DNA from: Amoebophrya sp. A120
Taxonomy: Eukaryota > Protista > Dinoflagellata
Direction: 5' to 3'
DNA: 64,000 bases
Assembly: GCA_905178155.1 (NCBI GenBank)
Contig: CAJINV010000010.1
Location: forward strand, 2,596,466 to 2,660,465
Position numbers and translations under genes: made by a program
Shown here: positions 1 to 64,000 of the stretch, in pieces
Layout of the letters: every line of letters starts with the position of its first letter
How positions within the stretch are numbered: the stretch's first letter is position 1
Notes under the pieces: generated by a model
Databases searched by the model: none
What the model was told of the DNA's origin: nothing
Seen by the model: the letters and a program-made list of their open reading frames with translations, nothing else

Positions 1-747
1 AGATCATCCGCGTCACAAAGCAAAACGATCTGACTTCTGAAGAGGATATGAAGAAAGACCAAGATCAGCGCACTGCGAAGATGAACTTCCTAGCACTATT
101 ACCTCTTGCGGAGGCAAGATCATCGGTTGTTTTTTTGTCACGGACGTGTATTTAACACGAGCTTCACAATCGACCTTATCCCAATCTCGATCAGCGCTGC
201 ATGATTCTCGTGCAAAACCCTCGCAATTCAAAGATACGAAAGCTCCGCACTTTGCCAAACTTTTTCCGAAGATCGTCTTGTAGAATTTTATTTCGAGGCT
301 TTAATACAATAGTACATAGGTTTCGTACAACAGCATATGATGCCTCTTCAACGGTTCCAGTTGAACCGCTCTCGGGCTCTAGAACAGTGGAGGACTTACA
401 CAAAAGTGTTTTGTGCATGTAAATGATTTGAGGAAGTCGAAGTTTCCGGCACAGATAAAGAAAAATAATCGTACTAGACTCCTTGACCTTGTTCTTTCTC
501 ATCTGGTTGACGAAGGACGAAGGCGGCAAAAAAAAAAATGAACCGAACCGGCATGGGACCTAAAGCTTTGGCCGCCCGCTCATGATGTGTTAGAATCTCA
601 ACTGTTACGATGAAATGCAGCGCGGGACCACTACCGTTTTGGAGACAGGAGCATTTGTAGAGCATTTTCCACACCGCTCTGAATAAAATTGACGAAGCTC
701 GCCGTTCTCTAGTACTACGGCGTGAAGCACACCGGCACCGTAGCGCC

Positions 748-2898
748 ATGACCTCTCCCAAAAATTCTACCCGGAAGTCTACCACGACGAAATGGGTCCA
801 GGAAATCAACTGGTCCATGCTGGCCACGTGGGTCACGCTTTTCACCACGGTGCTTTTCAACCTGCAGTTTCAGTTCATCTACCGCAATATGCAGCAGGGG
901 CCACTTTTCAACACCTTACTGACGGAGTACTCCGACCCGGTGATACTCGACGCGCTCGACCTTCTGGAAGATTTCCAAAAGGCGTCGGCCGGGGCGGTCG
1001 CCAAGGGTGCCGGGGTGGGGCTCGGGGGATCGGGACTCAGTGAGAAAGGGGCGAACAGTATCCAAGGAAAAAGCTGTATTTAGTGTAGCTGTCTTGTTCA
1101 GGTGACAGCATGACAAATTCGTTCTGCATGACCACAGAGAAATCCTGTCATGCACAGCTTGTATGTGAAAACATAAACATCTTTGAAAAAAAAAAAAACA
1201 GGACAGTGTGGGTGGCATGAGAAGTGTAACTGCTTATACATTTTCTGCATCACAGACTTACACTTACAGAGTTTTCTTCTTGCATAAACAGCTTCGGGAC
1301 GGAAAACTGGCAATACGCCTACGACTTATGCGCAGAAAAAAGTGTTTTTACAGTTACGCATTGTATTGCGGGCCAAGCATGACAGAATTTTTCTGTCATG
1401 CACAAAATGCTTGCGCGCCTCGTTTCTTCTGTGTTTTCCCTTATTATCTCTCTTGTGCATTCCACGGCATTCAGAGAAAGTCTGTGTTGCTGAACTTACA
1501 ACAAATGCGTCACTGTAACTGTATACACTTTTTTCTGGCCGCGATAAGATTTCCTGGAATTGCAGTACATAAACCACTACGCATTGGTGCAAATAGGTCT
1601 GGGTCTGGGAAGTAATGGAGATCTTGTCAGGCGTGCCTTGCATGTTTTTTGCTGAAGAACCACTACCGCTAGTACCGCATCAAAAGGTTTCCAGACCCAG
1701 ATCGGTATTTGCACTGCATAATCACCCCCGAGGACGGGAGATCGACCACGCAAGACGAAGGTTGATCTCCTGGTACAGCAAGGTACAGAAGTTGAAGTTG
1801 TAAATAAATGCTATTCATTTTAATAGTCACTCAGCAACTTCTCATGCGGGCAATGAAGCAGCTTTGCGTTGGTATTTTGTCATGCCAAAAAGTTTGCGAG
1901 TGTTTATGTTCTGTTGATGATGTCAGTATCAAAACAGGTACGGCTTTTCTTCGAGTTTGATCTGCTGTCCTCGTCTTACCTGGGCGTCATCCCGGGGGAA
2001 CGGCGGACGCAGTTTTTTCTCTCCATCGTGGAGCCTCTGGACACCCTCTCCCGCGCGATCGACTTACGGCCGCCAAACCCAGTCTTCGAATTTTTTCGCG
2101 AGCAGTACAACTTACCGAAGCGCGACATCGAGCTGGATTGGACCCGCGTACCGGCTTATGCAAAGAAAAAACTGTTTCACTGTGATGATTTTGCAAGATC
2201 TGCATCACAAGTTTGTTACACACGACACTGAAATTTTGTCATGCGCACTTCCCAAGGGAAAACACGGTGGAAAATCCAATGCCTTGCATGTATAGCAAGA
2301 CAAATAGTTTTGTGCTTCATTTTCTGCATCACAGGTTCACAGTGAAGCAGTTTTTTCTCAGGATACGGCGTATGCAAAGAAGAAGAAGACGTTACAGTTC
2401 ATCGACGTCCACATGATTGTGTTGTAGAAGATGAAAGCAATATTGCAAAGAAGTCCTGTCATGCGGAGAATGCATTATATGTTTATGCAAGTTTCTCTTG
2501 TCCTCCCGCAGAAGACCAAATTTGTGTTGCTGAATATGCAAACAGAATGTTTAACTGTAACAGCTTTTTTTTCCTTGGACGCCGCGAGTCTACAATTTAA
2601 GAAGCAAGAACACGACGCGAAAAGGAGAAGTAGCAAAGCCCGGGGAGCAGAACAGGAGGGGGGAAAGGGCAAGGAAAATCTCGTCTCACCCGCGGGTGGT
2701 CCTGCTGGAGCCGCGTCCGGGAAAAGTACTAGGGTAGCTTCGGATGTAAACGAAGATGCAGGGAATTTGGAGAAAGATCCGGTAAGAAGTACAGTAGACG
2801 GCGCATCCTGGGCGCCCGCTGGAGCACGACCGGTAGATGTTGAACCGGACCAACAAGGTCGGGGCGAGGGTAGTAGCGGTGCTCACGCAGAGCTGTGA
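748..2898 (+). CDS. Multi-exon membrane protein of unknown function (N-terminal TM helix, C-terminal HAEL)
   Basis: Continuous frame after removing insertions 1059-1286, 1327-1546, 1578-1720, 2157-2365 and 2371-2581 plus a GT-AG intron at about 1782-1937: ...GANSFGTENWQYAYDFLELQYINHPRGREIDHARRRLISWYSKVRLFFEF...VPASLQFKKQ...AHAEL*. Confidence 0.65.
1059..1286. mobile_element. Introner-like TIR insertion
   Basis: TATCCAAGGAAAA...TTTTCTTCTTGCATA, flanked by AACAG/AACAG; frame restored. Confidence 0.8.
1327..1546. mobile_element. Introner-like TIR insertion (degenerate)
   Basis: TATGCGCAGAAAAAAGTGT...ACACTTTTTTCTGGCCGCGATA; direct repeat CGACT/AGATT; frame restored. Confidence 0.65.
1578..1720. 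mobile_element. Introner-like insertion, family A (TCTGGGTCTGG TIR)
   Basis: TACGCA..GCAAATAGGTCTGGGTCTGG / CCAGACCCAGATCGGTATTTGCACTGCATA; direct repeat ACCAC/ATCAC. Confidence 0.7.
2157..2365. mobile_element. Introner-like TIR insertion
   Basis: TATGCAAAGAAAAAACTGTTTCACTGTGA / TCACAGTGAAGCAGTTTTTTCTCAGGATA; direct repeat CGGCT/CGGCG. Confidence 0.75.
2371..2581. mobile_element. Introner-like insertion directly abutting the previous one
   Basis: TATGCAAAGAAGAAG..GTTACAGTT / AACTGTAACAGCTTTTTTTTCCTTGGACG; direct repeat CGGCG/CCGCG. Confidence 0.55.
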
Positions 2899-3690
2899 AT
2901 CGAAGATGAAGAATTTCTCGGCGCAAAAAGAAAAACAAGCTAAGTAGAGCACCATCTTCCATCGCGGCGGCAAAAGCAATTCGACGGTGGCCCAGGTTGA
3001 AATGGTTTATTTCAGGCGGGCCTTTCTTGCACTTAGTTGTAAGTACCACCCTCGGCCACTCCGGGCCAACTCCGACGTCGACATTGTTTACTGTTGCTTC
3101 GTCGGACGACGAGTCCTTGTACATCAAAGAAACCTCCATCTACACCTGAAACAACTCCGCCAGCAACGCGTGGTCGACCAAATAAGCTGCATTTTTTGTG
3201 CAATGAAAGAAGATTGTTCCATGTGTACTTCTTGATGATGCAATGTTTCATGCCGGGTCTATTCCCAGCAGGGCATAGAAATCAGGCCGTCTATTTGAAT
3301 TCATCTCCGCAGAACAACTCCATCTCTGCGCTTCCGCGGAAGAAATACTAAAATGAATTGCAGCTGTTGTAGTCCTTCTTCGCGGCCGCGCAACCTTTTG
3401 GAAAAAGCGAACTACGCCCGGAAATAAATGAATGAGAGCGCAACAAGATGATGAGAAAAAACTCGTTCTTATTCCCCGTGTTGTGGGAAAGGACCCGGAA
3501 AGTGTTGCGTCAGGAGGCCGCACTGTGCGGCGGCGAGGGGCAGAAGTATTGTTGGCTTGTTCCCGCCTTCAATAGCGGATTTCCGTACAGCTATCCATTT
3601 CTAGACAAGATTGGGATCATGATCTATGCCTATGGCTCTGTCCTCCTTGCCATCCGAATAAGAATTGCAGTACTTTCTCTTTCAGTGGCG

Positions 3691-6600
3691 ATGGAGGAGC
3701 GAGGTACATCAAGCACGGATCAACTACTCTTCAAAGATGATCCAGCACTTCTGAGGCACTATGCCGGATGAACGATCTCATTTAGCACTACGTACCACGA
3801 CACTCCTCCCTCGTCCACTGTACCTATTTAGACACTACGAGGAAAGTAGGAGGTACTTCTAAATAGCCGACAGAAGTACATAGATCTGCACGTCATAGCT
3901 CTGTTTCGTGCACCATTATGGTTTGCATGACCAGAGAAGAACACAGACATGATATTCGGGGACTCACCGGAGGAAAAAGTTCTGTTGGCGGTGTATTCAA
4001 CGGTCGCCCGAGAAAATTAGTGAATAGGAGTAAAAACCATCCAAGACAGCGAAATTGGTGCGTTTATTCCGTTGCAGATAGTGAAGAAGCAAGAGTTCAT
4101 TTTTTCCTAGAAATTCTTGAGAAAAATGAAGAGGCCGATATGGAAGATTCATGTTTAGCAAGACGCAACAAGAAGTGAGTGTAGTATACTATAAATAAAA
4201 GTAACATCGAGGAAATAAAACAGCAAGAAGGCATTTTTCATGTGGTCATCATGTGATGGCATTTGTGTACAAAAGCAACAATATCATCTACGAACATCAC
4301 CAAGTGTGGCTGTGGGCGCGGGCGACGCGAATTTTCTGAAGATCACGACAATACCTTGGGACAAGAACATTGTACTGCTGGTGGTGGAGGTGTCCTCTAG
4401 TACTCAGCATGACAGCGGTCGTCCTGCAACTTCTACACGAAGAACCACGACATAGTATTCCACCGCTACCAGTGACCGGCCGTGTTTTGGGTAGAAGTCA
4501 GTCGCAAGGGGGGCAGCAACTCATTCCAGCAGAGGAATCGACGCCGAGGACTTTGTCATCTTCGAGGACTACACGACCATATAGTACTACAGAAGTTCTT
4601 GTTCCAGCTCCTGGGCTAGAAGTACTTGCTGCCCCGCACAGTTGTCCGCACCGCGCAGACACTCGCGAAGCGAACAACCCGCGTCATCAAGGACTAGAAT
4701 TGGCAGGGTCGACGTTTGTGTCACCACCAAGAACACCAGCTCGCGCTTTTCAATCGTCACCTTCAAAGAATAAACCTAGTACCGCGGATCATAATCATTT
4801 TCACCTTGAAACATCGACCGGGCAGAAGGAGCCCACAGTCGTTTCTGGAACGAAAACTACTGGTGTACCCGTACCGAATAAAGAGCAAGAATTTGTAGTT
4901 CCCGCGACCAGCAGCAGCACCAGCAGCGAGAGCAGCAGGAGAGCATCTTTGCCGGAGCAAAGGAAACTACAGATCTTCGGTATGAACAATAAAAGTAGTG
5001 CGCCCCCTGATGGTCGTGAAACAAAGTCGGGAGTAGAGCACCTTCCAAAGTTGGGCTCCCGAGCCCTTGTTGGTTCCGCTACTGCGAAAAATGAACCGCA
5101 AAATAACTTTTTGCAAAGCAGGACGGGTCCTCGGGATCAAGATCAACCACTCGCTGGTGAGACATCAAACCCAGCACCATCAACCTCCTCTTCCTGCCCC
5201 CTTTTCGCGCCCTCCAGTAGACTCGGCGACGAGCACTTCGCCAGCTGGGCGGCGAGACCGCCCGCGGGAGCAGCCTTGAGGACTTTTGGCGGAGCTGCAG
5301 GAGCATCGTCGTCGAGTAGTGGAGCCGCGTCTCTTACTACAACGTCTTTCCCCGCCGCCCATGGTAAAATCTCTGGGCTTGAAACGACGCCAAATATTAT
5401 AGATACACCGGCGTCGAACAAGCAGGAAACAAAAGTGAGAAGTTCGTTTGCACCTGACCAGCATCTGGACTTCCGGTTTGGGAAGACGGTGGAGGAGTTG
5501 CGGGCGAAAATTTTTGCCGCCTCACAAGTGATATCAACTGCAAAAATGTCTGGGTCTGGAAGATTGCAACTTGTCATGCTGTTTTTGGACTCTAGAAAAA
5601 TTTGTATTGCGTGACCAGCAAGAGGGGTGCAGTTTGTGCTACACGGACAGGGCATTTCTCATGCGGAAGGTGCAGCAGGAAGGGTTCTAAAAACCTGTGA
5701 TGCTAGGTTATGCATTACAGGCATCAATGGTCATGAGAAATATGCATGACAAATCTGGCATTCTTCCAGACCCAGATATTTTTGCATTTGATAAGTGACG
5801 AACAGTTCCTGCACGACAGTGTCAGCAGAAGATCAAAACCAGAACCACGACTCAGCTGAGATCAACAGCCCACAGGACGAGAACAATATTAACTACACCA
5901 GCAGCAACCTAAAGTCCATTACTTTCGCCTTCAACACGAGCTTCGACCCCGGCTGGCTCGATTTGGTCAAAAATTTTGAGTACATTGACTTGAACCACCT
6001 GCAGAACCAGGACAACGCAGACACTTTCCAAGACTTAGGGCAGGAAAAAGTTGTGTTGTACTTTAGCGTTTTATATCTAGTGCGATTTGATGTCATCAGG
6101 GTCATGCAGCTATCCGGCGCAAAAATGCAAAAAGTGACCGGAATTTTTCGTAGCGCTTGTGCTTAGCGCTAGCATATGCAAAGGTATGACGTGACGTTTT
6201 GTCTTGCAAGGATGTTCTTGCGTGCTGCGGGAAATGAACCGCTAAAAGAGAAAAGCAGTGGTAAAAACTACACTTTTTCTGTTTCATAACAGCTGAAAGA
6301 CGAACACTTGCTGCAGGTGTTAGACCAAAACCCCACCCTGAAAGAGTTGCAGCTGTACTGGAATCCACAGCTGACCGACAAGTCGCTGAGCCAAATCGCG
6401 GTGAAATGCCGGCAGCTGGAGCGGCTTTCGATCGCGGGCTGCGTATTGGCGACGGACGTTACGGCGGTAGAGATTTCGAAGCATTTAGGAGGTACTAGCG
6501 CCGGTCAGGGAACTACAAGCAGCGCCTCGACCAGGATGGTACCACCAGCGAAAATGCCGTCTGTGACGGGTGGCGCAGCTGCTCCTGGTGCTACAATTGC

Positions 6601-8158
6601 TAGTACCTCGTCGTCCCCGATGAGCCAAAACAGCAGTCGTGCAGGATTAATACAGCCACAACTCGCAGCACCTCCACATTTGAGGCACTTGGACCTGACC
6701 CGGTGTCCGAAGATTTCGAGTGCCGGGGTGCGAAAAATTCTGCGCCGCTGCAAGACGTATCAAGTGCAAAAATGTCTGGGTCTGGAAAGTTGTCATGCTA
6801 AAAGTGCTGGATAATAGCCGGACTGCAATTATACGCAGCCAGGCATGACAAATTTTTGAGCTGCTATGTGTTGCGTATTCCGCATGAGAAATAACAACGT
6901 TTTTACGTGACAGATAGGAGAGCCTTGTTTTCCGATGCTCCTATGCATCACAGATTCTCGAGTCATGTCAGACGTGCATGACAAATGTAAGAATCTTCCA
7001 GACGGACCCAGACACTTTTGCATTTGATAAAACGCTCGAGGTCTTGCGGGTGTACGCGAACGCGCACCTGCTGCCGGACGCTTTTCCGCTGTATCAAATA
7101 CAAAAATGTCTGGGTCTGGAAGGATGTACCCTGTGATGCGCATTTCGGAACACACAAAAATCTCTCATGCATAGGTAGCAAAAGCTGCTCGCTTTCTGCC
7201 ACCAAAATGGGCGATTTGTCATGCGGGTTCGGCATTGCGGAAGCTTCTCGAAACCTGTGATGCTAGAGCTTCCATGTCAGACCTTCTGCGTCATGCAGAA
7301 ACAGCATGACTTTTCCAGACCCACACACTTTTACATTTGATACGCTGGAAAACGTGCCGAATTTGGAGCTTTTAGACGTCTGTGGCACGCAGATCTCAGA
7401 CGACAATCTGGCCACCGTGGGGAGGAAGTTGAAGGTATAGTGCTGATTTGTAAAAATAGTCATGCTCATGTGTGATGCCATGTTCTGTTGATCCTGCGTA
7501 TTAGTACCACGCACAGCAGCACCAGCTCTCTGCCTCCTATTCGAAGATCTATCATCAACTATACTAGTATAAACCACTTCACAACAGGTGCTCAACCTCT
7601 CTTGGTGCGTGCACATCACGGATAGCGGCGTGAAAGCTTTGTGCGACAATGTTGAGAGTCTGGAAGAGTTGATATCCTGTGCAAAAGTTGTATCGTGCTC
7701 GTACTAATTGCGTTTATGCATTACAAATCTTTTTGCTAAGGCAAATCCGCATTACAAATTCAATTTATAATGCTAAGTCAATTTGTAATGCAATTTATAC
7801 CAGTACGATACTTTTGCAGTGCATAGTTGAGCGTTTTCGGCAATTTGAACCTGACCGACCGCGCCGTGGACTATTTGGGCAGCAAGTTTCGCGATACGCT
7901 GACAACGCTAGACATCAATGGCTGCATATCCACAGTAAATTTCCTGTACATGTACAAATGCGAATTCTGCATGACAAAGCTTTCTTATAATTCTGCTCAG
8001 CATGACAAGCGGCATGCTCCACGTTGGTGAAATTTGTGATGCATTTTGTACATGTACAGGAAATTTGTATTGCATACTGCACTAACGTGAAACACCGGAC
8101 GCCCGAGTACTTGCTGACTAAATTGCCGCATCTCCGGGTTTTCCAAGTACACTCGTGA
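3691..8158 (+). CDS. F-box/LRR (FBXL-type, cysteine-containing LRR) protein, multi-exon; 5' exons uncertain
   Basis: Spliced LRR repeats: LKELQLYWNPQLTDKSL, LERLSIAGCVLATD, LRHLDLTRCPKISSAG, LELLDVCGTQISD, LKVLNLSWCVHITDSGV, LEELSVFGNLNLTD, LTTLDINGCTNV...LRVFQVHS* (stop 8156-8158). GT-AG intron at 7435-7587. The F-box domain itself was not confidently seen. Confidence 0.8.
5532..5793. mobile_element. Introner, family A
   Basis: TATCAACTGCAAAAATGTCTGGGTCTGGAAG / CTTCCAGACCCAGATATTTTTGCATTTGATA; direct repeat AGTGA; joins ASQV|TNSS. Confidence 0.9.
6758..7029. mobile_element. Introner, family A
   Basis: Family A TIRs; direct repeat AGACG/AAACG; joins RCKT|LEVLRVY (LRR). Confidence 0.85.
7092..7342. 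mobile_element. Introner, family A
   Basis: Direct repeat CGCTG; joins FPL|ENVPNLELL; body closely similar to 56091-56353. Confidence 0.9.
7673..7825. mobile_element. Introner (short family)
   Basis: TATCCTGTGCAAAAG..TATCGTG / TACGATACTTTTGCAGTGCATA; direct repeat GTTGA; joins LEEL|SVFGN. Confidence 0.85.
7927..8076. mobile_element. Introner (short family)
   Basis: AAATTTCCTGTACATGTACAAA inverted repeat; direct repeat CTGCA; joins INGC|TNVK. Confidence 0.85.
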
Positions 8159-8305
8159 TGGATGCTGGAAAGGTCTTGTTGGAGTTAAAATTGACGACTT
8201 CTACCTAGGAATTACTAATACTTATTGGAGATAACAAAAACGACCCCCCCCCTTCGGTCGTGCCGCAGGCCGTTGGCCGTTTTCGTGTCGTCCTCTCGGA
8301 AGTGC

Positions 8306-8584
8306 TATCCTGAGTAAAAACGTACCCACACCAGAGTTGTAACGCAGATTTGCAAAGACAGGAAGACTTGTAATGCGCATCCCCATGAGAGCCCTTTCCA
8401 ATCGTGTTTTGGAATTTGTGATGCTGTGAGCAGGATGAGCAGATGAATCTGTGATGCGGCTGCACTTGCTAACCTGCACTACACTGCAGAGCGGAACTTG
8501 TCATGCGTGACTCACAAAACTCCTAGGTTTGTGTTGCAAAATCCCCATCCTGACTCTGGTGTGGGTACGTTTTTCCTCGGGATA
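8306..8584. mobile_element. Introner, family B (TATCCTGAGTAAAAACGTACCCACACCAGAGT TIR)
   Basis: About 32-bp TIR; direct repeat AGTGC; body is the reverse complement of 57561-57839. Host gene not resolved. Confidence 0.85.
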
Positions 8585-9611
8585 AGTGCTGCTGCTTGCT
8601 TACAACAAGGAGTTGTAGTTCTTCGAGGGGACTACAGACCACACAAGTAAGTACTTACATCGAAAATAAACGAGTTAGTGTAACAAGAAATGAAAGAACT
8701 TCAATTTTTACGTATGAAGAAGAAGAAGTATTTTGGCACGAGGACCACCACGACCTTTCGAACCATCAAACAGGCGACAGCGACAGTGCAAGTTGGAAAA
8801 GAAGTGGCACTCCGATCTGATACGATTCATCAATACAGCACGCTTGCCGATCTTCATCTGTAAGCGAAAAGTAATTCTCAAAGTTGCGCCGTTTATTTTT
8901 CCACTTGCAGAGTTGTAGGTGCTGTGGACGTCGCGCCGCTCGCGTTCTTTCGGAAAAAAAGTATGGCCGCATTCATATAGAAAACCAGAAGTCCTCCGCC
9001 CTTTCAGGTTGTTCGTGCGCGGCACTAGTACACAGGAGTTGCAGCTGTAGTTTTATGTACCATTGCCTGTGTAGAAGTGGGTCCTTTGTCAAGACCACGA
9101 CTTTATTTTCAGATTCTTTATAGTGATAAAGCTCGTAAACTCTGGTGCTGGGCTGCTTCAACTGCGGTCGTCGGTAGAAACAGAAATGCACGAGTTCCAC
9201 CACACTCGATTACTAGTAGGAGGATAGGCTCTTTATTGCACATCGTGATCTTCACTACCACTAGCAGCGATTTTATCTTCGTCTTTTATTCGTTTTTCGT
9301 TTCGTCATCGTCCTCTCTGGGCAGGTTCGTGTCGTGCCCGGTTTCCACGGAAGACGTTTCTGTTCGTGAGATGCACAACTTTTAGATCGCGGCGTTAACG
9401 ATCACGTATTTATGCTGCGCAGTACTAAGTAAAGTAGCTCTACTACTAAAGCGCCTACAACTCGCGCGTTAAAGTTTGAAACACCTCTGCTGGCACGTGA
9501 AAAGTATTGAAAGCTGGTTTTGCGAAAGCAGTGATAAAGTGTAAGTTGTGCCGACCAGCATTAAATGGCTCCTGTGCAGCACGGTCGTGGAAAGAAAAGG
9601 AAACGAAGAAG

Positions 9612-12600
9612 ATGTCCCACCTGCTCAGCTACCTGAAAGGCCTGCGACAAGCCCACCCGACGTGGACGGCCGAGAAAATCGTGAAGAAGTGCGAGCGGGA
9701 GCTGAAACTGATGGTGCGGAGTGGTTGTCCTGGTGCTTCGAGGAACCCATCTACATCTTCACGGGCAAGTTCTCTACCTGTGGTCCCTACGTCATCCCCT
9801 ACTCCACGTAGTACCGAGCTATACCACGTAGCAGCGAGGAAAGACGGGAAGAGTTTTATTCCCAGAGATAAAGGAAAAGTAGAATCACTACAGGAAGAGG
9901 AAAGGGAACAAAGTAATAGCATGGCAGATCTTGACGACGACGACATCAGGGCTAGTACCGCTAGGGAAAATAGTACAGCCTGCTCCGCTACACGTTCAGA
10001 GGCGCGACCTGCTGGTGGCACTACTACTAACACTCCGCGGCAGCGGCAGCAGCAGCGGCATGCACATGATTGCCCCACGAAGGAAGGTGGACGAGACGAG
10101 TCGTGCTTTTATCTTTTCAAATACCTGAAACACTGCTCGGACTTCGGCGACCCCCGCGTGCGGGAGGCGCGCGGGATATGGATGTGTCAGGTTTGAAATC
10201 GTCAAAGTTGAAATAGTTTGTCATGCATAAAATGGATGCGAGTCAGAAGCCCACTTATCAAGCGGCGCATGACAAATTTTCATAGAACCGGAGTCCAGTT
10301 TGTCATGCTGTTTGGTCACAGAAGACTGCTTTTGTCATGCTACTTTAGCAGCTCTATTTCAAACCCTGAACAGGCTCACAATCGGCCTCACTTGCCTACT
10401 CTGCAAGACAGGCACTTTGTGGGTTGCATTTTATGCATCACAAACTATTTCAACTTTGACGATTTCAATCCTGACGCTTCCATACGGGATCATTTTGGAT
10501 GACACCCTGGAAAACATCGTCTGCTACCTATCAAGATGACAAGTCTGCACAGCGCCACCCTTTACTTTGTTTTAGTATGCATGGCTTCAAGCGGATGAAC
10601 AAGCGAATACAACAATAAAGAAATAGAAAATTTTTTTCGTGCTCGCTACATATTCCCAGTGGAGTTGCTACTCGACACCAGCGTTTTCAGCGTTGAAAGC
10701 TTGAAGGACTCTGGCGCTTATTTTCACTTTGATTCTGCCCGTTTGACTTTTTCCACGTGTACGGCGAGGGGCGCTGCGTTATCACACAGAAAAAAGCTGG
10801 CAGGGCATATTTGTAATGCAAAAATGAATACACAAAAGGATCTGTATTGCATATCCGAAACAGCATGCTATGGGGCCACCCATGACAAATTTTCTTGTGT
10901 ATTTATTTTTGCATTACAAAGAAGTATGCCCTGCCCGCTTTTTTCTGTGTGATATGCGTTGGGCGGGACTTGGAGACAGTCTTCCGGGCGGGTGCAGCAG
11001 GAGCAGCAGCAACTGACATGATTGAGCCAACAAGTACAATAGCGAAGAGTCGTACTCGTTTCCACCGCCCGACCGAGCTACAAGAAGTTGGGACCACCTC
11101 AGCCACAACGAAGGAAAATACTGGTACGTCTGACGATAGTGATTTAAGTGTAATGGTAGAGCACAATGGTGTAGTGCCGCGAGCAGATGATGACCACAAA
11201 CCTGGAGCTGGTTCATCGTGCTCGCAGAAGCCAAAGATGATGACGCCGGACTTGTTGTCCACCTCCACGTGGTGTCGTGCGAGTCCCGGTCGTGCCGGCA
11301 TTACGTTACGAAAAAGTTCTGTCGCGCCGGCAGCTGCTCGTGTTGAGCATCTTGGCAGTTTCGAAAAGAAGTATGACGGGTGCCTGATCAAGGTTGTCAA
11401 CGTATTGCAAGGAAAAACTTCTCCTCCCCACATTGAGAGGAGCTTATGTTTCCGAAAATTTGTGTTGCTGATTTGTGGCCACAAATCGCATTTGTCTGGC
11501 AAGAAGACAAGGGCAGAAGCTGGCGCCGCCTTATGGAAGCGATTTGCCATGCTCTTGGGCCTAGAGGGCAGCCGTTTGCAATGCTGAGCAACTAGACCCA
11601 AACGCCCCGACCTAGGCTGGGGATCTGGCCGCAATGCCTTCCCGCAATACAAAGCGCATTTGTGATGTACACAAATCCCCCCGTATTTCACCCCCAGGGG
11701 GTTGCGGACCTGGCAAAACCGATGAGTTCGGGCTGCTGACTGTTCCACCTCTTCCGAGAGCGATCATGTTACGCCTCACGCCTCACAAATCCAGCGTCAG
11801 AAATCCCGTCTCGATATGGGGAGGGGGGATTTTTCCTTACGATGCAACGTCGGCGGGCGTCGGGGCAATTCCCGGATCGACGGCCACAAGGCCAGTTTAC
11901 TCATATCCACCAACAACACGATTGACGCGGGGCGGGCCGAGGTGTTTCGTTCGGGCGGAGGACGAGGACCCCGGCAACGTTCTTGCGCCGACGAGGTCCG
12001 TCCACGTTCTGCTTCCATGAAAACGGGGCTCTGCAGCTCCGGAGCTGGGGTCGTGGAAGTAGGAACCTATAATCCTGAACGCAGGAGGTCGTGCAAAAAA
12101 GGAGATGCTTATCATACTGGTTCTCCTACTCCTGCTGGAGCAAGAAAACCAGAAGGCGAAGTAGACGCGCTCGAGCCCAAAGTAGAAGAACTACCTGAAG
12201 CGGAATCGAGACGTTGCACGACTTCTTACCTTGACTTGTTCGAAGAGGCGCTCGAGCCTTACCTGATGCGGAAACACACGACCCGCGGAAGAACGTCGAG
12301 TTTCAAAGACGGTTATTTATTCGAGCAGACCTCCCGGCCTGAGGACGAGACCGAGAGGAAGATGATGATCGAGGGGAATAAGAATTACTATTGCAGTCGA
12401 GAACAACCAGAAGCCGCCGCGGACCACGATGATTCGTTGACGACGACCGCGTGCCTGGACGAAATTTTTCCTCCGGGCTGGACCTTTCTTTTCGAGCTCT
12501 ATGCATTGCAAAAGTAACGCACTCGTAGAAATGCATTACAAATTTCCTCAGCATGAGGAAGAAATTTCTAATGCTGATTTACCTATAAGAACAAGATTTG

Positions 12601-15600
12601 TAATGCATGATTGCAATCCGAGTGCGATACTTTTCTTTGCACAGGATAAGCTGCTGCATCCAGCGATGTCCGCCACGGTGATTCCGATAGAAGAGACGCA
12701 GCTGGTTTTTCTCGGGGCGCGCCGGCACGCAGACTTTGAATTGGTCTGCCCCCGGCGGTGGATGCAGCAGGACTGGTTTGGAACATTTGGTGTTATTCCG
12801 GGGAAAATAAATCATGTCGAAAACCACACGACGGGTGGATCTGGAGCTTTCGAGGTCCGCCCGAGCCGCCCGATGTTCTCGTTTCCAACACCGCAGCAAT
12901 TCCCGGAATTTACCAGCCTCCGCCAGGCCTACGAGTTTTGTCACACCCTTTCCTGGCGGGAGGAGGGTCTGGTGTACCGCTTTGGTAACAGGTTCTGGAA
13001 GCTGCGAAACCCAAAATTCGTGTTCTTGCGGGAGGTCAAAAGTGGCGAGGTCCTCGTGTCGTGCGACGAAAGTACAAGAAGTGCGACGTCGGTGGTGCCA
13101 CTTGCGGTAACATGTACTCCTCCTGGAGGTTCTTCTTGTGGGGAGGACGAAAACGTCTACTCTTTTTCTGATATGACGACCAAAGTGGCAACACTAGGAG
13201 CCACAGCACGACCGACAAACTATAATTACGCAAGCAATCCCCTATGAACGAACAAAATACAAAAGTAGAACATTGGAAAATCTACATATCTCGACGAACC
13301 GATCAAAAATTTTCGTTCAACTACTCATCAATTTTGGTTCAGCTACTGATTAATTTTTGCCATATGACCGAAAATTTCTTGCACATGATCAAAAAATAAA
13401 ACGCACATGATCGAAAAATTTTGAGTCATGACCGAAATAGATGATGGTTCTGAGTGCAGATATTTTTGGTTCTAGGTACTTGCTCTTTTGGAAAACCGAC
13501 CTCTTCATCCTGGACACCGCGACCTCGCACCGATGAACCACAACTATTCAGATTTGTGTGTGTGGGTCACAAATCTGAATAGTTGTGGTTTACAGCAAAA
13601 CCACAACTTTTGACGGGAAACCACAACTATTCGAGTACTCCAAGGTGTTTGAGAATTGCGGAAGCGCTTTCCGCAACAAAATCGGAAGTGAAAAGAGATG
13701 AGGAAACGCATCGGACGGCATGCAGTGGCGGGGCGGAAGGTTATGTTTTTTTTCATTTTGTTTGCAAAGAAGACGGCTACTTCTGCTAAGACGGTTCCAT
13801 TGCGATCAGACTCAAGCCTAGGCGAAGGCAATGGCAAACAAAGGTGATCATGCTTTCTGATTCTGCCTTGTTTGTTTCATTATCATTTCAATATCAATGC
13901 AAAAACAATACAGAACGTCGACGTTGGAGGTGGTTGCAGTTCATGGAGATGTACGTTGAGAGGAAGCGATGCGAAAGAAAAGCAGTTCATGGAGGTGGAG
14001 TTGAACTTGGACGCGGTCGAGACTGGAGGCGCTTCGGAGGTGATCCGCCTGTTGATGCTGTAGCACCGCAACTTCGCCATCGCCGCGATGATTCAAGCCC
14101 TGACGTAGCGGGCGGCGTGAAGATGTTGCGTTGTGATACTGAGATGTCAGATGTAGACAGAAATGTGAGAAAGAGAAAAAAGATTAAGATAAACACGAAG
14201 ATAGAGATAATGATAAAGAGTCAGAGTAACTATTTCGGTATTAAGTTTAAGAAGCAGTGTGTGGAGTGAGTGCGAAAGTGCAAGCGATGTCTGAAACACT
14301 TAAAGTCTCGCCGTCCCCTGTGATAGTAGTGTGCTAGTGTCATTCTCATTCCGAGTAAAACTCTGCCTGTGAAGAAGAAGGCGCAGTTGCTGCCGAAAGA
14401 GTAAGAGTCGGTCACAACAAAATCAAAACAACAGTAATGCAAACGCAATGCTCCAAGTGCGTGCAAGTGCGCGACTGTCGTTTGAGTATGGGCATGAAGA
14501 GGACTATGAGTAATGAGTGAGAGCACAAGAAATGCGCCTGAGTCTGAACGTCGCGGATTTGTATTTTGATTTGTTTAGAATTAGAATTAGACAACTGCGC
14601 GCAGTAGTGTTCGAGTCGGAACCTGCTCTGTGCGGTTTTTGCGCTCTCGTGTTTTGGATCGATATCGAAGTCGATTTGTGGCGTTGTGCATTTCGAAATC
14701 GAATTCGAGTTGAGTTTGTGTCTCCATTTGTGAAAGAGAAAGTGACCCTGCGATGCACACGTGCCTCCCATTGCCGGGGTGATTTTGATCCGCTTCTTCA
14801 TCTTCTTTTTCATTTTCATCATCATCTTGTTCTTCTTCCGCTACTACTACAACTACTTCTACATGTGCTTGTGCATCTACTTCTACATCTAATACTATTA
14901 CAAATGGTCAACGACAATGTCAAGGCCAAGGTCATACCCATTCCCATTGCTATCGGTCCGATAGCGTTAGCGTTAGCGATTGCTATCGGTACGAAAACTA
15001 ACGAGAACGTGGACGACCAAAAGTAAATATGATTACGAGTATGACTACCACTATGGGATGATAACTATCACTGTGCTGCGTCTACCTCTGCAGCTGCGCC
15101 TGCAGTTTCAGTTGCGATTGCAACTTCATTGCCTGTTTTCATTTTCAGGAAAACAATAATAGTGAAGAGTCAAGTCGTTGTCGTAGTCGTTGTGGTGCAC
15201 TTTGTGTTATTGGTCCGAGTTTGTGGCTGTGCCCGTGCGATTGCGATTCCGCCAGATTTATTTTTTTGCACAAACGCTTTCGTTGCCACCGATGGCGGCG
15301 CCATCCTCTTCATCTTCCGCAGCTGGTCCTGCAGTTGAGCCCGCAGTAGCAATTGAACCTCCGCCCCCACCTCAGCAAACGTGCCCGATCGCAACTGCCG
15401 TCGCCAACGCGGTGAACATGGACGACGTAGTGTCCCTTTTGGAGGATGCTGAGAGTCGCTTCAGCGACCGCGGAAAGCAGGCGACTTCGCGGGAATTGAA
15501 TGAGCCAGTGCTAATCCACGAGCAGAATAGAGTGCACAACAACAGCGCAGTAGGCCGCAAAGGCTGGTGTCGACTTCCCCCGAAAAAAGCCAACCTGAGC

Positions 15601-18600
15601 AAAATGTACCAAAAGATGCACAATGAACCAGCAGGGCGAAATCCTAACCAGGAGAAGCTGCGGAAGTTTGCAGTTGCGGAATTACGGGCGCGGTTTGACG
15701 TTCCTGTGCATTTTGACCGTCTTCTCGTCGCGGCTTTGAGGAAGAAGAAAGAACTCGAAGAAGATGAGGCGGAGCGACTAGATCCGGAAAACCTTGGCGC
15801 ACCAAAAGCGAAGAGAGTAAAGGTACTGGGTAGTAGCTGTTGATATTCATACTTGCGTGTAGTTGTACTTGTAGATGTAGATGAAGATGCACTCATGATC
15901 TGGATCTCCGATTCTTATGCTCGTCATTGCAACGTCGATGCCCTCCTTACCGGATCCGGTGCTGTATGCTAATATCAGAACTCTTCAACGTCTACATCAG
16001 GTAAATAACTTCGTCGACGAGTGGGGGAACTTTTCTCTCGCGAAGCTTTCTAGCCTGAAAACTAAAGCGGAAAAATACGAGTACATCGGCTACATCTTGG
16101 CGACGTCCAGCGCAACCTCGGCGAAAAAGGTGCGAGTGCGAGATTCGCCTTTCACTACTTCTCCTACACTAGCAGTGGCCGCGGCTCCACTCCGTCGGTC
16201 TCGGTTTGTGCTTCAGCTGTAGCGCCAACATCTTCTACTTCTAGCCGCAGTTGCGTTTTCTTTTTCATTTCCTTTTTTACTATCAGATATGCATGGTCTA
16301 GGTCTTGTGCACGAAGAAGCCCTACACCAGCCTTCAGACTGCTAGGGTTTACCTGGGTGCATTTGAAAAGAGTGGTACTGTTGGCATGTGGGAATTGTCA
16401 TGGTGGTTGTAGCAGAAGTAGTTGTAGATGAAGTTGCAGTTGCAGACGCACAAGAAAATGAAAAAGCACAACGCGCGGTCCTAGGATCGTCGCCGCCTTT
16501 ATCATTATCCGGGAATAGCTTCACAACAAACAACTACGACAGATCCAGTTACTGCAGAACCTTTTCCAAATGGAGCAGCTGTTCAGCAACAAGACGCGGT
16601 ACCTTGGGTTGGATAAAGTAGCACTTTCTGGCGGAGTTGTTAACGTCGCTGACAACGTGATGACCCTGCGATCCGGTCCGGGAAGCGCGCCGGTGATGGG
16701 CCCACTACTGGGCATCAACAAAGACAAAAGAATCCAGTACACGTACGAGAAGTTGCCTTCTCCGCAAAAGCGGCGCGCACTACTGACGCTGAAGGGCAAC
16801 CTGGAGTACGAGGACGCGCGGGAGAACAAGGTGGTAGCAACGAAAAAACAACTGAACTATCAGGACGGGCTCCGGATGTTGGCGCAGCGGTTGGAGGATA
16901 AAATTCTGCGGGTGTTGAATTTACGGGACCGCTCGGACGTGGAAGCAATGGCGGGTATTTTTACATCTCTACTGGACGTTGTTGCACTTGCAGTCGCAGT
17001 TGCGGGTGTGAAAATGAACGTGAAACAAAAATGATTCCGCCACTCGTGTGGCGCTTGCAGCTTTCCATGCGGTTGAGCTAGGGCGTTTGTTGCATGACAG
17101 AAAACTTGCAATACCAATTCCAATGCGTATGCGAATGCCTATGCAAATGCAAATGCAAAACCGAAATAAACACGCAAACTTAAATCTTAATCAGACCTCG
17201 ACATCAAGCGCCAGGAGGTCGTCATGGAGATTGCAAACGACCTGGACGTCGTCCAGTTTTGGAACGCCCAGGTGAATGACAATTTGGTGAACAGGGTCGA
17301 GATGAAGCTTTCGTCGGCCGCGTACAAGCGGGCAATCGACGATGGTGCCGCGGCGGCGTCTTTGAGCTGTGCTGCTAAAACACCCCGACCAATACTGGTG
17401 ATCCGTGTCGCCCCCGACAGCACGCCGTTCAAAAACGGTTCGTCTTTCACGTTGGAGGCGATTATCTACAAGTGCTGCCCGGTCACGAAGCAGATCCATC
17501 TCAAGCACATCGTGCCGTCGGCGAAGTCGCACAGTGGAGGTGCGTACACCACCATCGCCGACATCTATGAACTCCTCGCTACTGTTTGCCCTTTGCCGGG
17601 CTGCACCACGGCGGCGTGGGAATCCGACCCACTGTGCATCATGGTGTGCACGAGTGACGCTGCTGCCGACGTGCTGGCCGGCTTTCGCAGTCTCCGCCGG
17701 ATGAACTACGTGCTCCAGCTGAAACGCCAAGAGCAGATCAAAAATAAAAAGAGGAAAAAATACGTGGAGTTTCATTTTTGTCAACAGGTGTGTCAACTCC
17801 ACCAATATCACATATTGACCGGCGAAATCGTCGAACAGATAAAACACGACTTCCCCTCCTTCCTGGAAGGTATCAACAGCATCCAGAGGTCGATGCACCT
17901 CTGGGGACCAAAAGATAAAAACGCGCACAACTACGTCAACATCCCGAAGGCGGCGACGCACCGGTGGATGACCTTGTACCCGACGCTCGAATGTTTAGCG
18001 GCAAACAGAATCGCGATCACCAGAAACATCGAACAAATCGACGCGATGAAGCGTGAGGAGGGGGAAATGAGGGAGACGTGCAAAAAAGCGAAGCTGCACG
18101 TCGCCGACGAAAGGTTCTGGCGAGTAGTAACGGCTGCGCGCTGTGTGATGCAGGTCGTACACGAGGCCTCCGTTAAAGTACAGAACGACCCGGACGTTGT
18201 CATGAGCGACGCGACTTTGCCGAGCATGTTCCCGCACCGACCGCGCGCGAAGACCGTGGACGAAATCCTGGACTTGATCCGCCAGCGGATGTATCTCGGT
18301 GATGGCGATCCCCTGCAGGCCCGCCTGCTCTTGTACCTCGCAGTGAGACTTCCGTCGCGGGAGATCCAGTTCCACTGCTATCCCTGGATGTTGACGCCCC
18401 TCTTCTCGCCGGACGAAAACCAGCGCAAGGTCCACGCGGAAATGTTGCTCGCAACCGAGCCGGATAACAGAGACTCGTTCATCAACTTGCTCTGCACGGG
18501 AGTGTACCAAGAGTCGCTCCAGAAGATGGTTAACGGTGAGGTGATGCCGCCGGAGTTGTTCGCCGTGCTGGGGCCGGTTTACGTGGCGATGATTCCCCAA

Positions 18601-21600
18601 ACGCAGTTCACCGAAAGTTTACACTCTTCGACGGCGATAGAGAAAAAGGTGGCGCCGAATATCGGCGTTGTGCGTGCTGGACTTCGTGTTGCTCGCAATC
18701 GGGGTGACCACATCCAGTACGAGGAGTTTAAGGAGCTGCAGGAACAGTGGAAGTCGCGGTTCGACATGCGGCGGAAATCTGCGAAGGAGTACGACAAGAC
18801 GGAGCTGGAGGAGCTGGTTAGTTACGACACAGAATTTTTGCATCCGTGGCTCTCAAAGTTGTATGATGTTTTCGACGAGTACTTGTTGAGCAACCCGTTG
18901 TTTCCGGAAAAAGTAGAAACGGCGCAGCTACAGAAGATAATCTCCGGCCCCATACCGCCGAACAACAAGCTCGTCGTCCCGCCGGTGGTGCTGCGACACC
19001 TTGCAGAATACTCCACTCCGCTACCGATTTGGAAGCCGGGGCGGCCGGTCAACCTCTTCAAGGAGAAAGCAGTTTATGTCGGATTCCTCATCTGGCGGGA
19101 ACCGGAAAAGAACCAGTTCATTACGGTGCCGGACGTGTACTACTGCGTTTCGCAAGAAGGAAAGCTGAAAGGGCACGTATTGCGGTGCCGGCAGATTCTC
19201 CAACCGGACTTTGACGAGGGCATGACGTTCAGGAGAAACTTCGAGCAAAAACACCAGCCCGATTATCCGAAAGGAAGAACGCAGTGGTGGTGCTGCAGTC
19301 CGTACGACCGCGTCCGCACGTTGTCGCAGTGGGTACTGGACCCGAAGCCCAGCAGGGAGCGTTACTTGTTTCGCTTCAAGATCGCGTGCGTGACGGGTTG
19401 CAGGTGGTGGGAGGACAAGCACACGGTGCTGAAAAGCGGCATCCTCTTCAGCATTCGGGACGACGAGTGGCTTTCCACGACCCTGTCTTACTCCAAGCTG
19501 TTTGTGCCGGCGGCGGAGAAAGCGCGATCAGAGGAGGTGATCGTGCAGGGACCCAATGCGAAGGTCGCGGTGCGAACCACGCGCGAGGTGTCGTGGTTCG
19601 GGTTTGACCAACGCAAAGCGGTGCCGGAAAAAACGATGTCCGACGCGATCGACCCTGTGTACTTCATCTTCCGACCGGAGAAGTCCAACTGGGTCGCTAC
19701 GATTCCGCTAAAGAGATCTACGGGTGAAGCGTCGGCGGAGCGGAAGTCGTACTCTGCTACCACCGCCGGGCATCTGCAGAGTCAGGACTTAGTGATGGCC
19801 GCGCGGCACGAGTGCGTTAAGCTGGTCTGTGGTCACTTGAAGGAGCCCCAGCCAGTGCCAGACCAGGACCAGGAGGATGAAGCCTACGCGGAGCTGTCGA
19901 AGTACATCGACGCCACCAAAGACGTGGACTTCTATGAGTCGCTGGGCGTTGACAAAGAGCAGTACAGCGACAACTCCGACTCCGAGCCGGAGTAAAACAC
20001 TTCTTCCCGTAGCAGTAACATCTTCGCCGCGTCCGCAGTGTCGTATCTTCCTCATCTTCGCCTCGACGAAGAGCACAGACCAGTAGGCACGTGCCGTCGA
20101 AAACATCAAACAACAACAAGAGTCACGGAGGTGCATGTTTTTATTTGTATACTTTACTTCGGAGCGGGTGCAGGTAAGAATAGTCTCACCGCAGTGGAAG
20201 CTGCGCACTTTTTGATAATTATGTATCACATGCTGCTGTAAGTTAAAACTAATCAGAAAGTTAAAGTTTCGATACACACTACTAAAACACGACGCGAGTG
20301 CGTCCATAGGAATGTAAAAATGCACAGCTTTTTATGGTCTTCGCATACGCGTGCACGTGCGTGCGCGCGCGCAAGACGAATTACTTCGAATGCAATAGGT
20401 CAACACGCATCTTCGTTGTTTTGTTTCAGCCAAAAATTGACATTGAGGGGAAAGACGCAGTCTAGTCTTCGCCGTAGCATAGAACTTTATTTGTATGATA
20501 GCGTGCACAGCAAGAGCAGTACGAGATGAGCACTTTTTTCAGGTTACACCAGGCTGCGAGCGAGGACGCCCGACTCTGGCATCGCTGGTGCCGACAGAAA
20601 AACAAGCGCGATCGCGATAGCAAGTGACTGCGATAATTATGATTCTATTTGAAAGTAGTGTAATTCTTGCATCCCGTACAGATTAGCGCAGCAGTATACG
20701 AGACAGAAAGAGCTGAGACGAGCTTAACAATTTGAGTATCTGTGTAGGCGGTTGGGTGATAGAAGTTACGCACAACGTGCGTGTACGCAAGTAGCTTGTA
20801 AATGCCCCAGCGATAGAGAAATTGAAAGATGTACCCAGTTCCCCCTGCCCTTGTAAATCCCGAAATCACCAAAAAGATCTGGCTATTTTCCCACCCGATA
20901 CAGAATTGACGCGTAGTAGTTTCTAGTGCGACGGCCCGCAGTTTCTTATCACATCGTAGAGGAAAGTTGTACGTAGGCACTACCCCAGAACACACGAAGC
21001 CCACGAATTTTGTACCCGAAGATCATTGTAAAACGTCCGTCAAGACACGAAAATCATGTACCGAAATGCAGAAAATTCAGAGGTCGACTCTCATATTTGA
21101 AATGAAGAAGCAGCCGCGAAGAGCCTTCAGATCCTGAGAATGACGCGAGATTTTGACCGAGCCTTGTGAGGTCTGAGCCGAAAATGCACAAGAAAATGAG
21201 AAGACGACGACCAAAAATTCTTGCTCAATTAGAAGATCATCATCGGTTCGCGGCGCTGTAAATAGCGCTCTCGGTCTTGAAATTTTGTCTCACATGTCGA
21301 CGATTTTCCTTCAAAATACGACGTTCCAAAAGTTGGGATTTCTGGTTCCTAGAGATTCAACTGTGATTTTTCATCAAAAACCCAGAAATGTAGAAAAAGT
21401 CCTAGGACTTTTTCTACATTTCGCACTTTTTCATGATTTTTGCAAGGTCAAAGTCTAGGAACCAGAAATCCCAACTTTTGGAGCGTCCATTTTTACTTCT
21501 GAATTTTGTGATTTCTATCCAATTTGCGTCATCTATCCAACCAAAAAACACAGTTGTACAGGGAGAAAACTTAAGGCTGAGTTGAAAAAAAAACCGCGTT

Positions 21601-24600
21601 TTGAAGATGAGTTCGTCCGAATCTCTGCTGCATTTCCTCGATGAGGAAGAGGCCGTTCTGGCTCTCGAGGCCCTGCCCACCGCGATCGAGAAGGCCAAAA
21701 CCGGTGCCCCGGACGACGTCATCGCGCTGTGCGACGCCATGAAAAAGGTCCTTCCGACGAAGGAAGAGGTCGCCGCGGTGCTCAAGGCGTGGCGCGCCGG
21801 AAAACTGACCAAGGTAATCATATATAGCTTTTACGAAGTGAAAAAATAGGAACGTTTCTACTTTTTTATAAAACATCTTGATCATACGAAGCAACATCAC
21901 GGCTTGTATAATAGGAGTGTTTTTGTTTTTTTATGAAAAGCAGAACATAGAAAGGTCGTATCTCACTAACAAATCAATACTTGAAAACTGTGTCAATCAC
22001 CTCTACAGGCCGACATGATGCAGTTCTGTCAGAGATTCGTCGATAGACGATTTAAACAGGGAGCGACGTTACTCCTCTCGGTGCTCAACCGTTTTGGACA
22101 ATCGAAACTCAACCCCCTCCGCTCCTTGGCGCACATGCACAAGCTGTTGGGGTACATGGAATCCGGTGAATACGTCGTCGTCCGCGGTATATTCCGTAGT
22201 TTAGAACAAGCAAAGATTTTACTATATATCGCAGCTTAGAGCAAGAAAAATTTTTACTTTTTTCCTAGCGCGCTGTGCCGCGGAGCCGTCTTTCGTAGAA
22301 TAAAAGCGGACCACTTCCCCCCCCCCGTTCGTGTACAATGCCCACCCTCCCACTCGAAAATAGGTAGCATCAACGTCATTTGCAGTGCTGCGGCTTACTT
22401 TCTTGCCAAGTGGGAACTGCACGCCTTTCGCTTGCGTGCAAACAGGTCCGACACATGGCCACACTACTACCCAAACGAAAGGAAGAACTACCTCGCGCAA
22501 AAAAAAGCGCTGAAAAAGCGGGTGAGTGAGGCCTTGTGCACTTTGTTGCACCGCTACCCGCCCGGGTATGCAAAGGCAGTAGTGCAAGCAATTAGCAACC
22601 CCGACAACAAGCCCTGGTACGAATGCCCGCACATCCCTGCCTGCCTCGCTGCTACACACCCTAGCGAAGTCGCCCCCGGAGAACGCGCAATGATTTTTCG
22701 CTCCTGGGCCAATGACAAGTTCAAGTTGCGGCGCGCATTTAACGCGCCGATAATCAAGCACAACAGCCGACCCCTGGCTGAGATGAGGGACGAAGATGAG
22801 GATTCAGACTGGGACTCATCACCTCCTATTTGTGTTGTTGAGTGCCGACAACCAGAACATCATCTACGATTCAAAAAAGATATTATCGCCATTGCCGTCG
22901 ATCCCACGGCCCCGGATGGTAAGCTGTCCCTCGCCGCGGAGCAGGAAGTTTTCTACGAAGTGATTTCCGGGTATCACTCCACCCGGGCCGCCCAGGAGCT
23001 CGTGAAGCGCGAGGACGGTTCCAACAAGTTCGAGCGGATGCGCATGCGGTATTTCTTACTACTGGTTTCTGTTTTACATACAAGTACAAATTCACTCGCG
23101 CCACAAGTCGTATCTCGCAGCCGCATCTCCATGTGCACAAGATTGAAGTTTTCAGAAATAGTTTAAGATCGCAGTCGAAGAAGATTTTGTATGTTTTCAC
23201 TCCGTGGAAAGAATGCTCGTGTCTTTTTCTCTTCAGAAATTCCGCTCATGAGGCCGAAACCTGAAGACGAACTGCAGCACACTAAAGCATGACCACGAGT
23301 ACAACCACGACGTATACACAACTATAACGAAATCGAAAGCAAAAGCTTTGGTGAAACGGAGCCACACATTTCATCTCAGGTACACCATCTACAGCTCCGA
23401 GTTCGCCAAGTACGAGGACTTATGCAGAATCTTTATCAGGCTCTGCAACGAGAGTAACTCGACTTTGACAACCACACATGTTGAAAAACTGTTGGTTGTT
23501 TTTCCCCAAGTATTAGACCCGCCCAGTTGGGTATTTTATGTTTTTACTGATGGCTCTGGTGATACAGATACTCATACTGATAGTCGTCGTGATAGAGATG
23601 ATGATGGCGCTTACGGTGGCGATGCGTCTTGCGTCATTTTCTAAATTTAAAAAGAAGAAGATCGTGATCGTGGGTGTCAGTGTCACTACTTCTTGTCACA
23701 GCTTCACCTTCTCCGCAGCCTCGACCTGGTATGCATAGTCTCGCTGGAGATAATGCATCAAGGTGGTCAAGCAAGCATGGCCTGAGAGCTGCATGATTGT
23801 TGTCAAAGCAGTGCCGGACCTATGTAGGTGTCCGATTAGACTCCTTCGCGGAGTATGGCTCGTCACTAGGTGCGGCGGACACGACCTCTTTCCTTCGGGA
23901 GTGAAGGTCATTCGCGCAGTTCGGACCTTCTTTTCGAATGCCTCATACGCAAAGCTGAAAACTCGGTCCTTTGCCGCTTTGCCCTGTGCCCGAAGAGTTT
24001 GAAGTCGCTCGACGATAAAGTCCTTCGTGGCTTTAACGGGCTGGATGGGGACCCACTTCAATGTGCCGCGCCCGCCGCTGTTCTGCGCTAATTTAGTATT
24101 GCCGATGCGGATCTGCGTTGTTTGGATGTCCTCCAGGTTGAGGCACCTCACATCCATTCCACGCCGCCCGGTTAGGCAGGCAAGAATCCACGCGAACCGG
24201 TACTGCTTACCGGCTTCGGTTTTCCTGCCGGTGCTTTTCTCCAAGTGCAGCCCAAATCTGCGGCAGTCCGGCATGGTCATGGACCCACTCCGCTCCTCCG
24301 CGTCGACAATGTTGTTCTTTCTGGTTTTAGGAGCTTTGCTCTTCTGCGCCCCCAATCGCGCCTTGCTTTTTGATGTCACCTTAGGACGCGCCTTCATTGC
24401 TACTTTCTTTGTTCCGCTGCGTGCGGGCTTTGTACGTCGCTTTCCCTTTGGCATGATCGCTTCGTGACAGAGGATGGTGGAGGGGACGTTCTGTGATGTG
24501 TTTTAAATTTATTTCATGACACAGAGACGCCTTTTTTTTTCACATATTGAGCTCGCAGCGACATGAAGATGTTTCTCAAAACAACATGACAGCTGCACCG

Positions 24601-27600
24601 GGAATGGGTCAAACACAACAAGGAAAACGCCGACGCCCGTGTGGACCTGTACGAGTTCTTCAGCGTATAATATCTACCATCATTGTTTATGTTTTTTTTT
24701 TCCTACACCAGATTAGCACTAGTGTGAGCCTGGGTATATTGTTGGAAGTACTCAGATCGTTATCGTAGTCGTTTTTATATTTAAATTTAAATTTAAATTT
24801 ATTACAACTTCATGTTCATGCTCATGCTCATGGTCATGCTCATCTACAATTACTCGCAGGCCAACGTCGACAACATTGCGAACAAAAGCGAAGTGGAAAT
24901 TTACCTGCAGTGCTGGAGAGAGTTCGCCTCCGGTGGCACCCACGAGTGGGCCGAGGTCTGCAGGAACAAAGGTGTCGAGGACGACGAGTCGAAGTACCCC
25001 AACCTCTACCGGTACGACATAACTACTTGATGCGATGAAATGACTACCAAGACAGAGCAATTCTGTGTGGACAAAACTAGAAAGTAAATTCGACGGTAGT
25101 GGAAGTGGAAGTGTTATGTCTAGCGGAAGTGTCATGTCTAGCTTTAACTTTCTGGTCGCTGTCGGATGAGTTGTTCAGTTTTAGTTGCAAGAGAAAAGAC
25201 TTATACTTAATCTCAAACTATTTCTATCAATATTCCAGGACGAAGGTCCTCGATAGTGGTCTGAAGTACCAGCTCCCGGTCATCAAGGACGGCACGTTGT
25301 ACTGCGTCATGAGCTTGGTCTTGGGCGAGAACAAGATCGGGTTGTCGAAGAAGCAGGTCAAGCTGCTGATGCACCTGTGCCAGTTGAACATGTCGCGCCG
25401 CTTGGACTGTGCCGATGAAAGAAACAAGATGGTTTTGCACTTGATCGTTGAGACCGCCCGCAACGCCGCGCGGGACATCGATCACGAAGGGCAAGTGGGT
25501 GCGACCGTGTCGGTATAAGAATACTACTTGCGATTTTGAGTCGATCGCCATGTCTACTTAGCGTCCTCATGCATGGAGCGTTTTTATCTATCACAATTAT
25601 AGACCAGACGATGACCAAGACCACCACCATGATATTACTATTTGAATTGGCATTTGCGTATTTATATTTTTATCTATCACAGACCATCGAGAGCAAGAAC
25701 GACCTCGTGACGGCGATGCGCCCCGTGGATGCCGGATTGTTGTGCGACCAGCCGTGGTTGTTTTTGGCGGAGGACATTCAGTTGGAAAAGCGGCGCAAGA
25801 TCGTGTTGAATGACATTTTGCGGGTCATCAAATTCGACATGAAGATGTTCGGCTGCGACAACTGCGGTGTGTGGACGGTCGTCCAAAAGAGCATCCCCGT
25901 CCGTATTGATTTGTTTTTTGACGTTCATGTTCATGAGTAGCACTTTGTGTTTTTAGATTTAGTTTGCGCAATTCATGAAGTCTGATTTCGCAAGACGACA
26001 TGTGCATGAAACAACGTAAAAAAACAGAGCCGATCGCCAATTTGGCCCCCAAGCACCACGTGATCGTGGACAGCAACCACTTTGATGAGCCCCAGCGTGG
26101 CGTCATCGAGAAGTCCGTGGCCGGCCCGCAGGTCGCCAAGAAGAAGCAGCAGATGCAGTCCGTGACCGAAGAGCAGATCCAGTGGGACAAGGATATTAAG
26201 GAGGAGATGCGGTCCGCAATCAAGGCGTCCATCGCGGCCGAGAAGGCCCGGCACCAGTCGGCCAAGAAGATCGACAAGACGGATCAGCTGCAGCTGGTGG
26301 AAGCTTCCGGTAAGGGAAAGGAAAAGTTTGTCTCCAAGATGGAGCGCCGGCAGAAGTGGTATAGTGATCGCATCGACACGCTGACCTCGGAGTTGAAAAG
26401 CGCGGAGGAAGAGAAGTTTTTCTTGACTACCCTCCTGCAGCGGAAGCTGTCGGTACTGAGTTTCACACTTGATTATGAGATGATGATGATAGGTCGAAAA
26501 TCTGTGTTCTAGATCTAAACCATGAGATATTCATATTGCTTTTTTAAAGAATAAGAAAGATCAGTTGTTCCTGCAGCTTCAACTTCAACTTCGAAACGCA
26601 AACGTATCTTCAGATCCCGGCCGAAATCATCTCGATCGATGTGCCCCACTACGCCTGGGAAGACACGGACATGGACTTTGAGCACGACAACACCATGGTG
26701 GTGTCGGTGGAGGATATCGAGAAGATGGCCGTGGTCCCGGGTCGCTTTCCGGTCGAGATCGAGTGGGGTCCGAACCGCGTGGTGATGGACGACTTGGAGT
26801 ACGACAACGACCCCGGTCAGTACTGCGACTTCATGTCGGACATCGTGTTGGAGTGGAAGCCGGCCAGGTCGATTTCGACCCCGGTCACGTTCAGGGGAAG
26901 GGAGCTCGATGCGGGGGGATATGTCATCAAGTACAAGATGCCCTGCTACACGCCCCCCCCGAAGGACGATGATGAGCCCTCCCAGTCCGCCTCCGACGAC
27001 ACCAAGGGTAAGAAGAAGAAGTCCAAGAAGAAGAAGTTGTCCAAGAAGAACCAGGCTGCGTTCAAGTTGATCGAGAGCGGCAACTTTGGTTTCGGCCAGG
27101 ACAACAAAGCGGCGTCCCAGGACTTCAATGCGGCCTACGAAGAGATGTCGGAGGAGGTGTTCGAGGAGGAGTTGAACAAGGACCGCACGTCGTCCTCCGC
27201 GGCTGCGTCGTCCTCCGCCAACACCAACATGCAGACCGGCGGTTCTAGCTCTTCTTCGTCGAAGCCGAACGTCAACGTGAAGGGCAAGGCGAACCCGAAG
27301 GCCAAGTCGATGAAGAGCATGAAGTCCATGAAGTCCGCCAAGCGCGAGAAGCTGCTGCCGTCCGACGACGAGGGTGAGGACGACAATGCCACCTCGTCGA
27401 AGCACAAGGGAAAGCGATCCCGTGGTGACAGTCTGATCGATGAGGACGACTTGTAATGTTAATGTAACTTTACTAGTACTACTTGATTATGTTGATGAGA
27501 AGGTGATCTTCAACTTTTTCAGAAATTAATGCATGCTGATGAACGCTGCAACTGCAAAAAAATCTACTGCTACTTCTACTTACTCTTACACAAAACTGAT

Positions 27601-30600
27601 GCTACTAAATGGACTAGATGTGCGGTATTTTTCTTGCGTGAAGCATGTGTTTGTCTTCATGCGACACAACGCGAAATTTTGTCTATGTCTTCGCGCGCAC
27701 GATTTTCGAGTCACTGCTTTCGCATTCCGCAAAGTCAGCGACGAGAAGCTACTACGACGGCGAAGTTTGGCAAGATAAATTATGGAATTACTACAACAAC
27801 AACAGGACAGCTCGAAAGCCAGTAGATCTTCGGTCGCTGTCTTAGTCATGTCATATTCAACGACCTATACTAATATCTAAGAAAGAGCCTCTGCTATTTC
27901 TTGCGCCTTCCGGAGCGTTGTTGATTGTGCCTTGACTTAGACCTGTGCCGAGTTCTAAAGCTATCTCCCATGCTTGACTCGAAGCCAGGCGCAACTTCGC
28001 ATTGGCTACATGATACGCTCTCACCGCGGTGCTATGATTTCCTAGTCTTTTTTGTTGTGCAAATAGCTTCGGTCTTGCAACTTTTACTTTCGTACTTGTT
28101 GATGTTGTCTTTCAACATCATCAAGAACAATATAAGTATTATGAATTTCGTATAGAAGTTGAAATCAACAAGTACTGATAGAGCTGGGCACGTAAAATTT
28201 AGATCTTTCTTTTTTTGTTTCGCACTACCTATCGGAATATCAATTTGTTTTCTATCAAGAAATACTTCATCTCTTTGTGCTCAGCTCGACCTTTATCCTG
28301 CTCTATCGTCGACGCCACTCTAGATCATGTCTAGTGATGGTGTTGGCAAAATAACTAGAACTTCACTTTATTGCTGCTTGTCTGTGTCGACGACGTAGAT
28401 GTTTCGCAGCAAAAACGTTTTTACGGAACGGTCACTGTATCATCTGCAAACGATTTCGTAAATCTCTGCAGAGGTGGAGCTGCGCACGCGCAACCACCAC
28501 GGCGGGCAAGAGTTTGAGTCAGCAGAAATTTTTCGTGACTTGTCTATCCGATATATGGGAAAATAAAATGGCACTTTCAATATATCAATATGAATATCTA
28601 TATTCGAAGTTTGTTTTAATTTTATTTTTATTGTTACTTCTACATTATGTTCTTGTTAATGATAATGATATCACATTCACTGTTCTAAACCTCTACGGAG
28701 GCGATTCCACTGTCGATGCATTTTTATGCGGTGCCGAAGTGCGCTGCATAGCCAACCAATCCGAAGCTGTCGGACTAAACGTGTATGTAAAAATCTTTTT
28801 TACTTTCACCTAGGTCTTGGCAGTTTCAAACACTTGTTTTCAGGAGAAGTTGAGGAAGATCGATTGTTGATTTGTGCGTAGAAACGGCGCTGCACCAGAG
28901 GAAACCGCGGACACAGAGAGAGCGCGCTTGCACTTGTTACGACTGAGCTTCCACATCAAAGAAACTTTTGTTGATTCAACTTTCTCGATTCATCGCTGAC
29001 GATGAGAACAACTTCTTTCCCATAGACACTAGCGGATGCGCGTCCGCACCTTCGCGTTGGTCTCGCCCAGTATCGTAGAAGTTGTATCATATAGATATAC
29101 GTGCGTGGCGCACATCCACATGATAAAGCTCTCGGTTGTTGTTTTCCTAATGACATGCAAGTATTGCAATTTCGGTCAATTGTCCTCAAAAAGGTCAAAA
29201 GTTGTGGTTTTGCTGTAAACCACAACTATTCAGATTTGTGACCCACACACACAAATCTGAATAGTTGTGGTTCATCGGTGCGAGGTCGCGGTGTCCAGGA
29301 TGAAGAGGTCGGAACGTCCAGAATGAAGAGGTCGGTTTCCAAAAATATCTGTACTCAGAACCAAAAATATTTGTACCTAGAACCATCATTTTTTTTCGGT
29401 CATGATCAAAATTTTTCGATCATGTGCAAAATATTTTTTGATCATGTGCAAGAAATTTTCGGTCATATGGCAAAAATTGATGAGCAGTTGAACGAAAATT
29501 TTTCATCGGTTCGTCGAGATATGTAGATTTTCCAATGTTCTACTTTTGTATTTTGTTCGTTCATACAATCCCCGTCCCGGCGCACCAACAGGCGAAACAG
29601 CTTTTTCTGCCAATGTTTTATCCACGATGAATCTGCGTGAGCCCCCCGATATCCCAGCAAAGTACATCGAAGCGGTCAACCAGAAAACCAAGACCGCACG
29701 TATGACCCGGTCAGACGTTACAATCTCAAACGTTACAATAGAAGCTGGATTTTGTATTGCATGATGAGAATGACAGATTCGGCCAGCATTCCTCTTTCTG
29801 CAATACAAATTTTGCCAGATTGTAGTGCGGTTTGGGACTCCGGAACTTGTCATGCGCAATCCTATGGGACGCGGACGTGGCTAGATAATGCACTTCTTGC
29901 ATCACAGATTTCCATATTCTATTGTAACGCTTGAGATTGTAAGCCTGAGCAGGTTTTTATAGCACGGCAGCGACAGGTGGCAAGAAGTCTGCTTTCCCTT
30001 ATCCCGATGAAAAAAGCTAGGATGCTTCTACTGTGATACGTGTCTGTGTGTGAAAATACATATATAATGGTGGTCTGAAAGTCTCTAGTAGAAGTGATGT
30101 GGGACGGCAAGACCATTCGCGTGGAAGATTTTTAAGTACAAGCGTCAGCTTGTTTGTTTGTTATGTGCGCCCTCACACGACACATTTTTATTTGAATGTG
30201 ACGTGGTAGTTTTTTCCATTGTGATAGTCTTCGCGCTCGACGAAGACTGGCGGGGCGTTGCCGCCTATCAAGCGGAAAGAAAACATGGTCCCTGTTATTT
30301 CCCCAGCCGACCTGTCATGCAAGTTTGCAGGCTTAGTACGTAGAAAGTGCGGCATGGGCTGGCACATCGACGGCATTCTTGTCTAGGCTTGGCTGTGAAG
30401 AATTCGTCTTCAGCCACCTTGCACAACATAATATTTTCTGGCATGTTGGCGAAGCGACTTTGATTTGTTCTGCATCATGTAAACCAGGTTGCTTTTCTTG
30501 CTACCCACAAGAAAACTCTGTTGCGGCATATAATTGCACAGATTTCATTTTCTCCTTTTGTCTAGTACTTTGGGGCGAGGACCACGTTTTTGCAGAGGAT

Positions 30601-31585
30601 GTCGTGCGGTTCCCCCAGATCGGTCCGGCGCTTCAGGATTTGGGTCTTGGGGACCACAGTATGTAGTTGTCTATTGCTTGGCGGATCCTCAGAGGTTTTT
30701 ATTGTGGCTGGCGCGCGGCTGTGCCGGAACTCGCCATGATGCGGGAGGTTGTTTATATCACTTGGTCAAGGGGGAAGGCGTAGGACCTTTCGCGCGGGTT
30801 GTGCTTACAGGGCGCGCGCTAGTGCGCTAGTAGAGTGGCTTCCTTCTGTGTGAAGGCTTTCCTTTTTCGGGTATTCACATACACTGCTCCTGCTCGAGTA
30901 ACAGATGTTCGTGCTTCGCGCATTGGTCGGCAAGGTATGGGCTACGTGCGCTCGGCACGGCGATTCAGGGACCCGGAGATAACGAGGTGTAGGCGCTGTT
31001 GGAAGCGAGGTTGTTCTGCCACTGGGTATGCTGTGCGGGTTGGATTCGGTCGGTTGCCTGTCTTCCCTTGGGGGCAAGTGGGGCTGGGGCTGGCGCTGTT
31101 CCCCCCATTCAACCACCGGAGGTGGGGTTCTGGGGGGTCTTGCCCTTGGGGCCAGGTGGTGGTGGAGTGGGTCGCTCCCCGCTATGGAAGCTAGGCCCGG
31201 CCTGCTACGCCCAGCCCCTTCAGGCTCGATCCAACGGGCCGCTTGGGTGTTGGCTCTGTCTGAATAACACTCGGAAGGAACGCAGCGAAAATATTTTCTC
31301 CTTTTCTCTCATATGGGGCGGGGACCACGTTACGTTTTTACGGAGGATGCCGTCCGCTTCCCCCAGAAAGGTCCAACGCTGCAGAAATTGCGACGGCAAC
31401 TTATCGAACTAGTGAAAACTGCCTCTACAACCCCCAGAACTTCTTTGAAGACGCTTGTATTGAAAAAGGTCCCAACAATAATTCCGATAGATCAAACAAC
31501 GCCCATCTCGCACCTTTTTCCAGAAACACGACAAATAATTCGCCCTGCAGAACAGCTAAAATTTGCGTTGCAAAATTGCATTTAG
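9612..31585 (+). CDS. T4 Rnl1-like RNA ligase (covalent nucleotidyltransferase), multi-exon, interrupted by the 16-kb transposon
   Basis: Spliced reading gives LFKY..SDFGDPRVREARGIILD..IVCYPFDFFHVYGE, motif I FEKKYDGCLIKV (about 11370), LLISTNNTIDA, WTFLFELLHP, LVFLGAR, motif IV REEGLVY and motif V FWKLRNPKF. Resumes in frame at 29574 and ends ...LQNCI* at 31585 (3' exons less certain). Confidence 0.8.
10177..10484. mobile_element. Introner, family E (long TIR, about 58 bp)
   Basis: TATGGATGTGTCAGGTTTGAAATCGTCAAAGTTGAAATAGTTTG and its inverse; direct repeat CGGGA; joins EARG|IILD. Confidence 0.9.
10529..10734. mobile_element. Degenerate introner
   Basis: TATCAAGATGA / TCACTTTGATT; direct repeat CTACC/CTGCC; removal restores the ligase motif VCY|PFDFF. 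Confidence 0.7.
10780..10954. mobile_element. Introner, family D (TATCACACAGAAAAAAGCTGG TIR)
   Basis: Direct repeat TGCGT; related to 38222-38392. Confidence 0.9.
11403..11844. mobile_element. Introner, family C (AAGGAAAAATCCCCCCTCCCCATATC TIR)
   Basis: Direct repeat CAACG; joins KVVN|VGGR; body similar to 45840-46159 with an extra internal segment. Confidence 0.85.
12500..12648. mobile_element. Introner (short family)
   Basis: TATGCATTGCAAAAG / CTTTGCACAGGATA; direct repeat AGCTC/AGCTG; joins FLFEL|LHP. Confidence 0.85.
13243..13614 (+). repeat. Left TIR (372 bp) with 21-23 bp subrepeats and internal hairpin 13536-13590
   Basis: Inverse match to 29194-29565; ATGAYCRAAA units repeat at about 22 bp; perfect 23-bp stem AACCACAACTATTCAGATTTGTG with a 9-nt loop. 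Confidence 0.93.
15292..19995 (+). CDS. hAT-like DDE transposase, multi-exon with GT-AG introns; main exon 17195-19995
   Basis: Motifs in order: IRVAPDSTP (D1), VCTSDAAADV (D2), CQLH (CxxH), ATHRWMT (RW), TQFTESLHS (E). Intron 16955-17194 is phase-compatible; upstream exons are less certain. The 8-bp TSD fits hAT. Confidence 0.75.
21320..21487. repeat. 168-bp palindrome at the exact centre of the transposon
   Basis: Perfect 38-bp core GAAATGTAGAAAAAGTCCT|AGGACTTTTTCTACATTTC (21385-21422), plus 34-bp outer arms (21320-21353 and 21454-21487, 1 mismatch) on the same axis. Confidence 0.95.
21607..27456 (+). CDS. Large multi-exon protein with ParB/Sulfiredoxin-like domain and Lys-rich C-terminal tail
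   Basis: IIAIAVDP...FYEVISGYHSTRAAQEL resembles the ParB-N/Srx yeiidGhHRxxA motif, followed by LCNESNSTLTTTHVEK. Downstream GT-AG junctions are phase-compatible through to the stop at 27456. The junction near 22190-22446 is unresolved. Confidence 0.6.
23696..24454 (-). CDS. Tyrosine recombinase (phage integrase/Xer catalytic domain) with basic N-terminal tail
   Basis: Catalytic set present: LTGRRGMDV (R), NTK (K), SHTPRRS (HxxR), LSGH (H), LMHYL (Y); single intact 252-aa ORF. Confidence 0.88.
   Translation of the reverse strand: MPKGKRRTKPARSGTKKVAMKARPKVTSKSKARLGAQKSKAPKTRKNNIVDAEERSGSMTMPDCRRFGLHLEKSTGRKTEAGKQYRFAWILACLTGRRGMDVRCLNLEDIQTTQIRIGNTKLAQNSGGRGTLKWVPIQPVKATKDFIVERLQTLRAQGKAAKDRVFSFAYEAFEKKVRTARMTFTPEGKRSCPPHLVTSHTPRRSLIGHLHRSGTALTTIMQLSGHACLTTLMHYLQRDYAYQVEAAEKVKL
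29194..29565 (-). repeat. Right TIR (372 bp) with hairpin 29218-29272
   Basis: Reverse complement of 13243-13614, with offsetting 22/23-bp unit differences. Confidence 0.93.
29701..29961. mobile_element. Introner, family F (GTTACAATCTCAA TIR)
   Basis: TATGACC..TTACAATCTCAAACGTTACAATAGAA and its inverse; direct repeat GCACG. Confidence 0.8.
30000..30226. mobile_element. Degenerate introner
   Basis: TATCCCGATGAAAAAAGCTA / TAGTTTTTTCCATTGTGATA; direct repeat poorly preserved; joins LLSL|ALDEDW. Confidence 0.55.
30266..31349. mobile_element. Degenerate introner with two alternative right ends (30601 and 31349)
   Basis: Left end TATCAAGCGGAAAGAAAACATGGTCC; right end GGACCACGTT..TTT..GAGGATG occurs twice; direct repeat CCGCC/CCGTC at the distal end. 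Confidence 0.55.
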
Positions 31586-33800
31586 GACGACATAGTGTTG
31601 ATGCAGCTTCCGACGCCTCGCCTCTCGGTCTCAATCAGAAAGATGTGCAGTTGTCCTTTCATGAGCTAGGCAAGAAGAAGAAGAACTTCCCACATTTGAA
31701 AATACTTTGCACTTCCTCGGTTGGGTGGCAGTTTATTTCATTTTGATACACGTGGAATTTCTGGAAAGGGCGGGCAAGCTGGGCAGTTGCGCGATGTCGT
31801 CGGGTCGAAATGTTCCTCTGACACTGACTGACATTTCGCGTTTGTTGTCGGTGCGGTTAGGAGGCGGGGGCTCCCATTCAGGTTTAGCAGCGCGACATTT
31901 CTTTTACAACGACGACAGAGCTTTAGGAGCGGAAGATGAAGTAACAAGAGCCCCCTTTGGAGGGCCGCAAGAACCGGTTGAGGGACGACAGGTTGATGTA
32001 GCAAAGACCGGCACAGCATCAACATCAGAATCGCATGCCGGCGGCGTGGTCGGCTCTACAACGACTACATCAGATGGCGCAATAAAAGCCCATGAAACTA
32101 CTTGTGTCGACCACTTTAACGCCATACGGTTTCAGAACCAGTGCGGAAAATTGCTGCAGAAATATTTTGCTCGTGCGTGTTGAGACTAAAGACAAAATCT
32201 GTGCAGAAGCAAGTCGTAGCAAAACGCGGACATAATTTTTAAAAAAGAAGAATAGAAACGCTCAGGCTGACCAACAAAATGGTAAGATGTGTAAAATTTT
32301 GAAAGAACAGATCATCATGGAAGCCTCGCCGTTGCGAGCGCGTCGTCTGTGTCCCGATTTTTGACATAGCTGACAAAGTAATGTGTCCCCGTCCTCTGTA
32401 AAGACTTTTGGATGATCGTGTTCGTATTTCCACTAGTGACGCTACTTCAGCGTGTTCTCGGATCTTATCGGTTCGTCTGCTTGTTCCACTGTCAAGAGAA
32501 ATGTGTTTTCGTCAGCACCACGTGTCGGTTCCTGTTGTGTTGCCGCCTCTTCATCTGACAGATCGGTGCGCTCCTGCGTCTATAATCTACTTGCCGCTTT
32601 CTACTTTAGAAGGACAACAGAATCACCTCTACTGCGCTCGTATGTTCATGATTCGGTCTCGTCCTTGTGATCGGTATCGTTATATATCATACAGCGTTCG
32701 TGATGAATTAGTCGTCGTGCCTTCAGTTGAAATAAACAAGAACATCGCTCATTTGTATCGTGCAACTAGAAGATAGGAGTCGTGCCAGTGCCTATGAAAT
32801 TTTCTGAATACTGCATCGATCGGTGATATCGTGCCAACATTGATGTCGGTCTTTGACTTCATTACGTGCAACCGGTTGTTCGTGTCAACATCTTGCTCGT
32901 GTTTTATTTGATACCCCGTCCTCGTCGTGCAACACCCGTCTCGCATCGTCCCTTCCGAGTCACCGGATAGTAACCACGCGTGCAAGTTGAAACTGTTTTG
33001 TACTTTTAATATCGCACTTCTTTCACGTGCGACGATTTCACTCATCCCTCGGGATGCAGCAGCGCAGGAGCTGCAAAAGAATCGAGGATGCGATCATGAT
33101 CCATTTCGACAGGTGTAGTAAGTAAGTACTTACCAGTGGTATCAATCATTTTTGGCTCTGTGCTCCTCCAAACCCCCCGGAGGAGAATGAGCCTGAAATA
33201 GATTCTGTGCGTACTTACGACTATTCTGGTAAGAGAAACTCTAGGACTCAAGCCCCATTCTATCAAAGGAACAACCCCCAAAATACTTAAAATCCTTTTT
33301 ACAACGCAAGCATCACTACTTTAACTTCTAGGCAAGAGCAAGAGCTGCCAGATTTCGGTCTGGAGTATTTACTGAGGTGGTCGGATCTTGACGCTGCGCA
33401 CAAGAACTCTTGTTTCTGCTAGTAGTATGTAATGTAATGTTTGTTATTCGATTTTTTTTGCACCCCTCTTATAGAGAAATAAACCCCAAAGCTTTTTATC
33501 CATCACTAAAAGAGAACCAGAACATGTTTACTGCTACCGCCGGACGATTCTCCGGTCCGGGGTGAAAAGAAGTTCCGCACGGGACGTCGACTTGCTTTTC
33601 ACTGGACGTGGAGTTGTCACTTCCTACTTTATTTTCAGATTCGTCGTGCGAACCGAATCGGCGAGCACCTCGGCGAGAGCCACCTCCGCGAGGACAGTAC
33701 AACTCCATTTCGGAGTCGGTGGCAGAACAAAATCAAAATAGTGATACCGACCAGGCCAGCGCCAGGGTGGAAGCGTAGTACTACGTGAAAAAAGAATACT

Positions 33801-36800
33801 ATGCGGGTGAAAGTGAACAAGGCGGTTGTAAACAACGGGCGGAACAAGCTGCAGAGGCCCAGCAGCTCCACTGCCTCGGTTCAGTTGCCCAATTCCAACA
33901 AAAATAAAAAGGTGGCCAGGAGCAGGGCGGACATCAAGGTGGAGGATGAGGCCGTTGCAGCCCCACCGCGAGGACCAGACGAAGTCGTGGGAATTAGCCC
34001 CGATGTAGTTGCGCCGCACAATGCCATATGCATTGCAAACTATGTATCTGGGTCTGGAAAGAGAACATGCAAGCTTGTAAAACTTCTAAAAATGCAGTGG
34101 ACGCTGGATCATGGATCATGAACTTGATCGTTTTCTCTATCGTTGCACGGCAATCAGAATAATTCAAACAGAAAACTCGTGATGTTCTGGCATGAGCGCC
34201 AAAAGTAGGTGCCAGTAAGGTCGTTTTCGGCGCGAGAAATTCGCTGTTTGCTTAAGGCAAACGGCGAATTTCTGACGCGGGTGGTGCAAAAGGTGCATGG
34301 CAATAAACAAGTGCAATCTTCGTTCCAGACCTAGAGATATTTGCATTTGATACGCCACGTCGTCTGTGCTCCAGAGCAGAGTAGTGGCGGAGCGGGAGTC
34401 CGTGACGTTCCCTGACGGAATAGCAGCGTGGCACAAGGTATTCCAGGAAGAGATTGTCTGAGTCTTCAGCCTTTGCATGGGACGACTCAGCAGCGTCGCA
34501 AACTCGCGAACAAGCAAGATCATACCAAAATGAATCTCTTGCTTCGTACACCAAAGAAGTACTTGATCATACCAAAGTGATGCTTCATACAGCAATAGAA
34601 AGTCAAAATATTAATATAGATGTCTAAAATTGACTTTCTTGCAGCTGCTCTTGGTTGCACGTCGAGCATGACAAAAAACTGCATCGAGGAACTTCCAGAT
34701 TGTGACGCGTTGAGTAAACTGAGACAGTTTTTTCTTGCGATACCACGAAGATCCGCAGTACTACAAGCTGGATAGCCTCTGCACCGACGACAACACCGAA
34801 GCATCCTATTTTCTGGATACGGGAATTAACCCAGACGACCCCGGGGATCCCAAGTTGGAGTGCTATATGCGACGGTCGAAATGCAGGTGCTTATCTTCCA
34901 GAAAAAACGCTGCAGTTAGTCGTGTGCAAAAATTACTTATTTGTTTTTCGAGGATAGAACAGGAGCATCCGAAAATTTGTGCATTCAGCTACAAAAACGA
35001 AGCCATGTAGTCGTGCACGGCTCCTTCATGATGTACTGGAAAACCCATACGGAACTGGTTTATGGTGCGTTTCCAGCACGGCTAGAGTTACTTAGTTTTG
35101 CATCTACTTCTGCAGCACACACTAAAACAGTAGTTTTTCTACTCCTGCATAATGCTTGGGCAAGAGCTACCTCTACCCGTACGATGTTGTCAACAGGTGG
35201 GCGCACCCTATTATCCCGATGAAAAATCCCCCACCCTGTAAAATTCAAAAGGAGACTTCTGATGCTGGCTTGTATACAAAGAAACAGCATCTTGGTGTAG
35301 GTAGCACCGGACTGCAGGAAAAAGGCCGAGCATCCCAAATCGCACGGGGTGCGAAATGTCCGTGCGGAACAAGTAGTGCAAGTGCTATAAGTCGCGCGAG
35401 TTGTTGTAAGTGGTGCAAAACAGCCTCAAGTTGCTACTTGATGTTCTTTGCTTTTGGGTATGTAGCAGCGTAGCTAATGAGGCAGGCGTCTCTGGCAAAG
35501 GCGCGACCGCGCCGCAGATTAAACACAGCAAGCTCCGGCTTTATTCCGTGCAAGTACTACTTTTCTGCAAGGAAAATAAGGGCACTGGTGACTTCTTTCG
35601 CAGGTGTCGTTTTTGAAGATGGGAAGGGGAGGCTTTTGCTAATGATACCCGCTGGCGTCACAGACGACGAAATGAATACTCTGGACGACGGCATTACTCC
35701 ACGGGAATGCTTACTCTTTTCCACCGGAGGCAATGTTGCCGATATGCTTGCCGGGATGTTGTACGACAGTGAAGCCAAGGTGTGCTACTACCTCGGGAGT
35801 CATTACAGTCATCTACCGAGTACCACCTACTACAACACAAAATATTTTCAAGCGTTCGGTCACGATCTCGTGAAGGTGAAAACTTCGGGCGTAGACGAAG
35901 CTGGTGTTGTCCAGTGGAAAAATTTGCCGCCCGGTTTGTGGGGTACCGACTTCGCCTATGGATTGCAAAAATGTCTGGGTCTGGAAGATTGTGAGGCTTG
36001 TCATGCACGAGCATGCTTTGCATGGGCCATGATGTCTGCGATGCATGCCCTAGCATAACAGATTTTCATTTTTTGAGGGCCTCTTGATGCCTATTCCGCA
36101 TAACAAGTTCCCTCTCTGCGTAGCAGAAATTAGAATCCTTTTGCTGCTCTGTCTTGCAATACTACAGATTCCTTCAGAATCCAAAGACAGCATCACATGT
36201 TCCATTCTTTCCAGACCCAGACACTTTTGCATTTGATATCGCCTACTTTAAGGAAACCACAAATGCAGAAGGGACCACAACGGAGGAACCTCTTCAGGGA
36301 GGAGAGGACACATTTTGTGTGGCACAGGATGCGGACGGGAAGACGTACGAAAGCTGGATAATGTACACCAATTATCGCACAAAAAAAAGGTGGTAGGTCA
36401 GAACTCCTAGCTTATAATCTGTAACGCGGAAACAGACACACATGCAAATAGTCTGGTGTCACGGGCTTGCTCATAGTATGCTGTCCCAGGTATCACGCAA
36501 GAGCGATTTTCATTAATTGATAGATTTATGTTCTTGCATGACATACAGCATGAACATCAAGATCAACATCATGTTCATGGCGTGAACGGACCTGCCAGCT
36601 TTTTCCTCTGGGATACCAAAGTCGTAGACAAAGAAAACCACATTCAATGCAAAGCGCTTCTAGAGAAGATGTGCGAAAAGTTCGACTCCGTAGACAAATG
36701 CAACAGTATCGTAAGGAAAAATCCCCCGCCCTCCCAATATCGAAAAGGCATGCTTTTGGAAATTTCTGATGCTGATTTGTGGTCACCAATGCCAGTCTTT

Positions 36801-39800
36801 TGTGTCTTGGTAGAAGGCAACTCCAACGGCTGCGCTGCATTATGCAAGCGGTTTGTGATGCTGCTGGGCCTGGGGCAACAGCGTCGACGTTTGCCATGGT
36901 TGTCGCCTACGTCAAGACCTGTCTACCCAGGCTTGGCATATGCCTGCAGTCCTCTACTGCAAGACAAGTGGGATTTGTGTACTGAAATCCAGCATCAGAA
37001 ACCTCCTCTTTTTGATATGGGGAGGGGGGATTTTTCCTTTTGATAAACAGCGACGCGTCCGCGGAAACCTGTGTCTGGACGAAAAAGGAGGGGGCCGACG
37101 CTGAGACTTGCTTCGATTGCAATGATTTGAGCGGAGATAAATTCGGGTGCCCAGGTATCCTAAGCAAAAACGTCCCCATCCCATAGCAACACAAGTCTCC
37201 AAGTTTTGGGCGCTGTGCATGACAAGTTTCCCTCTGCAGTGTAGTGCTGGTTGGCAAGGGAACAAGCCGCATGAGAATAAAGCCACTTTCTTATCCTGTT
37301 TACAGCACTACAAATTCCAAAACACGATTGGAAATGCCTTTCATGTAGCTGCGCATTACAAATGTTCCTGTCAGGACGCATTTGCGTGACAACTCGGGGG
37401 TGGGGACGTTTTTACCGAGGATACCAGGAATCTCCGCCGGAAAATGTGAATTCGACGCCGAAACCAGTCTTTGCCGGCCACTTTTGGTGACCACTTCGTA
37501 CTACAGTGAAAAATGTCCCCATCCCATATAGAAAAGGAAACTTGTGATGCTGATCTGTGGCCACATCCACAAATCACTTTTGTCTTGCCTACAGGGTAAA
37601 AATGGGAACCATGTGGCGTATTCGACGGCCGGTCTGTCATGCGCTTTCAACTACAACAAATCTGTTTGCCATGCGTAATTGCTAGCCTTCTGCATACACA
37701 AACAGGCCTAGAGGATACCGCCAAGCACTTTCTGCAAGACAAATGTGATTTGTGTACAGCATCAGAAACTTCCTTCTGATATGGGGAGGGGGATCTTTCC
37801 TTTTGATACTTCGAGCAGCACCACCACGACGCCTGCTCCCGAGGGCATGTATCCACTGGAAATGTTTCTGGGTCTGGATGAAGAACGCAAGTCGAAGTTT
37901 GTCATGCTTGTCTGGCATGACTCTTAATTCTGTGTTGCATGAGCAGGAAAAAAGCCGCCCCTTGCCTGTCATGCAAAATAAACGCAGCTTTCCCTTCAAG
38001 AAGCGAAACACACAGCACCTCATATTAAACTTGTCATGATGCTTGGCTGCGTATAATGATTGCAGTGCGCCCCCTGCCAAATTCACAGATTTGCATCCCA
38101 ACTTCCCAGACCCAGACATATTTGCAATTGATAGCATGAGCATGACCACGATTTACATCATCGCCGTGTCGGCCGTCGGCGCCATCCTGATCGGCGTGGT
38201 GTTGGTCATTCTCTGTTTGTGTATCCCACAGAAAAAAGCTGGAAGGGCATATTTGTAATGCCAACACAAATACACAGAAAAATCTGCCATGGGCGGCCTC
38301 ATAGCATGCTATTTAGGATATGCAATACAAATTTTTTTGTCTATTTCTTTTCGCATTACAAATATGACCTCCCAGTTTTTTTCTGTGTGATATTGTGCTG
38401 CGGCGGCAAGAAGAAGGGGGACCCCGACAGCAAAGCCAGCCAGGACGACAAGTCAAAAGCGGCCGCGGAGGCTGCGGGTGGCGGCGCCCGGCAAACGCGG
38501 GCGGCGTCACAGAAGCTATCAAATGTAAAAATGTCTGGGTCTGGAAGAATGCATGTTTGTCATGCTTGTCTGGCATGACTCTTAAATCTGTCATGCACAA
38601 CATCCAAGAGCCCCATTTCTCTGTCATGCAGAAACGCAGTTTGTCATGCAGAATAGGCAACACCTAGAGGCTCAGAAACTGTTCATGCTGAGCCAGCATT
38701 TGCGGCCTCATCATGAGACGCTACCCAGCATCACAAGTTTCCAGACCCAGACATTTTTGCACAGGATAGAAGCTGCCTACGGGCAACACCGGCCCATCGC
38801 TATCAAAAGGAAAAATCCCCCCTCCCCATATCCAAACGAAGTATCTGATGCTGGATTTCCTTACACAAATCAGAGCTGTCTTGCAGTAGAGGACTGCAGG
38901 TGTGTGCCGTGCCTTAGTGCAGAGCTTTGGACGTGGACGCTTAGCATCGCAAATGTCTATGCTGTAGCCCAAGCAGCATCACAAACCGTCCGCTTAGTGC
39001 GGCGGAGACTGTAGAATTGCATTCTTGCAAGACAAACAAATTTGTGGTCACAAATCAGCATTACAAAGAAGTACCTTTTTGATATGGGGAGGGGATATTT
39101 TTCCTTACGATAAGCGCAGCCGCCAGCCCTAGACAAGGCGGGGAGTTTTGGCGCGAACAACAGTTTTTCCAACGCCGGCGGGGGTGATATGGCATTCTCA
39201 AATGTTACATTCTCAACTGTTGCAACATGAATCTGTAATGCAAGAGTGGCAAAATCGAAAGGGGGAAGATCATTGCACCTTTTGCATTATACAAATTCCG
39301 CACAGATCAACATTTAGGTGCTGTTTAGCCCTTCGCAAATTTGTCATGCGAAGCAGCCTGATTGTGTGGGTGATCATCTTGCTTTTGCATTACAAATTCA
39401 TCATGTAACAGTTGAGAATGTAACAATTGAGAACTCCATAGGCGACGCTTTTCGCGGAGGGAGTGCAGTGGACAACTCGAAGCCCAGTGGTATGAAAGTG
39501 GAGTCTTGAGCGTTGCATTGACTGCTGTTACATCAGGTTATTGTCATGGTGCAAGAAATATTAGACCAAAAGTTAAGGTGGTGAATATATAAATCTGGTC
39601 GTGACATCAAACACCCTGCGCGCCTTGCATTCCAGATTTGGGACGGATTTGATATTGTTCCATGCTATTTGGCGTACCAACGTAAGTAGACTTGTCATGC
39701 GAAGTAGCTTGATCATGTGGAGGCTCGTGGTAAAAAAGATTTTGCATGCTGGTCGTGAAAAATCATGTAACAGCTCTACAGTGTAACGCTTGTGAAGAAC

Positions 39801-40230
39801 TCCATAGGTGGCGGCCCGGCGTCTACCTTTGCCGCACGGGTGAGCATGGCGCAGACGCATTTATCACATGCAAATATCGATCTGAGTCTGGAAGGATGCG
39901 AGCTTGTCATGCAAACTCTGGAGCACATGCACGCATGTAGTTGAAATTGATGAAGAAATCTCTCATGCATAAACAACAAAAGTCGCCCATTTATTGTCAC
40001 CGAAAGCGGGGCTTCGTGATGCGAGTTCGGCATCGGCACCGAGACGCCTTGTGCTTCGCCAATTCTGTATTGGTCTGGAGCTTGCATGCAAGACCAAGAC
40101 CTCTTGGGGCACAGAAAAACAGCATGACACACCTGCTCAATTGTCCATGCCCAGACGTATTTGCAATGCATATCATTGAGCAGCATGTCTTTTCAAGGAG
40201 TTTCGTTTGATGATGATTCTTGGTATAGTA
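33801..40230 (+). CDS. Cys-rich type I membrane/surface protein, multi-exon; boundaries approximate
   Basis: Spliced reading includes TCVWTKKEGADAETCFDCNDLSGDKFGCPGISAGKCEFDAETSLCRP, a Thr-rich stalk, TM segment IYIIAVSAVGAILIGVVLVILCLCC followed by GGKKK, and a low-complexity tail. Confidence 0.6.
34027..34352. mobile_element. Introner, family A
   Basis: Direct repeat TGCCA/CGCCA; family A TIR. Confidence 0.75.
35212..35647. mobile_element. Degenerate introner, family C
   Basis: TATCCCGATGAAAAATCCCCC / GGGGAGGCTTTTGCTAATGATA; frame restored; direct repeat eroded. Confidence 0.55.
35957..36238. mobile_element. Introner, family A
   Basis: Direct repeat TCGCC; joins TDFA|YFKE. Confidence 0.88.
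36373..36615. mobile_element. Introner, family D
   Basis: TATCGCACAAAAAAAAGGTGG / CCAGCTTTTTCCTCTGGGATA; direct repeat CCAAT/CCAAA. Confidence 0.7.
36707..37045. mobile_element. Introner, family C
   Basis: Direct repeat AACAG. Confidence 0.88.
37156..37423. mobile_element. Introner, family B
   Basis: Direct repeat CCAGG. Confidence 0.85.
37499..37808. mobile_element. Introner, family C
   Basis: Direct repeat CTTCG. Confidence 0.8.
37850..38133. mobile_element. Introner, family A
   Basis: Direct repeat GCATG. Confidence 0.85.
38222..38392. mobile_element. Introner, family D
   Basis: Direct repeat TTGTG; about 40-bp TIR. Confidence 0.9.
38517..38768. mobile_element. Introner, family A
   Basis: Direct repeat GAAGC. 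Confidence 0.88.
38801..39112. mobile_element. Introner, family C (opposite orientation to 45840-46159)
   Basis: Direct repeat ATCGC/AGCGC. Confidence 0.85.
39188..39440. mobile_element. Introner, family F
   Basis: TTCTCAAATGTTACATTCTCAACTGTT and its inverse; direct repeat GGTGA/GGCGA. Confidence 0.85.
39491..39806. mobile_element. Introner, family F (degenerate)
   Basis: Direct repeat AGTGG/GGTGG; ends GAACTCCATA like 39188-39440. Confidence 0.65.
39862..40172. mobile_element. Introner, family A
   Basis: Direct repeat GCATT/TCATT; frame across it not resolved. Confidence 0.7.
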
Positions 40231-41200
40231 CACATATTACCATGTTGGCACGACAACAGTTTTGTTTTATGAAAAATACAACAACTTCTCTTCCGAAAAT
40301 TTTATTTTTTTACATCAGGTACAACTACAAATGCACAGTTTTGAGTTTATTAACAGTAACATAACACAAATAATTTTCATGTTTTTCAAAGTTTTCAATT
40401 TTCAAATCCTTTGTTTTCAGTTACTTTATTTCTTACACTTGTTTTACTTCTTTTACATTTACATTTTCACAATTTTTTTTCGCATGGGCAGTATTTTTTT
40501 TTTCAAAAGACACACTTCTCTCCATCAACAATCTAGAAAGCCTTGTACGTACCCCGTGCAGGGTGAAAAATTCCAGTTCAGAATCCTACGCACAGTTTCT
40601 TTCCCGCGATAGAACAATTCGCCAATAGAAGGTCACCCCTGCGCACCCCACAGGAGCACTTCTTTTGGCAACGCCACCTAGGAATTGCATTGAGGACTAG
40701 AAATTAATTATCCAAAACAAAAACGTCGCAAGCGCAACATCCTAGAAATGTAGTACCTCAACACTATGCTGTGCCAAAATTAAAAGACCTAGAGCTAGAC
40801 ACCCAGTTGTAACAAGAAGTTCGAAAGGAACGCAGCAAATCGAAGGAACGAGTAAGACTACAACAGCACCAAAAGGTCCATCTTCTTGCATTCACCCCGT
40901 CGTGCGGAGGAAGGATTTTTCTTCAGAAGAAGCAAGTAAGTTGCACCAGTTTTGTAGCAGAATGTTTTGTTTTTCGGGTGAAGACGAGCAATGTCGAATG
41001 TCAAAGCTATGTCTATATGCTAAATTTTATCTGCAACCTGAAAATTTCAATTTCCATCCGAGGGCAGTTCATCTAAAGTGTTGCGAAAGCTCCTCCGAAA
41101 CGTTATGAATGTAGTAGAGGACCCTCTGAGGCTGAACAGCTGTAAGTAGTTTTGCCCACCGTCCTATATACTTCTCCGCTCACATCACCGCCCGCGGCAG

Positions 41201-44200
41201 ATGACTAGACGTCGCTTTTTCAAAAGCGTCCTCGTCCTGGCCACTTGGGTAAGTACTAAAAAATGAAGTGTGTGGCCACCCGCGAGGCGAAGATATTAGA
41301 CAAAAGATGCTGAGTCTCGCCGTGGTCCTCTCGAGGACACCGCCGAGTAACTACATGTCTAATATACTACTTTTACGAATATTAAGATGCTACCAAGCTG
41401 CGGATATGATACTAGGCTACGTAGACGTACTTGGCTTCTATTCTTTCATGTTGCTGCCTTCACTTTTGTAGTTCTTTTCAAAATATTAAAGCAATGTTAG
41501 ACAGTTGAATAAGAGTACTTTCTTTTCGAAGCAAGAATCGAAGTAGACCGGCCAGAAAAACGAAAGACCTGACTCATCTACCATTCAGAGCTGCTACTCC
41601 TCCTCTGCAGGGAAGTAGAATTACGCAGTATCTCTAACTAGCACCTTCACAGCACGAAAAATGCAAACAAAAAATGTGAACAATAGCACCTATTCTACCT
41701 CTACAACATACCTAGCAGCACGGGGAACGACGACCCAGGTAGATCTCTCCCAAGGAGGTAGTACTACTACGTGAAGAAGGTTGTCTTGACAACAATATTA
41801 CTAAAACGGCCCTAGTAATTATTTCGTTAAGCAGTAGTTCTAGTTCTGGTTGATGTCAACATGGCGGTCGCTGTCGACGAGGAGCCCGCACCCACGAAGA
41901 GAGCACCATGCAGAATGCATTTTCTGCATTACAAATACCTCGACGAAGAATGGCTCTGCCGCACCAGCAACGCAGGACCAAATAAACTAGTTCTTGCTTC
42001 GAAGAAAGTATGTTTTAGAAAATTGCTTATCTTGATATGCGCAGTCGCCGGTGTAGATACGGAGCTGCACGACCAGAGGAGTTTCTTCTGGCGCGCCGAT
42101 GACCACTGCGTCCATGTTTGGGTTCTTTTTAAACGCTTCTAGTGCTGGCACGATCTCCCGTAAGTGCCGCTCGTCCTTGAGATTATTCATCTTTCGTGCT
42201 GGTGGTCTTCAAATGTGCCTTGCAACAGGTCGGTGGCACCATTTTATTTTACGTCGGCCCTTCGCCGTGACCTCCAACATGCAACATCTGTGATGCCCCA
42301 CATGCAGTTGCCGGTGGAGAAAAGAAACGGAAACAAAATCTTGACCCACTTCTGCCTCGGTTTCGTTCGTAAATAAACTTAATGCGCAGTACAAGTCGTG
42401 TGGTCTGCCTCTGCGTCTGCCAACTCTAACTGGAAGTATTTTTTTCAGTGGTTACGGCCGTATAAACTACAAAATTGAAATTCCTTTTCGTGCGCCGCGT
42501 TTTCGTTCGTCTCGTCGGTTTTCGTCCGTACCTATTTCGTCCAACCACCTACGACGTGTGTTGCTGTAGTAGCTTTTTTGCGAAACATTCGTGAAGTAAA
42601 ATGCTCGCACAGTTGACTGGGTCTTCTGCTGTACTACGTTCTTCACTTTAAAGATGACGCGGTCAACTTTTTTCCAGTGCTTACGCAACCGCAGGACAAT
42701 TGTCATTGCTCCCCTCACCCAGATATTCATATTATCGTACCAAGCTTTGACTGTGTAGTCAAGTTGGTGTGGTCTTCTATTTTCCCTCGATGATTGATAC
42801 GCTACGTAGTACTTTAACTGCTTCAAAAATTATCTTGCGTGAGCGTTTCTGCTCCATGTGAAGGCTGGCGATTTCTATAATACGTATAACTTTTCCTGAA
42901 TTATGCTCGACCTTAACCCGAATCGCAGTGCACAGTAGAATTTTCCTCCCGCGTGTGCACGAGCAGGCACGAGGACGTGTGCAAGACCTTGTTCGGGGGA
43001 TAACGTAGAAGAAGAAAGTGGGTACGACCGAAAGAGTTTCTACTACTGCCGCAGGAATAGAAAAAAATGGGCACCACCGGCAGTCAGCCAACCCCGGAGC
43101 AAGGTGAACAAACGGTGGTCCCTCCGGACGAGCCCAAGCAGGAGCAGTACGTGGCTAACTGGTACACGCTATGCGGCGCGGAAAATTCAACAGTGGAGCT
43201 GGACTACTTTCTGGATGGCAGCGGCGCGATCGGGACGTCGTCGGCCACGGGGTGCTATCTGCGCTTATCAAATGTAAAAATGTCTGGGTCTGGAAGATTG
43301 GAACTTGTGATGCTAACTTTGGACTCTAAAAAAATCTGTATTGCATGACCAGCAAGAGGAGTCTAGTTTGTGCTACGGGGCGGGGAGGGCGTTTGTCATG
43401 CGGAGTAGGCATCAGGAAGCCCTCTAAAAATCTGTGACGCTAGGGCGTGCATTACAGACGTCCTGGGTCATGCAAAACATGCATGACAAGTCTCAGAATC
43501 TTCCAGACCCAGACACTTTTGCATTTGATAGCGCTGGGTCGGCTGCAAATGCTTCGGCAGTGCGTACTCGCTTTCTCTCGCGCAGATGCTAGCATTGCAG
43601 CAGCAGGCTTCTGGAGGTGGCGGCGCGACTGGTACTGCGACGTCTTTTCTGCAAGAAAGGGTCGACGTGCAGAGGGCCCATTACTACATCAGCGGAAAAA
43701 CGACAAAAAGGGCACGACAAACGAGATTGAAGGACTCTTCGATGGCCGCTTCTACTAGTGCGGGCTTTGTTCCGGACCAGATGGAAAGAAAAGAAAGAAC
43801 CAGTCAACACCTTTACGACCAGCTTGCAGCGCTCGAGACGGGCGGCCGCACCGCGGCTGAGAGTGGGAGCGGCGCGAAGGATGATGGTTCCCCCACCAAG
43901 GTGGACGAGGACGTGGTGAACACGGGGGCGGACGGTTGGGTGCCACAGGAGTGCTTGGCATATTGCACGAACTCCGATGGGAACCTAAACTGCGCCGGAC
44001 TCACTTACGACCTGAGCATATCAACTGCAAATTCGAATATATATGTCTGGGCCTGGAACAGAGCAGAGGTTTGTGATCCAAGCAGCCCGCATGACTTATA
44101 CATAGTCCAGTTCGCTCCAGCTACAGTGACCTACTCAAACTTCAACTTTGATTTCACATTGCAAAATATAGTCATACCTGATGAAAGTATTGTGAGCTGC

Positions 44201-47200
44201 TCTGCCTCTGGCATCGATCAGCGTCGCAAGTTTGGATATTGGAGAGGCCGCTTCTCGTAGTGCCATCTCGCATGATGCATGTCAAAAAGAACTGTCGTTT
44301 TCGGAAGGCGCTGACTCAAGGGCATATTTTTGCTGGTCTCAAGCAATGCTTAGAGTCTTTTGACCTATGGTCGAGGAGAACAAGGAAATAAAAGCTCGGA
44401 CCCTTCACCATCCAGAGTTGTTCCCGACATATTTTTTTACAGTGCATAGGAAACTCAGGTATGTTACTTCATCAACTTTTCTCCGGTGCAAGGCGTGTCG
44501 TGGCCCTTACCGGAGAGTAGGGAGCAGAACCGGGCGAACCTGGAACTGCACATGCCACCACAGCAAGGGAAAAGCCAAGAAGAGGTGGAGAAGACCACGA
44601 TAACCATTTATCAGAAATCGATGGACTTCGCCGCGGTACCCGGGGTAAAACTTTCGTGGCAGCAGCTCGCTGACAGGATGCACACCGACCTTACGCCTCT
44701 TAGACCCGAGGAATGGCTGCGGAAATCTTTCTGCGTGGCAAAGAAAAGCCTGGACGACGGCGCGGAGCCGTCTTTTAAGGACTTATGGGAGTGCACACAT
44801 GATTTGTCTCCCTGCGCTCATTTTTATAACTTGCATAGCATGTTGTAGTTCACCTGCAACAGATACAGAAGCGACAGCAATGCCGCCGCTCGCGCATGAC
44901 AGATTTGGACGGCGATTGTAGTGCTCTCTCGGGCCTCCGTCTCCGTCTCGAAACGTCGTGCCATCGACATACGTAGTACTGGCTGAAAATTATGACGCAA
45001 AGCCAAAAGGTGGCATTCGGCGTGCAGTTGCATGATGAGACGCATGAGATGAAATGAGAACATCTTCGAGGGGGATCGAAGTACTAGTTGTGCACTCTCA
45101 TAGCCGTTCATCACCTACGTGAAGATCCGAGAGCCAGAGAGCAATACGCAGTGCCAGGCCCTGTTGACTCCCACGACAAGCAGCCCGACCACGACAACCA
45201 CTACTACGACTAGCAAAGAAGGCACTTCTTCAAGTGGTGCAAGCGGTTCCGGCGCGCAGGGCGAGGGAGAGGACCAAACTACACCGGGAGATGCAGACGG
45301 TGGAGGCGAGTCTGGGCACCCTATTGACGGCGAAGACGGAGACCAAGCAGGGCAGCAAGGAAACACGACCACGTCCGCGCCGGCTGGCGGAGACGGGAAG
45401 GGCACAGAGGGAGAAGACGACGTCAACACTATCCCGCGTGCAAAAACGTCGTGGTAAGTACCCAGAAGGAGCCCATAGTCAAGATGGGAACTCTGGCGCA
45501 ACTCTGCATATTACGGCAAATCCAGAACTTCTGCTGGGACTTATACATGACAAGTTTGGCTATGCAGTGCGGTTGTGCGTACTGCTAGTCTCCGATCGAT
45601 GCGTCGGAAATCCACTCTCATGTCCTGACTGACGCATGACAGGTCTCCTATTAACACGACTAGCAAATAAAGTTGTCTCTTATGCGGAGCTGCCTGATAG
45701 AGATAGATGTTCTGGGCATGATGCAGATTGGCATGATAAGTAGCTCCGGGGTAAATATTTTTAAGGGCGACGTTTTTCCGCAGGATAGCCACCTTGTGGG
45801 CGGTGTTGGTGGTGCTATCCGTGTTCTGCGTGATTGCCTTATCAAAAGGAAAAATCCACCCCCCTCCCCATATCGAAAAGGTATGTTTCCGAAAATTTGT
45901 GTTGCTGATTTGAGACCACAAATCACGTCTGTCTCGCACGAAGACAAGTGCAAAGGCGGCCGCGCCATTATGGAAGCGATTTGGCATGCTGTTGGGCCTA
46001 GGGAGCAGACATTTGTAACATTACTAGACCCAAACGCCCCTACCTAGGCTGCGGATCTGGCAGCGATGTCTTACTGCAAGACAGCGCGCATTTGTGTACG
46101 GAAGTCCAGCATCAGAAACTTCGGCTCTATATGGGGAGGGGGGATTTTTCCCCACAATATCCCTTGGCGATCGCCTTCGCCATCATTTTTTGCGTGACGA
46201 ATAACAGTATGCAATGGAAATATAATGTCTGCTGGTTCCTCTGCTGGAAGGATGCAAATCTACTATGACATGCTATTTCATCGTTGTAAAAGACCACGCA
46301 TCTTCAAAAATCTGTATCGCTTGAGCGCCAATCTTCAAAGCTGTCGACTCTTTCCTGCACACCTTCACCTCTCATAGCGATAATTTTGTCATGTGGTACA
46401 GGCATGGCGAGTCAAATAATTGCTTTGTCTGCATTTATTTTCCGTGCGGTTCACCCAAAGAAAAAGATGCACATGATCATATAAAATGCGCACTTCTCAT
46501 TCAGATCCAGTCCCAGGCATTATATTTGCAGTGGATAAAAAGCGACGAGGAAGGCCAAAGCACCAGCAGGCCACAGGACCAAATTCCGCCCCCGCAACCC
46601 GGCAAGCGGGCGTCTGTGCGCGCGTCGACGAACTTACCCGGGCACTTGGGCATCGTCGATGGAACAAGAAGCAGCAAGAAAGCTGGCCCAAGAGGTGCCC
46701 GAGTGAGCACCACCAGCAGTGGAGATCGCGCCAGTACAACCGGCAGCCGAGCCTCCGCCAAAGCCGACATAGGCCCCCTCGTGAAAAGCGCCACCGCGAG
46801 CTTCAGCACCCCGAGAAAAGACGACGAAGGTATGTGCGAGAAAAGCGTCCCCGCGACCCCGAAGTCAAGATCGGAAGCTTTGCAGTAGTACACAAATCAA
46901 CAAGCTGTCGGTGTTGCGCATGACAAATTTGGGCGTAATTTATCTAGTAAAGCCGCATCACGACTGTTGCATGACAAACTACCACACGACTGCATTTAGA
47001 AAATGCTCCTCATGGGCGGGCTGCGCATGAGAATGGTCGTAGGCTTGCGTGACAAATCTGTGGTGGGGACGTTTGTGCACAGGATAGAAGGGGCGGCCAC
47101 CTCGACGTTTTATCAAATGCAAATTTGCCCCCGTCCGGGTCTGGTGGAAGAGTGACCTTGTTTGTCATGCACTTCTGGAGCAGATGCAGAAACAGATAGA

Positions 47201-48108
47201 TGGAGACGGACTGTCGTGCACGCAAAGCATCACAGGTTCTCTTATTTTCTGCTCCAGATCAACATTTACCATCACAAGTTGAAGAGACTGTTCCTGACCC
47301 AGACACGTTTGTTACAATGCATACGTTTGCGGAGAGAATCACAATCAGTCAACAGCGCGCGAGCGTGCGGGCCAGCTCGCGGGGCAGCCAGGTCAATCTA
47401 CAAGGCGACTATCAAATGTAAAAGTGTCTGGGTCTGGAAGAATGCAGACTTGTCATGCAGGTTTTCCATGACCCATGAGGTCTGGTATGTAGGACATAGC
47501 ATGACAGATTCTGTGAGAGTTCTATCATGGGTATCCTGCATGAGAAACTGCCTCTCGATGAGGTCAAAAGTGGCGAGCTTTTGGTAATCATGCAACACAG
47601 ATTTTTGAATGATTCAGATTTAGCATGACAAGTTAGATTCTTCCAGACCCAGACATTTTTGCATTTGATAGCGACATATACCACGCAACAGATCCCGATC
47701 CTGGCCGCCCGAGTCAAAGCAAGCGGCTACCGATATTGTGAGGAAAAATCCCTCCTCCCCATATTGAAAGCGCATTCGTCTGAAAATTTGTGATGCAGAT
47801 TTGTGGCCACAAATCCTATCTGTGTTGCAAGAAAGCGAACTCAGAGAGTCCGCCGCATTATGCAGGCGGGTTTGTGATGCTGTTGGGCTTTACAGCCCAG
47901 ACATTTTTGATGCTAGGCGCCTACGCCAAAAACCTCGCGAATCAGGCCCGGCATATGCCTGCAGTCCTCTACTGCAAGACAGATCTGATTTGTGTGCGGA
48001 AAATCAGCATGAGAAACTTCGTTTTGATATAGGGAGGGGGGTTTTATCGTTTTGATAGCCGAAGAAACCGGGGCTCTCTGCTCTGGCTGCCCGCGCTGAG
48101 AAGTTGTG
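41201..48108 (+). CDS. Type I membrane/surface protein, multi-exon; 5' exons uncertain
   Basis: Possible signal peptide MTRRRFFKSVLVLATW; Cys-containing exons at 43067-44018; Thr/Gly-rich stalk; TM segment LWAVLVVLSVFCVIALAIAFAIIFCV rebuilt across an insertion; ends ALAARAEKL*. Confidence 0.6.
43266..43530. mobile_element. Introner, family A
   Basis: Direct repeat GCGCT; joins YLR|WVGCKC; body similar to 5532-5793. Confidence 0.9.
45430..45787. mobile_element. Degenerate introner, family B-like
   Basis: TATCCCGCGTGCAAAAACGTCG / CGACGTTTTTCCGCAGGATA; direct repeat AACAC/GCCAC. Confidence 0.7.
45840..46159. mobile_element. Introner, family C
   Basis: Direct repeat TGCCT/TCCCT; splits a TM helix. 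Confidence 0.85.
46208..46537. mobile_element. Degenerate introner, family A-like
   Basis: TATGCAATGGAAATATAATG / CATTATATTTGCAGTGGATA; direct repeat AACAG/AAAAG. Confidence 0.7.
46831..47086. mobile_element. Introner, family B
   Basis: Direct repeat GAAGG. Confidence 0.75.
47111..47323. mobile_element. Introner, family A
   Basis: Direct repeat CGTTT. Confidence 0.8.
47410..47670. mobile_element. Introner, family A
   Basis: Direct repeat GCGAC; near-perfect TIR of about 32 bp. Confidence 0.9.
47734..48057. mobile_element. Introner, family C
   Basis: Direct repeat ACCGA/GCCGA. Confidence 0.82.
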
Positions 48109-49911
48109 AAAAGTTGTAGCCGCAGTAGACAGATTCAGAATTGCAGTTTAGTACTGGTGCTCCGGCTGCAGTGCTCTACCCTCAATTCTAATTTTGCGAT
48201 TTTGCGTTGCAATTATATCGTTTGAAAATAACCCCCTACCAAGCTATAGCCAGAACTAAATTAAGTATGTTCTCGTCTGCTATTAACTCTCGTTTTTTGA
48301 GTGAATTCCCCCCAACCATTCCCCTTTGTAAATCCCTCTTCATTTGTAGTTGACCGTAATTGTGCGCTCGTACTTTCACAACAGTAGGTACGCTACGCCC
48401 TGCACCGACCTGCTGCTCCGCTGTGTGAGAAGTACAACTACCGGGGCTAAGGGGGCCGAACAAAAATTGGGGACGAGGGCCTGCATGTTGAAACACCCCG
48501 TCCTTGCTGTTCTCTTTGACACCAATAAAGGTCGGGGCGTGAAGATGTTTCTCGATTTTTCCTTCCAGCCTGCTTGTAAGTACGTGAACCTACGACTGAG
48601 TTTTTTTCCTCCTCGTCTAACAACCATATACCATACGTGATGTGCCGATTATGATTATCGAATAATGATACGTGAGAGCTACTACTGCGCTTTCTCGGTT
48701 GCTGTTTTCGTTGCGTCCTCGTTGAAAAAAAGAAAACGTACAACAAAATAGTGAACCAAGCTGTTGTACTTACCTACGATACATCGTCGTCGCTGTCTGT
48801 TGTACTGCTTGACCGCCCTCGGTCTTCGTACTGGTTTCTTTCGACAGACCTAATTTTTATTTCGCCTGCTTTTATTCGTTTTCCGTTTCGTCCACCTCAA
48901 GCACTTCTCGGTGTTGTACCCAGGTAAAAGTAACCCTTTTATCATCTCGACGGAGCAACAAGGAGCGGGCCCGTGCTGTCAACTCTTTCGGTGGTGAGGA
49001 CTGGTCTTCGTGTGATGAAAGCGGATCGTTGCGTATTCGTTATCGTGCGTACTCTTCTTCGTACAGGATGATTTTAGCAGGCTGCGGCCGCAGCCTGCTA
49101 AAGCCGTGAGGTCGTCGTGCAGTGCCGTGAGGCACATCTGTCTTGCGTGCGCAAACGTTCACCGGAAATTCCTCTATATAGAATGACTATAATATACCCA
49201 TGCAACTATGTTGACAATTCTAACAGAGACATGTACATGCTGAGTAGAAAAAACCCGTCCCATACTAAACAGATGTATCATTTTCGCTTTGTGCTTCCCC
49301 CTTTTGCCCCTTCATGAAACAAGTAAGAGAGAGGACGCAGTAAGCTACTTATTTTATTTCTTATGCGGAACAACGTCGACAATTTTGCGCTTGCCCCTAA
49401 TATGTAAGCTTAATTGACTTTGACGCTCCTTCATTCGGGGTTTCGAACGCCATGTACTGGGTTCCTCTAGGCAGCACCTAACCCCACCTCTGTCGCAGCT
49501 TTTCCGAAATAATGTTTGACGAAAGAAAGCAGCGTCATGACCAAGACAGATTCTGACTCGGGCTAGCGCTACTGAAGAACCGTTCTCACGAGCAGACGTC
49601 CGCACATTGTTAAGACCACCACCTGACGATGAACATGAGAATTTATTGTTCATTCTCGTCAGCAGGACAACCGAGACTCGGAGAAGCATGGGGAAGCCTT
49701 GCGTGATTTTCTTGTTCTCGGCCATCGTCGGCAACTACAGGATGAAGCAGGACGAGCAGATGAATAAAAAAAGGACGACCACTCTTTCTCTAGCGTGACC
49801 CGTGGTCAGCCAGACCGAAGAATCTTCGCCGGAACTTCCACAGCGGAGGGAGTCCTCAGTAAAAACTGCGGTGGAAAAATTCTAGGTTGAGGTGCGCTTT
49901 TACTCAGGATA

Positions 49912-52900
49912 GTAAGTACATCACAATGGGTAACTACGCGTCGCAGGTCGACGAGTGCAGATCGGATGGCCTCTTTTGTGGCAGCGGATTTGGACGGTCC
50001 TGCACTTGGTATGAGTGCTTCGACGCGGCGCGCGTCGACTCTCCAGGAGACGAGAAATTTCCCTGTACACACCGTCATGAAGACAACAATTACTACCGCT
50101 GGAATGAATGCGAAATTCTGTCCAGAGTGTTTCTGGAGGGTACAGAAACAACAGAGCATAAACTTACGGACCTCGTGAACAAGTGGAAAGATTGGTATAA
50201 TGACCCCGAGTTTACAGTCAGCGGTACCAGCGCCAGTGCGGCCGCGGCATCATCATCATCATCATCATCGTCGTCGTCGTCGTTTCTGGACAAGTCGACG
50301 CAGGAGATCTCTAACGCGGCACAGGCAAAACAGCTTCGCAGCACGGCCTCGCGGATGTCCTTCCACGAATCTGACACGAATCCGGTGAACGGCGGAAATG
50401 AGATAACTTTTGCTCAGGCACTGCGGTACTGCCAGATAGAGTGCGACGCAAAGTATGATGAAGCTACTGGCTCCGCATCTCAGAATAGATGCGCCGGCTT
50501 TCAGCTGAAGCTCCCGGGACATAATCCAACTTTCGACAATACAGAGTGTGTCTTTTTCGGGGGAGAACTGCCACCGAGCGATTCGGAGATTCTCTCTTCG
50601 TGGCAATCTATCGCAAATGGGAAGTACAGCGTGACGACCAATGACTATTTTACCGACAGCATCAATGTATACCAAGACGTTGCACACCTCTCGTCCAACC
50701 CATCTGCTACGGTTCCGTTCGTGAACACCGGGCCGCAATTATGCAGGTGAAAATGACAGAGACAGCACTTACACCTCCCGAGAATGAATACGATCCTGCG
50801 TGCAAAAATATTGCTGCAGCTGCGCAAGAAGATGATAGATAGAACAGCACTGAATTTTTAATACGAGAAAAATCGATACACTAAATTGTATCTTGCGCGC
50901 GGCGGGCCTGATTTTTTTTCAGATGCTAGTTTGGGTGAACACAGAATGCAGCAATTTCTTACTGCTACATTCAAACGACTTTTCACTGCGCCCCGCTACA
51001 ATGATTTCTCGCTCGTACTCTAATTGTTCTCGCGTCTGAGATGAAGCAACAGGCGTCGTGGCTTGACGAGGAAATAACTCTGCGCAGCGAGAAAAACCCA
51101 TAAAAATAGTTTTTGGACATGGCAGCTGTTGTTCTTGCTCGCGAGGAGATCAGTGTCTGGGGAGGTGGGAAGTTGTACTAGTCTTTTCAAAGTCATAATC
51201 CAGCCCGGTGCTGTACGCATTTGTGCGGTTTGCAGACGACTCGAAGAGCTTGTATTTGCAGCGGAAGAGAGAACTCTCACTGGACAAGACCGCGGACGGC
51301 CACTGGAACTGCGGCGGCCCGACCATCATGGGCAACCAGCTGGCGCTCGACCAGATGAGCCCGGGGAGTGCGCCACCTGAGTGCTGGGGTACCGGCACCA
51401 GTCACTTTGATCCTCTGTCCACCTGTGACAGCGCCAACGCAGAGCACTGCAAGGCCGTAGCAAACTCGGAAATCTACGTGCCGTGTGGGGACGCGAATGC
51501 AGAAACTTCGTGCGCAGCAGACGAAAAGTATGTGGAACAGTGTAAAGAAGGAAGCCGAAGTAACTCCATCAACGACAGCAACTTCTGCGGTACTGGCCAG
51601 ACTTGGGACCACAATGTTTCTTGTATCATCCAGAAAGAAGCTAGCATATCGAGTGATGTCTAGATGATTGTTGTATACCGTACAAGAAAGGACAACAAAA
51701 CAAAGCCGGGCGGTATGGAAAAAAGGCCCATGTTCTTGCGGCAACGCTGTTTGTAGTTGACCTACACGACAGAACGACGTTTGATTTCATAGTTCTTTGC
51801 GAAGAACTTTTTTATTAGCAAATTTATTGATAAAAAAGTTACTTACAGTTACACCCGTGGTATGTTTGCTTTTTTCGTCGGTATTCCTTGTTGCAAAGAC
51901 TACTTCGTCCAGGTCCGAACCATCAGCGCCGCCCGCGGAGCGCTGACCCCGGGCATGGAAATAGCCCTGGACGAGGACGAAGGCGCTGGTGGTGGCCTCC
52001 ACTATTACATCTCCGTGCCGCTCGCTCTCGCCGGCACTTACCCAGCCAACTATGATTCTTGTTTCCTAGCACACGATGATGACACTACGCCCCAGGCCAC
52101 GTTTAAGATTTTCGTGACGATGACAGACGCGGCGCAGAACGTTGGAGGCGTAGGAGTGCAGCTCTGGGGTGAAGTGCGCTCGGAAGGCGCCTCAAATGAG
52201 GTGCCACTTTCGCAGCAAAATTCTTTCTGCGTCCGTATGACAAACCCAGCAGATGGCTTACTAGTAGGAGGGACTGCGAAGGAGTATTCGTGGATTCCCG
52301 CGAGTACATCTTGGGCGTCGGCCGAGCCCGGCCTCTTTTTCGTTCTACCAAACCCGGGGGTCTACACACTAACCATCTTTTTGCGGGAACCTGGGCTATG
52401 CAGTGCAACTAGGTTGTCTGGGTCTGAGACTACATCATTGCCAGGTGCGCGAGGAGCGAATACTATCTTATGTCGCTGACAAGCATTCTTGAAGGGCGCT
52501 CAAAATGATAAACCTGTAGTGCAGCTTTCGCGTGCAGTCCAAACTGTTACCATTTACCTTTACTTGGTCCACCATCCAAAAGATGCATGACAATAAACAA
52601 GTATGAGTATCAGCGTCGTCAGAATAATACTATTGCAGACCCAGACATGGTTGCACTGTATAGCGGTCGCAGCTAAGAACGTTGACCCTTGGAGGAAACG
52701 CGGCGTACTTTCTGGAGCCTAATGACGTGAGCGAAAACCCCGTCACGGCGACGTGGCCCACGACCAGTCTATGACACAGAAAAATATTAGAGCTGACAGG
52801 TGTACAGGATCGTAATAAAACCATTCCATTTTTCCATGCATAGAAGAAAATCGGAGCGGACGCTCCTGCTGATGCAGGAAGATTCAAAAACTTGTAGTTT

Positions 52901-55900
52901 TCCGCTTGTACTGCTACTGGAGAGTTTTCCATGTTCATGCATGTGAACATTATGTATGAGGCCAAGAGGCGGAGTTTCATTCTTGATGGAATCCGCCTTC
53001 TTCTATTGGCCGCACGCGCATGCGGATCAAGACAAGGCATGCACGCAGGAGGTTTTGGACCATCTTACCTTCCGATTAAAAACATAAGCATGTTGCAATG
53101 TGCTGCTAGAACAAGTTGTACAACAGTATTAGATTATTCAAACAGCGACTGTGTCAACACAGCAGCGAAAAAGAAGATGATAGAACAAAGTGAACAAGAT
53201 AGCTTTGGACGATCATTGCAGCTGCCAGCAATAAGAGTTTCTTGTTGATAAAAAACCAGCTCCACCACCGATGCGAACTCGTGCGGGGCTTTTGTGGAGC
53301 AACAAGGTGCAGATGGCATCAATCTCGAGCAGGAGTGCGAAGTGAACCTCTGTGGGGTACTCTTTCAAAACCCAGACAAAAGGGTCAACCCCAGCAAGTT
53401 ATTTTTGTCGGAGGACAAGAAATCGACGGAAAAAGACCGCGTCTCCACGTGTTGCGAACCGACTTCGCATGATACTTGCCCCACCACCACTACCACGCCC
53501 GCCCCCGTCCAGACCTGCTATGGACAGAAAAAAGTTTGGCACAGTTACTTACTATTTTGCAGGTTTTGATGCATTCAGAAAACTTTCTAGCGCCGCACCT
53601 TTGTCTTATATTGCAGAAACACGAATAGGAAGAAAATCACGTAAGTGAAGATGCATGACGATGCATGATTTTTCTATTGCAAGATCACCGATCGATGAGT
53701 GATCTTCGTGGCGAACTTTTTTTGTTCGATACCAGCAGCGAATTTGACAGTGGAGCTGCCGAAGATGCGAAAATCGAGAAGTTGTGCTGGAACCACAGGT
53801 GTAGTACCTTCAACCCACATGCACCACTCTCCGCCGGAGGACAAGATCACTTGGACGAGCAAGCAAAAATCGCTAGTTGTTGTTCGGACTGTGCTCAAGA
53901 CGATGTCGATGAAAATTGTGGGACTGCTAATGCTGTGATTGGGGGACAGCACATGGTTCAACACGCGTGCGAGACACACGGCTGCAACGTGGACGCAATC
54001 CAGTGGGGCGTCATCCTCCCCGATCGCTCGGAGGAGAGTATACTGGAGCATTGCTGCACGCAGTGTGCCGAAGAAGGATCAATGACGTGCGGGGAAGTTG
54101 AAGACGGGATAAGCAACAGCGCTGACAAGATTTCAGAGCTGTGCTCGTCAAACCAATGTGACGGTCCTGACGGGAATGGGGTAGTAAACAATGTCAACCG
54201 GACTGCAATACTCCCCGACCCCAGCTCGGACCAGAGCAAACTCGAACACTGTTGCGTGGGCTGTCCGACGGAATCAAGCAGCACGGAACCGCCCACAACT
54301 CCGACCCCTCCGATGTCAGTCTGTACCGAAAAGAACAACAAAGAGGACTGCAACGCCGCGACGTCTGAAGAGGACCACTGTGTGTGGACGCAGAAGAAGC
54401 AACTTGGAAGCGACGGCTCGTCCTGGGAGGACGTAGGGGGCGGCGCGGCCGAACTCAGCTGTGTAGACTGCAGTGAAATGGATGGCAAGACGGCAGAAGA
54501 GTGCCATTCTTTCTCCAGCGACAAGTGCGTGTGGGAGCCGCGCAGCAGCCTTTGCACTGCACCGGAGAAGGAGGAGACCACGCCGGAGCCTTCTTCTAGT
54601 AGTAGTTCCACCACGACGACAACCACGGTGACCAGCACGACGACCACGCTTATCAAATGCAAAAACGTTTGGGTCTGGAAGAATGCAAGTTTGTAATGCT
54701 TGTCTGGCATGACTCGAAAATCTGTGTTGCATGGGCACGAAAAGGCCCTCTTACCTGTCATGCGAAAACGCAGTTTGCCATTCGGAATACATAAGACATG
54801 GGAGCCAAAAAAATTATCATGCATAGCTGCGTATTGCAGTAGCAGTGCGTCTACCAATCAGTTTTAGCATTACAAGTTTCCAGACCTAGACATATTTGCA
54901 ATGCATAACGCTAACGCAGATAGAAACGAACACCACTGGTCCGCCGGTCAACGCGACCACGGGCCCGCTGCTCCCGCTGCCCACCGACCTGGATGCCGAC
55001 CTGGATACGGGGGGAATCTATCCTGAGTAAAAACGTACCCACACCATAGTCAAGTTGGGGAATCGGCTAGACAAATCCACAAGTTTTGGCTGTTTTGCAT
55101 GACAAATTTGGATTCGTAGTGTAGTGCTGTTTGAGCTAGCTCAGCAGCATCACAGATCTAGCATACCATCGTGATTGGAGCATGACAAATTGCAAAACAC
55201 GATTGGAGAATACTTCTCATGGGGCTCCGCATGAGAAACATTTTCAGCATGCAGATTTGCATTACAACTCTGGTGTGGGTACGTTTTTACTCAGGATAGA
55301 ATCCTGGTTCTCATCATCGCCGTCATTGCCGGCGCGCTCCTCCTATCAAATGCAAATGAATATGTCTGGGTCTGGAAAGATGCGAACATGTGATGCTGTT
55401 TTTGGATTCTAAAAAGATCTGTGTTGCATGAGCAGCAATAGAGGAGTTAGTTCTTGGCACGCGGAGAGGGCACTTCTCATGCGTAACTAGCATCAAGAAG
55501 CTCTCAAAAAATCTGTCATGCTAGCACCAGCAGCACGATCACAGACCTTACGGGTGATGCAAAATGTGCATGAAAAGACCCAGAGCAACATATTTGCAGT
55601 GCATACCTGCTTCTCCTGGGCGGCCTCGCGTTTTTCTGCCTCTGCTCGGGAGACTATCAGAATGAAAAATCTCCCCTCCCCATATCAAAATGAAGTTTCT
55701 GATGCTGGATTTGCGTACACAAATCCTATTTGTCTTGCTGGCGAGGACTGCAGGCCCATACTAAGCCTGAGTAGACGCGTTTTGGCCTAGGCGCTTAGCA
55801 TGACAGACGTCTGCGCTGTCGGTGCAACAGCATGACAAACCGCCTGTAGAATGCGGCGGAGCCTGTGGGGTTGCCTTCATGCAACACAGAGACGATTTGT

Positions 55901-56564
55901 GGCCATAAATCAGCAACACAAATTTTCGAAAACGTGCCTTGTCAATGTGGGGAGCGAGGGGGGATTTTTCCTTTTGATAGAGACCCCACGGCGACCAGCG
56001 CCAACGAGTCGCAGGGGACCGCCCTCCTCGGCGGCGGCCCGAAGGGAAAGGGCAAGGGCAGCAAGGGCAACATCGCGAACGTCATCATTCTATCAAATGC
56101 AAAAATGTCTGGGTCTGGAAGGATGTAACTTGTGATGCGCATTTCAGAACACACAAAAATCTCTGATGCATAGGCAGCAAGAGCTAGAGCTGCTCACTTT
56201 CTGTCACCAAAGTGGGGGATTTGTCATGCGGATTCGGCATAATTGCGGAAGCTTCTCGAAACCTGTGATGCTAGGGCTTCCATGCCAGACCTTCTGTGTC
56301 ATGCAGAAACAGCATGACTTCTCTTCCAGACCCAGACACTTTTACATTTGATACATTCAGCAAAGGAAGAGCGCCCAGATCAACGCGTCCGCATCAGCAA
56401 AGGGGACCATAACACCAACAGACGGAAATAACTACGCAACCGTCCCTGCGACGGGCGCGCCTGTAGTCACTCTGGAGGCGCCGGACGAGAAGACAAGCTC
56501 TGCCGGCCAGGGCAGGAGAGCGGATATGCAACAGAAAAGTAATTGTAGTACACCCATAAATTGA
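49912..56564 (+). CDS. Large Cys-rich type I membrane/surface protein, multi-exon; start not located
   Basis: Cys-rich exons at 49912-50739, 51208-51645 and 53690-54650 (repeated ILPD..S...LEHCC..C units); Thr stalk; TM segment GILVLIIAVIAGALLLLLLGGLAFFCLC rebuilt across two insertions. Confidence 0.6.
52397..52662. mobile_element. Degenerate introner, family A
   Basis: TATGCAGTGCAAC..TGTCTGGGTCTG / CAGACCCAGACATGGTTGCACTGTATA. Confidence 0.7.
54651..54907. mobile_element. Introner, family A
   Basis: Direct repeat ACGCT. Confidence 0.88.
55019..55298. mobile_element. Introner, family B
   Basis: Direct repeat GAATC; reverse complement of 58707-58986. Confidence 0.9.
55344..55605. mobile_element. 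Introner, family A
   Basis: Direct repeat CCTCC/CCTGC; inside a TM helix. Confidence 0.82.
55655..55979. mobile_element. Introner, family C
   Basis: Direct repeat GAGAC. Confidence 0.88.
56091..56353. mobile_element. Introner, family A
   Basis: Direct repeat CATTC. Confidence 0.9.
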
Positions 56565-56836
56565 TGAAGTACTTGCTAACCAGGAATAAAGGTGGAAATG
56601 GAAAACAAATTTATTTTGCTGCGTGCCTGTCACGAAAAACTCTGTAAAGTGGCAGAAATGTTGTTGACCACGACAGAGAGGCAGTTTTGGTTTCGATTTT
56701 CTGAGACGTGCAGGATGCGTGTTGTATAGTATGGTTTAGCCAGCGACTGATATTAGAGCGGCACCAAATACACGGTTTGTCATGCTGAGCAGCAACACAA
56801 GCTTGGTAGGGGAGGAGGTGTGCCTTTAATTTTCTG

Positions 56837-58424
56837 TTGGATAATCTCGAGGAACAAGGGGAATCGGTCGGCGGCTTCCACCGAACAAGCTACCGGTGGT
56901 TCGATGACGGGGAACAAAAGTCTGAAACGCAGTTTACTGAAGAAACAGGCCTTATGCATTGCAAATATCGAAGATCTTTGTGTGGGTCTGGAACTGGCAT
57001 TCTTGTCATGCAAGAAGTTTTCAAGGACAGCAAGTGCAGCAAGATCTGCGCCGCTTGAATACATACAAGTCGCCAGCTTTTATTTTGTCCTCCGGCTGTG
57101 AATAACAATACACTCACACGCAGTGAAGTCTCATTCGTTTTGATGATTTCGCGGATGAATGATCCACAAGAAGCCGCGCACATGAAAAATAACTTCCGAT
57201 GCTGTAATGTAAAGATCAAATTCTGCACAATGACTAGCGGCTTGAAGAATACCCTTTGATGGTGCGAGCCTCCGCAACACAAATGTCCAGGCGTCCACAG
57301 AGAATGAGTAAAAATATTTGCGATGCATAGTCCTCCAATGTAAGCATGGGGCGGAGCGGGCGGCAACGTGAACAACGCAAAAAGTCGAAAATAGCGGGAA
57401 ACAGCACGCTAAACAAGGCGGATTTTCTCCGCGAGACGGCGGCCTATAAGCAGGCGCAGACTTACACCCCGCAAAGTCCCGAGTCCATGGACCGCTTCTC
57501 GGACCAGTTTTTGCTGGGTCCCGAGGGCCAGGCGAGCCCCCCAGCGGGTCCGACGATACTTATCCTGAGTAAAAACGTACCCACACCAGAGTCAAGATGG
57601 GGATTTTGCAACACAAACCTAGGAGTTTTGGGACTCACGCATGACAAGTTTCTGTTTGTAAGGTAGTGCAAGTTAGTAAGGGAAGCCGCATCACAAATCG
57701 ACCTGCTGATCCTGTTCACAGCATCACAAATTCCAAAACACGATTGGAAATGGGTCTCATCGGGATGCGCATTACAAATGTCTTTGTCATTGCAAATCTG
57801 CATTACAACTCTGGGGTGGGTACGTTTTTACTCAGGATAATACTGGAGGGAGATTCATCTTCGGCGTCGTTTTCATCTTCTATATCCGAGTCGGAGAATA
57901 GTTTTTCGTCCTCTCCTCGCAGTAAATCGTCCGGTGGTTTCTCTGCCCCGGCAGATGAACTACTACCAGGCGAGAATTACACCAAGAACCGCAGGAGGGA
58001 CAGTCGCTCCTCTAATCATATTGAATCTGCACCACGAGGACCTCCTGGTGAAGATAGCGATGTTGGCGATCACGACGTGGTCGCGGCTCAACTAGAACAG
58101 GGGAAGTCCTCCTCCCGCCCGGAGATGACCGCGCAAAACGGAGATATTAGTAGAAGAAGGAGCAGCAAGAACAGAACACATAGTAGTCGTATTTCTTCTC
58201 GTGCGGAACCGGAGCAGGAGAATGGTCATGCTGCTATAGAAGCAGCGCGTTCAGATGAAGGACCACAAGAGGAGCCACCTGCTTCTTCGGGTAGTAGTTC
58301 CGATGTAGAAAGTTCATCTTCCAGCGAGGATGAAATACGAGCCAATAGTAAAAATACCTCTGAGTCCGAAGAGGAAGATGAAGAAGATCCGAAAGACAAC
58401 ACCTTCCTTCTCAGACGACGCTAG
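56837..58424 (+). CDS. Ser/Glu/Arg-rich low-complexity protein (3' exons); start unresolved
   Basis: Spliced reading ...SLLKKQA|SNVSMGRSG...PPAGPTI|LEGDSSSASF...DNTFLLRRR*. Confidence 0.5.
56953..57329. mobile_element. Degenerate introner, family A-like
   Basis: TATGCATTGCAAATAT / ATATTTGCGATGCATA; direct repeat GGCCT/GTCCT. Confidence 0.7.
57561..57839. mobile_element. Introner, family B
   Basis: Direct repeat ATACT; empty site present in the paralogous copy at about 58677. Confidence 0.92.
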
Positions 58425-58706
58425 GAGTGCACAAGTTCTTCGTGGTCTGATACTAGGTACTTTCGGATACACTTCTTGCGAGGTGATCCAATTCCAATTC
58501 CATGTAGTACATCCATCTTTATTACCTTTTAGACATAGTTTTATCCTCAGAAGAATACTAATAATTTGAAGTTTTTTGGACCGCTACAAATCAATGAAAA
58601 TTTTGTAGCTCATCCGATCTTCGGACCAGTTTTTGCTGGGTCCCGAGGGCCAGGCGAGCCCCCCAGCGGGTCCGACGGTACTGGAGGGATATTCATCTTC
58701 GGCGTC

Positions 58707-58986
58707 TATCCTGTGTAAAAACGTACCCACACCAGAGTTGTCATGCAAATCTGCATGCTTAAAATGTTTGTCATGCGGAGCCCCATGAGAAGCATTTTCT
58801 AATGGTGTTTTGAAATTTGTCATGCTTCAATCAGCATGAGAGACTAGATCTGTAATGCTGCTGAACTTGCTCAAACAGCATTACACTACGCGTCCAAATT
58901 TGTCATGCGAAACAAGCAAAGTTGGCCGATTTGTCTAGCAGATTTTCCATCTTGACTCTGGTATGGGTACGTTTTTACACAGGATA
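58707..58986. mobile_element. Introner, family B
   Basis: Direct repeat GCGTC; empty sites at about 57864 and 60087. Confidence 0.92.
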
Positions 58987-59063
58987 GCGTCGTTTTCATC
59001 GTCTATATCCGAGTCGGAGAATAGTTCGTCGTCCCCTCCTCGCAGTAAATCGTCCGGTGGTTC

Positions 59064-59685
59064 TATGACGTCCTCAGGTTGTAAATCTGAAATTTTTCCA
59101 AAAAAAAAACTAGCTACTTAGCTAGGTGAGATTTTATCTATCAAAACTAGCTAGCTTAGGAGGAGTGGGCTCGTGGTCTCCAGCTGCGTCTCGGAACGGT
59201 CTCGACGCCAAGCTACCGCGCCCGTCCTTGTCCTCCACATCGGCTCTTGCACGACCTACGGCGAGGGAGGTGAGCACGCACGGAAAGATTTCGTCCTCAG
59301 AATGTACACGCCCCCCGAGGGCCCCCCCCAAGACGACCCCTTTTGGCGTGCCGGGCGACCCCCGTCTGTCCTGGCTCTCCAGAAATCCGTGGCGGCAAAA
59401 GGGGCACCTGTATGCAGTGGACACACTGCAGACCTTAGGGAAACAGACGTATGTCCTCAAGGCGTTGGCAGATAAAATAACCCCGGCGGCGACCAGAACA
59501 AGGAAAAAAAAAACGATGAAGAGCGAAAGGAAGACCTGTAGAAATGCAGCGCTGAGCCGGTGCGCGACGATACCGAAGACGAGGAACAACCGATCTAGCT
59601 ACTGCCCCAAAGGATAGCTTACGCATCAAAATTAGCTAGTTTTTTTTTTGGATTTTTTTCAAATTTACAATCTGAGGACCTCATA
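59064..59685. mobile_element. 622-bp TIR element (MITE or long introner)
   Basis: TATGACGTCCTCAGGTTGTAAATCTGAAA..CCAAAAAAAAAACTAGCTA and its inverse; direct repeat GGTTC. Confidence 0.85.
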
Positions 59686-59783
59686 GGTTCCTCTCCTGCC
59701 CCGGCAGATCAAATACAATCTGAGGACCAGTTTTTGCTGGGTCCCGAGGGCCAGGCGAGCCCCCCAGCGGGTCCGACGATACT

Positions 59784-60062
59784 TATCCTGAGTAAAAACG
59801 TACCCACACCAGAGTCAAGATGGGGATTTTGCAACACAAACCTAGGAGTTTTGGGACTCACGCATGACAAGTTTCTGTTTGTAAGGTAGTGCAAGTTAGT
59901 AAGGGAAGCCGCATCACAAATCGACCTGCTGATCCTGTTCACAGCATCACAAATTCCAAAACACGATTGGAAATGGGTCTCATCGGGATGCGCATTACAA
60001 ATGTCTTTGTCATTGCAAATCTGCATTACAACTCTGGGGTGGGTACGTTTTTACTCAGGATA
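59784..60062. mobile_element. Introner, family B (copy duplicated with its flanks from 57561)
   Basis: Same sequence and ATACT direct repeat as 57561-57839. Confidence 0.9.
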
Positions 60063-60163
60063 ATACTGGAGGGAGATTCATCTTCGGCGTCGTTTTCATC
60101 TTCTATATCCGAGTCGGAGAATAGTTTTTCGTCCTTTCCTCGCAGGAAATCGTCCGGTGGTTT

Positions 60164-60974
60164 TATCACATGAGAAACATCCTCAGCTGCATTTTTCCTC
60201 ATAGGGCAAAAAAAATAAATTCACGCATATTTGTAGGTCAGAACTCAAGGCGTGCAGCATCGCCCAAGCGGAAAGCAATTCACGGCAAGTTCGGAAATTA
60301 TGCACCTGCTGTTTATTTGTGAGTGATGGGATTGCTTTGAAAAAGAGGACTCATCGCGACGGTATGGCGCTGAAAAGCATGGCCAAGAAGTGCCTCAGTT
60401 GGCCAAAATTGTGACTGGGACCGTCGAGGCTGTAATGCGGAGAAGGCAAAAAAGATGCTTTTTTTGCAAAAAAAAGCTGTTTTTTTGATCAAAATCCTTG
60501 GGATTTTGACGTCCGAAACCTTGCTATGAGTACTCATTTTTTTTTGCTATGAGTACAAATAACTTCCCCGACGGAGTTCTGGATCAGAACTCTCTCACAA
60601 AGCAGCTCATTTTGATGCTATAGGTCATAGCTTTTCCTAGGGTCAGGAAGGAGAGTGAGTACAAATACGGTAGCAGTGGGAGAGGCTTTTTTTGCATTCA
60701 ATTCCCGATGCTATGGTGGCCCCACAGGGTCACTTTTTTGCTCAAACGCGACGGCGTGCTGTTTTTCTTTTTGCACTGCCGCCGTGATTGGCTTCAATTG
60801 GTCTGCTTTTCGTATCCCAAACACCATCGCAATGCAGCCTGATAGATGGAGGCTGTACCCTATCCCGGAGAACCTGCTGAAAGAAGGGTGGGCCCGGTTC
60901 TGATACATAAAAACCTGCGCAATTTTTTTGGCGCTATGAGGAAAAATACGGCTGAGGACTTTTCTAGTTTGATA
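60164..60974. mobile_element. 811-bp TIR element
   Basis: TATCACATGAGAAACATCCTCAGCTGCATTTTTCCTCATAG / CTATGAGGAAAAATACGGCTGAGGACTTTTCTAGTTTGATA; no clear direct repeat. Confidence 0.75.
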
Positions 60975-63358
60975 GCCTCTGCCCCGGCAGATGAACTACC
61001 ACCAGGCGAGAATAGTTTTCCTCGCAGGAAATCGTCCGGTGGTTTTATCTCTGCCCCGGCAGATGAACTACTACCAGGCGAGAATCATACCAAGAATCGC
61101 AGGAGCAGGGAGAATAACTCCTCTAATCATATTGAATCTGCACGAGCACCTCCTGGAGAAGATAGCGATGTTGGCAATCACGACGTGGTGGCCCAAAAAC
61201 AGGAAAAGTCCTCCCGCCCGGACGAGACCGCGCATGGAGATATTAGTAGAAGAAGGAGCAGCAATAACAGAATACATAGTAGTCGTATTTCTTCATCTTC
61301 TCGTCCGGAGCAGGAGCATGTTCATGCTACAACAGAACCAGCGCGTTCAGATGAAAGACCACAAGAGGAGCCTGCTTCTTCGGGTAGTAGTTCCGATGTA
61401 GAAAGTTCTACATCTACTTCAAGCGAGAATGAAATACGAGCCAATAGTAAAAATACCTCCGAGTCCGAGTCCGAAGAGGATGACGAAGAAGATCCGAAAG
61501 ACAACACCTTCCTACTCAGACGACGGTAGGAGTAGAGAAATTCTTCGTGATCTGATACTAGGTAATTATTTTTCGGATTTATACACATGCGAGGTGATGG
61601 ATCCAATTCCAATTCCTTGTAGTACATGCATCTTTACCTTTTAGACATAATTTTATCCTCAGAAGAATACTAATACTTTGAAGTTTTTCTTTTTTGGATC
61701 GCTACATATGAAAATTTTGTAGCTTATTCGATCTTCTTACGCGACCTCTTCGGTTGAGAAGCAAACCGAAGGTGTTCGTATTATTATTCATCTGAGCAGT
61801 AAGAACCCACATAATTTTAGAAATATTTCACCCATTATCCGACCCCAGTTATTAGTTCTAAAACGCAAGCCCCTATAATTTTTCCTATCGAGATAAAATC
61901 CAGGTTCATCGAGAAGTCACGCGTCTTTCTTTGCACAAGTACGTACTTGCTAAAGACTGATGAGTGACACTTTGAACATATGGATTTTTTTGTGTCGCAG
62001 TGATGAAGAAAACGGACCCGCTTGATGTCTTCGCGTTAGAATCTTCGACTTGATGTACTTACTATCAGTGGCTGTTTCGTGATTTTTGTTTTTTACGATA
62101 ATGGTCGTTTCTGTCTACTGGTCGTTTATGATTCCCGTGCGATTTTTTTGAAAGTGGGACCAACATCTTCAGACTGCCGACTCTGAGGTGGACCGACCCC
62201 CAGTTGTGTTTTTATTTTTTTTTAGGAACCGAGCAGGAACAGGAAGGCAGACCGAGTCGCACAGTGTTATGCTAATGTAAGCAATCCTAAAAATCTGTGC
62301 TGTGGTGTCTTTTTCCTTTTCTCCAGAACTACATGAAACGCAATCGGACCCAACATTTTTGACATCCCCTTTTTTTTTGCTGAATTTGAATTCCATTCCA
62401 ATTGCTGTACAATTTAGATTTTCACGCTTTCGATTCGTATCTGCTTTATCAATTACCGCCTGCCTCTCGCATCCAACTTGCTTTCTGCGTTGTCAAGCGG
62501 GGGGGGCAACTTCTTCCCGGGCGTCGTGATCGTGTTCGTCACCCGTGAAGGAACGCAGTCACAAAGGTCTCATCGTGCTCCTTTTGGTTTCACCGGCCAA
62601 AAATTTTTCACCGAATGAATAAAGATGAAGAAGCATTTTCTTCGTGTCGTGGTTCTCACTAAGCCCGGCGTAGTTCTTCTTCTTGCACAAGACACACAGT
62701 TGTAACAGTTGCAATGCAATAAATTTCGTCATGCGCAGCTGTTGAGGCGATAAATGAAGTGATTTATTTTCGCGTCGTTTGTCCTCGTGGCTTTGGTTTA
62801 TTTTCGTCCGGTTGATGATCGTTCAAGGTTCAAAGAGCTCCTTGTTTCTCTCATCGTGCGTCCTTTTCTTCGTGTAAATCCTCCCTTGTGCAGGCTAACA
62901 AAGTGAATTTTTCAACTATCGTGTCGTTCTCACTGAACAAAAGCAACCACTAAGTGCATCGTCATGCCTACTTTGGACACTTCTATTCCAGACACTATCA
63001 GTAAAGGCACAGGCTTTGATTATCTGACGAAGTCGTTGCCCCGTGAAAAATTCAATTCGAGGAAGGTGTAGTTGTATTAGGAGCCCCTTCTTCGTCTGCA
63101 CGGGAAACTGCACGTAAAGAAAAACGCAGCTGATGGCTAAATTACTCCCCTGTATTTGTACCACTACAAAAACCGCCTCTTCGAGTAAGTACTTGATAGT
63201 TATTTCTCAGGTACAACTAGTGCTTCGTAGTTGTCTTCTAGTATGAGTAAGAAGATGAAAAATAATTCAGACCCAGACGGGGGCCGTAGAGATATTGAAA
63301 AAGTCAAACCACCTAAGTAGCGGAACACGCTTAAAAACAAACAAAGCACTCGACGAAA

Positions 63359-64000
63359 ATGGGCAACGACAATTCCACGCCGGAGCAGACGGAGGAGGCG
63401 ACAACCCAGGCGCCCCCCACGGATCCGTGGGGGATTTTGAAGTCGAAGCTGTGCCTGAACCTAGCGGACATTCAGTTCGTGCACACGCCGCTATCCAAGG
63501 CCCACAGCCCGGACGTGCCGCCCTTCTTCAAGATTTTGAAGTGTACCTGCCCCTACCTGGCGCTGCAGCCGCCGGCGACGTGGCGACCCCGCCAGTCCGG
63601 CTTCGATCCGGAGCCCACGGTATCAATTGCATAAATTATGTCATTTGGGTTTGGAAGTTGTAGAGTGGAACTTGTGATGCTGACTTTGGATCCTTCTACG
63701 AAAAATTGTGTTGCGTCAGCACAAAGAGAAGTAGTAGTCCAGTTTTTGCTACAAAAAGAGTTTTTTTTTTCTGATGCGGTATGGGCATCAGGTTCAGGAT
63801 CAGGAAGTGATAACAAAATCTGTGATGCTAGTCATCACAGACATCATGGGTCAACATGCAAGACATGCATGACAAGTCTTGCAATCATCTTCCAGACTTC
63901 GGACCACCCAGATGACAACATATTTGCCGTTGATACGCGGATTGTCTGCGCGTGTGCGCCGAGAAGTTTTGCACGCAGTACGGCGCCGGCAACATGTGTA
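63359..64000 (+). CDS. Unknown protein, 5' part (possible N-myristoylation signal MGNDNS); runs off the window
   Basis: Frame restored across 63621-63935: FDPEPT|DCLRVCAEKFCTQYGAGNMC. Confidence 0.55.
63621..63935. mobile_element. Introner, family A (degenerate)
   Basis: Direct repeat CACGG/CGCGG. Confidence 0.75.

Follow-up and report, generated by a model that had tools for sequence, protein, structure and literature searches.

What kind of mobile element carries a transposase-like gene, a tyrosine recombinase and a ParB-like gene between one pair of ends, and do the three act together? The question is raised by a 16.3-kb transposon with terminal inverted repeats (TIRs) at 13243..29565 in Amoebophrya sp. 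A120, lying in the 64-kb stretch of DNA that was analysed and is here called the window. The first-pass annotation had given the element 372-bp TIRs and an 8-bp target-site duplication (TSD), and re-deriving the coordinates returns both:

13235..13242, forward strand: left TSD copy, CAATCCCC, 8 bp
13243..13614, forward strand: left TIR, 372 bp; nearly the same as the right TIR over the outer 87 bp, variable in the middle, identical over the inner 119 bp
29194..29565, reverse strand: right TIR, 372 bp; palindromic sites inverted relative to the left ones
29566..29573, forward strand: right TSD copy, CAATCCCC, 8 bp

The octamer CAATCCCC occurs twice in the window, once on each flank of the element, and when the element is removed in silico together with one TSD copy an open frame is regained across the site, a host reading frame being interrupted by the insertion. 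The two TIRs are 83% alike overall, with indels; the outer end agrees at 85/87 positions and the inner end at 119/119, the latter being the only fully identical block. On the whole, the interior agrees with the earlier description of three undisrupted genes, as the three predicted models are free of in-frame stops and 12 of 12 predicted introns are GT-AG, and the element is apparently an autonomous DNA transposon:

15292..19995, forward strand: gene 1, predicted hAT-type transposase, 1,290 aa, four exons (15292-15822, 16001-16129, 16543-16954, 17195-19995)
21607..27456, forward strand: gene 2, predicted 1,068 aa, 10 exons, end of exon 4 uncertain
23696..24454, reverse strand: tyrosine recombinase, 252 aa, one exon, intronless, antisense in predicted intron 4 of gene 2

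The copy number bears on how such an element may live. In the one DNA run examined, in which contigs drop rare forms, the contigs of the element have depths of 41.6 and 42 against 44.3-46.6 for the flanks, and the element is single-copy with no amplification seen. The depth, whose comparison with the flanks the first-pass annotation had proposed, is thus not raised, and the episomal or cointegrate stage it had envisaged finds no support in the data. No joint between the two element ends is present among the joints listed (15 of 47, from contigs that likewise drop rare forms), and neither read depth nor homologue searches reveal a second copy or a relative with all three genes together. Rfam gives 0 matches over 13000-30000. 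Over 11500-31400, an interval that takes in the flanks as well, two RNA runs give 0 reads and a third 40 repeat-like ones, so that these runs speak neither for nor against expression.

The recombinase is the firmest of the three assignments, as the first-pass annotation had it. The protein matches Pfam PF00589 (E 8.7e-7, 29.3 bits, cut-off 27.1) and two PHROG integrases (E 3.7e-10 and 6.4e-10), and its R-K-HxxR-H/W-Y set is complete with six catalytic residues (R98, K121, H200, R203, H226 and Y235), none of which varies among the 3 aligned sequences (50-54% identity). Judged from the sequence, its identity is solid and its reading frame intact. Relatives with 52-56% identity are found, among them one in Amoebophrya sp. 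AT5 (AT5.2, annotated, g2071) and one in an MMETSP transcript cluster, while none occurs in the metagenome (594 stretches) or in viral contigs (154); against phages the matches stay at E 0.1-1, with 6 of 9 rows annotated as integrase. A prokaryote-genome match (1 of 44 stretches) was rejected, covering only the K/R-rich N-terminus of the protein. A protelomerase was also rejected, since the recombinase has a canonical HxxR.

Gene 1 had been called a hAT-like DDE transposase; candidate motifs and a lead-level language-model match speak for this, with no homologue or fold match confirming it. Read by eye, the candidate motifs are D432 (17416), D512 (17656), C557xxH560, R614-W615 and E831 (18613), and their order of D, D, CxxH, RW and E is that of hAT. 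The distance from H560 to W615 is 55 aa, compared with 51 from H268 to W319 in Hermes, and that from D512 to E831 is 319 aa; the stretch between the second D and CxxH is 28 residues longer than in Hermes (D248 and C265). Of the ten best family-bearing neighbours in the Atlas (a language-model search), nine fall in one family or clan. The rows listed are hAT/DUF659/ZBED1 clusters with scores of 0.87-0.89, which are leads only, being below 0.9 and sharing 108-154 of 256 features against 170 typical of the same family. The nearest clusters carry PF05699, the hAT dimerisation domain, and gene 1 itself is without Pfam match. In a low-confidence single-sequence model (pLDDT 42.9), the two aspartates fall in a succession of three strands, one helix and more strands, an RNase H-like order. 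No homologue appears among 6,982 and 7,997 scored candidates, no relative in viral contigs (7 stretches), and the PDB sequence search gives one match, at chance level. An extension of about 400 aa at the C-terminus is assigned to no family by the searches.

In hAT elements such as Hermes, Ac, Tam3 and Kat1, the 8-bp TSD, the subterminal repeats and the D-D-CxxH-W-E order and spacing are the same as here. TIRs of hAT elements are usually short; unlike them, the A120 element has 372-bp TIRs, a length of 16.3 kb, two extra genes, the C-terminal extension and no Pfam hAT match. The 1,290-aa model as predicted also contains no CxxC and so no CxxC-bearing BED finger, a feature common but not universal in hAT, which an unrecognised exon might carry. 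A MULE/Mutator enzyme has a W shortly before the catalytic E (W401 and E419 in Muta1), whereas the W of gene 1 lies 216 aa before E831, and no MULE family is among the Atlas rows listed. From the motif order, the TSD length and the language-model neighbours, gene 1 is likely a divergent hAT-type transposase.

The retained CxxH and W further suggest that its chemistry is hAT-type cut-and-paste and not Tn3-type replicative. Elements of the Tn4430/Tn3 family combine a transposase with a separate recombinase, and one may imagine by analogy that the transposase nicks single strands, that a cointegrate forms and that the recombinase resolves it at sites in the TIRs. We consider this reading very improbable, as hAT enzymes use CxxH and W for hairpin-forming double-strand excision, and copying should leave several copies where the depth shows one.

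What the recombinase might act on is suggested by repeats within and beside the TIRs (the palindromes have no strand):

13363..13437, forward strand: subterminal repeats ATGAyCrAAA, period about 21-22 bp, mirrored at 29395-29466
13536..13590: left 23-9-23 palindrome, perfect 23-bp inverted arms, asymmetric 9-bp spacer; candidate recombinase site
13581..13608: left 11-6-11 palindrome, asymmetric spacer ACAGCA; preferred candidate crossover core
13618..13632, forward strand: further direct repeat of the arm motif, just inward of the left TIR only; resembles an accessory binding repeat
29200-29227: right 11-6-11 site, inverted relative to the left
29218-29272: right 23-9-23 site, inverted relative to the left

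An 8-bp TSD and TIRs that bear subterminal repeats are hallmarks of hAT (PMC4763223), by analogy with which the subterminal repeats are likely transposase-binding sites. The two palindromes share the decamer AACCACAACT and both sit, at both ends, in the inner block identical at 119 of 119 positions. When the element is block-shuffled 20 times, no inverted arm exceeds 11 bp, compared with the 23 bp observed; an 11-bp arm alone is reached in 1 of 20. The geometry of the 11-6-11 site matches the recombinase-site description in PMC3212892, and it is on such geometry that the 23-9-23 and 11-6-11 palindromes are predicted as the substrate of the recombinase. Everything in a TIR is automatically doubled in inverted orientation, so orientation alone is no proof of function. 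A search of metagenomes with the TIR arm pattern returns 27 loci, mostly high-GC bacterial hairpins, with none of the 27 similar to the element (tblastn, blastn).

These sites enter the question whether the recombinase belongs to the element at all. The locus could be a large but otherwise ordinary hAT (or MULE-like) transposon in which gene 2 is cargo captured once, with the recombinase a separate intron insertion or passenger and the TIR palindromes serving the transposase or being incidental. Such a capture would suit the single copy seen by depth and the contrast between genes 1 and 2, with no homologues found, and the recombinase, which has them. It would suit also the recombinase gene itself, intronless, antisense in an intron, with a GC3 of 0.65 against 0.82-0.87 in exons 5-10 of gene 2, and flanked by an AT-rich 11-bp inverted match. 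However, this match is a low-complexity motif that recurs in intron 5, no longer repeat or TSD was found around the gene, and all three frames are without stops. The presence of recombinase-type palindromes inside both TIRs, in their sole identical block, argues for the recombinase as part of the element, and a design of DDE enzyme, recombinase and palindromic TIRs recurs in ciliates. We regard the capture as unlikely.

Gene 2 is the least certain of the three. It had been labelled ParB-like, of which stands the occurrence of two core motifs in order:

22822-22995, forward strand: ParB/DUF3723-like motifs in gene 2, PPICVV ... YEVISGYHSTRAAQ

Beyond the motifs, a CxxC and a charged stretch of helical character follow in the predicted protein, whose tail is acidic and rich in K. 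For the two motifs in order, gene 2 outscores all others among the 722 window ORFs and each of 500 local shuffles, in a motif-chain test that was devised after the motif was seen and that needs a 38-residue gap compared with 2-12 in the training set; its score of 25.5 is lower than that of every training sequence (minimum 27.9). The label is not borne out by a ParB HMM built from 53 bacterial sequences (-1.0 bits, matched by 44 and 54 of 1,000 shuffles) or by hhalign against ParB (probability 5%), and the arginines of GxRR, which mark the CTPase clamp of ParB, are replaced, with GYHS at the aligned position. The families that neighbour gene 2 in the Atlas are DUF3723 and ParB_N (0.77-0.78, recognition 2151), with scores within the range of shuffled proteins, and the single-sequence model has a pLDDT of 44.4 and about 30 at the ParB-like motifs.

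Exon 3 of gene 2 finds only three matches among 1.84 billion representatives, all repeat artefacts, and no relative in viral contigs (9 stretches). In 201 bacterial genomes it has short matches in 28, the best (E 3.7e-4) with an internal stop and taken as noise; DUF3723 is not found in these genomes or in controls. Pieces of gene 2 against phages and plasmids give only noise in tblastn (E 3-10). For genes 1 and 2 alike, pieces yield nothing beyond chance level in Pfam, there is no match in NCBIfam and PHROGs, Foldseek with the low-confidence models returns 0 matches at E 0.001, and VIA-align with the same models gives generic helical matches only (Z below 8). Overall, these data weakly suggest a DNA-binding helper of ParB/DUF3723 fold. 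The region may also be two separate genes instead of one; a 3' half starting from the nearest ATG was rejected, since an in-frame TGA follows.

Upstream of gene 2 lies one further structure:

21313..21494, no strand: palindrome in the intergenic space 113 bp upstream of gene 2; 91-bp arms (78%) that meet without a spacer, the central 38 bp being perfect

It exceeds shuffles strongly (z -12.6, 0 of 200). A high-copy MITE was rejected for this palindrome, with a depth of 42-47 there and no TSD seen by eye.

The yeast 2-micron plasmid combines the recombinase FLP, inverted FRT sites in long inverted repeats, and the partition system Rep-STB. By its logic, an excised circle would be amplified by inversion during replication, multimers would be cut to monomers by the recombinase, gene 2 would partition the circle, for which the central palindrome may serve, and reintegration would fall to the hAT enzyme. 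The layout here resembles that plasmid: long inverted repeats hold a pair of candidate sites in opposite orientation, the arm motif occurs a third time as an accessory copy, a ParB-like gene accompanies the recombinase, and a spacer-less palindrome lies upstream of gene 2. Unlike the plasmid, the A120 element is chromosomal and single-copy in one DNA set: its depth is not raised (41.6-42 against 44.3-46.6), no end-to-end link is among the 15 of 47 joints listed from contigs that drop rare forms, no replication origin was identified in the element, and gene 2 has the ParB arginines replaced. We consider such a cycle very improbable.

A closer parallel is found in ciliates, which like Amoebophrya are alveolates. 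The comparison with Tec elements made by the first-pass annotation is apt and extends to Sardine and Thon of Paramecium, for which reason its suggestion of an unfamiliar element class gives way to that of a variant of the known ciliate design. Tec1 and Tec2 of Euplotes and Sardine and Thon are likewise TIR elements that carry, besides a DDE transposase, a tyrosine recombinase and other ORFs. The TIRs of Sardine and Thon (425-700 bp) are palindromic with an oriented unique region, those of the A120 element (372 bp) palindromic with asymmetric spacers. The transposase differs, however, being IS630/Tc1 in the ciliates, with 32 aa from the second D to E and TA-bounded insertions, and hAT-like here, with 319 aa, CxxH and W, and an 8-bp TSD. 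The ciliate elements measure about 6.7 kb compared with 16.3 kb, and the A120 element is set apart also by its recombinase, nested antisense in an intron, and by its ParB/DUF3723-like gene. For this two-enzyme design, described for ciliate Tc1/mariner elements, we found no description with a hAT transposase in the literature.

Other eukaryotic elements with a tyrosine recombinase are more distant. Fungal Starships are also large, and DUF3723, a weak Atlas neighbour of gene 2, is a conserved accessory gene in them that recurs as a partner of their recombinases; however, their 5' end holds a DUF3435 captain and their end repeats are not target duplications, whereas the A120 element has a DDE enzyme, a true TSD and an internal compact PF00589 recombinase (PF11917 has no match in this protein in Pfam). 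Cryptons have only a recombinase, no TIRs and 4-6-bp direct repeats, in contrast to the TIRs and DDE-type gene here.

We thus hold it somewhat probable that the locus is a composite transposon in the style of Tec and Sardine, whose integrase is of hAT type and whose recombinase acts at the TIR palindromes. The element would be moved by its hAT-type transposase via cut-and-paste, and its own tyrosine recombinase would recombine the palindromes situated at the inner end of each TIR. Recombination within one copy would flip the 15.6-kb core, a change to which short-read contigs, breaking at the identical 119-bp block, are blind, and recombination between copies would resolve dimers. The gene 2 helper might, as a weaker part of the proposal, retain the element after its excision, either within the nucleus or on chromosomes, up to reintegration. 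A bolder extension, which we find quite improbable, is a transposon-plasmid hybrid, in which the hAT enzyme integrates and the circle between insertions is amplified by core flipping through the recombinase, as in the 2-micron plasmid, and partitioned by a protein of ParB/DUF3723 fold. Recombinase and palindromic TIRs would then be a portable unit, joined to Tc1/mariner in ciliates and to hAT in Syndiniales, and the pairing of recombinase and ParB-fold helper would have arisen independently in Starships.

Eukaryotes seldom carry tyrosine recombinases, whose role in Tec/Sardine-type transposons has so far been a guess. With an intact 252-aa recombinase paired with short and explicit candidate sites (11-6-11 and 23-9-23), this role is directly testable here, and the pair might give a Cre/FLP-like tool. 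The extension of the DDE-plus-recombinase design beyond Tc1/mariner to a hAT-type enzyme suggests a swappable module, and if gene 2 shares the DUF3723 fold, accessory genes of Starships would be linked to a protist element. In addition, an apparently autonomous DNA transposon is hereby added to a lineage for which an earlier genome study gives only two putative transposases (PMC7789003).

The element, a 16.3-kb transposon with terminal inverted repeats (TIRs) at 13243-29565, is genuine, and its features are as follows.

Features of the element
13243-13614 and 29194-29565, inverted: 372-bp TIRs, 83% alike with several indels
13536-13590 and 29218-29272: 23-bp perfect inverted arms with a 9-bp asymmetric spacer, one at each TIR inner end
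13581-13608 and 29200-29227: 11-6-11 palindrome overlapping the 23-bp pair, one per TIR
15292-19995, plus strand: gene 1, predicted hAT-type transposase, 1,290 aa
21313-21494: 182-bp palindrome without spacer, 91-bp arms, perfect 38-bp centre, between genes 1 and 2 and 113 bp upstream of gene 2
21607-27456, plus strand: gene 2, ParB/DUF3723-like candidate, 1,068 aa
24454-23696, minus strand: tyrosine recombinase, intronless ORF of 252 aa, with a PF00589 match over the cut-off and PHROG integrase matches

The TIRs and the 8-bp target site duplication (TSD) reported by the first-pass annotation are confirmed, the octamer CAATCCCC standing at both borders and occurring nowhere else in the 64-kb window. 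Between the two TIR copies, 85 positions of the outer 87 bp and 119/119 of the inner 119 bp are equal. When the element and one octamer are deleted in silico, an open frame from 12441 runs over the insertion site for about 60 codons more, so the element probably landed in a host exon. This interrupted exon (12648-13242 plus 29574-29710) encodes EEGLVYRF...WKLRNPKF, which we take to resemble RNA ligase nucleotidyltransferase motifs; Pfam returned no nucleotidyltransferase or RNA ligase match for it. If the host could splice the entire element out like its inverted-repeat introners, the interrupted gene would stay intact.

The palindromes at the TIR inner ends are an addition to the first-pass annotation. 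Both lie within the only fully identical TIR block, and all arms have AACCACAACT in common, and the left TIR is directly followed on its inner side by an extra direct copy. Block-shuffling the element 20 times produced no arm longer than 11, and one of that length only once, so arms of 23 bp are well beyond chance whereas arms of 11 bp by themselves are not. Inverted arms of 11-13 bp with a 6-8-bp spacer are what tyrosine recombinases typically use (PMC3212892). The intergenic 182-bp palindrome is not high-copy, and could bind the gene 2 product, serve as an origin or stem from an old foldback insertion. Outside the element, a perfect 30-bp palindrome without spacer is present at 49073-49102.

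All gene models are stop-free (four predicted exons in gene 1, ten in gene 2) and all 12 predicted introns are GT-AG, in accordance with the three undisrupted genes claimed earlier. The tyrosine recombinase, also claimed, is upheld by the PF00589 match and by six catalytic residues (R98, K121, H200, R203, H226 and Y235) identical in 3/3 aligned sequences. The relative nearest to it, at 56% identity (E 1.2e-72), is the EukProt sequence g2071.t1 from Amoebophrya sp. AT5.2; a second (52%) clusters with an MMETSP transcript, showing that the family is transcribed somewhere. The ORF lies antisense within the predicted 1,062-bp intron 4 of gene 2.

The catalytic residues of Hermes, a hAT transposase, are D180, D248 and E572. 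In gene 1 we recognize by eye D432, D512 in TSD, C557-x-x-H560, R614-W615 and E831. CxxH and W, placed after the second D and before E, are common to hAT and MULE enzymes according to PMC5225508 and PMC4763223; the W of gene 1, 55 aa past H, compares with Hermes (H268, W319), whereas in Muta1 W adjoins E (W401, E419). The single-sequence model, with a low pLDDT of 42.9, gives the RNase H order strand-strand-strand-helix-strand at both aspartates, D432 closing the predicted first strand; fold searches with this low-confidence model returned nothing informative. In the ESM Atlas, a language-model neighbour search, the listed rows bearing a family are hAT, DUF659, ZBED1 or DUF7963 clusters (0.87-0.89, scores below 0.9 being leads only by the tool's own rating), and 9 of the 10 best family-bearing matches have a common family or clan. 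On these leads, the motifs, the 8-bp TSD and the subterminal repeats, gene 1 is likely a hAT-type transposase. The earlier hAT-like DDE assignment thus agrees with motifs, TSD and Atlas, but Pfam, PHROG and NCBIfam gave no family above chance level, and two homologue searches scoring 6,982 and 7,997 candidates gave zero matches.

Gene 2 has exon GC3 of 0.64-0.87 and several candidate donors at its exon 4 end. The region could conceivably be two separate genes, although the closest in-frame ATG before exon 5 then runs into a stop. For exon 3, no true relative was found in 1.84 billion representatives, the three matches being repeat proteins. A ParB profile built on 53 bacterial sequences found no more than YEVISGYHSTRAAQ to align, with a score of -1.0 bits that 44 and 54 of 1,000 shuffles equalled. 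A two-motif chain (PPICVV, then YEVISG..RAA), devised post hoc with the motif already seen, ranks the gene 2 ORF first among 722 window ORFs (25.5 vs 17.7) and above 500/500 local shuffles; it requires a gap of 38 aa, which is 2-12 in the training sequences, and all of these score higher. At the GxRR position gene 2 has GYHS, the arginines being replaced. Its family-bearing Atlas neighbours are DUF3723 (47% of cluster members, 0.78) and ParB_N (11%, 0.77), scores within the shuffled-protein range. DUF3723 is a conserved accessory gene of Starships according to PMC10104507 and PMC9156397, whose main texts, as available, do not link it to ParB by name; a literature search gave no paper containing both terms. 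The ParB-like label proposed earlier is a weak one, with both core motifs in order but other residues in place of the GxRR arginines. A ParB fold is plausible, with about even chances, and a CTP clamp is unlikely.

In one DNA run, which may be the source sample of the window assembly, the contigs give core depths of 41.6 and 42 and unique flanks of 44.3-46.6, and list no variant letters within the element. The element is therefore one copy at at least 90% identity in that sample, with no sign of amplification. The episomal stage suggested earlier finds no raised depth over the element, and no end-to-end joint is among the 15 joints listed of 47 in the run; a true 2-micron-like amplifying episome is quite improbable. 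The contigs end at identical TIR parts, so that either core orientation would look alike.

With ends, TSD, genes and palindromes as the observed basis, we mildly favour an integrated picture. hAT-type cut-and-paste would integrate the element, the recombinase would act at the TIR palindromes, where inverted sites would give inversion of 13609-29199, and the gene 2 product may serve as helper. The same recombination between two copies, tandem or cointegrate, would give resolution. A one-off capture is an unlikely alternative, and Tn3-like replicative transposition is about as improbable as the amplifying episome.

The element would work in the same manner as Tec, Sardine and Thon, whereas the IS630/Tc1 enzyme and TA target of these are absent from it; Tec was reportedly studied by Doak et al. 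2003. It shares TSD and motifs with hAT, yet its size, TIR length and gene content are unlike the usual hAT. Starship and Crypton identities are ruled out. The literature covered on elements joining hAT and a recombinase, with most subscription papers and Repbase outside it, yielded just ciliate elements, Cryptons and Starships. The accessible supplementary text of PMC7789003 has zero mentions of transposase, recombinase, hAT or integrase; the supplements of PMC12130899 hold 118 Amoebophrya entries, considered for their first rows, and may include an element annotation.

In the window's host genes, introns of some 250-270 bp recur whose ends are inverted and whose borders are non-canonical, matching the Amoebophrya introners of PMC7789003. 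Together with the recombinase relative from AT5.2, they make an Amoebophrya (Syndiniales) the likely host.

Introner-type repeats, inverted ends TATCAA..GTCTGGGTCTGGAA / TTCCAGACCCAGAC..TTGATA
5532-5795
6758-7030
7092-7345
34000-57000, many copies

Host genes, one of them LRR/F-box-like, are broken up by them. Near 11500-12800 and 29430-30090, the summed depth of some repeats is 14,000-53,000. A bacterial hairpin repeat of high GC, TGATCATGCAGTTGTGGTT...AACCACAACTGCATGATCA, recurs in metagenome loci (L001, L003, L004, L006, L007, L011, L014, L015, L017, L018 and L025-L027) and is unrelated to the element. In addition, a 300-nt direct repeat (57501-57800 and 59724-60023, 100% identical, 2,223 bp apart) and a pair of similar ORFs (57645-58424 and 60846-61529), both ending EDPKDNTFLLRRR, are a recent local duplication.

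Follow-up and report, generated by a model that had tools for sequence, protein, structure and literature searches.

The locus and the boundaries of the element

The window analysed is a 64-kb stretch of DNA of Amoebophrya A120, a marine parasitic dinoflagellate, in which the octamer CAATCCCC occurs only twice, at 13235–13242 and 29566–29573, the two copies matching at 8/8 positions. They enclose an element of 16,323 bp on the forward strand (13243–29565) that begins with TATG and ends with CATA, as an earlier note on this DNA had claimed for both the target site duplication (TSD) and the ends. The element is bounded by terminal inverted repeats (TIRs) of about 370 bp (about 372 bp: left TIR 13243–13614, + strand, opening TATG; right TIR 29194–29565, − strand, closing CATA), whose outermost 60 nt are identical and which share 83% identity over 395 columns. 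No other element in the window is of the type TA[TC]...[AG]TA, longer than 1.2 kb and flanked by a perfect 8-bp TSD; a 5-bp TSD was rejected for it, since this would match at 1/5 positions. Judged by depth in the DNA-like run X1 alone, which is 36–47 over the interior of the element and 44–46 for the flanking contigs, the element is single copy, and one X1 contig runs unbroken over 12588–13398, crossing the left junction without branching there. Rfam gave 0 matches over 13000–30000, and a metagenome scan with the transposase ORF described below returned 159 pattern matches, of which 0 were confirmed, and no second element.

Genes carried by the element

The first gene of the element (15187–19995, + strand, with approximate upstream exons and start) has a last-exon ORF at 17191–19995, of 934 codons without a stop, which contains D76, D156, a CxxH motif (201–204), RW (258–259) and E475, the C, H, R and W being invariant in 11 aligned rows. 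The sequence has no match in Pfam, PHROG or PDB, and its named relatives are proteins of Amoebophrya AT5, along with a JGI/IMG cluster in which AT5 is represented as well. The sequence searches, which named neither the transposase nor the host gene, included a weak Vibrio phage match (E 0.6), set aside as its protein is hypothetical and has no Pfam family. In the structural comparison, all 11 Foldseek matches of the model (pLDDT 64.5) at E≤0.001 are to Hermes, with which it aligns over 312 residues (VIA Z 11.8, the next best being 8.0; rmsd 5.7) at around 10% identity. On this model, the protein is predicted to be a DDE transposase of the Hermes/hAT fold with a Hermes-like insertion domain and the element to be hAT-like; other DDE superfamilies with an insertion domain are not known to have solved structures.

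Further downstream, a second multi-exon gene, or genes, occupies approximately 21607–27456 (+ strand), with apparent GT-AG introns whose sites were read by eye and with matches of the AT5 proteins P0024 and P0003 to 22012–22191, 23405–23509, 25683–25889 and 26650–26973 (E 2e-5 to 8e-3). On the opposite strand, and probably inside an intron of this gene, a single exon (23696–24457, − strand) encodes a tyrosine recombinase with the R, K, HxxR, H and Y motifs (PF00589, E 8.7e-7, above the cut-off; PHROG integrase, E 3.7e-10). Markers of Polintons or viruses, such as a protein-primed polymerase, a capsid or a retroviral integrase, were not found among the element ORFs scanned (eight against Pfam beyond the recombinase and seven against PHROG, short exons in part).

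The host gene

The element interrupts a gene on the + strand whose upstream exons (10959–11401, 11849–12498 and 12653–13241, with an approximate 5' start) carry Rnl1-like motifs I, III, IV and V, and whose downstream exons (29570–29699, 29966–29998, 30231–30264, 31354–31400 and 31753–32183) were mapped with the public model protein P0001; RNA contigs join just the first of the downstream exons and the others come from the public model. Apart from the large element, the gene contains a small TAT...ATA introner at 12500–12648, lost from an X3 contig as the element plus 5 nt, and four more at 29701–29961, 30000–30226, 30266–31349 and 31402–31748, each of which is also removed as the element plus 5 nt in the public model. 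The spliced model is open over 784 codons and ends at a stop at 32183. The stop at 31585 proposed in the earlier note is rejected, as this position falls inside the introner 31402–31748, which is spliced out in the public model; in contrast, its claim that the unspliced product would stop at 13247 is borne out in the reading frame.

The naming of the gene as an RNA ligase receives moderate support: nucleotidyltransferase motifs I, III, IIIa, IV and V occur in order in the protein (the KYDG motif was read directly), and a profile of nine phage Rnl1 proteins matches the spliced model with 16.6 bits (E 1.5e-4 among 1041 sequences), the best of 500 shuffles reaching 1.9 bits, in an alignment that covers motifs III and IV–V. 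A comparison with hhalign gave E 2.7e-4 and a probability of 41%. The single exons and P0001 yielded no match in Pfam, PHROG, PDB or the Atlas (Atlas query, P0001 1–125), and the single-sequence structure model is of too low a quality for a fold search (pLDDT 37). As judged from these motifs and profiles, the host gene is likely a T4 Rnl1-like RNA ligase.

The transcript junction across the element

Two RNA-like contigs, X3 record 8 (12100–12494, 12649–13241 and 29570–29695, contiguous in the record) and X4 record 14 (12756–13241 and 29570–29695), join position 13241 to 29570 with no gap and 0 other letters, as the aligned pieces of the contigs show; both contigs were assembled at low depth (5.5 and 8.8), X3 and X4 represent one sample, and they are taken as RNA on an automatic guess and on their exon-only pattern. 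Run X9, of raw RNA reads under the same species label, placed 0 reads and does not bear on the junction. The same junction is found in the public model CAD7961824.1, which may derive from the same RNA. One base is ambiguous, so that 13241|29570 is equivalent to 13242|29571, and the intron as spliced, of 16,328 nt (13242–29569, + strand; the register 13243–29570 gives the same mRNA), ends in CT..AT or TA..TC, neither of which is GT-AG.

The sequence lost is thus the element plus 5 nt rather than plus 8. The junction carries seven C's instead of the four of an empty site, and the protein gains one proline (NYASNPPRPG), located in the linker after the ligase motifs, as is also the case in the public model. 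The removal of the element with one TSD copy, as first envisaged, restores the frame on paper (NYASNP|RPGAPT), but this is not the junction of the transcripts, and a probe designed on it would miss them. The difference speaks against both an empty allele and a template switch as the source of the junction; indeed, a transcript from an empty allele was rejected on the count of C's, and a metagenome scan with P0001 (40 pattern matches, 0 confirmed) found no empty allele.

Over most of the bins that make up the element X3 and X4 have zero depth; the values in the two bins at the TIR edges (1.74/0.93 and 2.77/1.48) are the contribution of the junction-spanning contigs alone. No X3 or X4 contig enters the TIRs, unspliced TIR RNA being absent from these assemblies, and the transposase ORF is covered by one short partial match, nothing more. 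The 16-kb transposon is absent from the assembled transcripts of the host gene. The earlier note had named two findings that would count against its proposal, termination of transcripts in the left TIR and silence of the gene; both were looked for among the RNA-like contigs and neither was seen. Its central claim, that one machinery removes both the TAT...ATA introners and the 16-kb element, gains support from the junction-spanning contigs and from the loss of the introner 12500–12648 from the very X3 contig that spans the giant junction: the transposon is likely removed as one giant intron by the splicing that also removes the small introners.

A common register for 21 junctions

The junctions examined number 21, from two genes, and each of them loses the element plus 5 nt, whatever the length or decay of the TSD. 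A register with the cuts 1 nt before TAT and 4 nt after ATA (k=1) fits 21/21 junctions, in comparison with 18/21 for k=0 and 15/21 for k=2; k=0 is excluded by just three junctions, and junction 35210|35652 permits k=1 only. For 19 of the 21, the constraint on the register is at the amino-acid level and was taken from public gene models. The register also agrees with published data, as all nine of the predominant non-canonical site types of A120 begin N-T, fitting the k=1 prediction (Farhat et al. 2021, PMC7789003, Table S4).

The small introners have a 5-bp TSD, with a mean identity of 0.92 at 5 bp and of at most 0.33 at 4 and 6–9 bp, for 37 elements retained from 43 candidates after removal of six (three overlapping or weak, one duplicate, and two AT-rich weak ones within the giant element, 27854–28582 and 28151–28602). 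The claimed likeness of the giant element to them holds for the letters at its ends and fails for the target duplication, which is of 8 bp instead of 5 bp. Its TIR, with TATG and an A at positions 12–15, has the near-invariant introner positions, but the overall score on the introner end profile is low and the fit weak: a score as low is found for 4 of 74 small ends, and one as high as that of the giant end for 76 of 1345 other TAT sites.

The loss of the element plus 5 nt at all 21 junctions, together with the single register that fits them all, indicates that splicing likely takes its measure from the paired ends of the TIRs, independently of length or TSD, a single giant element (n = 1) being among them. 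This element is informative since in small introners the cut site is hidden within the 5-bp repeat, whereas an 8-bp repeat tells cutting at the repeat apart from cutting at a set distance from the stem; the junction displays the latter. About 60% of Amoebophrya introns are removed without GT-AG ends and U1 is undetected, and the cut rule gives a testable handle on this process.

Mechanism and alternative explanations

We consider it highly probable that the transposon, inserted in an exon of the likely RNA ligase gene, is absent from transcripts since the host's non-canonical splicing reads its paired TIRs as it does those of small TAT...ATA introners. In such a mechanism, pairing of the TIRs in the pre-mRNA would bring the ends together, length then being irrelevant; the cuts would precede the opening TAT by 1 nt and follow the closing ATA by 4 nt, the position left by intersecting the allowed registers. 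The mature RNA does join 13241 to 29570, and the 21 junctions do all lose the element plus 5 nt, however degraded or long the TSD; with an 8-bp TSD, 3 nt are left, which add one proline and keep the frame. Either a spliceosome lacking U1 or a nuclease acting with a ligase could perform the chemistry; nothing in the present data points to the host RNA ligase as the enzyme that joins these exons.

An unlikely alternative is that the element is excised at the DNA level in some cells or in a life stage, leaving a 3-bp footprint, and that the transcripts come from such alleles. With an open transposase ORF that has its catalytic residues and with a perfect TSD the element could be mobile, and an excised allele could escape notice, as assembled contigs lose rare variants, be they excision alleles or those that would report on splicing efficiency. 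However, the footprint would have to agree by chance with the rule that the 20 other junctions follow, loss of the element plus 5 nt, and the X1 contig is unbranched at the left junction. The poor coverage of the transposase ORF in X3 and X4 argues in the same direction, as does the lack of RNA contigs entering the TIRs, which a majority of unexcised alleles would yield.

We give a slightly smaller chance to genuine splicing that is directed by ordinary or cryptic spliceosomal dinucleotides, or by the direct repeat, instead of the stem. A120 does retain most spliceosomal proteins and 30–35% GT-AG introns (PMC7789003), but the ends of the giant intron are not spliceosomal dinucleotides, and under k=1 the 21 introns have 19 different end pairs, with GT-AG once only. 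As for guidance by the repeat, TSDs degraded to 2/5, and that of the giant element at 1/5 when read at 5 bp, still lose the element plus 5 nt.

Another unlikely reading is that the junction reflects a jump of the reverse transcriptase across the foot of the hairpin that the 370-bp TIRs form in unspliced pre-mRNA. The ends can pair as a long perfect stem, and jumps across hairpins are a known cDNA artefact. Such a jump, however, should make use of the 8-bp direct repeat and leave four C's, whereas the observed join has a one-base ambiguity; moreover, the same contig has lost a small introner under the same rule, and RNA with unspliced TIRs was not assembled.

Splicing measured from paired TIRs implies a system that tolerates a 16-kb insert containing whole genes, so that a full transposon can turn into a near-neutral intron at once. 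More tentatively, and less likely than not, A120 may possess a length-blind, hairpin-measuring splicing that cuts at 1 nt ahead of any TAT...ATA stem and at 4 nt behind it, which giant cargo-bearing autonomous hATs would exploit to land in exons almost free of cost, while a related, unrecognised hAT lineage would mobilise the tens of thousands of introners. If splicing were length-blind in this manner, any 5- or 8-bp TSD would keep the frame after landing in an exon.

Comparison with known systems

The features shared with hAT transposons (Hermes, Ac) are the TIRs, the RNase H fold with a helical insertion, the D-D-CxxH-RW-E residues and the TSD of 8 bp, which is the usual length for hAT (PMC12730594). 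Unlike them, this element is 16 kb long with 370-bp TIRs opening TATG, carries a tyrosine recombinase besides its second gene, and has a transposase without a Pfam match.

Small non-canonical introns of A120 have been published by Farhat et al. 2021 (PMC7789003), over an analysed range of 40–1000 bp. They share with the giant intron the organism, the inverted repeats starting with TAT, the absence of GT-AG and the removal at the RNA level, demonstrated for the small introns with RNA-seq; they have 3–5-nt direct repeats at their boundaries, and are short, non-coding and members of a repeated family, whereas the giant has an 8-bp TSD, is of 16.3 kb, coding and of single-copy depth, with a transposase and two more genes aboard. 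Where splicing falls with respect to the hairpin was called variable there; here it resolves to 1 + 4 nt. The same study described introners without transposase genes and did not report a putative transposase in A120; the genome paper used this absence against a transposase-driven spread of introners, and a transposase family is now supplied for A120.

Coding transposons that act as introns, namely Copia in switchgrass and TIR elements in several species, are described in the available portion of Gozashti et al. 2025 (PMC12130899), in which the A120 introner family 38 bears an ORF. Its main text does not mention hAT, to which the present element is similar, and the portion available reports neither a multi-gene element of this size nor a fixed, stem-measured cut with a 3-nt scar. 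Nonconventional introns of euglenids, as presented in the accessible part of PMC11282704, are alike in that a TIR-derived hairpin joins the ends, in having no conserved dinucleotides and in lengths of up to several kb, and differ in the lineage, in their CAG/CTG ends at +4..6/−8..−6 and in that no transposase-coding example is given there.

The public annotation already contains the giant junction, unremarked, and the longest A120 intron listed in it is of 35,152 bp. In maize, exonic Ds and dSpm elements, also TIR transposons, are removed from the pre-mRNA leaving a small scar, as in the present case, but their splicing is imprecise and relies on GT-AG sites within the element or close to it, unlike that of the giant intron.

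Removal of the element from transcripts

The element, a transposon of 16,323 bp (13243-29565), lies in a eukaryotic stretch rich in small inverted-repeat elements, and is bounded by CAATCCCC, which is present in the window at these two places only. Of eleven listed sequence runs, four were aligned to positions 11700-31650, among them the DNA-like run X1 and two runs from one sample, X3 and X4, classed as RNA by the tool's guess. X3 and X4 show coverage in 11 of the 30 bins, chiefly over host exons, and both contain contigs joining 13241 to 29570: X3 record 8 covers 12100-12494, 12649-13241 and 29570-29695 at contiguous record positions with no other letters, and X4 record 14 covers 12756-13241 and 29570-29695. 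The element is thus absent from these transcripts, as the earlier note had proposed. The depths of the bins at the edges of the terminal inverted repeats (TIRs), 1.74 and 0.93 in X3 and 2.77 and 1.48 in X4, match the contribution of the spanning contigs alone, so that no assembled RNA enters the TIRs, and transcripts ending in the left TIR, the contrary outcome considered in that note, were not found. An X1 contig (12588-13398) crosses the left junction without a break.

The junction omits 16,328 nt, the element plus 5 nt, and retains seven C's as compared to four at the pre-insertion site; removal of the element with one copy of its target-site duplication (TSD), as first predicted, would have left four. 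Four C's would likewise result from a template switch at the 8-bp repeat, or from a transcript of an empty site. Since the junction corresponds neither to the filled nor to the empty allele, the caveat that every insertion yields a restored frame on paper does not apply. The public Amoebophrya sp. A120 protein P0001 (CAD7961824.1), sole match to one host-gene exon in the protein search (100% identity), has the sequence NYASNPPRPGAPT, with exons placed on both sides of the element; it was possibly built from the RNA that also gave X3 and X4 and is therefore not counted as independent support. The splicing-out of the giant element is supported by transcript assemblies, for one element and from low-depth contigs of one sample.

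A probable fixed cut register

The same loss of element plus 5 nt is observed for the small introner 12500-12648, within the X3 contig that lacks the giant, at the four other downstream junctions of P0001, and at 15 of 15 junctions of P0027, an A120 protein matching another gene of the window (at six of these the element end was placed assuming +5, and then found to coincide with ATA). Defining k as the number of bases preceding the opening TAT that leave with the intron, k=1 fitted 21/21 junctions, k=0 18/21 and k=2 15/21, the constraints being at nucleotide level for two (RNA contigs) and at amino-acid level for 19 (public models). Junction 35210|35652 is compatible with k=1 only, and the giant with k = 0 or 1. 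Under k=1 introns take the form N-TAT...ATA-NNNN, the first two letters always being N-T; an N-T start is listed for 9/9 predominant A120 non-canonical site types in Table S4 of Farhat et al. 2021 (PMC7789003), although that paper describes the place of splicing with respect to the hairpin as variable. Applied to seven introns, k=1 gives a single frame that stays open for 784 codons, beginning at 10961 and reaching a stop at 32183; the previously proposed stop at 31585 falls inside the last introner. The loss of element plus 5 nt holds for TSDs of 5 or 8 bp, for TSD decay to 2/5 and for lengths of 149-16,323 nt.

Two introners have an altered terminal triplet: the public model drops 37499-37808 (starts TAC...) as element plus 5 nt, and 11403-11844 (ends ...GATG) is compatible with the open frame, so that strict conservation of the TAT/ATA letters is not required. 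Introner 30266-31349 (1,084 bp, GATG end in place of GATA) contains, in diverged form, a second copy of its 3' end and of the next exon (around 30580-30650); X3 and X4 contigs lie over parts of it at depth 3-11, so that it may often be retained, or may be a repeat with expression elsewhere.

A hAT-like element

The alignment of the TIRs takes in 372 bases of each (83% overall, the outer 60 identical). X1 depth inside the element (36-47) is similar to that of flanking unique contigs, which indicates one copy at this level of likeness. It contains none of the 37 retained small introners, about 12.7 being expected by length (two weak AT-rich candidates inside were left out of the count), which suggests a recent arrival.

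For an ORF at 17191-19995 (934 codons), a representative library gave 21 relatives at E<=0.001. Nine were looked up: eight come from Amoebophrya AT5, and the remaining one is a JGI/IMG cluster that includes an AT5 member; Pfam names no family for them. A structure model of its first 570 codons (11-row alignment, pLDDT 64.5) gave Hermes transposase in 11/11 Foldseek matches at E<=0.001, and Hermes was also best in a wide structure search (Z 11.8, rmsd 5.7, 312 aligned; next 8.0). The ORF contains D76, D156, C201xxH204, R258W259 and E475. The element thus has in common with hAT transposons these D-D-CxxH-RW-E residues, a Hermes-matching predicted structure and an 8-bp TSD, usual for hAT (PMC12730594), and would work like a hAT element.

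Farther downstream is a second, multi-exon gene that in parts matches two AT5 proteins; these also carry the transposase. One exon of the gene may be ParB-like, judging by a motif, and had no match in a library search. A single-exon tyrosine recombinase with all catalytic motifs (23696-24457, minus strand) lies antisense within what is probably an intron of this gene, and would be either a cargo gene or a Crypton-like insertion nested there. Between the two same-strand genes is a near-palindrome (21313-21494, 182 nt; 91-nt arms, 78%, no spacer) at which X1 contigs break. At least eight unannotated Hermes-like transposases, forming a family, occur in AT5 gene models (P0002-P0008, P0011), some fused to the second gene.

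The host gene

Curated libraries (Pfam, PHROG, PDB, Atlas) gave no name for single exons or P0001. Against a nine-protein phage Rnl1 profile, the spliced model ranked top of 1041 sequences, at 16.6 bits (E 1.5e-4) as compared to 1.9 for the best shuffle; motifs III and IV-V were aligned, and the hhalign comparison had E 2.7e-4 and a probability of 41%. The gene likely encodes an Rnl1-like ligase, as judged by profile similarity. The insertion lies about 75 codons past motif V, within a low-complexity linker. P0001 begins at 12666, and so is without the upstream exons holding motif I. In the upstream region (9566-13241), an REARGI-like Rnl1 N-terminal motif is found near 9575-10530, to which the gene appears to reach, with one upstream intron not placed.

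Possible mechanism and origin

Splice sites would be set by the paired TIR ends, with one cut 1 nt upstream of the stem and the other 4 nt downstream of it; a 5-bp TSD would then restore the exon exactly and an 8-bp TSD would add one codon. The pre-mRNA would have to traverse the element's same-strand genes, for which the long co-oriented gene blocks of the A120 genome (PMC7789003) may conceivably help. The giant's end has the near-invariant introner-end letters but a profile score at the low end, so that the likeness may reflect convergence, common ancestry, or a chance fit with survival of a tolerated insertion. As hAT groups with 5-bp TSDs are known (hAT5; PMC12730594), a relative of the element's transposase could, conjecturally, mobilise introners.

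Over 60% of A120 introns are reported as non-canonical, introner repeats beginning TAT with 3-5-nt direct repeats; U1 was not detected in A120, and putative transposases numbered two in A25 and none in A120, the intron analysis being confined to 40-1000 bp (PMC7789003). In the literature searched, mostly outside subscription journals, neither a giant or transposase-coding non-canonical intron nor a fixed cut register is described for Amoebophrya; nor did passages of PMC11453091, PMC12621601 and PMC6004678 contribute anything specific. Autonomous introners are already known in general (PMC12130899), and euglenids have hairpin introns (PMC11282704). Canonical introns are used by AT5 and by the Karlodinium parasite (PMC12005148); AT5 has the transposon family yet canonical introns, so the family occurs without the non-canonical splicing system.

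Elsewhere in the window, a leucine-rich-repeat-like gene (4340-8160) has, by eye, several introners with 5-bp TSDs and some GT-AG introns. Two 300-nt copies (57501-57800 and 59724-60023), 100% identical and 2,223 nt apart, each comprise an introner with flanking exon sequence and an identical TSD, and would stem either from tandem duplication of recent date or from duplication in the assembly.

What the first reader, a model, noticed from the sequence alone, without database searches (positions are those of the whole stretch)
21320..21487. A 168-bp palindrome sits at the exact geometric midpoint of a 16.3-kb transposon
Seen: the element spans 13243-29565 and the palindrome axis lies between 21403 and 21404, giving arms of 8161 and 8162 bp. 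The two halves are otherwise unrelated (transposase on the left, ParB-like and recombinase genes on the right), so the symmetry is not a fold-back duplication. The palindrome has a perfect 38-bp core plus 34-bp outer arms on the same axis. Known precedents for position-critical sites: the central strong gyrase site of phage Mu aids end synapsis, bacterial dif lies opposite oriC, and protelomerases of the tyrosine recombinase fold cut palindromes to make hairpin ends. Inference: this is a functional site whose central position is under selection. It could load a protein that tracks both ways to pair the TIRs, or be a resolution or telomere site antipodal to the TIR-TIR junction of an excised circle.
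Basis: partly seen in the sequence, partly recalled or inferred. Interest (0 to 1): 0.95.

Follow-up and report, generated by a model that had tools for sequence, protein, structure and literature searches.

The report
Transposon with an exactly centred palindrome
A 16,323-base jumping element, in what is likely a parasitic marine protist (Amoebophrya), carries a long DNA palindrome within one base of its exact middle, likely a protein-binding hub that folds the element in half so that its two distant ends can meet for excision, as the central gyrase site does in phage Mu.

Summary
The element spans 13243-29565 with an 8-bp target duplication and 372-bp TIRs, the palindrome axis gives arms of 8161 and 8162 bp, and two sequencing runs of one sample each assemble the arms as single-copy 7830/7831-bp contigs. 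Random placement would hit the middle with p≈1e-4 (≈1e-3 within its intergenic gap). The element is a hAT-like cut-and-paste transposon of a family with at least 15 diverged gene models in Amoebophrya AT5.2. Three of these run from the transposase into the same weakly ParB-like gene, and one lies two gene numbers from a homologue of the Xer/Int-type recombinase. No DNA of a relative was obtainable, so selection on the central position is untested. Best reading (0.4): a two-fold symmetric hub that aligns the arms and pairs the TIRs, like Mu's central gyrase site. Rivals: promoter/operator centred by luck (0.2), hairpin-telomere site (0.17), dimer-resolution site (0.15). The recombinase is not a protelomerase by profile, and hairpins inside the TIRs are a competing target for it. 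New variant of a known kind.

The parts
13235..13242 (+). Left copy of the 8-bp target-site duplication
   Evidence: identical to 29566-29573
13243..13614 (+). Left TIR, 372 bp, built on a ~22-bp period; outer 93 bp 98% and inner 119 bp 100% identical to the right TIR
13536..13590 (.). Hairpin inside the left TIR: 23-bp arms around an asymmetric 9-bp spacer; candidate recombinase or transposase site
   Evidence: read from sequence; self-match; a partial match to this region occurs on another contig of X1/X2
13669..14026 (+). Probable first exons of the transposase transcript (173-nt skip 13740-13912)
   Evidence: one 188-nt contig at depth 2.9 in run X7, whose RNA status is a guess
15190..17034 (+). 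Probable upstream exons of the transposase gene (ORFs 15190-15843, 15917-16222, 16570-17034)
   Evidence: weak tblastn matches to N-terminal parts of family proteins, E 8e-4 to 0.05
17194..19995 (+). Main exon of the hAT-like transposase (933 codons; D75, D155, C200xxH203, R257-W258, E474) with a long C-terminal extension
   Evidence: atlas leads to hAT families at 0.85; no Pfam hit
21320..21487 (.). Central palindrome, 168 bp: 38-bp perfect core (21385-21422), 31-bp half-matched segments, 34-bp outer arms; CTAG at -53, 0 and +53 from the axis
21607..23644 (+). Multi-exon gene with a ParB/Srx-like segment (S-G-x-H motif near 22960); starts 120 bp from the palindrome; exon structure inferred
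   Evidence: homologous segments follow the transposase in three AT5.2 gene models; hhalign to ParB E 0.0045
23696..24454 (-). Tyrosine recombinase, 252 aa: basic N-terminal tail plus catalytic domain (R98, K121, H200, R203, H226, Y235 by motif); too short for a core-binding domain
   Evidence: PF00589 above cut-off; 56% and 52% to P0001 and P0002
24590..27456 (+). Accessory coding exons of unknown function, conserved in order in a relative
   Evidence: codon-bias segments; P0005 matches 25683-25892 and 26620-26973
29194..29565 (-). Right TIR, 372 bp, with the same internal hairpin at 29218-29272
29566..29573 (+). Right copy of the 8-bp target-site duplication

Best explanation
The palindrome sits at the exact middle of a hAT-like cut-and-paste transposon and is likely a two-fold symmetric protein-binding hub that would pin the tip of a DNA loop or supercoil, so that the two equal arms would lie side by side and the TIRs, 16 kb apart, would meet for the transposase to excise the element. 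Shown: the geometry, the element's class by motif, and the family's gene order. Inferred: that position is selected; that the partner is the neighbouring ParB-like protein or a host topoisomerase/SMC; that selection holds the site near the centre and the last tens of bases are partly luck. On this reading the recombinase more likely acts at the hairpins inside the TIRs.
For: Equal distance to the two ends is the quantity this mechanism would select; p≈1e-4 to 1e-3 for chance placement. The register extends into the ends: both TIRs are 372 bp and their 22-bp indels cancel, leaving outer and inner parts on one axis. The site is symmetric throughout, core and outer arms, as fits a non-directional hub; its sub-sites lie five helical turns apart (CTAG at -53, 0, +53). 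The transposase keeps CxxH and RW in 11 of 11 aligned rows, the motifs of the flanking-hairpin cut-and-paste pathway (PMC5499845, passages), which needs both ends paired (established knowledge). A ParB/Srx-like gene starts 120 bp away and follows the transposase in three AT5.2 models. Precedent: the centre was shown to be the best position for Mu's strong gyrase site, and offsetting it delayed replication (PMC10052514, passages). Core dinoflagellate DNA is proposed to be folded by transcription-induced supercoils (PMC8110477, passages; not shown for Amoebophrya). In Paramecium, elements with a recombinase have palindromic TIRs and Anchois lacks both (PMC3464196, passages), which points the recombinase at TIR hairpins.
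Against: One copy only; no relative's DNA was found, so centrality across the family is untested. No known loop or supercoil mechanism needs single-base precision, so the exactness is only partly explained. The family's gene order (one long transposase gene, then an accessory block) would put this intergenic gap near the middle anyway. ParB support is weak (hhalign probability 7.7%; no Pfam, PDB or atlas hit) and the CTP-binding arginine is absent in 3 of 4 members. The model leaves the recombinase, 2.2 kb away and catalytically intact, without a shown role. The palindrome shares no excess of short words with the TIRs, so transposase binding there is not indicated.
Confidence: 0.4

Rival explanations
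1. The palindrome is an operator or promoter element for the adjacent gene (or a relic hairpin kept perfect by template switching), and its central position is a coincidence helped by the family's gene layout.
For: It lies 120 bp upstream of the ParB-like start codon. The transposase gene and the accessory block are of similar size and keep their order in relatives, so the gap between them is near the middle. The finding was selected for exactness from a very large scan. n = 1.
Against: Even inside the 1.6-kb gap only 2 of about 1,440 placements are this central. The TIR indels also cancel. A 168-bp three-part palindrome is large for an operator. It has no target duplication and no second copy in the window or among the contigs listed, unlike the host's short TIR elements.
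Confidence: 0.2
2. The palindrome is a telRL-like site: the excised element closes into a circle at its TIRs and the recombinase cuts the antipodal palindrome to give a linear episome with hairpin ends and the TIR junction in the middle.
For: A 6-bp palindromic centre inside a larger imperfect inverted repeat is the layout described for N15 telRL and for the internal site of an integrated brown-algal virus, where reads fold back exactly at the axis (PMC13236599, passages and Discussion). hAT circles with two intact TIRs are common and can re-integrate (PMC2803484, abstract). ParB-like and recombinase genes sit beside the site.
Against: All 3 recombinase homologues hit PF00589 and Xer/integrase profiles, none a telomere-resolvase profile; the algal virus has a dedicated resolvase. 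No replication gene was recognised in the element. Element depth does not exceed flank depth. Equal arms would need an origin at the TIR junction, which is unsupported, and equal TIR lengths stay unexplained.
Confidence: 0.17
3. The palindrome is a dif/res-like crossover site where the recombinase separates joined copies, placed where two inward-moving replication forks (or the forks of a circular episome) meet.
For: The recombinase is Xer/Int-like with a full catalytic set and its link to the transposase recurs in AT5.2 (g2071 and g2073). Ciliate Tec elements pair a DDE transposase with a tyrosine recombinase thought to resolve transposition intermediates (PMC3212892, passages). The core can be read as two arms around a 6-8-bp spacer.
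Against: The spacer and both flanks are symmetric, so crossovers would join left to left as readily as left to right; known crossover sites are directional (established knowledge). CxxH/RW chemistry breaks both strands and gives no cointegrate. The TIR hairpins, with an asymmetric spacer and 100% identity over 119 bp, look more like recombinase sites. Fork meeting would not need this precision.
Confidence: 0.15

Closest known systems
hAT superfamily (Hermes, hobo, Ac)
   Same: TIRs, 8-bp target duplication, D-D-CxxH-RW-E order and spacing in the transposase (reference spacing recalled); nearest atlas clusters are DUF659/hAT families
   Different: 16 kb, 372-bp TIRs, transposase models of about 1,200-1,550 aa with no Pfam hAT hit, several accessory genes, a tyrosine recombinase and a central palindrome
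Ciliate Tec1/Tec2, Sardine and Thon (IS630-Tc1-mariner transposase plus tyrosine recombinase)
   Same: DDE transposase and tyrosine recombinase in one TIR element; long TIRs with internal hairpins (PMC3464196, PMC5405496, PMC3212892; passages)
   Different: Other transposase superfamily and TA target; by eye the Sardine consensus has only a short inverted repeat about 55 bp from its midpoint, no long central palindrome
Strong gyrase site of phage Mu
   Same: A cis site at the centre of a long transposon; proposed role in bringing the ends together (PMC10052514, passages)
   Different: Mu is bacterial and replicative and uses host gyrase; here the host is a eukaryote, the site is a long palindrome, and no partner is shown
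N15 telRL and the telRL-like site of Ectocarpus endogenous phaeoviruses
   Same: Internal palindrome with a 6-bp symmetric centre inside a larger inverted repeat, in an element that can be integrated (PMC13236599)
   Different: They encode a telomere resolvase and replication genes; this recombinase is Xer/Int-type and no fold-back reads were seen or testable
Giant algal DNA transposons with ParB-like accessory genes (Sola1-1_Ec32)
   Same: Large DNA transposon carrying a ParB-like gene (PMC12477816, passages)
   Different: There ParB is fused to a DNA methyltransferase; no recombinase or central palindrome is mentioned in the passages seen

Membership tests
hAT transposons | TIRs and 8-bp target-site duplication | tested here: met
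hAT transposons | D, D, CxxH, RW, E signature in order | tested here: met
   7, 8, 11, 11 and 9 of 11 aligned rows; the consensus signature is recalled, with (C/D)xxH and W confirmed in PMC5499845 passages
hAT transposons | Profile or fold match to hAT transposase | tested here: inconclusive
   no Pfam or PDB sequence hit; atlas leads at 0.85 only; model pLDDT 35.6, Foldseek blank
hAT transposons | Excision through hairpins on flanking DNA | not testable with these tools
   needs biochemistry
Xer/Int tyrosine recombinases | Catalytic domain with R-K-H-R-H-Y | tested here: met
   PF00589 above cut-off; residues kept in 3 of 3 homologues
Xer/Int tyrosine recombinases | N-terminal core-binding domain | tested here: not met
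   catalytic match starts at residue 78-84 after a 36% Lys/Arg tail
Protelomerase / telRL systems | Telomere-resolvase protein | tested here: not met
   0 of 3 homologues hit such a profile in Pfam, NCBIfam or PHROGs; other element ORFs scanned gave no hit either
Protelomerase / telRL systems | Palindromic site with symmetric 6-bp centre | tested here: met
Protelomerase / telRL systems | Hairpin-ended molecules (fold-back reads at the axis) | tested here: inconclusive
   only contigs were available for the runs holding the element; they drop rare forms
dif/res-type resolution sites | Directional site (asymmetric spacer or one-sided accessory sites) | tested here: not met
   core and outer arms are symmetric; only the two 31-bp segments differ
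ParB/parS CTPase clamps | ParB/Srx N-terminal fold | tested here: inconclusive
   hhalign of 4 family stretches against 18 ParB domains: E 0.0045, score 22.1, shuffles max 18.3 (0 of 100), probability 7.7%; direct library hits absent
ParB/parS CTPase clamps | GxxRxxA arginine motif for CTP | tested here: not met
   S-G-x-H-S in 3 of 4 rows including the window's, H-R in 1
Mu SGS-type central synapsis site | Central position | tested here: met
   arms 8161/8162
Mu SGS-type central synapsis site | Loss of activity when deleted or moved off centre | not testable with these tools
   needs a transposition assay or arm lengths of relatives
Rfam RNA families | Match above the gathering score | tested here: not met
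   0 of 19 matches reach it; all are generic miRNA hairpin models

The most novel reading that the evidence does not exclude
An undescribed family of giant hAT-like transposons in Amoebophrya keeps its two arms matched in length almost to the base, because an element-encoded machine loaded at a central palindrome zips the arms together in register until the TIRs pair: the first eukaryotic counterpart of Mu's central site, possibly doubling as the hairpin-telomere site of a linear episomal phase.
Probability: 0.25. Interest if true: 0.9.

Novelty: new variant of a known kind. Interest (0 to 1): 0.7.

Why it matters
How a transposase finds two ends many kilobases apart is an open problem for large eukaryotic DNA transposons, whose activity normally falls with length (established knowledge). 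A position-critical central site is proven only for phage Mu. If relatives keep their arms equal, this would be a eukaryotic case with a simple test (shift the centre, measure excision) and a possible design rule for large-cargo transposon vectors. Independently of the palindrome, a hAT-like transposase linked to a tyrosine recombinase and a ParB-like gene, in a family of at least 15 diverged gene models in one Amoebophrya proteome, was not found in my literature searches. Amoebophrya was reported to have almost no DNA transposases (PMC7789003, passages).

Tried and rejected
No whole genome is held for the window. DNA of relatives was not found: recombinase profile in metagenome contigs (0 of 594 candidate stretches), viral contigs (0 of 154) and prokaryote genomes (1 of 44, a low-complexity match to the basic tail, rejected); palindrome-core and TIR patterns in viral contigs (0); recombinase motif pattern in viral contigs (0); TIR motif pair in metagenomes (18 matches, 0 of 18 similar to the element by blastn or tblastn); recombinase against phages (none). 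Word-based homologue searches for the transposase and the ParB-like exon were blank; the full HMMER search then found the transposase family. Both structure models were too poor to use (pLDDT 35.6 and 42.2; Foldseek blank); the wider structural search never ran. No RNA holder was listed; raw RNA runs X4-X6 laid 0, 1 and 40 reads, all on a host repeat outside the element, so they are no test. No TIR-to-TIR end junction, empty site or strand-changing joint at the axis is listed, but contigs cannot show rare forms. The joint 13611-29201 lies in the identical 119 bp and the single X3 contig at the right end carries homopolymer gaps; neither is used. Rejected: decayed fold-back duplication; collapsed L-L or R-R assembly (arm depth is single-copy); a host MITE (no duplication, no second copy); known RNA gene; shared binding words between palindrome and TIR (60-129 of 300 shuffles as high); mirrored GC profile (r = 0.09 at lag 0). 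The original Tec recombinase paper was not held. Complex prediction was not used.

Full report
Observation. The element is bounded by an 8-bp target duplication (13235-13242, 29566-29573), which fixes its length at 16,323 bp. Each TIR is 372 bp; they are 83% identical, with a 22-bp insertion on the left offset by a net 22-bp insertion further in on the right, so that the outer 93 bp and the perfectly identical inner 119 bp lie on the same axis, base 21404. The palindrome axis is 21403/21404: 19 perfect pairs, 31 positions with 15 matches, then 34 with 33 matches. Arms are 8161 and 8162 bp. None of 200 shuffles of the element gave a perfect palindrome above 20 bp against 38 observed, the fold z-score is -12.9, and nothing else in the window comes close (score 51 against 15). 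The unique arms have no residual complementarity (z -0.3/+0.4 over 3,001 axes). Two runs of one sample each assemble the arms as 7830- and 7831-bp contigs at flank-level depth; these runs may be the window's own source, and no contig crosses the palindrome. Chance placement within 0.5 bp of the centre is 2 in 15,412, or about 2 in 1,440 within the intergenic gap; selection of the finding for exactness inflates both.

Host and insertion. The nearest named homologues of the recombinase and of the transposase are Amoebophrya sp. AT5.2 gene models, and the window is full of short TIR elements (21 of 32 pairs found have a 5-bp duplication), like the introner elements described for Amoebophrya (PMC7789003, passages). 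The host is therefore inferred to be Amoebophrya or kin. With the element removed in silico the flanking frame reads open across the site, which suggests a recent insertion into coding sequence. The element is single-copy at 80% identity among the contigs laid (13 in each of X1 and X2, 20 rows of the piece table not shown); one other contig matches 37 bp of the inner TIR.

Genes. The 933-codon exon at 17194-19995 has no Pfam hit but 21 relatives at E ≤ 0.001. I looked up 20 of the 21; 15 of those clusters hold an AT5.2 gene model and 5 are unnamed. In an alignment with 10 of the 21 hits, D75, D155, CxxH, RW and E474 are kept in 7, 8, 11, 11 and 9 of 11 rows, the hAT order and spacing (recalled); atlas leads agree at a sub-threshold 0.85. 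The recombinase (23696-24454, minus) passes the PF00589 cut-off, keeps R-K-H-R-H-Y in 3 of 3 homologues, resembles Xer and integrase profiles and no telomere resolvase, and has a basic tail in place of a core-binding domain. Its AT5.2 homologue is g2071 and one transposase homologue is g2073; gene numbers suggest linkage with one gene between, the order seen here, but I could not see that DNA. Three AT5.2 models (P0005, P0011, P0026) run from transposase sequence into a segment homologous to the gene at 21607-23644; a profile of the three finds three of its exons in the window at E 2e-8, 1.5e-5 and 0.004, and P0005 continues into homologues of the accessory exons at 25.7 and 26.6 kb. That segment aligns to the ParB N-terminal motif of 18 bacterial ParB domains at E 0.0045, above 100 of 100 column shuffles, but with only 7.7% probability, and has H-S in place of the CTP arginine in 3 of 4 rows. 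So the element belongs to a diverse family with a conserved layout: one long transposase gene, then ParB-like, recombinase (seen linked once) and accessory genes.

How it most likely works. Shown are the geometry and gene content; everything below is inference. The transposase keeps the residues of the flanking-hairpin cut-and-paste pathway (PMC5499845, passages), so its two ends, 16 kb apart, must be paired. The central site is symmetric in core and outer arms, with CTAG repeated at -53, 0 and +53, which suits a two-fold symmetric complex that acts alike to left and right. Equal distance to the ends, and equal TIR lengths despite indels, are what a loop or interwound supercoil pinned at its tip would select. 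Phage Mu is the proven precedent: the centre was the best position for its gyrase site and off-centring delayed replication (PMC10052514, passages); core dinoflagellate chromosomes are proposed to be folded by transcription-driven supercoils (PMC8110477, passages). I give this 0.4. It does not need single-base precision, so I take the last tens of bases as partly luck, and the partner protein is not identified.

Rivals. (i) Regulatory site, centred by chance and gene layout, 0.2: it lies 120 bp before the ParB-like start and n = 1. (ii) telRL-like hairpin site of an excised circle, 0.17: the site layout matches N15 and an integrated algal virus (PMC13236599, passages, Discussion and a supplement search; N15 basics in PMC2847241, passages), and hAT circles exist (PMC2803484, abstract), but no resolvase or replication gene is recognised and depth shows no amplified form. 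(iii) dif/res-like crossover site, 0.15: DDE-plus-recombinase elements exist in ciliates (PMC3212892, PMC5405496, PMC3464196, passages), but a symmetric site has no direction and hAT chemistry makes no cointegrate. Both (ii) and (iii) also face a competing target: each TIR holds a 23-bp inverted repeat around an asymmetric 9-bp spacer inside the 100%-identical 119 bp, and in Paramecium palindromic TIRs go with the recombinase while Anchois lacks both. By eye, the Sardine consensus (supplement 13, parts 1-2) has its midpoint in a divergent intergenic gap with a short inverted repeat about 55 bp away; this is a lead only and was not computed.

Known or new. Five full-text searches for this combination returned nothing that describes it (listings seen, and passages of PMC12130899 and PMC12477816); subscription papers and Repbase are not covered, and supplements of PMC7789003, PMC12130899 and PMC5405496 were not read and could list such elements. 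The parts each have precedents, so I file it as a new variant of a known kind: a giant hAT-like family with recombinase, ParB-like gene and a centred palindrome. Interest 0.7: the geometry is real and hard to get by chance, and one public assembly can test it, but it rests on a single copy.

Noticed in passing
window 2157-60974 (for example 55019-55298, 57561-57839, 59784-60062): Short TIR elements beginning TAT(C/G) are dense in the host DNA; 21 of 32 pairs found have a 5-bp duplication. They share the terminal TAT with the large element but not its 8-bp duplication, so it is probably not their mobiliser.
   Followed up: partly
window 12501-13242 and 29574-29700: The element interrupts a host reading frame that is open across the reconstructed empty site; no Pfam, NCBIfam or PHROG family names it.
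   Followed up: partly
window 13536-13590 and 29218-29272: Hairpin with 23-bp arms and an asymmetric 9-bp spacer in each TIR, within a stretch 100% identical between the ends while the rest of the TIR is 83% identical; an ACCACAACT motif array surrounds it.
   Followed up: partly
window 13740-13912: A contig of run X7 (another sample and study) skips these 173 bases; the ends read GT..CA, or TT..AG if shifted by one, a non-canonical intron.
   Followed up: no
window 49073-49102: A second perfect palindrome of 30 bp, with no long TIR pair on its axis.
   Followed up: partly
window 57501-57800 and 59724-60023: Two 300-bp copies, 100% identical including some flank, 2,223 bp apart: a recent local duplication carrying a short TIR element.
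   Followed up: no
window 21320-21487: 168 bp is also the length of DNA protected by a nucleosome plus linker histone (recalled); A/T tracts in the site argue against a positioned nucleosome. Not tested.
   Followed up: no
proteins P0004-P0029: At least 15 AT5.2 gene models of a hAT-like transposase family, about 20-30% identical to the window protein, escape Pfam entirely.
   Followed up: partly
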